Positions 1-48,240 of a stretch of DNA of 48,240 nt are shown piece after piece. Origin of the DNA: Terriglobales bacterium. GTDB taxonomy: Bacteria > Acidobacteriota > Terriglobia > Terriglobales > Acidobacteriaceae. Every line of letters starts with the position of its first letter. Within the stretch, counting starts at the first letter, position 1. Location: assembly GCA_035572845.1 (NCBI GenBank), contig DATNAF010000086.1, positions 1 to 48,240 on the forward strand. Direction: 5' to 3'. Position numbers and translations under genes: made by a program. Under the pieces are notes generated by a model. That model did no database searches. It saw nothing but the letters and a program-made list of their open reading frames with translations, and was not told where the DNA came from.

Positions 1-491
1 CGCCCCCAGCCGTTCGTCTGGTAAACCCCAGCCATGCCATCGGAAGGTTCACCCATATCCGCGAAGGTGTCATTGGAAGCCGTTTCACGTTCCCAGCAGC
101 GCACCACCTGAAAGACGCCAGCAGGCAATGCATACGAGGCGTGCCATTCCGTCCCATCAAAGTATCCGTTGGTCCCGATTGCCACCTGCACGGAAGGATC
201 GGCCACCTGCAAGCCCTGTGGCCCATTGATCGGCGGGATGCCCGAGATGATGTAGTTGTCCGTAATCAGCATCGGCGCATTCTGAAGCCGCAACTGTCTA
301 CATAGTTCACGAACGGCTGAATTGAAGAAATTGGCCATCGTGACGCTAATACCCAGATTATCGACAAGAATCTGGCCTTCGCCGATGGTGTTTGTAGCTC
401 CAGCCATGTCATCCCGCACATCCGAACGCACGAGGTTTGTGATGGTCTGGATGCTAGGATAGCTGGTAACGTCAACGAGTACAGTGGGCAT
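1..491 (-). CDS. 5' part (first 163 codons, runs off the window start) of a second, diverged allele of the 276-aa virion-module protein encoded at 47404..48234
   Basis: ATG at 491..489. The translation MPTVLVDVTSYPSIQTITNLVRSDVRDD... differs from the 47404..48234 product at only 2 residues (I/V and D/G) despite 35 nt differences. Confidence 0.85.
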   Translation of the reverse strand, partial: MPTVLVDVTSYPSIQTITNLVRSDVRDDMAGATNTIGEGQILVDNLGISVTMANFFNSAVRELCRQLRLQNAPMLITDNYIISGIPPINGPQGLQVADPSVQVAIGTNGYFDGTEWHASYALPAGVFQVVRCWERETASNDTFADMGEPSDGMAGVYQTNGWG

Positions 492-497
492 AATTTT
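1..497. repeat. Left copy of a diverged long direct repeat (partner 47744-48240)
   Basis: Hand alignment at offset 47,743. Positions 1-137 are identical; I count 35 substitutions and no indels between 138 and 486. Confidence 0.9.
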
Positions 498-565
498 GCT
501 CCGGGGTTCTGAAGGAACTTACGCGGGACGGGCGCTTGGGAACCGTCTCGCCCCGGAACCTTGTG

Positions 566-1540
566 CTAAACGTCTCTATGTATTTCCTGCGCTTCTTTGA
601 TCTTTGCGAGAAGCGTTTCCTTGGACCAGCGCAGGTCAATATCCAATTTCATAATCCCTGCTTGCTGCTGAAGTTGTTCCTTCGTTAAACCTTCAAGAAA
701 CGGTTCTTGAGGTCCGACGTTTGAAACTCTCCCACTATCCGCCCACCAGCGTTTCGGCTCCGGCACATCGTCTTTCTTCACTGCGCCAGCCAGCCACGCC
801 CGCTCCCAATCCAGTACGCAAACGCGCCCGTTGTCATAATGGAAGGCGACTCCACTCGGAACCTTGCCTCCGCAGTTCGGGCAATCAACCTTCGCCGATG
901 GCGCGCGATGCCAGTTCGATTCCACCGCAAAGTAATCCGCCGCCATGTGGTGATCGAGATTGAGGATGAATTGCAACTGGCGCGGATTCGACCGCTCCAG
1001 CCCGTCCGCTTCCTGCAAGCGGAAGCGATAGTAAGCCTCGCGTCTCGCCTCGGCTCGCCGCAACTCCTCTTCAGTCGGCTCCGCATTCATCGAAGCAAAC
1101 ACGCCCTGCCGGGTCAGGTTGCACTCACCGGAGGATAGAACGTTCTCCGGGTTCAATTCTTTGTCCTGAATCGAAAGGTCGGTGCCAGCAAAGTCCGGGT
1201 TGCAGATACCCAGCGCCACCCGCTTGGCGTTTTCAATCTTCAGCAACGGAACGCCGTTCACGTCGTCAGGGTTCAGATGCGGGATCTGGACGGGATGCTG
1301 AATCTGCATGAAGCAGTGCGAACGCTTCTCTTTGGGGCACGCCGGAATCGCCACATTGCGATAAATGCCGTTGGGCTGCATGAAAGCGCGGCGAGAGATG
1401 GTATGCAGATATACCACATACTCAGTCTTCCGCATGTTTTCCGGGTCGAGATACACCGGCGATTGTGACGCAGCCGTAAGCCCTGTGAGCTTGTTGCCGC
1501 TGGTCATTTCACCGTTACCGATGATGGTTGCTGTTGCCAT
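566..1540 (-). CDS. Hypothetical head/tail-joining region protein with a CPNCGG zinc-ribbon-like motif
   Basis: 324-aa ORF. The ATG is preceded by AGGAGG and lies 9 nt after the upstream stop. No family recognised. Confidence 0.6.
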   Translation of the reverse strand: MATATIIGNGEMTSGNKLTGLTAASQSPVYLDPENMRKTEYVVYLHTISRRAFMQPNGIYRNVAIPACPKEKRSHCFMQIQHPVQIPHLNPDDVNGVPLLKIENAKRVALGICNPDFAGTDLSIQDKELNPENVLSSGECNLTRQGVFASMNAEPTEEELRRAEARREAYYRFRLQEADGLERSNPRQLQFILNLDHHMAADYFAVESNWHRAPSAKVDCPNCGGKVPSGVAFHYDNGRVCVLDWERAWLAGAVKKDDVPEPKRWWADSGRVSNVGPQEPFLEGLTKEQLQQQAGIMKLDIDLRWSKETLLAKIKEAQEIHRDV

Positions 1541-1549
1541 TCCGTCCTC

Positions 1550-2230
1550 CTATGCTGCTAATGATTTGGTTTGGAATCCAGGCTGAACGCGCCCGAACTG
1601 TTTGAGAAAATAGCTCATCTGCTTCTGAATCAATCTCTCGCGGTCTGCAATCTGCGATGGCAGAATATGCTTTCTGCGGTCGTTATAGATCGCGTCGATG
1701 GTGCGGTCGTATTTCTTCTCTTCCGCTTCCTGCATCTCTCGGATGGCTCGCTGGCGCTCTTTCATCGTCATGCGCTGCGCTTCGACAATCGCCGGGATTA
1801 GAAGGTCGAGCACCATGCCGTCTAAGTGATAATTCAGGATGGTCATGCGCCCATCACGGAACTCCTGCGAGACGAGCTTGAATGCGACTTCGTAACGCCC
1901 CTTGTAGGGATATTCGCCGAGAGTCTGTAATCCGGTCGCATCATCGCGGTTCTCGAAGTAATAAACCGCATCGGTGTTGTAATCCTCCGGCGGATGCCAT
2001 TCGAGAATCATCCAGCACGGCTGTCCTCTACCTGAGGGTGAAGAGTTTGAGAGCATTAGTTGGCGATAGCCGAAGAAATGATCATGCGGCCAAACTCCGC
2101 CCGCGGTGTAGGTAGCCGTCTGCCCCCAGACAATCTTGAACAGCGGCTCGCCGTATTGATTGGTTCCCACGGCGCGGGTCAATCGCTGCTGGAAGCGCTT
2201 AGGGCATCGCCGACGCTCAACCTCTGGCAT
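1550..2230 (-). CDS. Hypothetical structural-module protein; start uncertain
   Basis: The longest ORF reaches 2359 but would overlap the GroES-like gene by 143 nt. The internal ATG at 2230 (MPEVERRR...) reduces the overlap to 14 nt. Confidence 0.5.
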   Translation of the reverse strand: MPEVERRRCPKRFQQRLTRAVGTNQYGEPLFKIVWGQTATYTAGGVWPHDHFFGYRQLMLSNSSPSGRGQPCWMILEWHPPEDYNTDAVYYFENRDDATGLQTLGEYPYKGRYEVAFKLVSQEFRDGRMTILNYHLDGMVLDLLIPAIVEAQRMTMKERQRAIREMQEAEEKKYDRTIDAIYNDRRKHILPSQIADRERLIQKQMSYFLKQFGRVQPGFQTKSLAA

Positions 2231-2582
2231 CGTGCCACCCGCGAACATCGTCAACCCACACCAATGCATAAGTGTTGGGTCCACCATCGTCATCAAAGCG
2301 CTTCTCTTCGGCACCATATTTGCCGAAGCAGGCCACCGTGCCAACAGGTGGTGCGCCAAACTCGCAAATCCCTACGGCAATTACTTCACCACGCTCGGAA
2401 AGCTCAACTCCGATGTCAGGCCGCGCAATCAAGCCGTCTTCCGTCACAGGTGCGAGCCGCTTTACCAATACTCGATCTCGTGCGGGGACAAAGCCCGAAA
2501 CCTTGCCATGTCGCTCAGGCGCTTCCGGCTTCTTATAGCCGCTGCTGCTGCGTTTGTCGTTGACTACGATTTCCTGCTCCAT
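2217..2582 (-). CDS. GroES/Cpn10-like co-chaperonin with an N-terminal extension
   Basis: PARDRVLVKRLAPVTEDGLIARPDIGVELSERGEVIAVG aligns by eye with GroES PLHDRVIVKR...GGIVL...RGEVLAVG. ATG at 2582 is preceded by AAGGA. Confidence 0.7.
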   Translation of the reverse strand: MEQEIVVNDKRSSSGYKKPEAPERHGKVSGFVPARDRVLVKRLAPVTEDGLIARPDIGVELSERGEVIAVGICEFGAPPVGTVACFGKYGAEEKRFDDDGGPNTYALVWVDDVRGWHDARG

Positions 2583-2762
2583 GTTCCGTCCTTTCATGGG
2601 TGGTGCTACACTAGTTTTGCAAAGGGAAATCAGACCCAAAGCAGTTATCCATGCGCTAAAGCGAGTAGGTCTGGACCGCATGTCTACCGATGCACATACA
2701 AGCCCTCTTATGAGGGCTTTGTTGTTAATGAAAGAGGGCGGATTTCACCGCCCTCCGGTTGA

Positions 2763-4100
2763 CTAGATGTTGATGGTTCCTGCATTCGTGATGAAGAGGC
2801 CGTGGCGAGGGTTGCGGTTGCAAATCTGCCCGCCCCACTCGTACACGAACATCTTCGACGTGATGTAGGTTGCACCAGGGTTGCCGCTGGTATCCGTAAC
2901 CGGCATCACCGTGTTTCCGCCGCCAAAGTCGTATAGGCCAACGGGGCAGAGTTCGCCGAGCGCCCAGTTTTCGAGGAACAGGAGATCGACTCGGCCAGCC
3001 TTTGCGGTGTTCGAGTAGATGTACTTCCGTTCGCCGAAGGTGTCGGGCAGTCCAGCGCGGGCGCGGTCAGTGATGTTGATGGACTCAGATTCTTTGTTCT
3101 GAGTGACCATCAGGTCATACCACTGGCTTGCGATGGTGGCAGCCTGTTCCGGCTTGCCGTACCAGACGCCCTTCTCCAACTCCTCGGCATCATCACCGAG
3201 AGCGCGAGTCAGGAGCACCATCGCCCTCTGCGCAACACTGGGGGTGATCTGCGAGCCGCCAAGGTTGATGACTGGAGTCGAGAGGCGGGAAGGATAAGCC
3301 GAAAGGCTCAAGCCGCCCTTGGTTCCAGTGTTGCCGTTGGTATTCCAGTACGGAATGCCAAGCACACTCGAACCGGCCACGCCGGAAGTACCGGCGACCA
3401 TGATGTAGTCGCCGACTGCGGTTGCTCCACCAGTGCTCGGCAGCGCAGTCGAGAACCACAACGTTTGACCAACCACATCCACGAAGCTGATCGTCGCCGT
3501 ACCGCGTGAAGTTCCACCCTCGGAGGGGAAGAACTGCACCACCTGCTGATCCACAAACGCCGCAGCGCAGGGAATGCCGGTGATGAAGCTCGTGGTGTCG
3601 CCCGAACCGGAGCTGGAAGAGACGGTAGCCGTCAGAGGAATCTGGTCCGCCGCGCCTGAACCGTCGCCGTTGAACAACGACTCGATGCCGTTGTAGAACT
3701 GCTTAATGGATCGCTTGATTTCCGACTTAGTGAAGGATTCAACCCCGCGCTCCGCACCGTTGGTCGCCATTTCAGCGAGGCGGGTGTACTGCGTGACATT
3801 GAAGGCCCAGATCGGCGCCATTGCGAACGATGCCGTCTTGGAGCCAGTACCAGAACCCAGCGGAGAGCCGTCGCCGGTTCCCACCTGAATTCCCGATGCG
3901 CCCTGAATGATGAGGGATTCACGCCAAGCGGAACGAGTTGTTCCCGCTGCCTGGGTTACGTTGGCGATGTTGACTTTCTTCGCCGACTTTTCAAGCTCGT
4001 TGTAGAGCCCACGGAACGTTGGCCAGGTCAGGGCAATCTCTTTGCCTACCTGCTCAAGTTCAATACTTTCAACCGCTGCTTCATTAAGTGGCCCGCCCAT
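2763..4100 (-). CDS. Putative major capsid protein (assigned by position)
   Basis: 445-aa ORF directly after the scaffold-like gene. Strong AGGAGG RBS. No sequence motif recognised. Confidence 0.6.
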   Translation of the reverse strand: MGGPLNEAAVESIELEQVGKEIALTWPTFRGLYNELEKSAKKVNIANVTQAAGTTRSAWRESLIIQGASGIQVGTGDGSPLGSGTGSKTASFAMAPIWAFNVTQYTRLAEMATNGAERGVESFTKSEIKRSIKQFYNGIESLFNGDGSGAADQIPLTATVSSSSGSGDTTSFITGIPCAAAFVDQQVVQFFPSEGGTSRGTATISFVDVVGQTLWFSTALPSTGGATAVGDYIMVAGTSGVAGSSVLGIPYWNTNGNTGTKGGLSLSAYPSRLSTPVINLGGSQITPSVAQRAMVLLTRALGDDAEELEKGVWYGKPEQAATIASQWYDLMVTQNKESESINITDRARAGLPDTFGERKYIYSNTAKAGRVDLLFLENWALGELCPVGLYDFGGGNTVMPVTDTSGNPGATYITSKMFVYEWGGQICNRNPRHGLFITNAGTINI

Positions 4101-4247
4101 TGGACAGTCCTCCTGAGGAGTGGATTTCGGCCTAAGCCGTCATGCAGTCCGCAGAAGTCCGTAGTTTTAAGGAGGGTCTACTCCTCTTCTGGGCAAATTA
4201 TGCGTCGCGTAAGGTGCGAGGGACCAGGGTAAAACTGTCTTACTAAA

Positions 4248-5504
4248 TCAGCGCCATTGCCGGATACCGCCAGCCTTCAGTGGGGCCTTCCCAGCAAGAA
4301 TCATGTCGCTCAAATCCTTGAAGCCTTGCTTCTTCGCCACTGCAACTCCTTTGGGCGAATAATCAATCTCACTGGGACTAGGCTCTTTGCCGCGTGTTAC
4401 GCCATTCGTGATCGGCGTTGCCGTTGCATTCGGAGTCTTTACCGCCCCATTCTTCAACTGATGCCCATACCAGAACTTCGCTCGTGCCTTTGCTGCTTCT
4501 TCGGCGCGAACTTCCGTCTCGCCCTTGATATAGGAGGTGGCCGCGTCCATGCCTTGCCGGTACTTCGCATTGGCGATGGTCTTGTATGTCTCATCGGCGT
4601 TGCGCTCATCCTGCAAATGCTTCCACGTATCCGCACGCAATGCCTGATACTGCGCTTGGCTCAATCCCAGCTTCGCAACAATGGGCTTGAGGTACTTGTC
4701 GATGACTGGCCCAGCGTGAGAGACCACATCGTTGTAGGCGCGGTCTGTAGCCTGTGCGCTCTCGCCGTTCTTGCGCTCTTCCAACTCTCGCTGTAACTGT
4801 TCGACTCGTGGATCGGTCTTCGGCTCTGCCTGTGTCCCTTGACGCTGGGAAGAAAACCACTGTGCAAGCTTTGCTGCCAATGCGTCGCCCTTGGCACTGT
4901 CTCCACTCTGGTACAAGCCGACCATCTGATCGAATGCTTCGGGGAACCCGCTGTTATCGAAGAACTTTACCGCATGAGGTACGACTGCCTTCGCATACTC
5001 CTGAGGGTTACGCTTCTCCATCTCGGCGAAGATGAGCGGAGCCAGCTTCGCCATCCCCTGCGGAGCCTCGTCCCACATCCGCGTATTGACAGCAGGGTCT
5101 CCAGCCTCTAGCTGCTGGTCAATCTGCTGCACTTCTGAAAGCGTTGCCTGAACGCCAGCCAAGCCTTCTCGTCCACCGAAAGTGTCAACCAGCGTCTTGA
5201 CTTCGCGGGCCTCGCGGACAGTCGGAAATACCTTCTCGTAGGCTCCGACCTTGCCAACGCTGTTCGTGAGCGCCTGAGCATCTGCAAGTAGACTAGCCTT
5301 CTCGTTCGGGTCGGCTACCCCCTCGGCTTGGCTCTTGAGGGCGGCAATCCGCTTGCGTAGAGCATCCGGCTGTCGCCTACCGTCAAGCTTATCCGCTTCT
5401 GGTTTTTCGGCTTCCTTCGTTTCAACTGGTACCGCATCTACAAAAGATTCCGCTCCATCGACTACTGGCGCTTCTGCTACCGCTACTGCTCCGTCATCTG
5501 ACAT
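4248..5504 (-). CDS. Putative scaffolding protein
   Basis: 418 aa, highly charged with helical-looking A/E/K/Q-rich composition. Lies between the portal-size gene and the capsid-size gene. Confidence 0.55.
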   Translation of the reverse strand: MSDDGAVAVAEAPVVDGAESFVDAVPVETKEAEKPEADKLDGRRQPDALRKRIAALKSQAEGVADPNEKASLLADAQALTNSVGKVGAYEKVFPTVREAREVKTLVDTFGGREGLAGVQATLSEVQQIDQQLEAGDPAVNTRMWDEAPQGMAKLAPLIFAEMEKRNPQEYAKAVVPHAVKFFDNSGFPEAFDQMVGLYQSGDSAKGDALAAKLAQWFSSQRQGTQAEPKTDPRVEQLQRELEERKNGESAQATDRAYNDVVSHAGPVIDKYLKPIVAKLGLSQAQYQALRADTWKHLQDERNADETYKTIANAKYRQGMDAATSYIKGETEVRAEEAAKARAKFWYGHQLKNGAVKTPNATATPITNGVTRGKEPSPSEIDYSPKGVAVAKKQGFKDLSDMILAGKAPLKAGGIRQWR

Positions 5505-5634
5505 CCTGTCCGTCCTTCTTGCCTAACTCATAAAATCTTGTTGCCCAAACAATTCGGCGCTGCTTCTCTCCAATTCCCTCACGACTCGAATTCTCTTCGT
5601 AGAACTTTTCCATCACCTTCAAGAGTTCGTCCAT
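5494..5634 (-). CDS. Small hypothetical protein (46 aa), not in the ORF track
   Basis: ATG at 5634 preceded by GGACGGAG. The stop overlaps the scaffold start region. Fills the portal-scaffold gap. Confidence 0.35.
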   Translation of the reverse strand: MDELLKVMEKFYEENSSREGIGEKQRRIVWATRFYELGKKDGQDVR

Positions 5635-5645
5635 TGTGCTCCGTC

Positions 5646-8210
5646 CTAACTCAGTGATTTACCAACCACGCTTGTCTTGCGTTCAATCTCGCTCCCCGTC
5701 GGCCCAACGCCCTTTTCAGTCGTTGTGATTTCGTGTGGAGCAAGATTCTGATCCTGCTGGATGCTGTCTGGAGAAGCGGCAATGCCTAGCTTCTGCAACG
5801 CGCTCGCCTGTTCCTGTGGTGGAAGCTTATCTGCCGCAACCGTAATGGAGGTCTTTGGCTGAATAGGCTGCTGGTTCTGAAGTGCAAGCTTCTGCGCCTC
5901 AGTCGTGTGCTGCTGATAGTGCAGGTTGAGGTTCTGGAAGATCTCCTGATCGTTCGGATCACGGCTGGAAGCCAGTCTCCGTCCTTCCGGACCGTTGATA
6001 ATCCCCAACGTGACCAAAGCCTCTACCGCGTGATTGTCTGTAGGCCGAACAGGAACACTCGAAATCTGTTGCGGCGTCTGCTGTAACATCTGCTGCGCCT
6101 GCTGAAGCTGCTCTGCTTGCGCTGGCTGCAAATCCTGCCCTGCCGCCTGAAGTTGCTGCTGCTCAGCTAGACCTTGCTGAATCAGCGGCCCGATCTTCTG
6201 CTCAAGCTGAATAAATTGAGGATTGTCCATCGGTGGAGTCTTCAGTAGGATGTCGAACTCGCCCTGCTGCTTCTCTACCGCGTCCACGCCCGCCAGAATC
6301 ATGTTCTTTGGCAGAAATTCCTTCATTGCCGCGATGTTTCTTGGGTCAGAGAGCCACGAAGCAATCGCGGGGTTGCTCGGGGCCTCATTCATCATCTGAT
6401 TCCAGACTTTTTGACGATCTGACCAAGACTCAGGGAAATTCGCAGAGCCGTCTGCTCTCGCGACCGCAGAACCCATCTTCAGGTCTTTCATTTGCGCCTG
6501 AATTCGTCCGCGTCCAGGGAATGTAGTATCGAACTTCGCCTCTTCCGGCTGTACGCGGGCATTCCAAGCAACGGCCTGCGTCGTCATTTGCGCGAAGCCG
6601 TCCAGAATGTCTTTCCAACTCTCTCCGAATGAGCTTCTGGCGTTCTCATCCTTCATGTCGGCTTCGGTAGCCGTCTGCTGCGGGTCGTGAGAGTCTTGTG
6701 AGCCTGCAACGCCCTGCTGTGCGTGCGTCAACTGCTCTGCCAGTGGGCCGGTCAGCCACATAATGAAGTCTGGCAACGTCGCCTGATGCGTGGGCATCGG
6801 GAAAGCAACCATGCTGTCCCCGGCTGACCTCCCTGCTTGCAACATGCTGCCTTTGAACGGCTCAAACACGCCAATACGAACGCTTGAAGCCCGTAGCGCG
6901 TCCACATTCCACACGTCAGAGTCCAGTCCAACGCGAGGAATCTCCTTGCGGCAGAACTCATCCCACAAATCCACAAGCACATTCACCCGCATCTGCGGGC
7001 CAGCATAGGATTCAGTCAGCGCGCGGCGATTCTGACCCTTGCCTGTGCGAGCGTGAAACTCAGTCAGCGACTCTTCCATCGACTCATTACGCGCAAACGC
7101 TAATTCGCCACCGGAGTAGACGACCAAAAACCCTTTTGGGAACGTCTGCCAGAACCACGACCGCATGGCCTTCGGGCAGCTTTCGTCCATATAGAATCCA
7201 GGTCGAAACCACACGCGAGTCTTGGTCGCATCCCGCATCAGTGAATCGCCTGTGGCGTAATTCGACTGCATGGACAGGTTGATCGACTGCCGCGCGAGCC
7301 GATCCAGCTTCAACTCGGCAATCCCTAAATCGCCAGCGGTGATTTTGTCCGCAATCCAAGGAAACTCGGCCTTCTGTGAAGCAATATCGTACTCTCTCGA
7401 TAACATGCAATACTGCCAGTCGCGCATCGATTTCGAGACGATGGATACCTTGCGTTCGAGCTTCCCGAATAGTTCCGAGACGGTACGAATCTTTGGGCGA
7501 TTGCCCTCTTTCCCCGCAGCATCGGGGTCTTCTTCATCCGCCGTCTCAGGAACTACATCGGGCGCTACATCCTCATATCCCCACTTCTGCGCGTCGGCCA
7601 CAGGCCGCGTATAGCCGATAGCCGTCTCATCTGTGCAGTAGTTGCGAGCAAGATCAGCTTGCAGCGCTCCGTACTTATTGTCTTCCGCGATGAAATGCTT
7701 CAGGCAATTCGCGGCGGCTGCATACGTCTCATCGTCGGGATCACCCGGCTTCTCGGCAAAGAACGTGCTTTCTGCGATCTCTCGCGTCAATAGCGAGACA
7801 ATCGTGTCATTCTTCTCGCCGATGACGTTTGTATCGTACCAACCGCCAGCTACATTTGAACCAAAGATGCCGTAACCCGAATATCGGCCAACTCCTGGCG
7901 CTCCGCTAATCTCCCACCCTGAATTGCTGGTTGGCTTGAGCCGATGAAAGCCACGATCCAGCAGTTCCAGCATCCACGCACCCTGCACTTCGATGCGCCT
8001 CGCCACCGGGTCAGCCTTCGCAGCAGCGTCCACCATAGACCGCATTGCGTTCTTCTGGTCATCATTCAGCCTATTCTGGGCATTTTCCGCAGTCGTCCAC
8101 ATCGGCTGATCGGATACATCGAAGGCCGCGAACGTGCCGAGGGGAAGAGACGCAGGGTCGAAGTCTTGCGATACGACTTCGTCTACGTCATCGTCCAGCA
8201 AATCAGCCAT
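5646..8210 (-). CDS. Putative portal protein with a Q-rich C-terminal region
   Basis: 854-aa ORF between the terminase and scaffold/capsid genes. Assignment is by size and synteny only. Confidence 0.6.
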   Translation of the reverse strand: MADLLDDDVDEVVSQDFDPASLPLGTFAAFDVSDQPMWTTAENAQNRLNDDQKNAMRSMVDAAAKADPVARRIEVQGAWMLELLDRGFHRLKPTSNSGWEISGAPGVGRYSGYGIFGSNVAGGWYDTNVIGEKNDTIVSLLTREIAESTFFAEKPGDPDDETYAAAANCLKHFIAEDNKYGALQADLARNYCTDETAIGYTRPVADAQKWGYEDVAPDVVPETADEEDPDAAGKEGNRPKIRTVSELFGKLERKVSIVSKSMRDWQYCMLSREYDIASQKAEFPWIADKITAGDLGIAELKLDRLARQSINLSMQSNYATGDSLMRDATKTRVWFRPGFYMDESCPKAMRSWFWQTFPKGFLVVYSGGELAFARNESMEESLTEFHARTGKGQNRRALTESYAGPQMRVNVLVDLWDEFCRKEIPRVGLDSDVWNVDALRASSVRIGVFEPFKGSMLQAGRSAGDSMVAFPMPTHQATLPDFIMWLTGPLAEQLTHAQQGVAGSQDSHDPQQTATEADMKDENARSSFGESWKDILDGFAQMTTQAVAWNARVQPEEAKFDTTFPGRGRIQAQMKDLKMGSAVARADGSANFPESWSDRQKVWNQMMNEAPSNPAIASWLSDPRNIAAMKEFLPKNMILAGVDAVEKQQGEFDILLKTPPMDNPQFIQLEQKIGPLIQQGLAEQQQLQAAGQDLQPAQAEQLQQAQQMLQQTPQQISSVPVRPTDNHAVEALVTLGIINGPEGRRLASSRDPNDQEIFQNLNLHYQQHTTEAQKLALQNQQPIQPKTSITVAADKLPPQEQASALQKLGIAASPDSIQQDQNLAPHEITTTEKGVGPTGSEIERKTSVVGKSLS

Positions 8211-8501
8211 CTATTTCCCCTTCAGCGGTTGAGAATCCGCATAATTCTGGAGCCATTCGGCGATTCGATGCGCAAGATACCAGCGTCCTCGCAGATGCCC
8301 CAAAGCCGACACGCGCCGCTCCGCGGCGAATAGAAATGACCCTCCATATTGATGATTGGCGTGGCTATACGCCTCATATTCAGACCTCGCGCGCTCTTCT
8401 AGTGGGAGGTGATACCAATCCACATAGCCACTTCCAATCTGCTCCCTGAATTGCTTCAGGACACGATACGTCACACGATCTTGGAGTGGTCGCAGTTTCA
8501 T
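8211..8501 (-). CDS. Hypothetical protein (96 aa)
   Basis: ATG at 8501 preceded by AAGGAAG. The stop abuts the portal ATG. The upstream extension in the ORF track looks out of frame. Confidence 0.5.
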   Translation of the reverse strand: MKLRPLQDRVTYRVLKQFREQIGSGYVDWYHLPLEERARSEYEAYSHANHQYGGSFLFAAERRVSALGHLRGRWYLAHRIAEWLQNYADSQPLKGK

Positions 8502-8659
8502 TTGACTTCCTTTAGCGGCCTGTTCATTTCGTGGAGCTTTTGCGGCAATTTCTTGCCCTTGCTCGCGGCATTCCATTCGTCCACATCCACGCCCTGCTGC
8601 TCCAGCTTGTCGCGGTTGGCATTGAAGTAGGCTTCTTGAGCCTTCGAGACGAACGGCAT
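8498..8659 (-). CDS. Small hypothetical protein (53 aa, MPFVSKAQEAYF...), not in the ORF track
   Basis: ATG shares one nt with the upstream TAA. The stop forms ATGA with the next start. Confidence 0.45.
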   Translation of the reverse strand: MPFVSKAQEAYFNANRDKLEQQGVDVDEWNAASKGKKLPQKLHEMNRPLKEVK

Positions 8660-8847
8660 TATTTCGCCATCGCCTTGAAGCCCTTGGCGCTCGCGATCAT
8701 CCGTCCCAGCCGCCCGCTGTGATGACCTTCCAAGTCCTTCGCCGGGATTTTCTTGTCCTCAGATATCCCAAGCGCCCTATGCAACGCGCCAGGGTGCTCT
8801 TTGAATGAACCTTTCGAGCCGAGATTCACGGTCTTCGTCCCGTACAT
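8659..8847 (-). CDS. Small hypothetical protein (62 aa)
   Basis: ORF translationally coupled on both sides. Confidence 0.5.
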   Translation of the reverse strand: MYGTKTVNLGSKGSFKEHPGALHRALGISEDKKIPAKDLEGHHSGRLGRMIASAKGFKAMAK

Positions 8848-9209
8848 TACTCATACTCCGCGTCGTCTTCCGGCTCCTGCTCGTCTTCCTGCCCAGCGCC
8901 CGCGAGCTTCTTGCCGTGTTCATGTGCTTCTTCCACGCTGCCGTGGTCGCTATGATTCTCGTGGCCGTCAGGATGAATCGAGTGAACATGATGCTGACCG
9001 CCTTCGTGGTCATGCGTCACATGAACCTCTTGTGCCGGTCCATGCTCCTGCGCGACCTGCGAGCCGTCTTCCTCGCCGCCGCCATCGGTAGGCTGCGCCA
9101 ATGGATCGGTGCGATCGGCCACGCCAGCGTTGCGCTCCATCGAACGCTTATGCGCCATCATCGGTGCCCGATTTGTGCTCTTGAATCCGTCCCCTGCTTC
9201 GTATGCCAT
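8847..9209 (-). CDS. Histidine-rich, strongly acidic protein
   Basis: ATG preceded by GGAGGAAG. Contains HVTHDHEGGQHHVHSIHPDGHENHSDHGSVEEAHEHG and an acidic tail. Confidence 0.6.
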   Translation of the reverse strand: MAYEAGDGFKSTNRAPMMAHKRSMERNAGVADRTDPLAQPTDGGGEEDGSQVAQEHGPAQEVHVTHDHEGGQHHVHSIHPDGHENHSDHGSVEEAHEHGKKLAGAGQEDEQEPEDDAEYE

Positions 9210-9588
9210 CTTCTTCCTCCTGCAACATTTTGTTGAGTTCGCCCTGCCAATCTTGCGGGCCTGTGAAGCTGCTATCTTTAGCGGGTTGAACCTGAGTCAT
9301 TGGCTGAAACTTCGCTGCATACAACTGTCCAGCCTGTGAACCCAGCGGCATCAGCACCAGCCGCATCCGCTCGTTCTCGTCCTTGACGCCAGCAAGTTCG
9401 ATACGCAAGGAGCGAATCTGCGTGTCTTTCTCGGCCAGCAGCGCAGCGAAATCCTCGCGCTGCTGTTTTAGTTCGGCCTCCAGGTGAGTGCGATAGGGAA
9501 AGAGCCAATTCAATGAACCAGCCCTCCATAGGTCCGCTCTATCGTCTGAAGGTTGCCGGATCCAACTTTCTCCTGCTCTTGCAAGCAA
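9148..9588 (-). CDS. Coiled-coil-like hypothetical protein; start uncertain
   Basis: ORF with a heptad-like E/L/K/R-rich core. An alternative TTG at 9516 has GGAGGG 8 nt upstream and would remove the overlap with the upstream ORF. Confidence 0.45.
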   Translation of the reverse strand: MLARAGESWIRQPSDDRADLWRAGSLNWLFPYRTHLEAELKQQREDFAALLAEKDTQIRSLRIELAGVKDENERMRLVLMPLGSQAGQLYAAKFQPMTQVQPAKDSSFTGPQDWQGELNKMLQEEEDGIRSRGRIQEHKSGTDDGA

Positions 9589-9707
9589 TGCTCCACCCCA
9601 GCAGCCAACAGAAGCCGCACAACCTCGATCTGGTCGTCCTTCGTCATCCGATAGCGCGACATGATAGCGGCAGCCTTCATCACTTCGTTGTTGATGTCTA
9701 TTCCCAA
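9510..9707 (-). CDS. Small hypothetical protein (65 aa)
   Basis: ORF overlapping the TerL stop by 10 nt. Confidence 0.4.
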   Translation of the reverse strand: MGIDINNEVMKAAAIMSRYRMTKDDQIEVVRLLLAAGVEHCLQEQEKVGSGNLQTIERTYGGLVH

Positions 9708-11266
9708 TGTGCTGGCCTCCGCTCTTCCGCCCGTCTCAATCGGCTGTCTCGTTCCATCGTCAGCTTGTACTGCAATAGGCTGCGTTCAGCGATACTGTTC
9801 GTCGCCGCCAACTTATCGCGGTCTGTCTCTTCCTGCGTCTTGCTCTGTGTATACGCACAGAAGCTCATCGCCAGCGTATCTCCCAAATCGGGAGAAGCCA
9901 GCCCGCGCTTCTTCATATCTTCCTTCTTCTCAAGCTGAATCTGGTTCTTGGCTGAGAAGTAATACTCCGGTCCCGTTAGATCAGACTCCAGTTCAGGGTC
10001 GTCTGGAATCTGCGCAGTCGCCAGCCAATCCCGCATCGCGCCCCACATGTTAGCGCGGTAGTTGAAGTACATGAACGCATCGTTCGGAGCTGCGCCGCCG
10101 TGAAACTCCATCAGTCGCCGTGCAGGGTTGGCGTTGAACCAAGCCGTCATGTACTCGCGGACGTAATCGACTACACCACCGCCTACGCCGTCGCCATCAA
10201 TCACAGTGGTGCGCGGATCGTGCTCTTTCATTCGCTGCATGACGCGGTTGGCTGTCTGAACCGTGCTCAACTCGCGTAATTTATCGAGGATCGTGAACTT
10301 TGGCCCCTGGCGAATTCCGATGATCGTCTGGTCATCGCCGAACCGCGCCACATCGCAAATCAGTATCTTCCAGTGCGATTCATACTTCTCAGGTGCAAGC
10401 TTTCGGTTCCTTGCCGCTGAGACTACATCCCCAGCAATAAACTGAGTGCTGCCCGCTCTAGGAAACTCACCTCTGACTCGTACACGAACGAAGTCTGAGT
10501 CTTCGCCGTAGTCGGCAACCCACTTGTCGAGCTGGACCTTGTTTGTCCCTTCGATTCCTCGACTGTCAATCTGGCAGGTCCGCCAGCGGTGCTTGTATCG
10601 TCCAAAACATTCTCGGAAGCGTCCGGCGTTCTTTGTGGGGTTACCAAAAGCAATCCAGATGATCTCCGTGCCTTCGTCTGTCAGCGCTCCTTCAGTGACT
10701 TCCCAGATGGAGTCTGCGATGGCGCTCGCTTCATCGTAGATAACGACGATCCGCTTACCTTTGTTGTGCAAGCCAGCGAAAGCTTCGGTATTGTTTTCAC
10801 TCCAAGGAATGCGATCAATTCGCCACTGCCTTTCATGCGCTTTCTCTTTGACTGAAATCGTCGTAGCGCCAATGTTCCACCAGTGCGAAGTAATCGCCAG
10901 CCGTGTCCACTTACAAATCTCAGGCCAAGTCTTTGTTGCGAGCTGGCTCTCAGTATTCGCCGTCACAACGATCCGGCAGTCTTCGCAAGTGTCCTTTGCC
11001 CAACTGCACACCATCGCAATCAGAGCCGTCTTGCCAATTCCGTGGCCAGACGATACCGCCAGTTCCAATGGGGTGAACCTGGAGTCTGACTTCAGGTGTT
11101 CGCCGATAACGGAAAGAATCTCGCGCTGCCACTGTCGCGGTCCGGCCGCGTCCTCTAGTTCACCTTCCAGCCAAGGGAAAGCATAGCGTGTATATCCAAG
11201 GGGGTCAGCGGAAAAATTTCCGATATCTTGGATCAGCTCTTGTTCAGGCGTTGCGCTTGCGAGCAC
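9698..11266 (-). CDS. terL: Terminase large subunit
   Basis: Walker A-like GHGIGKTA and Walker B-like IVVIYDEAS. Size and position after TerS fit. GTG start with GGAGG 9 nt upstream. Confidence 0.9.
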   Translation of the reverse strand: MLASATPEQELIQDIGNFSADPLGYTRYAFPWLEGELEDAAGPRQWQREILSVIGEHLKSDSRFTPLELAVSSGHGIGKTALIAMVCSWAKDTCEDCRIVVTANTESQLATKTWPEICKWTRLAITSHWWNIGATTISVKEKAHERQWRIDRIPWSENNTEAFAGLHNKGKRIVVIYDEASAIADSIWEVTEGALTDEGTEIIWIAFGNPTKNAGRFRECFGRYKHRWRTCQIDSRGIEGTNKVQLDKWVADYGEDSDFVRVRVRGEFPRAGSTQFIAGDVVSAARNRKLAPEKYESHWKILICDVARFGDDQTIIGIRQGPKFTILDKLRELSTVQTANRVMQRMKEHDPRTTVIDGDGVGGGVVDYVREYMTAWFNANPARRLMEFHGGAAPNDAFMYFNYRANMWGAMRDWLATAQIPDDPELESDLTGPEYYFSAKNQIQLEKKEDMKKRGLASPDLGDTLAMSFCAYTQSKTQEETDRDKLAATNSIAERSLLQYKLTMERDSRLRRAEERRPAHWE

Positions 11267-11774
11267 GGCTGATAGCCTCCGCCAGTGATTCCAGGCCAGA
11301 CACTTCGACCTTATCCTTGTAGAGCGAGTGGTATCGCATCAGCTTGTCTAGTGCTGCACCCTTGTCCGCTAACTTCACCTTTTTTAGCGTGCCGATGATT
11401 GACTTCTGCTCGCCTTCGCCTGCGTCCCATATATCTGAAACTTCCAGTCCAGCAATACAAGCCGCAGAATCGTCATCGAGCTTATCGATCTGCTTTAGTG
11501 AGCCATCGGGCTCAAATAGATTTCTAACGTCAAGGAACGCTAAGCGACCGACCTCGTTCAGCGTTCTTTCGACCGATATGTCGAGCTTCGTCATGATTTT
11601 TTCGGTCTTTTTGCTGATAACTTCAGCCACCTTGACATTTACCAGCAAGCGCGCAGCTTGCGTATCAGCAGTCTTCTTGCTGTAACCTGCTGATATTGCA
11701 GCCTTTGTCGCGTTCAATCCATTAGCGAGATATTCCGCGATGAATCTTTTCTGTTTAGGGGATAAATCCGACAT
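11244..11774 (-). CDS. terS: Terminase small subunit (Terminase_2-like)
   Basis: LSPKQKRFIAEYLANGLNATKAAISAGYSKKTADTQAARLLVNVKV matches the characteristic TerS N-terminal HTH. ATG at 11774; an alternative GTG lies at 11783. Confidence 0.9.
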   Translation of the reverse strand: MSDLSPKQKRFIAEYLANGLNATKAAISAGYSKKTADTQAARLLVNVKVAEVISKKTEKIMTKLDISVERTLNEVGRLAFLDVRNLFEPDGSLKQIDKLDDDSAACIAGLEVSDIWDAGEGEQKSIIGTLKKVKLADKGAALDKLMRYHSLYKDKVEVSGLESLAEAISRARKRNA

Positions 11775-11823
11775 TGGCGTCACGCTTGGGGCCAGTCTGG
11801 GAACATCAATTTCCCTCCGTTGA

Positions 11824-11880
11824 AAATAATTTGATTATTTGCAAAATAGCCATTGACGCATAAGCCTTATGTGCTAATCT
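11824..11880 (+). promoter_or_regulatory. Palindromic operator-like site plus candidate sigma70-type promoter for the plus-strand cassette
   Basis: AAATAAT-ttg-ATTATTT inverted repeat at 11824-11840. TTGACG at 11853-11858, a 16-nt spacer, then TAATCT at 11875-11880. Confidence 0.35.
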
Positions 11881-11922
11881 ATATAAGTAGTCGAGAGGCA
11901 ATCAGCCTTAGAGGAGATCAAA

Positions 11923-12093
11923 ATGAGCCAATACAAAGTAAGCGCCTTGAACCTCAACGATGTACTAGTGATTCAAAAAATATCGGCTAGCAGCGCAAAT
12001 GCGGCTGCGCAAATCGTGGTGCGGAAGAATAAATATCTCAGGGTGCAGGCCGTAGAAAAAATTCCTGCAACCACTCAATATTTTGCTGGATAA
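11923..12093 (+). CDS. Small hypothetical protein (56 aa), not in the ORF track
   Basis: GAGGAG RBS 7 nt upstream of the ATG. AT-rich codons. Confidence 0.5.
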   Translation: MSQYKVSALNLNDVLVIQKISASSANAAAQIVVRKNKYLRVQAVEKIPATTQYFAG

Positions 12094-12138
12094 TTTGAAA
12101 TCAGCGCAATGTCCCGAAAATCAATTGGAGGATAGAAA

Positions 12139-12375
12139 ATGAAAATTGAAATCGCCAGCATCAATAGCCAGGATATTGAAAAGTTCGCTGCCCAGCAGGG
12201 AATCACGGAAGCCGAGTTCCTAGGCTCGAACGGAGAGCCGAGCGGCACCACCGGGCGGAGCTACTACCGCGTGGGGGATCAGCTCGTGGCAACCACGAAT
12301 GGGGATCCGATCTGGGAAGCCAATGATTCGGCAGAATTTCACCAGGCGGCTGAAGAAGATGGAGTGAAGCTCTAA
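12139..12375 (+). CDS. Small hypothetical protein (78 aa)
   Basis: GGAGGA RBS upstream of the ATG. Plus-strand cassette. Confidence 0.6.
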   Translation: MKIEIASINSQDIEKFAAQQGITEAEFLGSNGEPSGTTGRSYYRVGDQLVATTNGDPIWEANDSAEFHQAAEEDGVKL

Positions 12376-12382
12376 AGCCCCT

Positions 12383-12571
12383 ATGAAATCTCCCAAAAAA
12401 TGCACCACCGAAGAGCTCCGTCCCTACGCGAGCGAGTATCAGCGGCGTGTACGGCTAGGCAAGCAAGGGCCGCCGAAGGTGATTCATCATTGCCCAAAGT
12501 GCGGCCGCGAGTTTGGTGCGCGCGAATTGCGTAAACATACGCCAATTTGCCAGCCTAGCGCTCCGGGGTAG
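12383..12571 (+). CDS. Small zinc-finger-like protein (62 aa)
   Basis: CPKCGREFGARELRKHTPIC follows a C-x2-C...H-x4-C pattern. Converges on and overlaps the 12555..12812 gene by 17 nt. Confidence 0.5.
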   Translation: MKSPKKCTTEELRPYASEYQRRVRLGKQGPPKVIHHCPKCGREFGARELRKHTPICQPSAPG

Positions 12572-12812
12572 TGATCCCGCGCCCAAGCGGCCGAGGGATA
12601 CGCCAGTCGTACTCCTCGTGGGTCCGGCAGTATTCCTCCCACATCAAATCATGTTCCGCGATATGCTCACGCGCCCAACGCACCATAGGCGTCATCATCT
12701 TTGCGAGGTACTTGGTGCAAGCAATAATGGCCGCTGGCGTGAGCAGCGCCATCAAGTGCGGCGATATCCAGCCCCAGAGTTGCGGTAAGAGGTCTTGCTG
12801 GCCCGGTTGCAT
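12555..12812 (-). CDS. Small membrane protein (one hydrophobic helix)
   Basis: LMALLTPAAIIACTKYLA hydrophobic segment. Part of the small-gene cluster upstream of the terminase. Confidence 0.45.
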   Translation of the reverse strand: MQPGQQDLLPQLWGWISPHLMALLTPAAIIACTKYLAKMMTPMVRWAREHIAEHDLMWEEYCRTHEEYDWRIPRPLGRGITTPER

Positions 12813-12814
12813 TA

Positions 12815-13072
12815 CTACGGAGCATCCGGCGCGCTCAAGGGCGTCTGGTTGGGCAAAAGAGCAAGGATCGAGTCTGCCGTGATGGGCACAGCAGCAGCAG
12901 CGTTGTACCCTACGATGGCTTTGCCTACATACTTTGCCAGCAAATTCAGGATGGCTTCAGCGAGCGCGGCGGGAACGGCCACGCCAGGGGCCAACGCTGC
13001 GATGGATTCGAGAATCTCATCACCGATAGCCTGTCCCTCGGTGATTGCGGTTGCTACATCGGTCGAACTCAT
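12815..13072 (-). CDS. Small Ala-rich hypothetical protein
   Basis: ATG at 13072 with GGAGG upstream, sharing one nt with the upstream TAA. Confidence 0.45.
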   Translation of the reverse strand: MSSTDVATAITEGQAIGDEILESIAALAPGVAVPAALAEAILNLLAKYVGKAIVGYNAAAAVPITADSILALLPNQTPLSAPDAP

Positions 13073-13431
13073 TATTTGCCTCCGCAAACAGCAGGATTCG
13101 TAATCAGGGACTGCACCTTAACCACGACGGGCGCGAGTTGCAGGAGCGATGCGGAGACAACAGCAGTTTCAGCCGTGAGATCGCCCTTCGCTACGCGCAC
13201 TTTGTCATAGACCTGCAACGCATCGACCGCAGCCGTCTGAATGCCCTTGGCGTCGTTGATGATCGCGTAAGAGCAGGCATTGTGAGGGATTGTGCGGGCT
13301 TCGTAGTCCGCTTGTGCTGTATCAATCGCGGCCTTGGATGCAGAGAGCGTCTGGAAGCTGGTTCGTTCGAAGTCGGTACAGCCCAACACGCAAAAGGCGA
13401 GCAGCGTAATGGCGAGGGTGCGGGTTTTCAT
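13072..13431 (-). CDS. Lipoprotein (lipobox LLAFCVLGC)
   Basis: N-terminal MKTRTLAITLLAFCVLG-C signal/lipobox. Candidate outer-spanin-like or exclusion lipoprotein; this is inference only. Confidence 0.6.
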   Translation of the reverse strand: MKTRTLAITLLAFCVLGCTDFERTSFQTLSASKAAIDTAQADYEARTIPHNACSYAIINDAKGIQTAAVDALQVYDKVRVAKGDLTAETAVVSASLLQLAPVVVKVQSLITNPAVCGGK

Positions 13432-13637
13432 TGGGTTACTCCTGCTTTTGGCGTGAGCCCAGCGATGGGCCGGATATTCAAAAGTTGGTGGCTGAAGTCA
13501 AACATATGGTCGTAGAAGTTGTAGGCGACACCTTTTTCGGGGAGGGTCACAATAAAGGCCGTCACAACATACCAAAGGCCGTATCCGATGCTGAAGCGAT
13601 GATCGTAGACCGTTTGCCAGAATGCCGATAGATCCAA
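13428..13637 (-). CDS. Small membrane protein, holin-like candidate
   Basis: TTG start with AGGAGG 6 nt upstream. Hydrophobic IGYGLWYVVTAFIVTL. ATGA-type overlap with the lipoprotein gene. Confidence 0.45.
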   Translation of the reverse strand: MDLSAFWQTVYDHRFSIGYGLWYVVTAFIVTLPEKGVAYNFYDHMFDFSHQLLNIRPIAGLTPKAGVTQ

Positions 13638-13670
13638 TTACCGCCTCCTAGAGATGGGATCACCTCTTTC

Positions 13671-13751
13671 CTAGCTGTGCTTCCTGTTGTGCCAGTAGTC
13701 CCATAGCATAACCAACGCTATGCAAATCAGTAACTTGATATCGAAACTCAC
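13671..13751 (-). CDS. Possible 26-aa hydrophobic peptide
   Basis: GTG with GGAG 7 nt upstream. SFDIKLLICIALVMLWDYW... Very short, so weak support. Confidence 0.2.
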   Translation of the reverse strand: MSFDIKLLICIALVMLWDYWHNRKHS

Positions 13752-13762
13752 ATAAGGCTCCG

Positions 13763-13789
13763 AAAAAGCGGCCGCCATCGCTGACGGCC
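13763..13789 (-). terminator. Candidate intrinsic terminator at the end of the early/middle operon
   Basis: On the minus strand, GGCCG-(10 nt)-CGGCC followed by GCTTTTT. The stem is short. Confidence 0.35.
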
Positions 13790-13824
13790 AATCTGCCTTG
13801 GTTCTCTCTGGTTAGGAGAGCTTG

Positions 13825-14124
13825 TTATGCGGCCCTCAGGTAAGGCTGCCAGCCCATCACCAGCGCCACCGCAGATCTGTTGCCCATCGCCGCCTGCTCA
13901 ATCACACGCGGCCCCATTGAACATGAGCGATCCCGCAACTTGGCGAAAGCGCTATCCACAAGCATGATGATCGACTTGTAGCGGTTGTTCACCCACTTGG
14001 CGAAGCCACAATCCACCTGATATTGCGCTCCAACACGGTCGATCCGGCACGCAGGCATCCCGTTGGTTCGGGTTCCCTTGGCAAACACAGCTACTTCCTG
14101 TTCTGGAGAGACAAGTATGCTCAT
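13825..14124 (-). CDS. Hypothetical protein, last gene before the terminator (possible late regulator, inference only)
   Basis: ATG at 14124 (MSILVSPEQE...). The upstream extension in the track looks non-coding. No clear RBS. Confidence 0.4.
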   Translation of the reverse strand: MSILVSPEQEVAVFAKGTRTNGMPACRIDRVGAQYQVDCGFAKWVNNRYKSIIMLVDSAFAKLRDRSCSMGPRVIEQAAMGNRSAVALVMGWQPYLRAA

Positions 14125-14222
14125 AGTTTTGTGGGTTGCAGTCCTAGCGTCGGGACGCTTCGACAAGTCCGGGGAGGGCTTGGTGCTATGGTGGCACAAA
14201 CAAAGAAAATTAAACAGGCAAA

Positions 14223-14459
14223 TCAGCCTTTATGCTTCGCTTGTGGTGCAACTTCTTCGACATATCTCAGAATCTTCCACGCTGGGACATCCATAGCCTC
14301 CGCAGCTTTGAGAAAAACTCCCAGATGCGCTCCGTCCGGGTGCTTTTCCAAGCGCACGACCGTGTTCCGATGCACGTCCATCAATTCCGACAGCTTCTCC
14401 TGACTCAACTTCTTGTTGCGCCGTAAAGACACGAGCACCCTGGACAGGTTCCTTCCCAC
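14223..14459 (-). CDS. XRE-family helix-turn-helix transcriptional regulator
   Basis: LRRNKKLSQEKLSELMDVHRNTVVRLEK is a typical HTH_3 motif. GTG at 14459 with GGGAGGGAAG upstream, 2 nt after the upstream stop. Confidence 0.75.
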   Translation of the reverse strand: MGRNLSRVLVSLRRNKKLSQEKLSELMDVHRNTVVRLEKHPDGAHLGVFLKAAEAMDVPAWKILRYVEEVAPQAKHKG

Positions 14460-14461
14460 CC

Positions 14462-14929
14462 TTACTTCCCTCCCAGAGCTTCGATGCGGATGCAATGTTT
14501 CTTGCCGTCTTCCGAGGTCATCAGGAAGCGTGTCTTATCGGCACAGGTCGGGCGGGTGCGGCGGTATAGTCCTTCATCCAGACGTGATAGCTTGTCAACT
14601 TCAAGCCATACACACCTGCCCCCATCACAAACCTCGGTACCCAACGATCCATATTCCTCCATGATTGGAGGCACGTCACTAGGCGAGGGCATTCTGGCGG
14701 TCATTTGAAACATAAACATCGCGGCGATAAATATCAGATTCATCTCTTCTCCTTGGTTGGTGGTCCGGGTAAAGGACGCCAGTGGGTTACGTTCCTTGAT
14801 CTCAATCCAGCCGTCACCTTCGGACTCTACGGCGGATATGGCGTCAACAAGTCTATGCCATCTGGGTGGCTCATTATTTGAGCAATATGCTCTCGCCGCC
14901 TCCACCAAATCCTTCACGCTATTTGTCAT
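14462..14929 (-). CDS. Hypothetical protein with a second in-frame RBS/ATG preceding a signal-like hydrophobic segment
   Basis: ATG at 14929 preceded by AAGGAGG. The internal ATG (MNLIFIAAMFMFQMTA...) is preceded by AAGGAGAAGAG. Confidence 0.5.
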   Translation of the reverse strand: MTNSVKDLVEAARAYCSNNEPPRWHRLVDAISAVESEGDGWIEIKERNPLASFTRTTNQGEEMNLIFIAAMFMFQMTARMPSPSDVPPIMEEYGSLGTEVCDGGRCVWLEVDKLSRLDEGLYRRTRPTCADKTRFLMTSEDGKKHCIRIEALGGK

Positions 14930-15245
14930 CGACTGCCTCCTTGGTTGATGGTGGAGTGTAGGGTGCCAGTTTGATTGCACGGATTCTTTGAGCGGCGGGA
15001 TCAGGTGCCATTTCTGCGAACGCCTCCAGCACAATCTTTTGGCATCGCTCCCACACCTTCTCCGGCGCCGCCGATACCTGCTGCTCGGCGAGGAGTTGGC
15101 GCTCACGATTATCTAAGACTTCCTCCGCCAGATTGGTCTTTTCTATTGAGTCCAATTCGTCAATCCGAGAAATTCTTTCTTCAATGTCGGCGTCCAGCGG
15201 CGGCAACTCTCCCACCTTCGGCTGCTCAACTTTCTCTTCGCTCAT
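14919..15245 (-). CDS. Acidic hypothetical protein (108 aa)
   Basis: ATGA overlap with the upstream gene. Confidence 0.5.
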   Translation of the reverse strand: MSEEKVEQPKVGELPPLDADIEERISRIDELDSIEKTNLAEEVLDNRERQLLAEQQVSAAPEKVWERCQKIVLEAFAEMAPDPAAQRIRAIKLAPYTPPSTKEAVDDK

Positions 15246-16018
15246 TTCGATCCTTTCGCTGCGTTCCAGGATGCTCTAGCGCAACTTATATAGTCGGCGA
15301 ACCCAATCGTCCTAATGGGCTGATAATTAGCCCACCACTCCTCGAACGTCTGCTTTGTGTTGATAGAGGATGAGCCAGGCTGAAACTTCTCTCTAATTTC
15401 GGTTGCCATCACCTTCAGCAACCGCACACCATAGTCGTGCTTCGGCTCTTCTACCACGATGGGCATCAGACATTCCGATTCGCTTTCGACGTACACCGCG
15501 ATGCTTTCAACCAAATCCGCCGGGGTAGATGGAGTGGGCTTCGGCTCGGCCCATATGAGCTTCTGCCTCGCTTCAATGGCGTCATCTAAAGACTTCTTGG
15601 CGTCAAGTTGCCCGCAGTTCCAGCCAAAGCGCGCACCCGCAATATACTGGCGATCTGCCATAATTGCATTCCGTGTCTCATCTTTGTCCTCTACGGGAAG
15701 AGATTCAACCTCTTCGGGTGCTTGCACGGTAGAGGATTCACATAGGCCGTTTGGCGAGTGAAAGCATGTGGCCACCATCCCAAAGGGAAGCGAACACCCG
15801 CACCACTTACATTGCTCTTCCACGGCTGGGGGCAGCTTAGAGGCTGCGTCGGCCCATGCCCTAGATTCACTATCGTAGCCGCGTCCTGAACCTTGCCCCA
15901 GAAATGAACCGCCGCATGGCGTACTCCACACCTCCGTAACCATCATGTGCCCGTTGTAGGTAACATAGGCGTCTGGATGCACAGCCAACACCTTCTGCTT
16001 GTCAGTCATCGGTTTCAT
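15242..16018 (-). CDS. Hypothetical protein (258 aa)
   Basis: ATG preceded by GAGGAGAAG. Confidence 0.55.
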   Translation of the reverse strand: MKPMTDKQKVLAVHPDAYVTYNGHMMVTEVWSTPCGGSFLGQGSGRGYDSESRAWADAASKLPPAVEEQCKWCGCSLPFGMVATCFHSPNGLCESSTVQAPEEVESLPVEDKDETRNAIMADRQYIAGARFGWNCGQLDAKKSLDDAIEARQKLIWAEPKPTPSTPADLVESIAVYVESESECLMPIVVEEPKHDYGVRLLKVMATEIREKFQPGSSSINTKQTFEEWWANYQPIRTIGFADYISCARASWNAAKGSK

Positions 16019-16307
16019 CGTCTTCTCCTCGCAGCCATAAAGCCGCGCTATCGTCTGTGTCTGGCAGAAACATGTAAATCGGCAGATCTACCTTTTCGTA
16101 GTAGCTTCCATCCTGAATCGCATCGCGCATGTTCTTTGTGACGCCCGCGCCGCGCAGTTCTAAGCCGTCGTACAACGCATAATGGCCGATACCTTCGGGA
16201 ACTTCACCGATAGTCAGCACTACCTGCCATCCTCCGTTGGCCCTTTGCTTACGCAAATGCTTCGCGAGGATTTCAATTTCTGTCTCTGTGGTTGGGTTAG
16301 GTTTCAT
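16002..16307 (-). CDS. Hypothetical protein (101 aa)
   Basis: The start lies inside the repeated junction motif GAGGCTCACGATGAAACCTAAC. Confidence 0.5.
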   Translation of the reverse strand: MKPNPTTETEIEILAKHLRKQRANGGWQVVLTIGEVPEGIGHYALYDGLELRGAGVTKNMRDAIQDGSYYEKVDLPIYMFLPDTDDSAALWLRGEDDETDD

Positions 16308-16491
16308 CGTGAGCCTCGCGTGCCTTGCTATTCACGTCGGAGATAAGCGCAGCCATAGACCGCGACAGCGCCTCGGCCATCACCGCATGATCGCGTGTTA
16401 CTCCTTGCGTGCAAATCATGCGATCGAGATATTCGACCAACTCCTCATTCGACCACCAGGCTATCGGTTTACCCTCAATCTCTATGCTCAT
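16297..16491 (-). CDS. Hypothetical protein (64 aa)
   Basis: ORF with an ATGA overlap to the upstream micro-ORF. Confidence 0.45.
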   Translation of the reverse strand: MSIEIEGKPIAWWSNEELVEYLDRMICTQGVTRDHAVMAEALSRSMAALISDVNSKAREAHDET

Positions 16492-16531
16492 CGCTCCCTC
16501 TCCGTCATCGCTGCGCTCTCTCCGTTAGGTT

Positions 16532-16630
16532 TCATCGTGAGCCTCCAGCAATCGAGTACATAGCTTTGAGCCTGTCCGGGAACGCCTTGCGGAACTCGTC
16601 GTTTGGGTCATCCATTGGGCGCATCGTCAT
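16532..16630 (-). CDS. Possible 32-aa micro-ORF
   Basis: ATGA overlaps at both ends (MTMRPMDDPNDEFRKAFPDRLKAMYSIAGGSR). It could be only a translational-coupling relay. Confidence 0.25.
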   Translation of the reverse strand: MTMRPMDDPNDEFRKAFPDRLKAMYSIAGGSR

Positions 16631-17280
16631 CGCTGCGCTCCAACTGGCTTGAAACTGACAGCCCACACCCACGGGTTGGCATTTGAAGATTTATCGCCGT
16701 TGATCGAATCCCAGAGCGACATGAACGAAGCGGCTGCGATAGAGTGATTCATCGCGAACGGCGCTCCCGGTTTGAGTCGGTAGTTCTTCCAAGGCGTAAG
16801 ACATGCTGGAGCATCGCTTAGCAGCTCCACTCCCTCAGCCCTCGCATCCTCTTCGCTGATTTCCTGCAACCGCTGCACACGCACCTTAGTAACCTCCAAC
16901 GTGATGCGCGAGGCCCAGCGAGGCATGAAGAGTGGAGTTACCCAATTACCTATTTTCGCGGCAGCTTTCGGGAGCACGTACTCAGTCGGAGCTTCTCCTG
17001 CCATTCGCTCAGATCCATCTGCGGCATAGACCAGATGCACGGCAGTATCGTGCCAAGTTCCAGTCCACGTCTCGCGCACCCACAGCCGGTCTCCAGGCTT
17101 ACCGTAGGCACAACGGTAAGGCAAACCACTCTCCCACTTCGGACCTGCTACATGGTGCATAAAAACACCGTCAATAATGCACGGCTGCGGCTTCACTATC
17201 CTCCGCGTCTGCGTCTTCCGGCCCTCAAGGATGGCCCGCACCATCGGCGCACTAAACAATATCGGTCGCTCTTTCGTCAT
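16627..17280 (-). CDS. ASCH-like (PUA-fold) domain protein
   Basis: ILFSAPMVRAILEGRKTQTRR...PGDRLWVRETW is the pattern I associate with prophage ASCH-domain proteins. ATG at 17280 preceded by GGAGAGAG. Confidence 0.55.
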   Translation of the reverse strand: MTKERPILFSAPMVRAILEGRKTQTRRIVKPQPCIIDGVFMHHVAGPKWESGLPYRCAYGKPGDRLWVRETWTGTWHDTAVHLVYAADGSERMAGEAPTEYVLPKAAAKIGNWVTPLFMPRWASRITLEVTKVRVQRLQEISEEDARAEGVELLSDAPACLTPWKNYRLKPGAPFAMNHSIAAASFMSLWDSINGDKSSNANPWVWAVSFKPVGAQR

Positions 17281-17309
17281 CGCTGCGCTCTCTCCATGCT
17301 CTGGGTGGG

Positions 17310-17627
17310 TCATGGCTTAGCCTCGGCTTTAGCAATGGCAGAGTGGGCATGACCGATAAACTTTGCATCACATGAAGTGGTGCATTGACGGGCATATGCC
17401 TCTTGTTCTTCGCGTGTTTCACCGAATAGCGCGAGACATTCCTTGAGTGCTTCTAGGAGTTCAGGAGCGGCGGCGATAAGACGGGCATAGCGAGCCACTT
17501 CATCAGAATCACGTCTACACCCATCCCCGTTGATATAGTGGCAAGTTACTATGAGCGCATTCTCTGAATCCCGAACCTTTGCACACTCGCCAATAACTGC
17601 GGTCCAAGGTAAATTCTCGATTTCCAT
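17310..17627 (-). CDS. Hypothetical protein
   Basis: ATG at 17627 preceded by GAAGGAG. Confidence 0.5.
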   Translation of the reverse strand: MEIENLPWTAVIGECAKVRDSENALIVTCHYINGDGCRRDSDEVARYARLIAAAPELLEALKECLALFGETREEQEAYARQCTTSCDAKFIGHAHSAIAKAEAKP

Positions 17628-17649
17628 ACCATTCTCCACTCCTTCTGCG

Positions 17650-17808
17650 CTATTCACTCGGTACCTCCAGACGTGCGGCAACAGTGGCTTTCCACTCGGT
17701 AGAGTTGTGTGAGTTCACAAACTCCATGCAGAGATCGCACCTGCAATCCAGTTCATGCGATTCGATCTCATCCAGCAGCCGTTGTTCCTTCTCTGTGTAG
17801 TTGGCCAT
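17650..17808 (-). CDS. Small Cys-containing hypothetical protein
   Basis: ATG at 17808 preceded by GGAGGGGGAG. Confidence 0.45.
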   Translation of the reverse strand: MANYTEKEQRLLDEIESHELDCRCDLCMEFVNSHNSTEWKATVAARLEVPSE

Positions 17809-17830
17809 TCTTCTTACTCCCCCTCCAGCA

Positions 17831-18178
17831 CTACTGCGGTGCATTTACTTCATCAAGAATGGCGTCTGGATCGCTGTCCATATAGGGCTGCTTGACCTCT
17901 CCCGGCTCCCATCCCTCATCCGTCCGAATCATGTGATCGCCACAGAACTCGTAATAATCTCGCCAGAGTTGATGCCCCGGCGCGATCATGGTTCCCGCGA
18001 GTGGGACCTCGCCATAAAGTTCAACAAAGCGATCTAGTAGGGTCATCGGAGTTATCCTCTTTGAGACGACTCCCGCGATGTGGTTTATGCCTTCCCTGAA
18101 GCCAGCCCTATAAGACGCGTCAACTAAAGCCGCAGCTTTTTGTGAAAACTCACTTCTCTTCTTCTCGCTCATTTGCAT
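17831..18178 (-). CDS. Hypothetical protein (115 aa)
   Basis: ORF in operon context. Confidence 0.5.
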   Translation of the reverse strand: MQMSEKKRSEFSQKAAALVDASYRAGFREGINHIAGVVSKRITPMTLLDRFVELYGEVPLAGTMIAPGHQLWRDYYEFCGDHMIRTDEGWEPGEVKQPYMDSDPDAILDEVNAPQ

Positions 18179-18198
18179 CCTTTCTTGGTTGGGGAAAG

Positions 18199-18414
18199 CT
18201 AATTCGCTGGTAGGTAACGCTTGGGCCGGTACTCCATGTTGTCCAGATATTGGCCTGGCGTTTGATAGGGAGAAATCTTGGCGCGGATATGTTCCCTAAC
18301 TTCCTCGCGAGTATGGAACCAACGGTCAGACGTGCAGCTCCATATCTGATCGCTTCCCTTCACGCGCACCTGAATCATCCAAATCTGCTCTCTACGTTCC
18401 TTGTAAGTTGCCAT
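18199..18414 (-). CDS. Hypothetical protein (71 aa)
   Basis: ORF in operon context. Confidence 0.45.
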   Translation of the reverse strand: MATYKERREQIWMIQVRVKGSDQIWSCTSDRWFHTREEVREHIRAKISPYQTPGQYLDNMEYRPKRYLPAN

Positions 18415-18428
18415 CTCTGCTCTCCCTC

Positions 18429-18599
18429 TTAGTCAGCTACGCGTTCATCTACCGTGTTGGCTTCAAGTAGTGCGTCGGCCTGTTCTATCGCAGCCAGCGC
18501 AATCTCTTTTGGTGTCGCTGTTACAGCCGTATGGGGGCTTGCTAGCATCCCCTCCATCGCTGCGATCATGGCAATCTGCCTAAACTCTGCTCTGTCCAT
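18429..18599 (-). CDS. Small hypothetical protein
   Basis: ATG at 18599 preceded by GGAGGACGAG. Confidence 0.45.
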   Translation of the reverse strand: MDRAEFRQIAMIAAMEGMLASPHTAVTATPKEIALAAIEQADALLEANTVDERVAD

Positions 18600-18649
18600 C
18601 TCGTCCTCCAAACGCCTTCTGATACTCCCTCTTGATTGAGTCCAGATGC

Positions 18650-18871
18650 TCACACAGCGCTCCATCCGTTACGTGGGCCTCTCTGCTGCGTCTGCTGAGA
18701 TAACGGGAATTCAATCGACGGATGGCCCAAAGGTGTATAAAACCGGCGAGTATAGGAAGCCTTATTTGCATCATCCATCGACCCGAAATACTCATAATGC
18801 CTCGTGCCCCTACGAAATCGGAACTCGACACGATATGGCAGCTTTACGGTGTCCTTTTCTTTCGCACTCAT
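18650..18871 (-). CDS. Small hypothetical protein
   Basis: ATG at 18871 preceded by AGGAGGCAGG. ATGA overlap with the upstream gene. Confidence 0.45.
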   Translation of the reverse strand: MSAKEKDTVKLPYRVEFRFRRGTRHYEYFGSMDDANKASYTRRFYTPLGHPSIEFPLSQQTQQRGPRNGWSAV

Positions 18872-19029
18872 CGTCCTGCCTCCTGTACTTTCTTCCACTC
18901 GTCTGCAATCGCTTGTAGTTCTGCTAACTTCTCACGCTCAATCCCAGTAAGAGGTTTGGGTTTCACAAACTGCCCCGGGGGTCCGCAGCAAAGGTCAAAC
19001 TGTCGCTGGTAGCGGTCAAAGTTCGTCAT
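18868..19029 (-). CDS. Small hypothetical protein
   Basis: ATG at 19029 forms ATGA with the stop of the 177-aa gene. Confidence 0.45.
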   Translation of the reverse strand: MTNFDRYQRQFDLCCGPPGQFVKPKPLTGIEREKLAELQAIADEWKKVQEAGR

Positions 19030-19559
19030 GCGGCCATCCTTAGATGTGCCCGTTGCTGCCGCTTGCGTTCCGTGTTCATCGCGCTCCTCAGCTCCGCAGC
19101 ATGTCTCAAGCACTTCGGCAGGGTGTTGTTCTTATTCAAAATCCGGCCACATCCAGGTTCCGTACAAATCCTCTTGCCAACCAGAGACTTTAGCCTCGCC
19201 TCCTTCGCCCTGCATTTACCACAAGTGGGGTACGGGTTCGTAACCTTCAATACCGTCCCACAGGGGCAATGTTCACGCTTGCGGGCACACCGCTCATGCA
19301 TACCTTTGACCGTACCCTCGCGCGTTGGCCGTCCACAGACTGTGCAGGGGGGGCCAGAGCACGCCCGCGATACGCCATCCTTCGACCGCATCCGGCGCTT
19401 CTCTATTTGCGGATGCGTGACGATCTCGCGGGGCTTCTGTGCCTCCTCCGCGTTCCGGCGCTCAAAGTCCAATCGCCAAGGGGTCTTGGGCGCGCCCATC
19501 GCCGGTATATCGCCCCGTAGGTAGCGCTGTAAGTCTCGCTCGGTGTAGTCACGTTCCAT
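19026..19559 (-). CDS. Cys-rich multi-zinc-finger-like basic protein
   Basis: Repeated CxxC/CxC pairs: CTVCG, CPCG, CGKC, CTEPGCG. Confidence 0.55.
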   Translation of the reverse strand: MERDYTERDLQRYLRGDIPAMGAPKTPWRLDFERRNAEEAQKPREIVTHPQIEKRRMRSKDGVSRACSGPPCTVCGRPTREGTVKGMHERCARKREHCPCGTVLKVTNPYPTCGKCRAKEARLKSLVGKRICTEPGCGRILNKNNTLPKCLRHAAELRSAMNTERKRQQRAHLRMAA

Positions 19560-19859
19560 CTACGTCTCCCTCACGGTGATTCCGTGTATGAACTTCATCA
19601 ACTTTCTGCGAATCACGTACTGCTGGGTCTTCATGCCCTTTGAGTCTTCAACCACAACCTGCCCGTTTTCCTTGTAGCGAAAGTCGGCGGTGTAGGTTAC
19701 GGCCCGCTCGCCTTCCTGCTTAGGAACCAACTCAAACTTCACCTGTTCCTCAAGGTCAGAGATAAGCCCCATGTTCTGCATAAGACAAAGTTCCGCAGCC
19801 CTCCGTGCTTCCCGCTTCGAGGCGTAGGCTCCTACTCGCTTTGAGTGATACTTACTCAC
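19560..19859 (-). CDS. DUF1064-family protein (phage nuclease/resolvase-like)
   Basis: MSKYHSKRV...SKREARRAAEL...YTADFRY...VVEDSKG...YVIRRKL matches the DUF1064 pattern. Confidence 0.75.
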   Translation of the reverse strand: MSKYHSKRVGAYASKREARRAAELCLMQNMGLISDLEEQVKFELVPKQEGERAVTYTADFRYKENGQVVVEDSKGMKTQQYVIRRKLMKFIHGITVRET

Positions 19860-20175
19860 CTACTGCCTCCGTCTCATCGCTGAAATTCCACGGCATCTTG
19901 GTTGTGTGCTCACTTGTCCGTCTCAGTAATGCCCATCCTGCGCACGGCTTAGATTCCTCATGGCAGCCAAACGGGATGCCTTCCATGACACACTTGAGCG
20001 CGTCCATCTGCGTCGTAGGTGATCCATTGGGGTAGGTTCCTTGTCGGAACGCGCACGTAGCACATCTTTCGCTTCCGTTCGCAAGTTTCCCTTTCGCTTC
20101 CTCGGCGTCAACAAACCGCGCCATATAGTAGCCTTGCTCGAATCCATCTCGCGTTGGTTCGTTGATAACTTTCAC
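19852..20175 (-). CDS. Hypothetical Cys-containing protein
   Basis: ORF with overlaps on both sides. Confidence 0.5.
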   Translation of the reverse strand: MKVINEPTRDGFEQGYYMARFVDAEEAKGKLANGSERCATCAFRQGTYPNGSPTTQMDALKCVMEGIPFGCHEESKPCAGWALLRRTSEHTTKMPWNFSDETEAVGE

Positions 20176-20879
20176 ACCACCTCCGTCTCTGTCCAGGAAA
20201 CTTTATTCGCTAGATCGGCGTCCGCCTTTGCCAACTCTGCGGCAACGAATGCTTCTGCCTCCTCGCGGGCCTTCTTGCGATTTGCCTCCGCTTGAGCTTC
20301 CATCTCCTTCAGCAGCTTGCCGTGCTCAAGTAATTCATCACCACTCCAGAAGCGTATGTTTCCTGCTACAGGCAACTCTTTCGAGCAGTGTGGGCAGGCA
20401 AGCATCTGCGGGGTGGTGTCGATCTCCTTGGGCTTCTGAAGATGGTATTTCTCCTCCAAAGACTTCACTGACTCGGACCACTCCGCTTTCGACACGTAGA
20501 GTTCGGGATGAGCCTTCGAGTGCGCAATCTGCGCATTGATCTTGTCCAGAGCCGCTCTTGGATTCGCTGAGGTCGCGCTAATCTCCTCACACGCGTTCTC
20601 AATCTGGTTCGGCGTGGGGAAGAAGTCATGGCTACGGAGTGCCTTCCAGAGTCCGGCCTCGAAACGCTTCATCCCCTGTGACTGGGCTAGTTCCTCCCAA
20701 GCCTTCAGGTACACATCCGGCGTCCCCTCCGGGAGCGTCTGATTGGGGTAGTAGTCCCTCGCTTGCTGCATCAACGCCCCCAGTGCGAAGACCGATTCGT
20801 CGGGCAACTGCGGCTTGGATCGCGTCGTCCGAAGTTCGTTTTCGTTCGGTTGCAGCATCAACTCGCTGATTCGTTCCAT
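20172..20879 (-). CDS. Replication-module hypothetical protein
   Basis: ATG at 20879 preceded by GGGAG. An in-frame TGA lies 3 nt upstream. Sits directly downstream of the initiator-like gene. Confidence 0.55.
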   Translation of the reverse strand: MERISELMLQPNENELRTTRSKPQLPDESVFALGALMQQARDYYPNQTLPEGTPDVYLKAWEELAQSQGMKRFEAGLWKALRSHDFFPTPNQIENACEEISATSANPRAALDKINAQIAHSKAHPELYVSKAEWSESVKSLEEKYHLQKPKEIDTTPQMLACPHCSKELPVAGNIRFWSGDELLEHGKLLKEMEAQAEANRKKAREEAEAFVAAELAKADADLANKVSWTETEVV

Positions 20880-21660
20880 GGTTCACTCCCTGTGGTTTCC
20901 CAAATTGATCCAACGGCCCGTTGAGGTAATCCAGCGTCCTCGCCAGCCATGCTCTAGGCCGGTCTGAGTGGTTCACAAGCGACTTGTGCCGGTTCTGTAG
21001 GCAGGTCGTGAAGGTTTCCATCTTGAGGTCAGGAGAAGCCGCCAGAAGGCTAGAAAGCTGCTTTGCTTCGCTGGCGTCCCACGGCATTTGTACCGATGGG
21101 TTATGCCTATCCCAGTACTTCGCCGTAGCTCCCTTGAAAATCACATGCCGGGGATCAGCGCCCCGCGCTTGTCGCGGGGAAGTATTTCTCTTCTCTTCTT
21201 TGCTCTGCTCTGCTCTGCTCTGCTCTGCTATATGGCGTTCGCCAGCGGGTGTCTGGCGTTCGCCAGCGGGTGTCTGGCGTTCGCTAGAATCATTCTGGCG
21301 TTCGCTAGGCAGTTGCTTGGCGTTCGCCAGCTTTGCGATGGCACCTGCCTGCCCATTCTTGGCGTTCGCCACACGCTTACAGTCGGTCGTCGTGCGCATC
21401 GTATCCATCTTCGCGTTCACTAAACCGCTCTCCGTAACTTCCCAGCATGGTTCGATTTGCGGCCAATACATCTCAAACTCTTCCAGGCTGCAACCGCAAA
21501 TATCGGCGAGTTCTTCGTGATCCAAGGGCAACGATCCTTCAGCCCAGAACTCATCCAGTAACTCGCGGTACAGGCCCTTTGCTTGCCAGCTCATTCTCTG
21601 GACGCGCCGGTTAGCTCTGTAGTCGCGCCAGTGCCATTTGTAGTAGGGGAGTGGTTCCAA
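20632..21660 (-). CDS. DUF1376 (YdaU-like) replication initiation-associated protein carrying internal iterons; C-terminal end uncertain
   Basis: LPYYKWHWRDYRANRRVQRMSWQAKGLYRELLDEFW resembles the DUF1376 N-terminus. TTG at 21660 with GGGAGAAGG upstream. The last 248 nt overlap the next gene out of frame. Confidence 0.65.
   Translation of the reverse strand: MEPLPYYKWHWRDYRANRRVQRMSWQAKGLYRELLDEFWAEGSLPLDHEELADICGCSLEEFEMYWPQIEPCWEVTESGLVNAKMDTMRTTTDCKRVANAKNGQAGAIAKLANAKQLPSERQNDSSERQTPAGERQTPAGERHIAEQSRAEQSKEEKRNTSPRQARGADPRHVIFKGATAKYWDRHNPSVQMPWDASEAKQLSSLLAASPDLKMETFTTCLQNRHKSLVNHSDRPRAWLARTLDYLNGPLDQFGKPQGVNHGTNQRVDAATERKRTSDDAIQAAVARRIGLRTGGVDAASEGLLPQSDAPGGDAGCVPEGLGGTSPVTGDEAFRGRTLEGTP
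21202..21226. repeat. Pentanucleotide microsatellite (GCTCT)x5 inside the replication gene
   Basis: Read directly: gctctgctctgctctgctctgctct. Confidence 0.9.
21233..21371. repeat. Iteron array (putative origin of replication): six TGGCGTTCGCYA repeats
   Basis: Copies start at 21233, 21254, 21275, 21296, 21318 and 21360, giving spacings of 21, 21, 21, 22 and 42 bp. The first two 21-mers are identical. Confidence 0.75.
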
Positions 21661-21661
21661 G

Positions 21662-21904
21662 TTAGGCTGCCTTCTCCCTTTCCAACTCAATCCGATACTC
21701 AAAATAAGATGTACCCTTGCGGCGTCTCTTCTTCAGGTCGTGCTTGCCCCACGATTCTTTTCTCAGATCCCGCATCCGAGCCGTGCAAGCCTCAGCAGCT
21801 ACGTGGCAGCCCGCAAGCTGTAACTGAAGACGAACCTCGTGCGGGGCGTACCAGTGCTCTCGGCTGAGTAAATCCAGGATGACTTGCTGCGCTGTGCGGG
21901 GCAT
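21662..21904 (-). CDS. Small winged-helix-like DNA-binding protein candidate
   Basis: ATG at 21904 shares one nt with the upstream TGA. Basic C-terminus. Functional assignment is weak. Confidence 0.4.
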   Translation of the reverse strand: MPRTAQQVILDLLSREHWYAPHEVRLQLQLAGCHVAAEACTARMRDLRKESWGKHDLKKRRRKGTSYFEYRIELEREKAA

Positions 21905-22098
21905 CAGGCTACCTCGCAAATTAGCGGAGAGCTATATATATTGTCGTAGTCTCCCTCCTCTGTCTTTTCGCAAGCCCAGTACCAATGAGACTTACCAGCA
22001 GCACTCCATGTTTCCGCAGCAGATTGCGAGCTAACTACACCATGAAAAGTGACTAAGCCCTTCTCCGACAATCCCTTGAGCAACACATAAATCGTCAT
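21904..22098 (-). CDS. Small hypothetical protein (64 aa)
   Basis: ORF in operon context. Confidence 0.4.
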   Translation of the reverse strand: MTIYVLLKGLSEKGLVTFHGVVSSQSAAETWSAAGKSHWYWACEKTEEGDYDNIYSSPLICEVA

Positions 22099-22131
22099 GC
22101 AACCTCCCTTATCTTCACTACAGGTGTGTAA

Positions 22132-22515
22132 CTATTCCTCGGCAAAGAGTTTTTCCTGCATCTCGGATGGAGTCATGGCAATCTCGCGGACAATCTCTCC
22201 AGTGTCTTCGCGCATGATCCGTTTTGTACCTTGGACCGGCGTGTGAAATAGAAAGAAACAGGTAATTGTCCTCATCTCCCAGCCCATATTGATTTCACGA
22301 GAGAGCTTGCCAATTTGCGACGTGCAGCTCTCAATGCGCTCTTTGAACTGTGAGGCCGCAGCTTTCTGCTCTTCTTGCGCTTGAGTCTGGGTCTGTACCG
22401 CGAGGGCCAACTTCTTAGCCTTCTCTTTGGTTTCCTCTTCGGTGAAGTCGTAGCGGAGGAATTCTCCAACTGTGACGGGCTTTGGTTCGGGGGCTTTCAC
22501 TGTTTCCTTAGTCAT
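22132..22515 (-). CDS. Hypothetical protein (127 aa)
   Basis: ORF with a charged coiled-coil-like middle region. Confidence 0.5.
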   Translation of the reverse strand: MTKETVKAPEPKPVTVGEFLRYDFTEEETKEKAKKLALAVQTQTQAQEEQKAAASQFKERIESCTSQIGKLSREINMGWEMRTITCFFLFHTPVQGTKRIMREDTGEIVREIAMTPSEMQEKLFAEE

Positions 22516-22523
22516 GTTTCTCC

Positions 22524-22886
22524 TTATGCTGCTTTTGATTTAGTTACAGGTGTGTACTTCCCTTCAATCCAGTGGTAGCGTCGTGAACCTTTCAAGCCTT
22601 GGCAGGAAAAACATAAAGCTGCGTTAATTCGCCTGCCAGTCTTGAAATCGATCATCCTGTCATCTTTATGCCCGGCGCAGCGATTATCTGCATGGTCGAA
22701 CGTTGGGATAATCATCCATTCACCGCAAATAGCGCAAAGGAAGTTCTGCAATTCAGCCATCATCCGTGTGCGCGACTTGTAGATTCGCAAGCCCTCCGCT
22801 GTCCTCAAATCGAGAACTTCTCTCCCATCTGGGAAGGTTCGGATAGGCTCTCGCTTGCGACGGGGAGGACGTTGGCAACTAAGCAT
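22524..22886 (-). CDS. HNH-like endonuclease candidate
   Basis: CAICGEW...FDHADNR...GHKDDR...NAALCFSCQGLKG resembles a Cys/His HNH core. Confidence 0.5.
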   Translation of the reverse strand: MLSCQRPPRRKREPIRTFPDGREVLDLRTAEGLRIYKSRTRMMAELQNFLCAICGEWMIIPTFDHADNRCAGHKDDRMIDFKTGRRINAALCFSCQGLKGSRRYHWIEGKYTPVTKSKAA

Positions 22887-23554
22887 CAGCGGCGCTCCAA
22901 CTGAAATCCGTTACCCAGTTTTGCCATTGCCAACCTCACGCATCCGTCCCAAAGAAGTTGATCGTCCACCGTCGAAAAGTCATGGAATTCAAAAGAGGCG
23001 TCCTTAGCTACTTGGATAATCCCCCGGCCGCAGACCTGCTTCGATCCGCACATCTCCCACCACGGCTCATCTAACTCCGTCGCGCATAGGTAGCTTTGCG
23101 TCTGCATCCTCCAGGCTAAGAGCTTCTGCGCCTTGGCCTTCCCATACTGCTTTGCGCTTGTCTTGGCATCGCAGATGTACGGAACCCCACGGAGAAGACC
23201 GCGAAGGTCAATGGTGCAGCCGACAGCCTGTCCTGTGCCGTCATGCTCGTAGACAATCTGCTTTTCGAGAGCACCTAATGGTTCAAAATCGAACTTGCTC
23301 CGAAACAGACAGTACCCGCGGAAGTAGGGAAGAACTTCGTCCGGCATATCCGGCACTTCGTTGTCTTCCTCGAAGAACTGGATAGCCTTGTGAAGCTGCG
23401 TTCCTCTCCAAGAGGCATGAGCGAGAATCCCGGAAGGGATAGCGTCATAGTTGGCCAGGCCATTCATGTAGATGATGTCCGAGGTAGCCAACACGAACTG
23501 CCCCGGAACCTTGTAGACGTGAGCTTCTTCATCGAATGTGTGGCTTAGAATCAT
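22886..23554 (-). CDS. PD-(D/E)XK recombination exonuclease (YqaJ/lambda-exo-like)
   Basis: IDLRG...ICDAKTS gives a D...D-x-K motif. Lies immediately downstream of the ERF annealase. Confidence 0.65.
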   Translation of the reverse strand: MILSHTFDEEAHVYKVPGQFVLATSDIIYMNGLANYDAIPSGILAHASWRGTQLHKAIQFFEEDNEVPDMPDEVLPYFRGYCLFRSKFDFEPLGALEKQIVYEHDGTGQAVGCTIDLRGLLRGVPYICDAKTSAKQYGKAKAQKLLAWRMQTQSYLCATELDEPWWEMCGSKQVCGRGIIQVAKDASFEFHDFSTVDDQLLWDGCVRLAMAKLGNGFQLERR

Positions 23555-24273
23555 TTAGCCGCCGCCCATTCGCAGTGCTTCTCATATTCAGATTTGATAA
23601 TCTCGGTGCTGCGCTCATATCCATTGCTGCCGAGATAATTGTTGACTTCCTGCTTTGTCTTGCCGGAACCCATCGCTATCGCAAAGAAACGATTTGCTTG
23701 AGCCTCTGAGATACGTGGTCCATCAGGCCGGACGCGGGGAGTTGGGTACTGCTTCTCAGCACTCTGATCCATGTGAACATCGAAATCGTTGGGGTCTTCC
23801 GCCTCTTGATTGAGCGAGTCGCGCAATTGTCGATTGACTGAAGCTCTCTGCGTATCCTGTACTGCGCCTTTCCCTGAAGCTCCATTTCCGTCGTCGTCTT
23901 CTGGAGCGAATCCAAGGATTGCCATGTAGGAGTACCGGCGCGCATAAGTGATCGCCGAACCAGAAGATTGAGCGGAGAAGTCGCCTCGGTTGGTCGCAGG
24001 AAGTGTAAGAGAATCTTCCAGCCATTCTCCGGAACTGTGGAGTAGTCGCGTCGTCACTGTGACGGACTGCGATGTTATATCGCCAGCCGTACCTTGAATC
24101 ACGGCAATTCCGTTTTCAAGCAATGCCGGTTGCGCCGCTTCGATGGCCGAAGCCAGATCGACATACTTTGACTTGAAATGGGGATTGACGGCTGTCTTTA
24201 TCGCCGGGGCGAACGCCTTTTGTGCATTCACTAAAGCTGCTGCAAGCGTCGAGATATTTTCAGAAGAATTCAT
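23551..24273 (-). CDS. erf: ERF-family single-strand annealing protein
   Basis: HFKSKYVDLASAIEAAQPALLENGI...TRLLHSSGEW...GSAITYARRYSYMAILGFAPEDDDG is the typical ERF core. Confidence 0.85.
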   Translation of the reverse strand: MNSSENISTLAAALVNAQKAFAPAIKTAVNPHFKSKYVDLASAIEAAQPALLENGIAVIQGTAGDITSQSVTVTTRLLHSSGEWLEDSLTLPATNRGDFSAQSSGSAITYARRYSYMAILGFAPEDDDGNGASGKGAVQDTQRASVNRQLRDSLNQEAEDPNDFDVHMDQSAEKQYPTPRVRPDGPRISEAQANRFFAIAMGSGKTKQEVNNYLGSNGYERSTEIIKSEYEKHCEWAAAK

Positions 24274-24407
24274 AGCATCACCAGTAGAAACAGGACAAAA
24301 CCGATCAATACCGCAGGGATGTTGAGAGCCCTACAGTCCTCTTTGTAGTGCAGGTCGCAGACTGGCTCCATCAAGTGCTCCACTATGCCCATGCATATGC
24401 GGTTCAT
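24270..24407 (-). CDS. Small membrane protein (45 aa), not in the ORF track
   Basis: ATGA overlaps at both ends. C-terminal hydrophobic IPAVLIGFVLFLLVML. Confidence 0.4.
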   Translation of the reverse strand: MNRICMGIVEHLMEPVCDLHYKEDCRALNIPAVLIGFVLFLLVML

Positions 24408-24873
24408 AGGGCCTCCGCTAGCTTCTTCATGTCAGCCAAAGCCTCTGCGTTGGAGCAATAAAAGTCGGGAACCTTTTCCAGATGCGGATCGCTTGCGAGG
24501 TAAATCATTGCGGCTGCGGCTGGAGTTCCCACTGCCCACTCCATAGCGCGCCCAGCGTCACCTGCGAGCGTCACTACCCACCCGGCGCGGCAATGTGTTG
24601 TGTCGCAGATGTGCCAACTGCCCATATCAAGAGCGTTCGGCTTGCTTACCGCCTCGAAAACTGCTTGGTGTATGTTGGCAATCACGGGGACACCCTTAAG
24701 TCCGTCACGGAGGTCAGCGCCACTGAGGTCAGCGCGCCACTGAGGTCAGCGCCACGGAGGACAGCGCCACGGAGGGACTTCTTCGCTTCGAGAGCCGCCT
24801 TGACGACTTCGAGCACAGTCTTAGCGCCTTCCAACGCGAAGATGACGCTACCGAAATATGTTTTGATTTCCAT
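24404..24873 (-). pseudogene. Pentapeptide-repeat protein split into 63-aa and 93-aa ORFs by a 2-nt insertion in a 15-nt tandem repeat
   Basis: Repeat units at 24713-24727, 24728-24744 (17 nt, extra GC), 24745-24759 and 24760-24774. Removing 2 nt gives LRGAV LRGAD LSGAD LSGAD LRDGL in frame with the downstream ORF (VIANIHQAVF...). Confidence 0.6.
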
Positions 24874-24989
24874 TACTCATCCTCCAGGTCTTCATCCGTC
24901 GGTTCGTCATCGACATCGCCACCTAAGCCGGGGATAGGAGGCTCGGGCGGGTTGAATTGGCTATCGTAATCAGGGGGTAGTCCGAACAT
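24873..24989 (-). CDS. Small, very acidic protein (38 aa), not in the ORF track
   Basis: One-nt TAATG overlaps at both ends. Contains ...GGDVDDEPTDEDLEDE. Confidence 0.35.
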   Translation of the reverse strand: MFGLPPDYDSQFNPPEPPIPGLGGDVDDEPTDEDLEDE

Positions 24990-25252
24990 TAGGCAGCCTC
25001 CTCTGCGACAAGATTGGCCGGCGAAAACGCAGGCTGGTAGAGCATCCCTATTCGCAGTGAGTGAAACACTTCTTCCGAGACGTTCATGCGCAATTCATCA
25101 TGCCGCTCGTACCCGGCCTGCGAGACAACGCCGTTGGTAAGATCAATCGCTTCATCTTCAGGGATGGGCTGAAGGATGATTTCGTGCGAGTAGAGGGCGT
25201 TCATATCGGAGGCTTCCATTGAGGTAACGCGGTAGACAGGGTTTGGCCTCAT
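24989..25252 (-). CDS. Hypothetical protein (87 aa)
   Basis: ORF in the early operon. Confidence 0.45.
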   Translation of the reverse strand: MRPNPVYRVTSMEASDMNALYSHEIILQPIPEDEAIDLTNGVVSQAGYERHDELRMNVSEEVFHSLRIGMLYQPAFSPANLVAEEAA

Positions 25253-25602
25253 GCCGACACCTCCGCTTCCTCTTCGAGAGAAAGGATGGGGTCGCAGCGA
25301 TAAACCGCCGGTTTCGCTGGTTCAATCAATTCGCAGGTGAGTGACTGCGGAATCGATGCCTCTACATCGATCACATCCGTACGGTATTCAACCCGCACCC
25401 TGGCCCACTTGGGATCGTCCTTATCGCTGACGGTCTTAGCGAGGGGCCGCGGGAGAAGTTTTACGGTAGAGACGAAATTATTCTTCGCATCGCAGTAGAA
25501 ATAGATGGAAGGCTTCTCGATCTCTGCCTCCGGGTTGGCATCAAGAGAATCTGCCAGCTTGCGAAATTCGGCGGCTACTTTTCCTGCGGTGGTTGTGCTC
25601 AT
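25249..25602 (-). CDS. Hypothetical protein (117 aa)
   Basis: ATGA overlap with the upstream gene. Confidence 0.5.
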   Translation of the reverse strand: MSTTTAGKVAAEFRKLADSLDANPEAEIEKPSIYFYCDAKNNFVSTVKLLPRPLAKTVSDKDDPKWARVRVEYRTDVIDVEASIPQSLTCELIEPAKPAVYRCDPILSLEEEAEVSA

Positions 25603-26018
25603 CGCGTCACCTTCTCTTTCTCTGCGGCTATGGCCGCTTGTTCTTGGTTCAGGAGAAATGCGCGGTTTAAGGCTTCATGGGCCTTCACTTCATCGCGCGG
25701 AACGAAGTCCATGCGATAGCCACCGGGATAATGCTTCTGGTATTCGTTCGCGTGCCGGTCCGTCCGTGTTCCTTCAAGGACACCTAAGTCACACGGCATA
25801 TAGCCTTCGTCAGAGCAGCAATGACCGCCTAAGCATGTGCCATCTTCGGCGAGAGCGACGGCGCTATACCATCCACTCGACCCGCCGTTGTTGAAACCAT
25901 AGATAACGGGCAATTCCTCAAGGGGCTTATTGTGGGGGTTGAAAACTGCGTATCCCCTACCTTCAACGGCTGCGAGATGTTGAGCGAGATAGAGTCTTTC
26001 GGCTGCTGGAGTCGTCAT
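25599..26018 (-). CDS. Hypothetical protein; start uncertain
   Basis: ATG at 26018 (MTTPAAERLY...). The ORF track extends to a GTG at 26081. Confidence 0.45.
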   Translation of the reverse strand: MTTPAAERLYLAQHLAAVEGRGYAVFNPHNKPLEELPVIYGFNNGGSSGWYSAVALAEDGTCLGGHCCSDEGYMPCDLGVLEGTRTDRHANEYQKHYPGGYRMDFVPRDEVKAHEALNRAFLLNQEQAAIAAEKEKVTR

Positions 26019-26118
26019 CGCGTCACCGCCAGATAGATTCCGTAGACGCAAGCCGCCGCAAGGATGGCCGGGAGCCACCACGAAAACTTGGGAGTCTCCG
26101 CGTACCGCTCCCAGCCGT

Positions 26119-26334
26119 CTACGCTGCCTTGCGCTGGATCGCCACCACGTCGATTGCGTTCGGTCGTGGGCCGCTCATGGCCTTCGCCACGTTGAAGGAC
26201 ACCTCGTTCCCCACGACCATCTCCGCTGGGTTCACGAAATTTAACTGATGGGAAAAATACACCGTCCCATCCTCGCCCTGAATATGGCAATAGCTCTGCT
26301 GAGTACCCCTTATGGAGGTCACTATTCCTGTCAT
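26119..26334 (-). CDS. Cold-shock-domain-like (OB-fold) small protein, first gene of the early operon
   Basis: MTGIVTSI...DGTVYFSHQ...GNEVSFNVAKAMSGPRPNAIDV loosely parallels CspA (MTGIVKWF...DVFVHFS...GQKVSF...GAKGP.A.NV) but lacks the KGFGFI motif. AAGGA RBS. Confidence 0.45.
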   Translation of the reverse strand: MTGIVTSIRGTQQSYCHIQGEDGTVYFSHQLNFVNPAEMVVGNEVSFNVAKAMSGPRPNAIDVVAIQRKAA

Positions 26335-26469
26335 GGGTTGTCCTTTGGATAGCCTGAGAAGAACTCTCACGCTGTATGCTGATCGGTTCCGGCATCGTTA
26401 TACCCCTAGTGGGTGCCCAAAATCGGGCTAAAGTCCTAGAGGTGTGCCGTTTAGCGTTATATCGAGTTA

Positions 26470-26514
26470 TGGTGCGCCCGGAGCGATTCGAACGCCCGAC
26501 CTACTGGTTCGTAG
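26470..26514 (-). other. attP-type core: 3' fragment of a tRNA-Arg(ACG) gene (anticodon loop to CCA), no 5' half
   Basis: The minus strand reads CTACGAA-CCAGT-AGGTC-GGGCG-TTCGAAT-CGCTC-CGGGCGC-A-CCA. The upstream sequence cannot form the anticodon stem, D arm or acceptor 5' strand. Confidence 0.75.
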
Positions 26515-26594
26515 GGGACTTGATAAACGCTGAGACGGTGACATCTCTAAGCTGCCGACCATATTTACATGAGCCGCGAACGGTGTCAAGAAAA

Positions 26595-27701
26595 TTATGC
26601 AGATGCGTACTGAGGCAGCAATCGCACCGAGGAAACAGGCTTTTTGAGCCATACATCCTGCGCCGCCTGCCGTTTCGCCTGCATACTGATCGTCGTGTAA
26701 TGCTGTTGCATCCGCGGACTCATCTGACCCGCAAACGCCATAATTGTAGAAATCGGAGTGCCCTTCTCCGCCATTCTCGTTATCGCTGTATGGCGCATAT
26801 CGTAGGGCGTTAGCCAGAGGATTTGAGACTTATCCCTGATTTTATTCCATGTCCCCTTGATGCAGTGCTTGGTCATGGGCCGTGTCACGTCAAGGTCGCC
26901 GCGCCTGGAATTACTGCCAAAAGGTAACCAATAATGTTCAGGTCTCCGGCATCCAAAATCAAAAGCTCGCCGCAGCAAAAACTCAGTCGATTCCCGTATC
27001 TCGTCGCTCTCAAGAGGGATCGTCCGATTGCGAAACTTGTTTTTCGACGCCTCCGGCCCCACCCTGAAAGTCCAATGCCGCAGACTTATGTCTACCAAGC
27101 GCCCTTTTCTTATTTCAATAGTGCTCGCGCACGTTTCGAGGGCCACCCTAGAGTAGTGGTACACCCAAAGCCATTCTTCATCCCACAGGCAGGATTGCAG
27201 CCAATGGGCTTCCTGTTCCGGGTCCATCGCTCTCGGCACATCGCTGTACTGCAACGGGAGCTGATCGAAGGCTCCGTCTAAATCATCTGTCCATACGTGC
27301 GCCGCTCGCATCATCCGCAACAAGAGCCCTACCTCTTTGTGTATCCGATTCTGGCCGCATTTCTTTTTCCATCCACCCCGGCAATTGGCTCTGTCATCCT
27401 GATATTGGCGGATACTGCCGTCGTGTATCTGATTTAGTTTGAATGGGCCAAAGAACTTCTCGAGTGCCCAGGCATATTCACGGTAGGTCTCTTCGCTGCT
27501 TTCCGCGATATAGCGCACACTGGTCTCAGAGCGCTCCCCAATCAATCTCGCTTCAAGCCACATCTCAAATGCGGGCTGAAAATATTGATCGGCGAGCTTT
27601 TCTTCGGAACGCACAAGGCTCCGCGACAGACACCCCGGACAATCAGGTCCGTGCCTTGGAGTGTGGTCAGTCATTTTCGGCAGAGAGGGAAAACAAGACA
27701 A
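26595..27701 (-). CDS. int: Tyrosine recombinase / phage integrase
   Basis: C-terminal catalytic box LTPYDMRHTAITRMAEKG...AFAGQMSPRMQQHY. Adjacent to the tRNA-derived core. Confidence 0.9.
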   Translation of the reverse strand: MSCFPSLPKMTDHTPRHGPDCPGCLSRSLVRSEEKLADQYFQPAFEMWLEARLIGERSETSVRYIAESSEETYREYAWALEKFFGPFKLNQIHDGSIRQYQDDRANCRGGWKKKCGQNRIHKEVGLLLRMMRAAHVWTDDLDGAFDQLPLQYSDVPRAMDPEQEAHWLQSCLWDEEWLWVYHYSRVALETCASTIEIRKGRLVDISLRHWTFRVGPEASKNKFRNRTIPLESDEIRESTEFLLRRAFDFGCRRPEHYWLPFGSNSRRGDLDVTRPMTKHCIKGTWNKIRDKSQILWLTPYDMRHTAITRMAEKGTPISTIMAFAGQMSPRMQQHYTTISMQAKRQAAQDVWLKKPVSSVRLLPQYASA

Positions 27702-27840
27702 CAGGTTGATCGTGGCCCAAGGTCGTTATCTCCGTGGCGTCACAGACCGGGCAGTTTAGGTGGTTCAGTGTGTGTTGGGCATAGCGGGAATCATCTTGTC
27801 CGGCGTGCGGAGGTTCGTCTATGACTTTTATCATAGGGAA

Positions 27841-27905
27841 GTGATATCACATTGATATATGCCATGCATTATTAAGTTGACATAAGTTACCAAAGAGATA
27901 TCTTA
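27841..27905 (+). promoter_or_regulatory. Operator-like palindromes and candidate promoter upstream of the first RHH gene
   Basis: GTGATATCAC at 27841-27850, TGATATAT at 27853-27860, ATGCAT at 27864-27869, TTGACA at 27877-27882 and AGATATCT at 27896-27903. The ATG follows at 27911, so the transcript may be leaderless. Confidence 0.3.
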
Positions 27906-27910
27906 GTGTT

Positions 27911-28087
27911 ATGCCCGCTAATAAGAAGAGCATCAAGGCCGTCCTTGTACGATTTAGTGAAGAAGAATTTGCCGCCGCCGAATGGCTCAAGAACAAAACC
28001 AGGCGATCTCGCACAAACGCCGTCAAGTGGGCCGTTCTAAAGACGGCGGAGGATTTGGGATATATGGCGAAGTGTAAAGGGAGGTAA
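27911..28087 (+). CDS. Ribbon-helix-helix (CopG/Arc-like) protein, 58 aa, not in the ORF track
   Basis: KAVLVRFSEEEFAAAEWLKNKTRRSRTNAVKWAVLKTAE fits a beta-strand/helix/helix RHH pattern. Confidence 0.55.
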   Translation: MPANKKSIKAVLVRFSEEEFAAAEWLKNKTRRSRTNAVKWAVLKTAEDLGYMAKCKGR

Positions 28088-28119
28088 TCATTGCGGTTAC
28101 GAATGTAATGCGTTTGTAC

Positions 28120-28146
28120 TGACAGGTCAATGACAAATCACTGACG
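28120..28146 (+). promoter_or_regulatory. Three TGACR direct repeats at 11-bp phasing upstream of the second RHH gene
   Basis: TGACA at 28120, TGACA at 28131 and TGACG at 28142. Confidence 0.3.
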
Positions 28147-28188
28147 TTGTAGGGGTTTCGTCATTGTATCGGCTACAACTTTAGAGGA

Positions 28189-28341
28189 ATGTCAAAGCCG
28201 AGAACGTGTCTTCTTCAAGTTCGTATGCCCATCCAAGAGCGCAAAGAGCTTAGAATCTTAGCTGCCAGCCGGGGATTGAGTATGTCATCGTATGTTCGTT
28301 CGGTCATCAAAGAGAAGCTCGAAAAGCAGCCGCTTAAATAA
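28189..28341 (+). CDS. Ribbon-helix-helix (CopG-like) protein, 50 aa, not in the ORF track
   Basis: LLQVRMPIQERKELRILAASRGLSMSSYVRSVIKEKL is a typical RHH pattern. AGAGGA lies just upstream of the ATG. Confidence 0.55.
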   Translation: MSKPRTCLLQVRMPIQERKELRILAASRGLSMSSYVRSVIKEKLEKQPLK

Positions 28342-28393
28342 GATCGCGCCCCATCCGAATACAGGGCGCGGGAGGAAGTAGAATTGAGAGATT

Positions 28394-28469
28394 GCGAGAC
28401 TAGCTCAACGGATAGAGCGGCTTCCTTCTAAGAAGATGGTTCGAGGTTCGATTCCTCGGTCTTGCACCA
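28394..28469 (+). tRNA. tRNA-Arg (anticodon TCT, reads AGA), CCA encoded
   Basis: Hand-folded cloverleaf: acceptor GCGAGAC/GTCTTGC, D arm GCTC..GAGC, anticodon loop CTTCTAA, T arm CGAGG-TTCGATT-CCTCG. 76 nt. Confidence 0.85.
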
Positions 28470-28470
28470 A

Positions 28471-28547
28471 GCGAGTGTACGCAAACAGGCAAAGCGGCCG
28501 GATTTAAAACCCGGCGTTTGTAGGTTCGATTCCTACCTCTCGCACCA
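28471..28547 (+). tRNA. Atypical tRNA: anticodon TAA (UUA/UUG) if the loop is 7 nt, short variable loop; isotype uncertain
   Basis: Good T arm (GTAGG-TTCGATT-CCTAC) and encoded CCA. The acceptor has a T-T mismatch. The anticodon stem is CCGGA/CCCGG with an A-C mismatch and loop TTTAAAA. The alternative perfect stem GCCGG/CCGGC gives a 9-nt loop. 77 nt. Confidence 0.65.
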
Positions 28548-28554
28548 AGGTTTT

Positions 28555-28630
28555 GCGCTTATAGCTCAACGGTCAGAGCGGCGAACTCATAATTCGTTGG
28601 CTGGAGGTTCAAATCCTCCTGAGCGCACCA
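28555..28630 (+). tRNA. tRNA with CAT anticodon (elongator Met, or Ile2 if lysidine-modified), CCA encoded
   Basis: Acceptor GCGCTTA/TGAGCGC, D arm GCTC..GAGC, anticodon loop CTCATAA, T arm GGAGG-TTCAAAT-CCTCC. G1-C72 is paired, so it is not initiator-like. Confidence 0.85.
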
Positions 28631-28753
28631 AGTTTGTACGGCGGCGTGGATGGACACGCTATAGTCTGGTCGTTGAGTATGAACGGGAGCAGCGACTTAC
28701 CGCGAAAAGTTCATACATAGCTGGTATCAAGCCTAGCCCGCACAAAACAGGAT

Positions 28754-28775
28754 GCCCTCTTCGGAGGGCTTTTCT
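28754..28775 (+). terminator. Intrinsic terminator downstream of the tRNA cluster
   Basis: GCCCTC-TTCG-GAGGGC followed by TTTTCT. Confidence 0.7.
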
Positions 28776-28809
28776 GTGTCAGATTTCCTGAAGAAACACA
28801 TGATTCCCG

Positions 28810-29871
28810 ATGACGACCGTTTCTTTAACTGCATCCGAAGACAGTGCGCGAAGTGATGACGCGACTGAGGTTATAATTCCCGCAATGCGAAAACCGACCT
28901 TCTCTGTGGGTATTCCGACGTTCAACCAAGCTGATTTCCTTGAAGAAACGATCCTATCTCTGCTGAATCAAACACGGCCTCCGGACGAAATTGTCATCTC
29001 GGACCATCACAGCACGGATCGCACGCCAGACATTATTGCGAAGTATGAGGGGGAGGTGCGCGGGTTGAAGCCGCCGCCAGGATGCAATGTTGGTGAACAG
29101 TGGGACTTTACACTCCGCAGCCTGAGCGGGGACTGGATTACGTTGTTCAGTAGTGACGATGTGGCGAGGCCAAACTTCTGTGAGACGCTGCTGCGTGGAG
29201 CAGCTCGCCGCGAAGATGCCGTTTTAGTGCGCGCCGGGTGGGACACCATCGACGAAGCGGGGGCGTTGTTGAGTACAGAGTATCTTTTGAGCGTTAGAGG
29301 GGTTACGCTGCCGCCCACTACCCTTACCGAGCAGCGGTACGGGCCAAAGGCGTGCTTTGCGGCCTTTGCCGTGCGGCGAGACGTGCTGGAGACTTCCGGG
29401 GGATACCACAAGGGGATGGAATCGTTCGGGGACTGGCCGTTATATATGCAGGTTGCTCCATTTGGCACATTCATCTACGAAGCGGAAGTCGTCAGTGGCT
29501 ACCGCGTAGGACACGACGGCAACAAATTCCGCAAGCGCATTGGCATGTGGTTGCGCGACGAACAGCGCATGTTTTACGAGGTGATGCCGCTGGCGGCCGA
29601 CCGCGCGAAGATGTCAGACGTAGCTTGGATCGACAAGGCAAGCCGCAAAAACTTCCTCCGCTATCTTTCCGCAGCAAGCGAAGAATTCCTTGCGGAAGAG
29701 CGCGCTGAGATCGCTCCACTCTTTCAATCATGGGCAGACCGTGTGGACGGCGAAACATTGCTAAAATCCTTTGCAAATGGGAATTTCATCCGCAATCCAA
29801 TAAGTTTCGCCCAACGCGGGAAAAGCCTTATTCGTCCCTTCGCCAATAGGCTAAAGACGTTGTTGGACTGA
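28810..29871 (+). CDS. Family 2 glycosyltransferase (GT2)
   Basis: FSVGIPTFNQADFLEETILSLLNQTRPPDEIVISDHHSTDRTPDII is the typical GT2 N-terminal fold motif. An alternative start at 28885 (MRKPTFSV) is plausible. Confidence 0.85.
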   Translation: MTTVSLTASEDSARSDDATEVIIPAMRKPTFSVGIPTFNQADFLEETILSLLNQTRPPDEIVISDHHSTDRTPDIIAKYEGEVRGLKPPPGCNVGEQWDFTLRSLSGDWITLFSSDDVARPNFCETLLRGAARREDAVLVRAGWDTIDEAGALLSTEYLLSVRGVTLPPTTLTEQRYGPKACFAAFAVRRDVLETSGGYHKGMESFGDWPLYMQVAPFGTFIYEAEVVSGYRVGHDGNKFRKRIGMWLRDEQRMFYEVMPLAADRAKMSDVAWIDKASRKNFLRYLSAASEEFLAEERAEIAPLFQSWADRVDGETLLKSFANGNFIRNPISFAQRGKSLIRPFANRLKTLLD

Positions 29872-30318
29872 TTCCTCTGTCTTATAAACACCCTTAAACA
29901 TGTTCATCTCAGCCTGCCGCCGTCGAACCAGCCCCGGTATAAGCTGTCCTTTTACATGTGCCCATAGAGGAAACTGCAACGCTGCTGAAGTAAACGCACC
30001 ACTATTCACGCAGCGCAAAAGCGTGGATCGCCCCAAAGTCTCGCATCCCAGGTTGAAGGCGAAGTCAACGAGCGCATCGAATTGATTTTGATTGATCGTT
30101 CCCGTTACCTGTCGATTCACGCAGGCTACGGCATTCGCCAGGTCGTCAACAAGAAGCGCCTCAGCCTGTTCAGTGGTGATCGTCAGCCCTTCGTGAACGT
30201 CCGGACCGGTATGTCCATAACCAATCGTCCACACGCCGCCCTGGTCCCGGTAGGCGGCAAGTTTCAGACCTTCAAAACTTTTTGTCATCTCGAGCCCGGA
30301 CGGACTATACGTCATCAT
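29851..30318 (-). CDS. GH24 (T4-type) lysozyme / endolysin
   Basis: FEGLKLAAYRDQGGVWTIGYGHT carries the catalytic E...D...T pattern. ATGA overlap with the upstream gene. No signal or SAR segment. Confidence 0.9.
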   Translation of the reverse strand: MMTYSPSGLEMTKSFEGLKLAAYRDQGGVWTIGYGHTGPDVHEGLTITTEQAEALLVDDLANAVACVNRQVTGTINQNQFDALVDFAFNLGCETLGRSTLLRCVNSGAFTSAALQFPLWAHVKGQLIPGLVRRRQAEMNMFKGVYKTEESVQQRL

Positions 30319-33155
30319 CGGATCACCGCCGCGCCCGTAATGACGACAGCGCCCAGCAACGATGTTGGCACAGCGCCTAAGAACTCATACGCCCCGATGC
30401 TTGGCGGGTTGGGCCGAGTCACTCCCAGGTAATCCGCGGTGATGCCGGGGATGGTCACGCCAGCGCCGATGGGCGGGCTGGAGGATGTTAGGGTAATGGG
30501 CCAAGTTCCGTACAGGCTCCACGTTGAGGTTGTCAGCAGCGGATCGACGCAAAGCGCGTTCGTCTCGTTCGTGTTTGGGCAGGCATTCTTCTCGTGGAAT
30601 GTGTCGTTGTGATCGAAGGCCGAGCCAGCATCTAGCCAAATCGCCGCCCCCGGCGTCACGCTGGTATCCAGGTAGATGCGCTGCGGATAGTTCCCGCTTC
30701 CACCCCCCGGATAGCCGTTCGTCGCGTTGTTGAGGAAGCCCAGCGTTACATTGTTCTGGAACTTGAACGCCGGGGCGGTGCAGGGGCTGACGCACTCGAT
30801 CAGGTAGCCACCGGAAGCCGCCGTGACCAGCGTATTGAACGCCACCAGGCTGTTGTAAGCATCGCTGATGGTCACCGCCACCGCATCGTCACCAGCGCGG
30901 CAGAAGTCCGATAGCGCCGTGTTGTAGCCCGAAGGAGTACCGGGAATCGCCTGCCGCAGAGCGTTGCAGTTGTCATAAATCAGGTTGTTCGTAAAAGTGA
31001 TGGCCGATCCTCCGATCTTGGCTTGGTTGCCCATATTGCCGTAGAGAAGGGAATCGATGATCGTGACAGTCGAGCCTGCCCCATTGACGTGCAGCGCGTC
31101 CAGCCCGTCCTGCGTGTTGTAGAAGACGTTGGCGTGGTCGAAGCTAACCTGCCAGCCGGGAACACTTGCTACGGTTGTCGTGCCCCAGCAATCGCCATAT
31201 CCGCTGCTGCTATCATCCGAGCCATTGAAGAATGGGAGCGCGTCCAAGATGGGGTACTGCTCGTTGAAACCGTTCCATCCACAGGTAAAGTAGTGGTTTG
31301 TCAGAGAGCCGGTTCCGGTCGTGCCGTTTCCGCGATCCAGGTTCCAGCCAGAATTATCGTTTCCTATCAGCGAGACGCGGTTGGTCACGAACCCGTCCCC
31401 TGTCGGCCCATGCATTCCAGCCGATGCCATTCCGTGAATGTCGATGTCCTGCAAGAGAACGTTCGTCGCAGTGTTCGTGATCTCAATCCCGTTGTTGGCG
31501 TAGTCGTCCATCGGGAAAGAGGTGTTACAGTTGTTCACTGTCCCAGAACGTCCGCAGCTCGATTGGTCGGAGATGTTGAAGCACTCAATCTGCACATAGC
31601 TGCTCCCGCTGACGTTGAAAACGCCGCCCGTCCCATAGCCACCGTGAACGAATGTCTTGTCGAGTGGGTTGGTGCAGCTTGCATAGTTCTCGCCGAGGAT
31701 GCGTGTTGGCTGGCCGACCGTCCCAGACGGCACAACTGGCGCTCCAGAACCTCCGGGGTTTCCCGCTTCTCCAAGGAAGTAATCCGCCGAAGTGTTGTTT
31801 GGGCCGGAATAGCCGATGCGATAGCCGGTCGTCTGCGTGTGCGCGCCGCGAACGATCACGGTGTCGCCCCCTGCACTCGTCCATCCCCACTGAGGCGCCG
31901 CGCCACCAGCCGAATACTCGCCGTCGGCCCACAGGTAGCGGATATCCGAGAAGGCGCAGTGGCCGTTCTGCGGGTAGGCCGCACCCTTCGTCCAGGTCAC
32001 GGTGCCGTCCGTCGTCGTCGTCCCCCAGGCCGGGATGGTCACGCCGCTGGTTCCACCCGCCGTCGTTGTCTCATAGAAACCCGTGTTACCCGTAATCGTC
32101 GTTCCGGGAGCAACTACGACCCCCATCGTCCACACCGCATTGGTCGTCCCGGTATAGGCGGTGTCGGAGAGTCCATCGCACTGCCCAAAGGTGGCGGGCG
32201 CACCGTGGGCGTTGTAGCGAGTCCCCCCGTCCGGACGGACGTACCAGGTCTGTGGTCCAGGCGTGAAGTTGTCAAAGAAGACGGTGTTGCCGCCGCTGGT
32301 TCCAGGCGAGGTGCAGGTTGTCCCGTCGCACACCTGCACGTACTGCACCGTCATCGTCTGCGGGAAGGTTGCCGGGGCAGCGCCATTGCTCACCCGGTTT
32401 TGGAGCAGGATAAACATCGGATTCTGCGGGACATTTGAGGTGTAGTGTGCCGTCGAAGCCGTCCCGTCCACCGAGTAGGTGATCGAAGAATTGCTCCACT
32501 GCATCGAATAGACGTGGAAGTTGGAGATGGAACTGGAGAGTGTCTGCGACGTGTTTTGCTGCGAAGTCAGATTGGAAAACAGGTTCTGATTCGTGTTTGT
32601 GTAACTCGGCTCGATGTACTCCATGATGTCGATTTCGGCAGAGTCGCCGTTCGGCATCGTATCCGTGGACCAGTGGCAGTTGCCTACGTTGTCCCAGGTG
32701 TTGTAGACAGACTGGTACTGGCAGCCGCTGGAACTGGACAGCAACCCAGCCCCGCCCAGCAGCCAGAACGCGGGCCATCCCTTCCCAGCCTCGATGCTTG
32801 CCTGAATGGTGCAGGTTCCACTCGGGCAGCTTGTGGTAGGGCTGAAACTCGATACCGAAGCCATCGCACCCGAGAGGTACAACTGCGTTCCCTGGGTCGT
32901 ATCGGACAGCCCACAGGTGGGCGAAGTCGCGGGTTTCGTCATCGTAATGGTGAGCGCGTTTGTGGCGAAGGCGATCTTCTTGTCTGAATAGCAGCCGAGG
33001 TCGCCCGAACCAGTATCGGAGGCATGGTTGATGAGCATCCACTTTCCGTTCGCGCTGGTGGACGGCGCGCACACGTTTCCCGTGCCATCGTTCGTGCAGG
33101 CTTGGCCGAGGGCCATCGCCGAGAGCAGGAACGGGATGAAGAAGCGCAATCTCAC
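30315..33155 (-). CDS. Signal-peptide-bearing GH16 beta-glucanase domain fused to a right-handed beta-helix (pectate-lyase-like) region; putative polysaccharide depolymerase
   Basis: MRLRFFIPFLLSAMALGQA signal peptide. GH16 motifs WPAFWLLG and EIDIME. Later NGIEITNTATNVLLQDIDIHG...NRVSLIGNDNSGWNL repeats. GTGA overlap upstream. Confidence 0.75.
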   Translation of the reverse strand: MRLRFFIPFLLSAMALGQACTNDGTGNVCAPSTSANGKWMLINHASDTGSGDLGCYSDKKIAFATNALTITMTKPATSPTCGLSDTTQGTQLYLSGAMASVSSFSPTTSCPSGTCTIQASIEAGKGWPAFWLLGGAGLLSSSSGCQYQSVYNTWDNVGNCHWSTDTMPNGDSAEIDIMEYIEPSYTNTNQNLFSNLTSQQNTSQTLSSSISNFHVYSMQWSNSSITYSVDGTASTAHYTSNVPQNPMFILLQNRVSNGAAPATFPQTMTVQYVQVCDGTTCTSPGTSGGNTVFFDNFTPGPQTWYVRPDGGTRYNAHGAPATFGQCDGLSDTAYTGTTNAVWTMGVVVAPGTTITGNTGFYETTTAGGTSGVTIPAWGTTTTDGTVTWTKGAAYPQNGHCAFSDIRYLWADGEYSAGGAAPQWGWTSAGGDTVIVRGAHTQTTGYRIGYSGPNNTSADYFLGEAGNPGGSGAPVVPSGTVGQPTRILGENYASCTNPLDKTFVHGGYGTGGVFNVSGSSYVQIECFNISDQSSCGRSGTVNNCNTSFPMDDYANNGIEITNTATNVLLQDIDIHGMASAGMHGPTGDGFVTNRVSLIGNDNSGWNLDRGNGTTGTGSLTNHYFTCGWNGFNEQYPILDALPFFNGSDDSSSGYGDCWGTTTVASVPGWQVSFDHANVFYNTQDGLDALHVNGAGSTVTIIDSLLYGNMGNQAKIGGSAITFTNNLIYDNCNALRQAIPGTPSGYNTALSDFCRAGDDAVAVTISDAYNSLVAFNTLVTAASGGYLIECVSPCTAPAFKFQNNVTLGFLNNATNGYPGGGSGNYPQRIYLDTSVTPGAAIWLDAGSAFDHNDTFHEKNACPNTNETNALCVDPLLTTSTWSLYGTWPITLTSSSPPIGAGVTIPGITADYLGVTRPNPPSIGAYEFLGAVPTSLLGAVVITGAAVIR

Positions 33156-33871
33156 TGTAGAATCATCTTTCCGCGCACAGATACGGGTGCCGCGCCGGTC
33201 TCCTTAATCGCCCATGCCGACACCTGCACCGCGCCGGAGGTGTTCTGGCTCCAGTTCGGCGCGACGTAGCTCGCCTGATTCAGCGCCGCGCCCCAGCCTG
33301 CCCCTCCGGGCGCTTGTGCTGGGTTCGTGTACGGGGAAGCGCCGACAAACCCGGCCGTCGCGCTCGTCGCGCAGGTGTTGGTACATCCCGCCGCCTGAAT
33401 AATCAGGTCATTCGTCCCGGTAATGGTCAGCGCCGGAGCCGCACAGGTAGTGCAGGAAGTGTCCGTATGCGTGGCCTGCGTATCGACCACGCCAGCGCCC
33501 AGCGTCGAGTGCCATTCCGTCGCGCAGGCCGTCCAGGAACTTGCGGAGGGGCTGACGGTTACGGTGACGGTGGTCGTGCCCCCGGTCGCACTCAGCGTGC
33601 CGCCCATGTCGATCCAGTCCGTTCCAGACGACCCTCCTTGGCAGCCAGCGCAGTGCGTGAACGCTCCGCCCGTGACATTCGTGATGGAGGAATTGGTGTT
33701 ACCGACGTACAGCGCCGCAATCACATTGCCCGCCGTCGTGGAGGTGACAGAAACCGCGCACGTCGTCCCCGAGCAGGAGAGGTTACACGTATTCGCATTG
33801 ACCATCGACCATGTGGCCCATGCCGGGGTGGAGAACGTCAGCGCTGCGAACATCAGAAGTATTTTTGTCAT
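33152..33871 (-). CDS. Secreted Cys/Thr-rich hypothetical protein
   Basis: ATG at 33871 forms ATGA with the upstream stop. MTKILLMFAALTFSTPAWA signal peptide. Confidence 0.6.
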   Translation of the reverse strand: MTKILLMFAALTFSTPAWATWSMVNANTCNLSCSGTTCAVSVTSTTAGNVIAALYVGNTNSSITNVTGGAFTHCAGCQGGSSGTDWIDMGGTLSATGGTTTVTVTVSPSASSWTACATEWHSTLGAGVVDTQATHTDTSCTTCAAPALTITGTNDLIIQAAGCTNTCATSATAGFVGASPYTNPAQAPGGAGWGAALNQASYVAPNWSQNTSGAVQVSAWAIKETGAAPVSVRGKMILQ

Positions 33872-36800
33872 TGTGCGCAATCCAGTTGGAACGTGACCTG
33901 CTTGGCCGTGGCTACGGCGGTGATGAAGAAGCCCAGCGTGTCATTTTGAGCGATGGCTGTGGAGGTGAAGTCCGTTGTTGTGGTGGAGTCGATCTTCGTT
34001 CCCGATGCGAGCGAGACGCCGGAGGTTGAGATGGAGTTTGATCCGATAGTCGGCAGTGCCGTACCACCGTTGACCCGCGCCGTCTTGACCGTCACCGTGC
34101 CCGCGTCGGCCATGATGTGCCAGCCGGTGACGGTACAGGCGAACGGCACGGTGATGTATCCCACCTCGGAGGTCGTCAGCGCCGCTCCAGTTGCCACATC
34201 GCCAAACGACCACCCCAGCGTGCGGGTGCTCGAAATGGAGGTTACAGCCGACTCGTTGACGCCATCATTCGTTGCCGGTGCCGCGACACGCAGAATGCCC
34301 TGTGTGATCGTAGCGGGCAATTTCAGAAGGTACGAAGTTCCTCCGGTGGCCGGTGCGGCCAGACCGGCGCTATTGGCGGGAAGCGCTGGGATGCTCCCCG
34401 CACCAGCGGGAAGGCTAAGTGCGGAAGGAGTTGTCCCTGTCCCGGTGAATTGTGCCGCCTTGACACCACCCGTCCCAGAGTAGGTAGCGCTCGTCCCATC
34501 ATCGGTGAGCAGCGAATTGCCAACTATGCTGGGCGCAGTCGCCTTTGGCAACACGTTTGTCGTCAGACTTGCACCGGACACCTTGCCGTTCAACTGCGTC
34601 TGAATGGAACTCGTCGGATCGACGAACGCCATTGTCGCCGCGCTCACCCCGTTGGTAGAGGTTGGCGTGATCGCACCAAGGGTCAAGGTGATTGCGGGCG
34701 TGGTGGTCGCGGTAGCTACAGTCCCCGAGACTCCATTTGCAGTTACCACTGAAACGGCTGTAACCGTGCCTGTACCCGTTGGTGTAAAGCACCCCACCGC
34801 GTTCCCGTTTGCGCCCACGCCGGTTGCCGCTACACCAGCTCCGCAGTTCGTCGGAGTAGACGCCAGCGCGGTTGCCGTCGCCGCGTTGCCTGTGGTGCTC
34901 TGGTTCAGCGTCGGGATGTCTGCCGCGACGATAGAACGCAGCCCAACCGCCCCCGTCGTTCCGTTGGGCGTGGCGAGGAACTGGTTTGCCGTCTGGCCCG
35001 TGGTGGCTGAGAACGTCTGCGTTCCGCTCGCGGAGATGGTCGCAGGAGAAGCCGTCAGCCACGATGGAAGCGCCCAGGTGATGCTTCCGATGCCAGAACC
35101 AGAACCGCTGAAGGTGTATGCGTTGCCAACATGAGACACGCCCGATCCAGAGAACGTGAACGCTCCCGTGAGGGTGTCGATGCTGGTCACGCCTCCGGCT
35201 GCTGCCGGGCACCCGGCCCCGCTCGTCTGGCAAAGTCCCGAGAGAGGAACTCCAGCGATCTTCGACACCGCCACGACGCCGGTTGAGTCTACCGTTGCGT
35301 CTCCAGTAAGGGTGACTGGGTTATAGTGCACAGCTCCTGCCGTCATATTCGTTACAATAGGAATCTGCGCTAAAGCCGTAGGATCGGCAGGGACGTTAGA
35401 AGCAAAGAGTCGGGCGTAATTAGTCCCCTCTTGAAAAAGAAATCCTCCAGTAGCTTCTGACCAAAACCTATTAACATTGTCCGCTGTGCTTATTGGACCC
35501 TCAAAAATCCTGAAGTTGGCAGCGGCCTGATTTGTCATTCCGATAATCACGGCAGGGTTTAGGTAGGAAAATTGAACTCCGTACACTGTTGATCCCAATC
35601 CCGTGCCATCGTCTGTTACGTGTATTGCCGCTCCACCCAGTGCGCTCTGCGTAGAAATTTCTATTCCGTCCCCTATAGCGGCTGGTCCTTCATTAGCGAA
35701 CGTAGCTATCGAAGACGGCGCACCCCCTACCTTAGTTGTCTGCCCCACTCTTATATTCGCACCCAAAAGAAGAACCGACGCAGGGTGCGGGCCTTCTATA
35801 GAATCTCCGTTAGCCCAGGCAGTCGTATTGTTTGCGAGTTGAGTAGTGTTGGGAGTGTTTCCTTGCGTGCCTATAATCTCGGCGCCAGGGTAAAAAGTAA
35901 CTGAACCTCCAACATCGGCTATATTTTTAGCCAATGACAAGTCCTGGCAACCTCCGTTAGAGCACGCAGACCATACAACTTGCGTTGGCGAGAGCGATCC
36001 GATTGCCTGTATGGCAGTTCTCCATGTTGCCCCTGTCGTGGTGGGGTATTGGCCACACATACCCCCTTGCATCAACACGAATCCGGCGCTCCACCCATAA
36101 CGAGTTGAAAACGTAACTGATTGAATTCCTCCGGACGTGGTTCCTACGGCGGTGATGGGGACTTGTTCTCCCGCGCCGGGTGACCCCACGCCGAGACCTT
36201 GGACGATGCAGGCGTTGTTTCCGACTACAAAAGAACCTGGAGAGGCTGGGCTTGTACCGAGAGTGAAGTTTATGGTCTGTGAAACGTAAACTTGAAATTG
36301 TCCATTTGCCGTAGATGTGGTGGCGGTGTTCGCTGTCCCCCACGCAGTCGAGACGGGCATGGTGATGCCGGTGAGGTTCCAATAATTAAACGTCTGCGCA
36401 ACGGTTCCGAACGTTGTAGACGCCACGCTGGAGACCGTCCCGGTAAGGGTTCCACCTTTGGTTATATCGAGCAGAAACCCACCATCGGTAAAGTAGTTCT
36501 GGCCCGATGTCTCCGCCGTGGTGAGCAGAATCGAACCTGTAGACCCACCGCTAACGATAGTTCCATGAAAATAGGTGGAGTTTTCCTGCGTGGAAGAGTA
36601 GAGTCCCACGGCACCTTCATCCGAGGCCGCCGTCCGGCCGCCGTCGGTGGAGATGTACTGGCGAAACGGGTTCAAATCGCCAATCGCGTGAGAGTCGATG
36701 AAGGCGGTGTAGCCAGACTTGATGCCACGGCTATTCAAGAGCATGTGCTGGTAGTTCCCGGTCGTCCCGCTCCATCCTTGCGCCGACGTGCCATTGTTCC

Positions 36801-37470
36801 CGAGTGAGAACCCGGGCCCCGCTGCGACTAATTCGTGTGACTCATGGTTTTGGGACAAACGAGCCAACGTCCAGGTATCGTTCGAGCACTCCGTGTCATA
36901 AGCAGGCGTGTTTGCGAAGCAGTCGTGATTGGTCCCTACGTTTAATGTAGTGACGGTATTTCCGTTTCCCCGCCTGTCCTGAATCAGTGCGCCGCTGGTT
37001 ACAGGAAGGTCTGGCGTTTCCGTGCTCGTGCTGTTTGGTGGAACAAGTCCAAGTCCGGAAGGGTTTGCCGCCAGGAAGTTTGCGACACCGTTGTTGCCCC
37101 CGCCCGTTGCGAAAAAGTCGGTATTCGCAGTCCCCTGCAAAATGGGGGTCGTGGCATTTTGCGAAGTCGTAGCTGGCCCCGCTATCGACTGTGTCCCCGT
37201 GTTCGGCTGGATAAATAACCTAAATTGCGGCGTGGGTTGGACGGTGCCGTTCGTCGCCCCCACGGCTGTCCACCCACCAGCGGCGCATACGAACTGCACA
37301 TCTGTTGTCGTATTCGTATAGGGTTGTCCATAATTTGAATTACTGCACGGCCACAGCGGGGGCGCCGGATTAATCGTGCCGGTTACTTCCGGCCAGCGAA
37401 TCTGAGTTGGGTTGACTGTCTGTGCGCACAGGGGAATAGAAAACAGCACTAAAAATAGTAGCTTCTTCAC
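33868..37470 (-). CDS. 1200-aa fibre-like protein with an N-terminal signal peptide
   Basis: GTG start in a GTGA overlap. MKKLLFLVLFSIPLCAQ signal peptide. The G/S/T-rich C-terminal half contains NQSTTGNAATATALAS-type fibre-like repeats. Confidence 0.65.
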   Translation of the reverse strand: MKKLLFLVLFSIPLCAQTVNPTQIRWPEVTGTINPAPPLWPCSNSNYGQPYTNTTTDVQFVCAAGGWTAVGATNGTVQPTPQFRLFIQPNTGTQSIAGPATTSQNATTPILQGTANTDFFATGGGNNGVANFLAANPSGLGLVPPNSTSTETPDLPVTSGALIQDRRGNGNTVTTLNVGTNHDCFANTPAYDTECSNDTWTLARLSQNHESHELVAAGPGFSLGNNGTSAQGWSGTTGNYQHMLLNSRGIKSGYTAFIDSHAIGDLNPFRQYISTDGGRTAASDEGAVGLYSSTQENSTYFHGTIVSGGSTGSILLTTAETSGQNYFTDGGFLLDITKGGTLTGTVSSVASTTFGTVAQTFNYWNLTGITMPVSTAWGTANTATTSTANGQFQVYVSQTINFTLGTSPASPGSFVVGNNACIVQGLGVGSPGAGEQVPITAVGTTSGGIQSVTFSTRYGWSAGFVLMQGGMCGQYPTTTGATWRTAIQAIGSLSPTQVVWSACSNGGCQDLSLAKNIADVGGSVTFYPGAEIIGTQGNTPNTTQLANNTTAWANGDSIEGPHPASVLLLGANIRVGQTTKVGGAPSSIATFANEGPAAIGDGIEISTQSALGGAAIHVTDDGTGLGSTVYGVQFSYLNPAVIIGMTNQAAANFRIFEGPISTADNVNRFWSEATGGFLFQEGTNYARLFASNVPADPTALAQIPIVTNMTAGAVHYNPVTLTGDATVDSTGVVAVSKIAGVPLSGLCQTSGAGCPAAAGGVTSIDTLTGAFTFSGSGVSHVGNAYTFSGSGSGIGSITWALPSWLTASPATISASGTQTFSATTGQTANQFLATPNGTTGAVGLRSIVAADIPTLNQSTTGNAATATALASTPTNCGAGVAATGVGANGNAVGCFTPTGTGTVTAVSVVTANGVSGTVATATTTPAITLTLGAITPTSTNGVSAATMAFVDPTSSIQTQLNGKVSGASLTTNVLPKATAPSIVGNSLLTDDGTSATYSGTGGVKAAQFTGTGTTPSALSLPAGAGSIPALPANSAGLAAPATGGTSYLLKLPATITQGILRVAAPATNDGVNESAVTSISSTRTLGWSFGDVATGAALTTSEVGYITVPFACTVTGWHIMADAGTVTVKTARVNGGTALPTIGSNSISTSGVSLASGTKIDSTTTTDFTSTAIAQNDTLGFFITAVATAKQVTFQLDCAQ

Positions 37471-37979
37471 GAGATCGTTACTCCTTGTGCCCAGATCGTG
37501 TCTAAAGGTTGTGGCGCGGTCGCGTAAACGATGGTCACGCCCGAAATCGTGTAGCCAACATTCACCACAAGGGAAATGTTGTTCCAGACTTCTAGTTGTG
37601 TAGGTGCAGATGTAAGCGGCACTCCAGCGTTCGTCAGCGTGAAGACCCGGTTCACGCCATCCTGCGTGCCTTGCGGAACCCCCGCGAAGGTAGTCACCGT
37701 ATTTCCACTTCCTGAGCCACCCAATGTCTGGTCCGGCAGCGTCAGCGTTTGAATCTGCGCTCCCGAATAGGTGATGGTGTACTGGCCCGGAGACATATAC
37801 GCCTCAGCATGGCCCAAACCATCGGTAAGTTGCGGGTTAGTCGCCGCGCCACCTTCTGGACCGCTGTACACCGTCGCCAGCGTCAGTCCAGGCTCCACGT
37901 AGTACGTCACCGCGATGTTGGGGATGGCGTAGCCAAGCGCGTTTTGTACAGAATCATCTCTGCGGAAATAAGTAGGCAT
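37467..37979 (-). CDS. Tail-associated hypothetical protein (170 aa)
   Basis: ORF coupled to the fibre gene. C-terminal GVPQGTQDGVNRVFTL...ISGVTIVYATAP motif resembles common phage tail/fibre adaptor domains. Confidence 0.5.
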   Translation of the reverse strand: MPTYFRRDDSVQNALGYAIPNIAVTYYVEPGLTLATVYSGPEGGAATNPQLTDGLGHAEAYMSPGQYTITYSGAQIQTLTLPDQTLGGSGSGNTVTTFAGVPQGTQDGVNRVFTLTNAGVPLTSAPTQLEVWNNISLVVNVGYTISGVTIVYATAPQPLDTIWAQGVTIS

Positions 37980-37986
37980 AGGTTCC

Positions 37987-38706
37987 TTAGCAGATCATCT
38001 TGGCGATAATGGTGGGGTTTGTTCCACCTGAAACCCCGGACTGAACCAAGCGGAAGAATCGGCCGGCAGGCGTAGAGAAAGTCGTTACTCCGCCATTGGC
38101 TGAAGCGTTCGCTGGTACGGTGACGACGCCGCCCGCCACCGTCGCCACGGCACCCATCGAGGTCCATTCCGCGAGGTCTGTATTGCTGATGGCCGTGTAG
38201 AGTGTCACCGTAGCCGCGGTGGGGAGGCTGGGGAAGGTCGTAGCCACCGTGATCGACTTCTGGCCCAGATCGCGCAGCTCGTTCGAGGGCACATAGATCG
38301 CCACGCTGGTTCCGTTCGCGGCCACTTCCGAAGTCTCGGCAATCGGGATGATTGCCATGCCCGTGTCTGCGGTAGAAGAAACATTGGCGTGGGTCAGCGC
38401 GAAACTGAGCGAATAAACCCCCGTCGCCGCATTCCCTGAGACCGCCGTCAATGGCACGGCAGAGACATTGAACGCACCGCTATTGGTCGCCGTTCCCTGA
38501 ATGGTAATCAGGCTGCCGACGGTGGGAATATTCCCTCGGTAGATCGTTCCTGTCACCGTAGCTACGTTCGTGGTCAACGCGACGTTGGTGATGCGGAGGT
38601 AGGTGTCGTCTGTATTCGTGTTCAGCGTACCGAAGAAGTACGCGGGTTTCGCCGGAATCGCTACTTCAGGCAACGGGGCGAAAGCTGAGGTACTGTATAG
38701 GGGCAT
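37987..38706 (-). CDS. Virion-module hypothetical protein
   Basis: ATG at 38706 preceded by AAAGGAAAC. Shares a beta-rich approx. 60-aa motif with the 296-aa and 1313-aa proteins. Confidence 0.5.
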   Translation of the reverse strand: MPLYSTSAFAPLPEVAIPAKPAYFFGTLNTNTDDTYLRITNVALTTNVATVTGTIYRGNIPTVGSLITIQGTATNSGAFNVSAVPLTAVSGNAATGVYSLSFALTHANVSSTADTGMAIIPIAETSEVAANGTSVAIYVPSNELRDLGQKSITVATTFPSLPTAATVTLYTAISNTDLAEWTSMGAVATVAGGVVTVPANASANGGVTTFSTPAGRFFRLVQSGVSGGTNPTIIAKMIC

Positions 38707-38723
38707 AGTTTCCTTTCGGGCAT

Positions 38724-38744
38724 TCAAAAACCACCCGAAGGTGG
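38724..38744 (-). terminator. Candidate intrinsic terminator/attenuator inside the late operon
   Basis: CCACC-(4-nt loop)-GGTGG hairpin followed by TTTTTG on the minus strand. The stem is only 5 bp. Confidence 0.4.
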
Positions 38745-38803
38745 CTGTTTTTACTGCAAAAGTTGTCTGTTAAGGCGTATACTTCAGGAACTTCGAGGTC
38801 GCT

Positions 38804-38893
38804 ATGCTAATTATTGTTATGTTGCTGGGCGCAGTTCTTGCGGTGTTAATCGGAGTTTGGCATTCGATAGATAAGGCCAGTGGCAATGATTAA
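38804..38893 (+). CDS. Possible 29-aa membrane peptide on the opposite strand
   Basis: GAGG 6 nt upstream of the ATG. MLIIVMLLGAVLAVLIGVW... AT-rich intergenic island. Very short. Confidence 0.2.
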   Translation: MLIIVMLLGAVLAVLIGVWHSIDKASGND

Positions 38894-39880
38894 CTATTTA
38901 TTGAGAGCCTTTCCTACTTCGTAAAGCCCCCCTGCGCCCGCAGCTCCGAGCGCTGCACGACCGCCATATTTCAGTAGCCCTTTACCAATAGAAGCATTTC
39001 GAGAAGCCCTCCGGTACATATTCATTGCATTACCGTATTCTTCTCCCTTTCCGGCTGCGGCGGCGGCATTCCCAACATCCTCATTAAATGATTTCGCCAA
39101 CCGTGGCACTTCATAACGCATCGATTTTTTCAGCCCCATCTTCTCCTCAGGGGAAAGAGACATATTTTGAGAGAAATCGCGCGCTTCACGATAAGTTAGC
39201 GGGTTGATGGTCTGAATCCTCTGATAGAGTTTGTCAGCCGCTCCGAAAGGCTTGCCGCCCGCCATCGCAAGTTGCTGGGTCCTCTCCAAGGGAGCCATCG
39301 TATTGGGGCTGATGGTAACGGGTTGATCTCCTGCGGAATCCATTACCTTGTTGAATAATTTGCCAGCTTTCGCCCGCGTGGGAACCAACGTGTCCCATGC
39401 TTTTTCAGCCATACCGGGAGCGGCTTCAATAGCAGCGTCGGCAGCGGGTCCACCCATGAATGCCGACGGGATAGTACCTGCTTGTAACAAGCCACTGACC
39501 GCTTTCAATGGCCCCGCTATTGGATGTTGCGGTGTCTCGGCAACTCCTTGCGCCATCTTTACCGCCCCCAATGGCACCGAACCCATAAAGTCAGCAGTGG
39601 CCGGTGTCGTCCCACTCTCCAAACCTGTATATCCCTTGTCGCCGCGCCCCTGCATGTGGCCCAGGGTTCGACCCACGAAGGTGCGGCTTCCGCCTTGACG
39701 CAAATCTTCGTCAAGCTGCGTCAACCACGGCTGCGCTGGAGTCGCGCTCATGTGGGCAGTCGGCGGGGCGGGCGTGGATGCATCTCCGCCGCCGCTCGCC
39801 GGGATGAAGTCCGGCGTATCCCCGCTGGGCTGATAGGGGATGAAGTCCGGCGCAGGTTGTGACTTCTGCGGTGTGGCCAT
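38894..39880 (-). CDS. Putative internal virion / ejection protein
   Basis: 328 aa, A/G-rich with a low-complexity N-terminus. One-nt start/stop overlap with the upstream gene. Assigned by position. Confidence 0.45.
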   Translation of the reverse strand: MATPQKSQPAPDFIPYQPSGDTPDFIPASGGGDASTPAPPTAHMSATPAQPWLTQLDEDLRQGGSRTFVGRTLGHMQGRGDKGYTGLESGTTPATADFMGSVPLGAVKMAQGVAETPQHPIAGPLKAVSGLLQAGTIPSAFMGGPAADAAIEAAPGMAEKAWDTLVPTRAKAGKLFNKVMDSAGDQPVTISPNTMAPLERTQQLAMAGGKPFGAADKLYQRIQTINPLTYREARDFSQNMSLSPEEKMGLKKSMRYEVPRLAKSFNEDVGNAAAAAGKGEEYGNAMNMYRRASRNASIGKGLLKYGGRAALGAAGAGGLYEVGKALNK

Positions 39881-41343
39881 TATTGTTTACCTTTCGGCTT
39901 AGGCTTATACCATCCGGCACCCTGAGCTCCGTTTTGGTTGAACTCGTATCCCTCGGGAACGTTGGCGGGCCGTGCGGGTGGTGCATTGTTGCCGCCGTGC
40001 TTCAATCCGGGGTTGATCGCTCCAGCCGTATCGAGGATTCCCTGAATGCTGGCAATCGTGGCGTCGGGATCCTGCGCCAGGCCGCCAATCATCTTCTCAA
40101 AGGCTTCGCCTGCGCTCTTGGAGCGGAATCCATGCATCGCAGGCTGGAGGGCAGCAAACGTCTTCAGTTGCGAAGAAAGATAAGCGGCCTGCTTGTCTGC
40201 GACTGGAGTGCCAAGAGTTCCTTGTTTGATGTAGGAGCTTAACTTCCCAAGAATGGCGCGGTTCGCTGGGTTCTGGAGTTCGGTTATAAGTTCCGATCCG
40301 GCGCGGTTCACAGCGCCCGCCTGTGCCGCCTCATGGCCATAGGCGTTTGTGGCGCTCATGCCTACCGGCCTGCTGTAGGTCTGGCTCCTGGGGTCATACT
40401 GCATCACCGTCGGGACGCCCGTCTGAGGGTCGATGACGGTCTCTACTTTGGTGGGGAGGATCAGTTGCCCATAATTCGGAGGCGGTGGCACCGGACGCGG
40501 GTTCTTGATTTCATTTCCAGCGGTGTCCGTGTACTTTCCGGTATCCGGATGGAAGTTGGCTTCAATCGGCTTGCCCTCATCGCCAAGCAGGGAGACGTGC
40601 TCCTGCCCTTTCGGGGAAACGGGCTTTTGCAGGGAAGTGATCGCATCGGAGAGGTGTTGAACAATCGGGTCTTGCGAAGGATCGCCGCCCGCCTTAATTA
40701 CTTCGTTCACGCGATGCGCATAGGCCGTGGTGAGATTCGGCTGAGGATTCTCAAGCGCGTTGCTCTCGTCGTTCAGATGACGTGCTGTTGCGCCCTGTAG
40801 CCCCTCTTCGCTTGCCGTCTTCCCCGGCATCTCATTCGTCGTTTCCGTGTGCTCACCCGCTTCCGCTGTTTGATTTCGCGCTTGTGCGCCTTGCAGGTTC
40901 TCCGTCGATTCCTGCTTGCCGATATCCTGAAGACGCTTCTCCAACCCTTGCTCCTCAAATCCACGCCGGTTCACTCCACCAGTGGCCACATTCAGGCCGT
41001 GCAGCAGCTTCCCGAAGAATCCAGGATGATTGTCTGGGGAACCATAAGGGTCTTCATCCTTCTTGTAATCCGCCATTAGGTTCTTGCTGATGTGCTCCTT
41101 CTGTGGAGCGAGAGCGGACATCTTCGGCGACTCGGAGGAAGGTGGTGCGGTGTCAGTACCAGCCGATGCGGCCATTCCCGTTACCTTCGGCGCTGGTGGT
41201 CCAAGTGGAACCGTCAGCGTGTCGTGTGGGTTGACAGCGGTCATCTGGGTAGGCTGCGCGTACTCACTCACTGGTGCAGCCATCTTGTAGGCCTGTTCGA
41301 TCTGGTCCACTACGTCATCAGGGTTCTTCGCCATTCCAATCAT
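39880..41343 (-). CDS. Putative internal virion / ejection protein
   Basis: 487-aa ORF with an ATGA overlap upstream. No recognised motif. Confidence 0.45.
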   Translation of the reverse strand: MIGMAKNPDDVVDQIEQAYKMAAPVSEYAQPTQMTAVNPHDTLTVPLGPPAPKVTGMAASAGTDTAPPSSESPKMSALAPQKEHISKNLMADYKKDEDPYGSPDNHPGFFGKLLHGLNVATGGVNRRGFEEQGLEKRLQDIGKQESTENLQGAQARNQTAEAGEHTETTNEMPGKTASEEGLQGATARHLNDESNALENPQPNLTTAYAHRVNEVIKAGGDPSQDPIVQHLSDAITSLQKPVSPKGQEHVSLLGDEGKPIEANFHPDTGKYTDTAGNEIKNPRPVPPPPNYGQLILPTKVETVIDPQTGVPTVMQYDPRSQTYSRPVGMSATNAYGHEAAQAGAVNRAGSELITELQNPANRAILGKLSSYIKQGTLGTPVADKQAAYLSSQLKTFAALQPAMHGFRSKSAGEAFEKMIGGLAQDPDATIASIQGILDTAGAINPGLKHGGNNAPPARPANVPEGYEFNQNGAQGAGWYKPKPKGKQ

Positions 41344-41930
41344 TTAAACCCTCCGAATCCGGGAATGCCGAAGCCTGCGGCTGTCTTTGCTACGCCGCCG
41401 ACAAGTCCATTGATCCTGCCGAGTTCTCCAGCCCAGTCTCCAGTACCGTAAGCCTTCGTTGATGCATTGATATCTTCAGGCACTAACCCCATCGCCTTCA
41501 GTTGGGAGCTTTGATCCATATTCTGCTGATTAGCCAACCCGGTAGCTGCGCTTTGCTGCTGCTCCTGCTGCAAGGTCGCATTGTTCGCCGCGATCCCTTC
41601 CGACGCGCCAGCGAGTGCCTTGTCTTTTTGCCGTGCTGCCTCATCTAAAGCCCCGGAAAACCCGCCCGAGTTCCGGTTTCTTGCAGAGGCAAGATTCGCT
41701 TCCGTATTAATGCCTGCCGTCGATCCGCCGGCGCCCGCTTCCGCAGCTCCCAGTTGCGCCCCCATCTGTTGCTGGGTGAACCCTTGAGGGCTATTCAATT
41801 CACGCGTGAGAAACGGCATGAGCTGAGAACTCGCCGTGGCGGCGTTCGTTCCATACCCCGCGCCGACGTTGGTCGCAGTTTTTGCCGCATCGAGTCCCTG
41901 CTGATACCCCGGTCCGCCTAATCCAAACAT
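41340..41930 (-). CDS. Gly/Ala/Gln-rich putative internal virion protein
   Basis: 196 aa, MFGLGGPGYQQG...GFGIPGFGGFK. Confidence 0.45.
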   Translation of the reverse strand: MFGLGGPGYQQGLDAAKTATNVGAGYGTNAATASSQLMPFLTRELNSPQGFTQQQMGAQLGAAEAGAGGSTAGINTEANLASARNRNSGGFSGALDEAARQKDKALAGASEGIAANNATLQQEQQQSAATGLANQQNMDQSSQLKAMGLVPEDINASTKAYGTGDWAGELGRINGLVGGVAKTAAGFGIPGFGGFK

Positions 41931-41952
41931 TATTTAGCCTTTTCCCCGTCCA

Positions 41953-42519
41953 TCATGTTCTTGTCGCCTGCTTGCCAAATCCCCAACCGATTTGCGCTCC
42001 GTTATTGGAAGAAGTCCCCGAACCCGTAGAAGGGTTCCAGGTAAGCTGTGTCGTGCCCATTGTCGTGATCGGTGTAGGTGAAGTGCCGCCGTAGACAACC
42101 GGCGTTGAAGGGTCCGAACCCGGATATTGCGCAAACCCCCGCGCATACCAACTCTGCGGATTCCCGGAGGAGTCCTTCGGAGCAAGGTGGATCGGGTCAC
42201 GTGTCCGCGAAGTCCCGTAATGAATCGGATGCGCCCCGATGAATTCCTTGTTATTCGCTACTTCAACGAAGTAGTTGACGCCCTGCCGGATGGCTCCGTT
42301 GTGGTTGATGGTGATGTGCGCATATTCTCCTCCGGTCGTCACGTTCAGGCCATTGATCGGCGGGGGGGGAGCTAATCTTCCTACCGCACTTGAAGCTGTA
42401 TTATCCGCAAGCGTATTAACGCCGTTGATGATCTTCTGGAGCAGTGCCCCTTTGGTTGCGTCTTCCTGTATCCATTTTGTAAGCGCACGGCCACCGGAAA
42501 GGATGCCTTTAGCCCTCAC
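41953..42519 (-). CDS. Virion-module hypothetical protein containing a C8 tract
   Basis: GTG start in a GTGA overlap with the 1313-aa gene. PPPP is encoded by a homopolymer at 42362-42369. Confidence 0.5.
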   Translation of the reverse strand: MRAKGILSGGRALTKWIQEDATKGALLQKIINGVNTLADNTASSAVGRLAPPPPINGLNVTTGGEYAHITINHNGAIRQGVNYFVEVANNKEFIGAHPIHYGTSRTRDPIHLAPKDSSGNPQSWYARGFAQYPGSDPSTPVVYGGTSPTPITTMGTTQLTWNPSTGSGTSSNNGAQIGWGFGKQATRT

Positions 42520-45500
42520 GAGGAAACCCCACGATGCGGAGAGTTCTTATCCATCTCACCATCCAGGATCACGTTGCCAATTTCGGCGTATCCCCCTGTG
42601 CCCACAGCGGAGAACTCCACAAAGAGTCTCTGGCCGCCAATCTCCAGCACCGCTTCATGATCGTTCTGTGCTGGATAAGACATAGTGGCTACGGGAGCGG
42701 CGTAGGTGTTCTGGGGGAGAGCTCCTAAGGTATTTGAATAGAATTTCTTGGCATATTGGCCTACACCCTCAATCGTGGCCGCGAAGTAATACCAGACCCT
42801 GCGCAAAGCGCCCAAACCAGGCTGCATCTGCCCTTGCTTGGCCTTGGTAAATCCATAGGTCGTATAGAGCCAGTTAATCGGAGCTCCATCATCGGTATTC
42901 TGTCCGCCCGAAGCTGCTCCATCGATGAGCTGGTAGATTTTGCTGGTGCTGGTGCCATTACAGAGAAACAATGGCTGGCTCATGCCGTCCTGACGAGTGA
43001 TGAACTCAGCTACCGGAGAAGCAATCTGCCACAGCGACCACTTGCGCCGCATGTCCAGCGCCTTCAAGTCTCCAAACATCGTTGTATGCACTGGCAACGC
43101 CTCAGCAAGTTCTGCCGCTGTGGGGCATCCGGTAAAGTTGCACATCAGGATGACGTTCGGCTGTGCTGGCGTGGATGCAGCGGCCTTCGGCAGCCAGAAG
43201 TTCGGTGTAATCATCGGAACGCCGACATAAAGCTGTCGTTTCTCTGTCGAAAAGCGTGTCCAGATCGTCTTTGCGGCTGCCCAGTTGATCGTCTCCCAAA
43301 TGCTTCCATTGGCTCCGGTCGATTGCAGCTCACGAGAAATAGGCATCGGCTTGCCACCGTCGAACAAATAGAGTCCAGGACGGCTGGCCTTGATCGAGAA
43401 TTCCTCTTCCGAATAAAAGGCATTCGGCCCAACGCTTCCCGCGCCCTGCGAAGAAAGAGGCACGTTCCATTGGTTCGGCTCGTAGTTAGGGGAGTCCTGC
43501 GTCACGCAGCAGGAAGCAGTCTTTTCGATATAAAGCTGTTCCAAAATCTGATAGGCACCCTGCGTAGGCTGGGGATTATCCGCCCCACATCCAAGTTGCC
43601 CCGTAACAATATCGATCGATTCGAATTTGCTGACGTAACTCGTCCAAATCGTCGTGGTATCGACAGGTCTCTCTGTCGGGAAAATCTCCACGCGGTCAAT
43701 CTGCACCCCGTCTTCAGGAGTAATCGAAGCAATCTCGATCACCAATTGAAGTGTTGGAGGGATAACTGCAAGAGCGGTCAAAAGAGGCGCGGTTTGGATG
43801 GTGAAACTACCTTGATTGACCGTGAATGTCGCAGAACCAATTGCATCTCCAAAAGCTCCACTCGCATAAGGCCGCAGTGAGATCGTCATCTGCTGTCCGT
43901 CCGCATTCAACGCCCGCCCCTTGAATCGTACCGAATAGGCCGTGTTTGGCTGAAGGATATTGACGCCATAGAAGTCTTGATAAGCAGCCTGGTAAAGCAG
44001 CGGTGTATCTGCCAGGGTCGAGCCGCCTGTATTGAGGACTTGAAGGCTGTTGCCGAAATCTGCCGAATTCACCAATTCCACAGACGTATCTGCAACAGCG
44101 CCCACACTGCTCCAACCCAACGGTAATGGAGAAGGTGCAGGGAGGTAGCCACCGTCAAAGCTCAAATTGATAAAGTTCTGTACCTTCGTTTGGCACAGCC
44201 CGTACATCATTCTGCTTGCATACTGGAAGATCCACGCTGGGCTTCCAATCTCAATCAGGCTAAAGTAATTGTTGCCCTGAACATCGATCTCATCGCTCGC
44301 CAGCAATACCGAATCAGGGAAAGTGAAGGTCGCGGAAGTCGTCACGTTGTCTGGCACGATCAGTGCCGAGGCTGTGTACTCTGTTCCGTTCACCGTAAAC
44401 GTTACAGGCGTGTCATAGGTATAGAAGTTCGCTCCAGGAACGCCGTTCTGGCCGCTCTCCGTGAAGGCGATTCCTCTTGCCGTCACATTCGGAGGTCCGA
44501 TGGGTATCTGAGTCGCCGCGATACTCTGCGTATTGCTTGGAATGCTGACAACGACGGGGTTTGCAGGAAATGTTACTGCACCGTTGCGCGTAATAAAGAA
44601 AACGGTCCCTTGCTTGATTCCAGGGGTCAAAAACGTCTCTGCCGCCGCGGTGAACGTAAGTGATCCTCCAACCGTGCTATTCCCAAAGATCGGGTCGGTA
44701 GATGTTCCTACATCCGCGGCGCCGGGGTCGAAACAGAAGACGGTTCCCGCCGTTGTTCCCTGCCCGCTCTCTGCAACGGCGGTAGCGTCTGGCAAGGAAA
44801 CATTAATTGTGAACGAACCAGACGCTCCACCTGTGGAAGATGCAATGACGAGGTTCGCGCCATTCAACTTGCCACCATCGTTCAGTGTTCCGGTAATCGT
44901 GATGAGTTGCGCAGCGCTGGGCGCTGAACCGGAGATCAGCGTGTACTGATACGTTGCAACACCGGATAAAACGGAGGTCTGCGTTATAGCCACAGCTCCC
45001 GAATTAAGTGTCTGCGTAATAATCCAGGTCGAATTCCACGCGCTTGGCGTCGTTCCTGTCGCGACAATCTGATTGCCTACACTCAAACCCGGAACAGGTG
45101 CTACGGTCGTCAGGGTCGCCAGAGATTGCTGATAGGTGACCGTATAAGTTGAATGTCCAGACCCCTGATAATACTGATAGGCCGAGGTCGGAAGGGTGTA
45201 GGTGAAGTAATAGAAAGCTCGTGGCTGTCCAGGGGGGCTTGCTAGCCCTACGGAGGTCACCTGCACCACATACGGCCCCTGAGTTGGGATGCCCGTACCG
45301 GTGAACGTCATGTAAAGATAGACTGCATTCCCTGAATTGACAGCAGCAATCAGTGCTGGGTCGCCACTGCTAAGGGTGGAATCAGCGTAGTAGACGGTAA
45401 CATTGTTTCCTGCTGACGTATTCCCAACGCCCGCCGATTGCAGGAAGTAGCTGAATCCCCAAACCATCTGTGCTGGCTGCGTAATCGTCGAAATCGCAAA

Positions 45501-46457
45501 CGCATCCGTACTCGCCTGCTGAGGTGTGAAGACAGGAGCCGCGCCGGGCCCAACCTGCGTAATCCGGTCACACCACTGGCCGTTGTACTGCATCGGCTGG
45601 CTTGTCCCTTGCGTCAGGTCGGAGTAGGCCATGTATGCACTGCCGTTCGCATCTACGCCCTTCATGTAGCTGCCGGGAACCACCGGAGGAATCAGCCCGG
45701 CACGAACAAGGATGTTCGGGTTGTTGGTTACATCCTCTTGCCAGACAAGGCCCAGCGCGTCCAACGCCAGAGTCGTCAAATCCGCATCAATCTCCGCACT
45801 TAGCAGCCCATTGAAGTTCGTCTGGCCCTCGCTGCCATAAATCGTGATCTGGCAGTAATCGAGAGCGATGGTGGCAGCCGTAGGCGAAGTTGCCCAAAGC
45901 AGAACGCCGAAATTCGTCGCATCTACGTCAGAATAGGTCCATGCCGCGCCCCACGGATCGGTTGTTCCGCCTAGCGTTACAAACCCGCTGGCGGAGGGAA
46001 GGGAGATGGACTTCACATTTCCCACCGCAACGCCTGCCTTCAGGAGTTGCGCGTAGATCACTGCGTTGGACGCATATCCTTTCACTGCAACCTCAATCCC
46101 GCCAATGCTGGATGTAGAAGGAACGGCGAGATTGAACTCAGTGATTTGCAGCGTGTCCGTCGTAAGAGGAGAGACGACGGTCGAAGTTGTAAATACGCCA
46201 TCGTTGGCAAGAATGTTGGTGGGCGATGTCCAGGAATTGCCTTGCGTATTGTTATCAGATACGGCCCCTCCACCGTTCGGACCAAACGAGGCGCTCCCGT
46301 AGGAATAAACATTTTTCTGCCCAGCACGCTGGATGACGCGCCCAACAATGTAGTCCGTATCGTAAGTTCTCGGACTTGCACCTTCGGGCACGTCTTCAGG
46401 CCTGGCCGTACAAACCAAACCACCCAACGTATCTAAAACAACAGGCTGTCCAGGCAT
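42516..46457 (-). CDS. 1313-aa virion protein (tail/nozzle or baseplate-like, function unassigned)
   Basis: Long uninterrupted ORF in the late operon. Its start shares one nt with the upstream stop. Confidence 0.6.
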   Translation of the reverse strand: MPGQPVVLDTLGGLVCTARPEDVPEGASPRTYDTDYIVGRVIQRAGQKNVYSYGSASFGPNGGGAVSDNNTQGNSWTSPTNILANDGVFTTSTVVSPLTTDTLQITEFNLAVPSTSSIGGIEVAVKGYASNAVIYAQLLKAGVAVGNVKSISLPSASGFVTLGGTTDPWGAAWTYSDVDATNFGVLLWATSPTAATIALDYCQITIYGSEGQTNFNGLLSAEIDADLTTLALDALGLVWQEDVTNNPNILVRAGLIPPVVPGSYMKGVDANGSAYMAYSDLTQGTSQPMQYNGQWCDRITQVGPGAAPVFTPQQASTDAFAISTITQPAQMVWGFSYFLQSAGVGNTSAGNNVTVYYADSTLSSGDPALIAAVNSGNAVYLYMTFTGTGIPTQGPYVVQVTSVGLASPPGQPRAFYYFTYTLPTSAYQYYQGSGHSTYTVTYQQSLATLTTVAPVPGLSVGNQIVATGTTPSAWNSTWIITQTLNSGAVAITQTSVLSGVATYQYTLISGSAPSAAQLITITGTLNDGGKLNGANLVIASSTGGASGSFTINVSLPDATAVAESGQGTTAGTVFCFDPGAADVGTSTDPIFGNSTVGGSLTFTAAAETFLTPGIKQGTVFFITRNGAVTFPANPVVVSIPSNTQSIAATQIPIGPPNVTARGIAFTESGQNGVPGANFYTYDTPVTFTVNGTEYTASALIVPDNVTTSATFTFPDSVLLASDEIDVQGNNYFSLIEIGSPAWIFQYASRMMYGLCQTKVQNFINLSFDGGYLPAPSPLPLGWSSVGAVADTSVELVNSADFGNSLQVLNTGGSTLADTPLLYQAAYQDFYGVNILQPNTAYSVRFKGRALNADGQQMTISLRPYASGAFGDAIGSATFTVNQGSFTIQTAPLLTALAVIPPTLQLVIEIASITPEDGVQIDRVEIFPTERPVDTTTIWTSYVSKFESIDIVTGQLGCGADNPQPTQGAYQILEQLYIEKTASCCVTQDSPNYEPNQWNVPLSSQGAGSVGPNAFYSEEEFSIKASRPGLYLFDGGKPMPISRELQSTGANGSIWETINWAAAKTIWTRFSTEKRQLYVGVPMITPNFWLPKAAASTPAQPNVILMCNFTGCPTAAELAEALPVHTTMFGDLKALDMRRKWSLWQIASPVAEFITRQDGMSQPLFLCNGTSTSKIYQLIDGAASGGQNTDDGAPINWLYTTYGFTKAKQGQMQPGLGALRRVWYYFAATIEGVGQYAKKFYSNTLGALPQNTYAAPVATMSYPAQNDHEAVLEIGGQRLFVEFSAVGTGGYAEIGNVILDGEMDKNSPHRGVSS

Positions 46458-47347
46458 CAGGCTTTCTGGAACTTCGCCTCAAACCGGATTACGTCATTCA
46501 GCACCCCAGATGGATAGGCACCCGCGGCAAGGTTCGCCATGGGCAGTGAGACAGCGGCCGCGCCCACCTGCACAAACAGAACGCCTGTCGTGCGTGAGTA
46601 GCTGTAGGAATAGCCGGAGGCCAACTCTGACCAGGCAGCCACCGAAAACGGCTGTGGCGGATTGATGCCCGAAGCGGTTCCGGTTCCGGTCGCGCCGGTC
46701 GCGCTGGACGCGATGGTGAAAGCGGTTCCAGTAGAGCTGAGGACGGTGAACGTCTTGCCGCTGATGGCCGTTCCGATTCCAGAACTTGCCGATGTAATGA
46801 CGACCTGCGCACCAGGAAGGTAGGTATTCGCCGCCGTGACGGTGACAATTCCGCCAGAAGCAGAAAGCGCCGTAACCGTCGCGGCAATAGCTGGATTTCC
46901 GCCTTGCAGCGGATAAACCTTCCCGCCGCTCACCGCTAGGCCCACTTCACTCGTCCCAGTGCCCGTTGCTGAGGAGAGGAAAGTAAACTGTGTTGCACTG
47001 GCCGTAGCAACTGTGACCGTGACGCCATTCAGAAGAAGGCCCGGCACCGAGGTATTGCCCACAAACGTCACCTGCTGGCCCACGGAGAAGTTGTTCGCCG
47101 CGGTAGCAGTCACCGTACCCGCTGACGCCGAGAATGCCGTCACGAGCGCCGTGGAGTTGCCATGTGTGCCTTCACCGAGACGGTTGATCTCGTTATAACC
47201 AACGCCGGTAATGACGTTCGTCCAGTTCAGGGGTTCGCCGGTCGAAACTGCCGAGCCTGCAAGGGCGATGGAGCCGGACCATGTATCGACCTGACTTGCA
47301 ATGTCGCGTCCACCGGGAAACGGATCGAGAAGAATTTGATTTGCCAT
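46457..47347 (-). CDS. Virion protein with two internal approx. 60-aa beta-rich repeats
   Basis: VTAFSASAGTVTATAANNFSVGQQVTFVGN...FTFLSSATGTGT and VTALSASGGIVTVTAANTYLPGAQVVITSA...FTIASSATGATGTGT. Confidence 0.55.
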   Translation of the reverse strand: MANQILLDPFPGGRDIASQVDTWSGSIALAGSAVSTGEPLNWTNVITGVGYNEINRLGEGTHGNSTALVTAFSASAGTVTATAANNFSVGQQVTFVGNTSVPGLLLNGVTVTVATASATQFTFLSSATGTGTSEVGLAVSGGKVYPLQGGNPAIAATVTALSASGGIVTVTAANTYLPGAQVVITSASSGIGTAISGKTFTVLSSTGTAFTIASSATGATGTGTASGINPPQPFSVAAWSELASGYSYSYSRTTGVLFVQVGAAAVSLPMANLAAGAYPSGVLNDVIRFEAKFQKA

Positions 47348-47348
47348 A

Positions 47349-47373
47349 GAAAAACCCGCCTCCTTGGCGGGTT
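47349..47373 (-). terminator. Intrinsic terminator/attenuator hairpin that contains the next gene's Shine-Dalgarno sequence
   Basis: The minus strand reads ACCCGCC-AAGGA-GGCGGGT followed by TTTTTCT and then ATG (47347). AGGAGG spans the loop and 3' stem. Confidence 0.6.
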
Positions 47374-47403
47374 ATTGCGGTTATGCGCTCCTCGCGCAGT
47401 GGA

Positions 47404-48234
47404 TTATTGCCCGAAGTTCAAGACTGGCGCCGCTTCCGTCCCATACGCCAAGGTTTGATAGTTCGTGCCCTGTTTTCTGTGAACCTGCTCGTTCAAAAAG
47501 TCGTTAGTGGCCTGCACTTCTTCCTGCAAAGCAATCTGGTACATCCCGCCACCCTGCCTGCGCGCGTACATCCGGCCAATCTTTCGCGCAATAGCCTCTT
47601 CGCAGTCCAGAATCGGGACATAGGTTGTAGCTGGGTTGGCGCTCTGTACAAACTTCGCCTGCAACAGCATCAGGTAACGAAGTCTGAGGTCTCTGTAATC
47701 CAGAGAACCCGGCGTCCAGACCATATCGTTACGCCATTCCCAGCGCCCCCAGCCGTTCGTCTGGTAAACCCCAGCCATGCCATCGGAAGGTTCACCCATA
47801 TCCGCGAAGGTGTCATTGGAAGCCGTTTCACGTTCCCAGCAGCGCACCACCTGAAAGACGCCAGCAGGCAATGCATACGAAGCGTGCCATTCCGTCCCAT
47901 CAAAGTAGCCGTTAGTTCCAATGGCCACCTGCACGGATGGATCGGCCACCTGCAAACCCTGTGGCCCGTTGATCGGAGGAATGTCCGAGATAATGTAGTT
48001 GTCCGTAATCAGCATCGGCGCATTCTGGAGCCGCAACTGTCTGCATAGTTCACGAACGGCTGAATTGAAGAAGTTCGCCATCGTGATGCTGATGCCCAGA
48101 TTATCGACAAGAATTTGGCCCTCGCCGATAGTATTCGTCGCTCCAGCCATATCGTCGCGCACGTCGGAACGCACGAGATTCGTGATGGTCTGGATGCTCG
48201 GATAGCTGGTAACGTCAACGAGTACAGTAGGCAT
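47404..48234 (-). CDS. 276-aa virion-module hypothetical protein (full-length copy of the gene truncated at the window start)
   Basis: Complete ORF. It follows the head genes in the circular order of the unit. Confidence 0.65.
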   Translation of the reverse strand: MPTVLVDVTSYPSIQTITNLVRSDVRDDMAGATNTIGEGQILVDNLGISITMANFFNSAVRELCRQLRLQNAPMLITDNYIISDIPPINGPQGLQVADPSVQVAIGTNGYFDGTEWHASYALPAGVFQVVRCWERETASNDTFADMGEPSDGMAGVYQTNGWGRWEWRNDMVWTPGSLDYRDLRLRYLMLLQAKFVQSANPATTYVPILDCEEAIARKIGRMYARRQGGGMYQIALQEEVQATNDFLNEQVHRKQGTNYQTLAYGTEAAPVLNFGQ

Positions 48235-48240
48235 AATTTT
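47744..48240. repeat. Right copy of the diverged long direct repeat (partner 1-497)
   Basis: See the left copy: 462 of 497 positions are identical by hand alignment. Confidence 0.9.

Follow-up and report, generated by a model that had tools for sequence, protein, structure and literature searches.

The window, which is the whole stretch of DNA analysed here, is one entire metagenomic contig of 48,240 bp and consists of a unit of 47,743 bp plus a 497-bp overlap that places the 5' part of one gene at both contig ends. Its standing as a whole contig follows from its 418-aa protein (4248-5504; P0121): at 90% identity this clusters with P0214, likewise of 418 aa, for which a single contig is on record, 48,240 bp in length. 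Nearly all of its genes lie on the minus strand. One unit holds a single temperate-phage gene set, with nothing duplicated besides the 497 bp and with no host gene in the window (Table 1). Read along the minus strand, TerS is followed by genes for a 522-aa protein, a portal-sized protein of 854 aa, a 418-aa protein and a 445-aa protein, which is the best-conserved structural protein and is probably the capsid protein. The sole strong match of the 522-aa protein is to phrog_5902, a family of unknown function, and its search for a sequence relative in the PDB returned none; its adjacency to TerS, its size and weak AAA-type matches make it a probable TerL. At least 590 further IMG/VR contigs carry relatives of this protein. 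The 445-aa gene is immediately followed by a Cpn10/GroES-like ORF (2217-2681, minus strand) with an E value of 0.0024, below the Pfam cut-off, and Cpn10-like matches are also on record in three relatives (L005, 7788-8135; L183, 7926-8300; L182, 7769-8113). The phage protein T4 gp31 is a co-chaperonin for capsid folding, and the Cpn10-like ORF could likewise encode such a co-chaperonin, or else a look-alike head protein. Genes for a 269-aa and then a 324-aa protein come next, followed by the 276-aa adaptor gene discussed below, whose 5' part is the repeated one.

Downstream of the adaptor gene, at the other end of the contig, stand genes for a 296-aa and a 1313-aa protein and then further tail genes, including one for a 946-aa protein with a GH16 domain. 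This distal tail protein (30315-33155, minus strand) carries the GH16 match at residues 170-273 (E 1e-9) and is probably a polysaccharide-degrading tail fibre or spike. The unit also includes a lysozyme gene, an ERF gene, a replication-type gene with a DUF1376 domain and a tyrosine integrase gene. Within the DUF1376-domain gene, at 21233-21308, there are three 21-nt direct repeats (TGGCGTTCGCCAG plus an 8-nt spacer) that look like the iterons of a lambda-type origin inside a replication-initiator gene. Tandem units of 15-16 nt (CGCCACNGAGGTCAG) were also seen at 24703-24781, within a plus-strand ORF (24482-24937). Beside the integrase gene, the stretch 27702-28393 is non-coding or holds small RHH-type ORFs; it opens an accessory region (27702-29871) between the integrase and the lysis gene that comprises these ORFs, the tRNA genes and a plus-strand GT2 glycosyltransferase gene (28810-29871) with a GtrB-like PHROG match, which could be a moron for surface-polysaccharide conversion. 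Because the integrase gene lies inside the unit, an attP-type region inside it is plausible. The phage is temperate, tailed and podovirus-like, and its host is probably of the Acidobacteriaceae type; a search of GenBank phage records gave no DNA match to the window.

Table 1. Features of the 48,240-bp window that bear on the terminal overlap and on the gene order of the phage unit.
Feature	Positions	Strand	Remarks
Left terminal overlap, allele A side	1-497	.	gapless match to 47744-48240, 462/497
Identical block, both copies	1-137 (also 47744-47880)	.	45 codons without a difference
Diverged patch	138-486 (also 47881-48229)	.	35 substitutions, 90% identity, dS 0.56, dN/dS 0.0135
Adaptor gene, allele A, 5' part (codons 1-163), cut by contig start	1-491	-	translation; ATG 491-489
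324-aa gene, immediately upstream of adaptor in conserved order	566-1540	-	only at left end
418-aa gene	4248-5504	-	
522-aa gene adjoining TerS, probable TerL	9698-11266 (within 9698-11783)	-	phrog_5902, 1.6e-75
TerS	11244-11783	-	PF03592 (Terminase_2), 7e-33
DUF1376 replication-type gene	20632-21702	-	domain match
Tyrosine integrase	26595-27701	-	PF00589, 3e-11
RHH-type ORFs	27911-28087; 28189-28341		NikA/FitA-like
tRNA-Arg(TCT), tRNA-Leu(TAA), tRNA-Met(CAT)	28394-28630		
1313-aa gene, after 296-aa gene	42516-46457	-	only at right end
296-aa gene, immediately downstream of adaptor	46457-47347	-	only at right end
Adaptor gene, allele B, complete, 276 aa	47404-48234	-	translation; ATG at 48234; predicted podovirus adaptor fold
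Right terminal overlap, allele B side	47744-48240	.	contig stops 6 nt upstream of adaptor ATG

The two ends of the window align without gaps at an offset of 47,743, with 462 of 497 positions identical (92.96%), and each of the other offsets between 47,700 and 47,800 gave at most 50% identity. An earlier reading made from the sequence alone had described this gapless match, with 35 substitutions of which 33 fall at third codon positions, and the description was borne out: 33 of the 35 lie at coordinates divisible by 3, and the mismatches comprise 26 transitions and 9 transversions. A repeat scan of the 48,240 bp returned the 497-bp overlap (family D1) as the sole long direct repeat of the window. 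Promoter, terminator and Rfam scans of the region returned nothing relevant. As its two copies stand at the ends of a complete contig, the repeat amounts to a terminal overlap, and it has in common with contigs bearing direct terminal repeats (DTRs) that it stands in direct orientation at both ends. It departs from such contigs in its 35 mismatches, which leave only the first 137 and the last 11 bases of the overlap identical.

To judge from the translations of both copies, all 33 third-position changes are synonymous. The two nonsynonymous changes, V50I (position 344) and G84D (position 241), are both conservative, and they are the I/V and D/G replacements that had been called at these positions from the sequence. 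About 24% of random single substitutions in this region would be synonymous, so that 33 or more synonymous changes among 35 has a probability of ~1e-18, and we therefore take the differences to be real biological variation. Over codons 2-118 the two copies differ with a dS of about 0.56 and a dN/dS of 0.0135. This pattern supports the earlier proposal that the copies are two real alleles of one gene under purifying selection, and neither noise nor a perfect terminal repeat. The further statement that both alleles are functional agrees with the substitution pattern, but only the right copy is complete; because the left one is cut after codon 163, its standing as a functional allele is drawn from that pattern. 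Two other sources of the differences were considered and rejected, namely sequencing error, as the substitutions are synonymous, and a diversity-generating retroelement, as the changes are synonymous and show no adenine bias. Alleles A and B are each other's nearest sequences, with the retrieved relatives reaching at most 78% DNA identity. A search among these relatives for a donor of either allele found none, A and B being ~70-78% identical to each of them.

The start codon of the repeated gene has a GGAG motif 8 nt upstream. When its product and the neighbouring proteins were compared with Pfam, PHROGs and NCBIfam, no family match was obtained; the 136 homologues of the product are metagenomic. 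An AlphaFold2 model of the 276-aa protein, built on 44 of the 136 homologues, reached a pLDDT of 78 and a pTM of 0.70. When this model was compared with the PDB by Foldseek, the top 25 matches were all chains of podovirus portal-tail, neck or tail entries (among the matches are 9k09_d, 9lc0_H, 7z47_B, 7qog_B, 7ey7_M and 5mu4_A), with a probability of 1.0, E values down to 9e-6 and TM scores of 0.45-0.63 on the target. The structures matched belong to cyanophage A4, N4, SU10, VP1, phicrAss001 and T7, and include the KP32 tail tubular protein A; the Foldseek table names the entry and not the chain, and the assignment to adaptor chains is our own reading. On the strength of these matches of the predicted fold to podovirus portal-tail and tail complexes, the repeated gene is predicted to encode a podovirus-type head-to-tail adaptor (T7 gp11 / tail tubular protein A type).

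The predicted fold resembles that of the podovirus adaptors (T7 gp11 and the A4, N4, SU10, crAss001 and KP32 chains), and, as in those phages, the gene stands between the head genes and a gene for a very large, nozzle-sized protein. Unlike these adaptors, to which it shows ~10% sequence identity, the protein of the window lacks a Pfam, PHROG or NCBIfam match; it is also longer (276 aa as against ~190-240 aa), and the phage is temperate. Conservation in the family alignment is highest over the N-terminal 118 residues, and the very low dN/dS between the alleles fits this. A recurrent contig terminus within the adaptor gene was considered as well and rejected, since two truncated adaptor homologues on long contigs, P0108 and P0111, lie mid-contig; their truncation is presumably due to a frameshift.

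Divergence between the two copies is confined to one part of the overlap. All 35 differences fall within 138-486, and 1-137 and 487-497 are identical. Expressed by codon, third positions differ at 33 of 117 sites in codons 2-118 (28%) as against none of 45 in codons 119-163 (hypergeometric P = 5e-6). In codons 119-163, relatives depart from the window at 53-64% of third positions, a share that is not below the one in codons 2-118. Thus, relatives vary freely in codons 119-163 too, and the identical block is not due to constraint at the level of sites. The junction at 137/138 marks an abrupt mosaic boundary of the recombination type, which separates an identical segment from one of a clearly diverged lineage. 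This switch in divergence, from 0% to 10%, had been missed in the sequence-only reading and is new relative to it. It points to recombination as the origin of the patch, which is most simply explained as an import by homologous recombination from a more distant lineage, kept by strong purifying selection. Variants within one population would seldom be as diverged as a dS of 0.56 implies, and the second haplotype may belong to a distinct related phage.

The gene order around the adaptor was compared with that of related loci. Nine of these share the order of a ~311-324-aa gene, the adaptor gene, a ~296-302-aa gene and a ~1300-1650-aa gene, and a homologue of the 324-aa gene precedes the adaptor gene in L001-L010. 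In the window, the corresponding order of 324-aa, adaptor, 296-aa and 1313-aa genes is restored only by joining both ends. As in DTR contigs, the unit is a complete, non-redundant genome with gene order continuous across the junction. The related genomes are, moreover, circularly permuted with respect to one another, again as expected of DTR contigs: the ends of relatives of near-unit length (43.3-48.8 kb) lie 3.7, 5.0, 8.6, 16.7, 28.4, 28.6, 28.8 and 31.5 kb upstream of the adaptor ATG. These varied ends indicate a family without fixed ends, which behaves as circular or circularly permuted. Among the matches listed (120 of the 136 adaptor homologues), none is on a contig longer than 48.8 kb, and within this set the adaptor-family phages are recovered as free, genome-length units and not inside host chromosomes. 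A search of 185,579 GTDB species genomes gave only one chromosomal match, a remnant that is degraded and 45% identical and lies in a MAG of the Acidobacteriaceae.

Several further observations were made on these relatives. Locus L008, the match in this MAG (CAVYCQ010000002.1, MFD04540.bin.1.147, 1,031,959-1,052,520), carries a fragmented portal-to-tail module of short ORFs, 31-54% identical to their counterparts; it is probably a decaying prophage and provides a host hint for the family. Three relatives, L002, L005 and L183 (43,254, 47,346 and 46,394 bp), have ends 28.4-28.8 kb upstream of the adaptor ATG, and these ends correspond to a position at ~29 kb in the window, beside the integrase/tRNA region. 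The three contigs may have been broken at the att site through the coexistence of integrated and free forms. One relative, IMGVR_UViG_3300047325_000020 (43,929 bp), was rebuilt in full by tiling, and was the only one so treated. It has no exact terminal repeat, and both of its ends lie in short tandem repeats. It shares with the window only the portal-to-tail module, at 44-81% amino acid identity, and comparison with the 522-aa probable TerL, TerS, early, lysogeny and distal tail genes of the window gave no detectable match; the modular mosaicism between the two genomes is strong. A homologue of the plus-strand ORF with the tandem 15-16-nt units stands at the very start of this relative, which seems to have broken in this tandem-repeat gene. 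The family as a whole is diverse and mosaic, and several members occur in single samples, for example ERZ26871208.

We consider it likely that the window represents a single genome with a circular map of 47,743 bp, assembled to just past one turn, whose ends derive from two co-occurring haplotypes. The circular map would correspond to a circular replicative form or to a circularly permuted, concatemer-derived molecule. An assembler going once round the circle and 497 bp further would have left the 5' part of the adaptor gene at both ends of the contig. The sample would have held at least two phage haplotypes, identical over codons 119-163 and differing over codons 2-118, and each contig end would have been built from a different one; the local divergence probably prevented closure of the circle by an exact overlap. 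We infer, that is, that the topology is circular, that two haplotypes coexisted in one sample and that the patch caused the contig to end. Viral contigs commonly acquire terminal repeats when circular genomes, or genomes replicated as concatemers, are assembled (CheckV, PMC8116208), and variation within a population is among the reasons why assemblers break contigs (COBRA, PMC10914622). The terminal duplication is most likely an ordinary, already known outcome of assembly and not a new genomic feature. Of the two origins that the sequence-only reading had put forward, a circular or concatemeric genome from a polymorphic population is favoured: the window is an entire contig with one gene set, its gene order closes across the junction as in relatives, and the contigs of relatives are permuted. 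The tandem integration of two phages gained nothing, as there is neither host DNA nor a second copy beyond the 497 bp.

A different origin of the duplication, which we think unlikely, is that one end is chimeric. The last ~360 bp of the contig (or the first) would then come from a different, related phage of the same sample that shares at least 137 identical bp, and the overlap would be uninformative on topology. Such a join would account for the abrupt rise in divergence from 0% to 10% at 137/138, the dS of the patch is at the level of different phage lineages, and the family is diverse and mosaic, single samples (ERZ26871208, for instance) containing several of its members. However, the overlap starts exactly where one gene set completes, and it runs in register and in frame up to the ATG and the ribosome-binding site. 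The 47.7-kb unit also equals the contig sizes of the relatives. A chimeric end differs from the circular-map reading mainly in whether the second haplotype belongs to the same population, and the gene order still closes on itself.

A tandem double lysogen, in which two related but non-identical prophages lie head-to-tail (attL-P1-attP-P2-attR) and the contig runs from the adaptor gene of P1 through attP to that of P2, is rather improbable. The integrase gene lies inside the unit, and the integrase-proximal region is uninterrupted, as it would be at an internal attP junction. One Acidobacteriaceae MAG has a distant, degraded relative in its chromosome, and the unit-length contigs of three relatives end by the region equivalent to the integrase/tRNA region, which hints at integrated forms. 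Against these points, the contig extends just 497 bp beyond one unit and carries no host gene, and among the matches listed every adaptor homologue is on a contig of at most one phage genome in length. For the assembler to stop here, the two prophages would have to be otherwise near-identical, which gives the same assembly graph as a circle. Moreover, attL and attR would be as abundant as attP, and a short-read assembler would then be expected to fork at the att core, whereas the contig apparently runs straight on.

Still less probable is a heterozygous terminal redundancy, that is, a single headful-packaged molecule cut from the concatemer of a mixed infection so that its ends carry different alleles. 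T4 and P22 are the classical examples of terminal-redundancy heterozygotes. Here, TerS falls in PF03592, a family that we take to include pac-type headful packagers such as SPP1, and the permuted contig starts of the relatives would fit headful packaging. But a consensus assembly is not one molecule, nothing points to single-molecule data, and the redundancy, which would amount to only 1.04% of the unit, is smaller than is usual in headful phages. Taking tandem lysogens and headful heterozygotes together, we give little credence to both alleles lying on one DNA molecule, one genome length apart, whether in a heteroallelic tandem dilysogen or at heterozygous headful ends.

The least probable origins by far are a physical DTR of the T7/N4 type and a paralogous duplication of the adaptor gene within the genome. 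The repeat is direct, terminal and 497 bp long, which is within the sizes seen for podovirus DTRs, and its gene has a podovirus adaptor fold by prediction, but the copies of a true DTR should be identical, being regenerated from one template each cycle, and here they are 7% diverged and lie inside a structural gene and not at non-coding genome ends; fixed non-coding termini common to the relatives are likewise absent, for the relatives have the gene in single copy, mid-contig and without fixed ends there, and the supposed paralogue on the left is truncated only by the contig edge.

If the map is circular, the window can be set beside several known systems. It resembles DTR contigs in that the unit is the full genome and in the cause, the assembly of a circular or concatemer-replicated genome (CheckV; PMC8116208). 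DTR contigs usually have exact repeats, often of k-mer length (55, 77, 99 and so on), whereas the overlap of the window is 497 bp long at 93% identity and its two copies come from different haplotypes. A simple k-mer overlap, as expected of a circle with one bubble, was also considered and rejected, as the identical flanks of 137 and 11 nt fit none of the lengths tried (metaSPAdes 127, MEGAHIT 141 and also 55); this misfit counts against the circular-map reading. By the 20-bp criterion that CheckV reportedly applies, a detector needing an exact match of the ends would not flag the window. The likeness to contigs broken in the manner described for COBRA is that here, too, the ends fall in a stretch that is locally polymorphic, the rest of the genome being collapsed (PMC10914622). 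Unlike such breaks, both alternative arms are on one contig, one at each end, and the maxK rule of COBRA does not account for flanks of 137 and 11 nt. Finally, the comparison extends to systems that hold their alleles together physically. In tandem polylysogens and in the redundancy heterozygotes of T4 and P22, two alleles stand one genome length apart on a single molecule. The window differs from these in being without host flanks, in a redundancy of only 1% and in being known from a consensus contig alone.

On the reading of a single circular-map genome, the genome is probably complete at 47,743 bp. The first or last 497 bp should be trimmed before genes are counted or genomes compared, and repeat detectors that rely on exact matches will miss the completeness of this genome. 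The finding would gain interest only if both alleles prove to be on one molecule. If a headful heterozygote were the true origin, the contig would be a snapshot of a mixed infection and of recombination between diverged lineages, in an uncultivated temperate podovirus that probably infects Acidobacteria. An exchange of such a patch is expected phage mosaicism and raises no new question. For the family, the two alleles would mean that two lineages of an uncharacterised group of temperate podoviruses coexist and that a patch of ~350 bp or more has been exchanged between lineages, in what is the most conserved part of the adaptor gene (dN/dS ~0.01).
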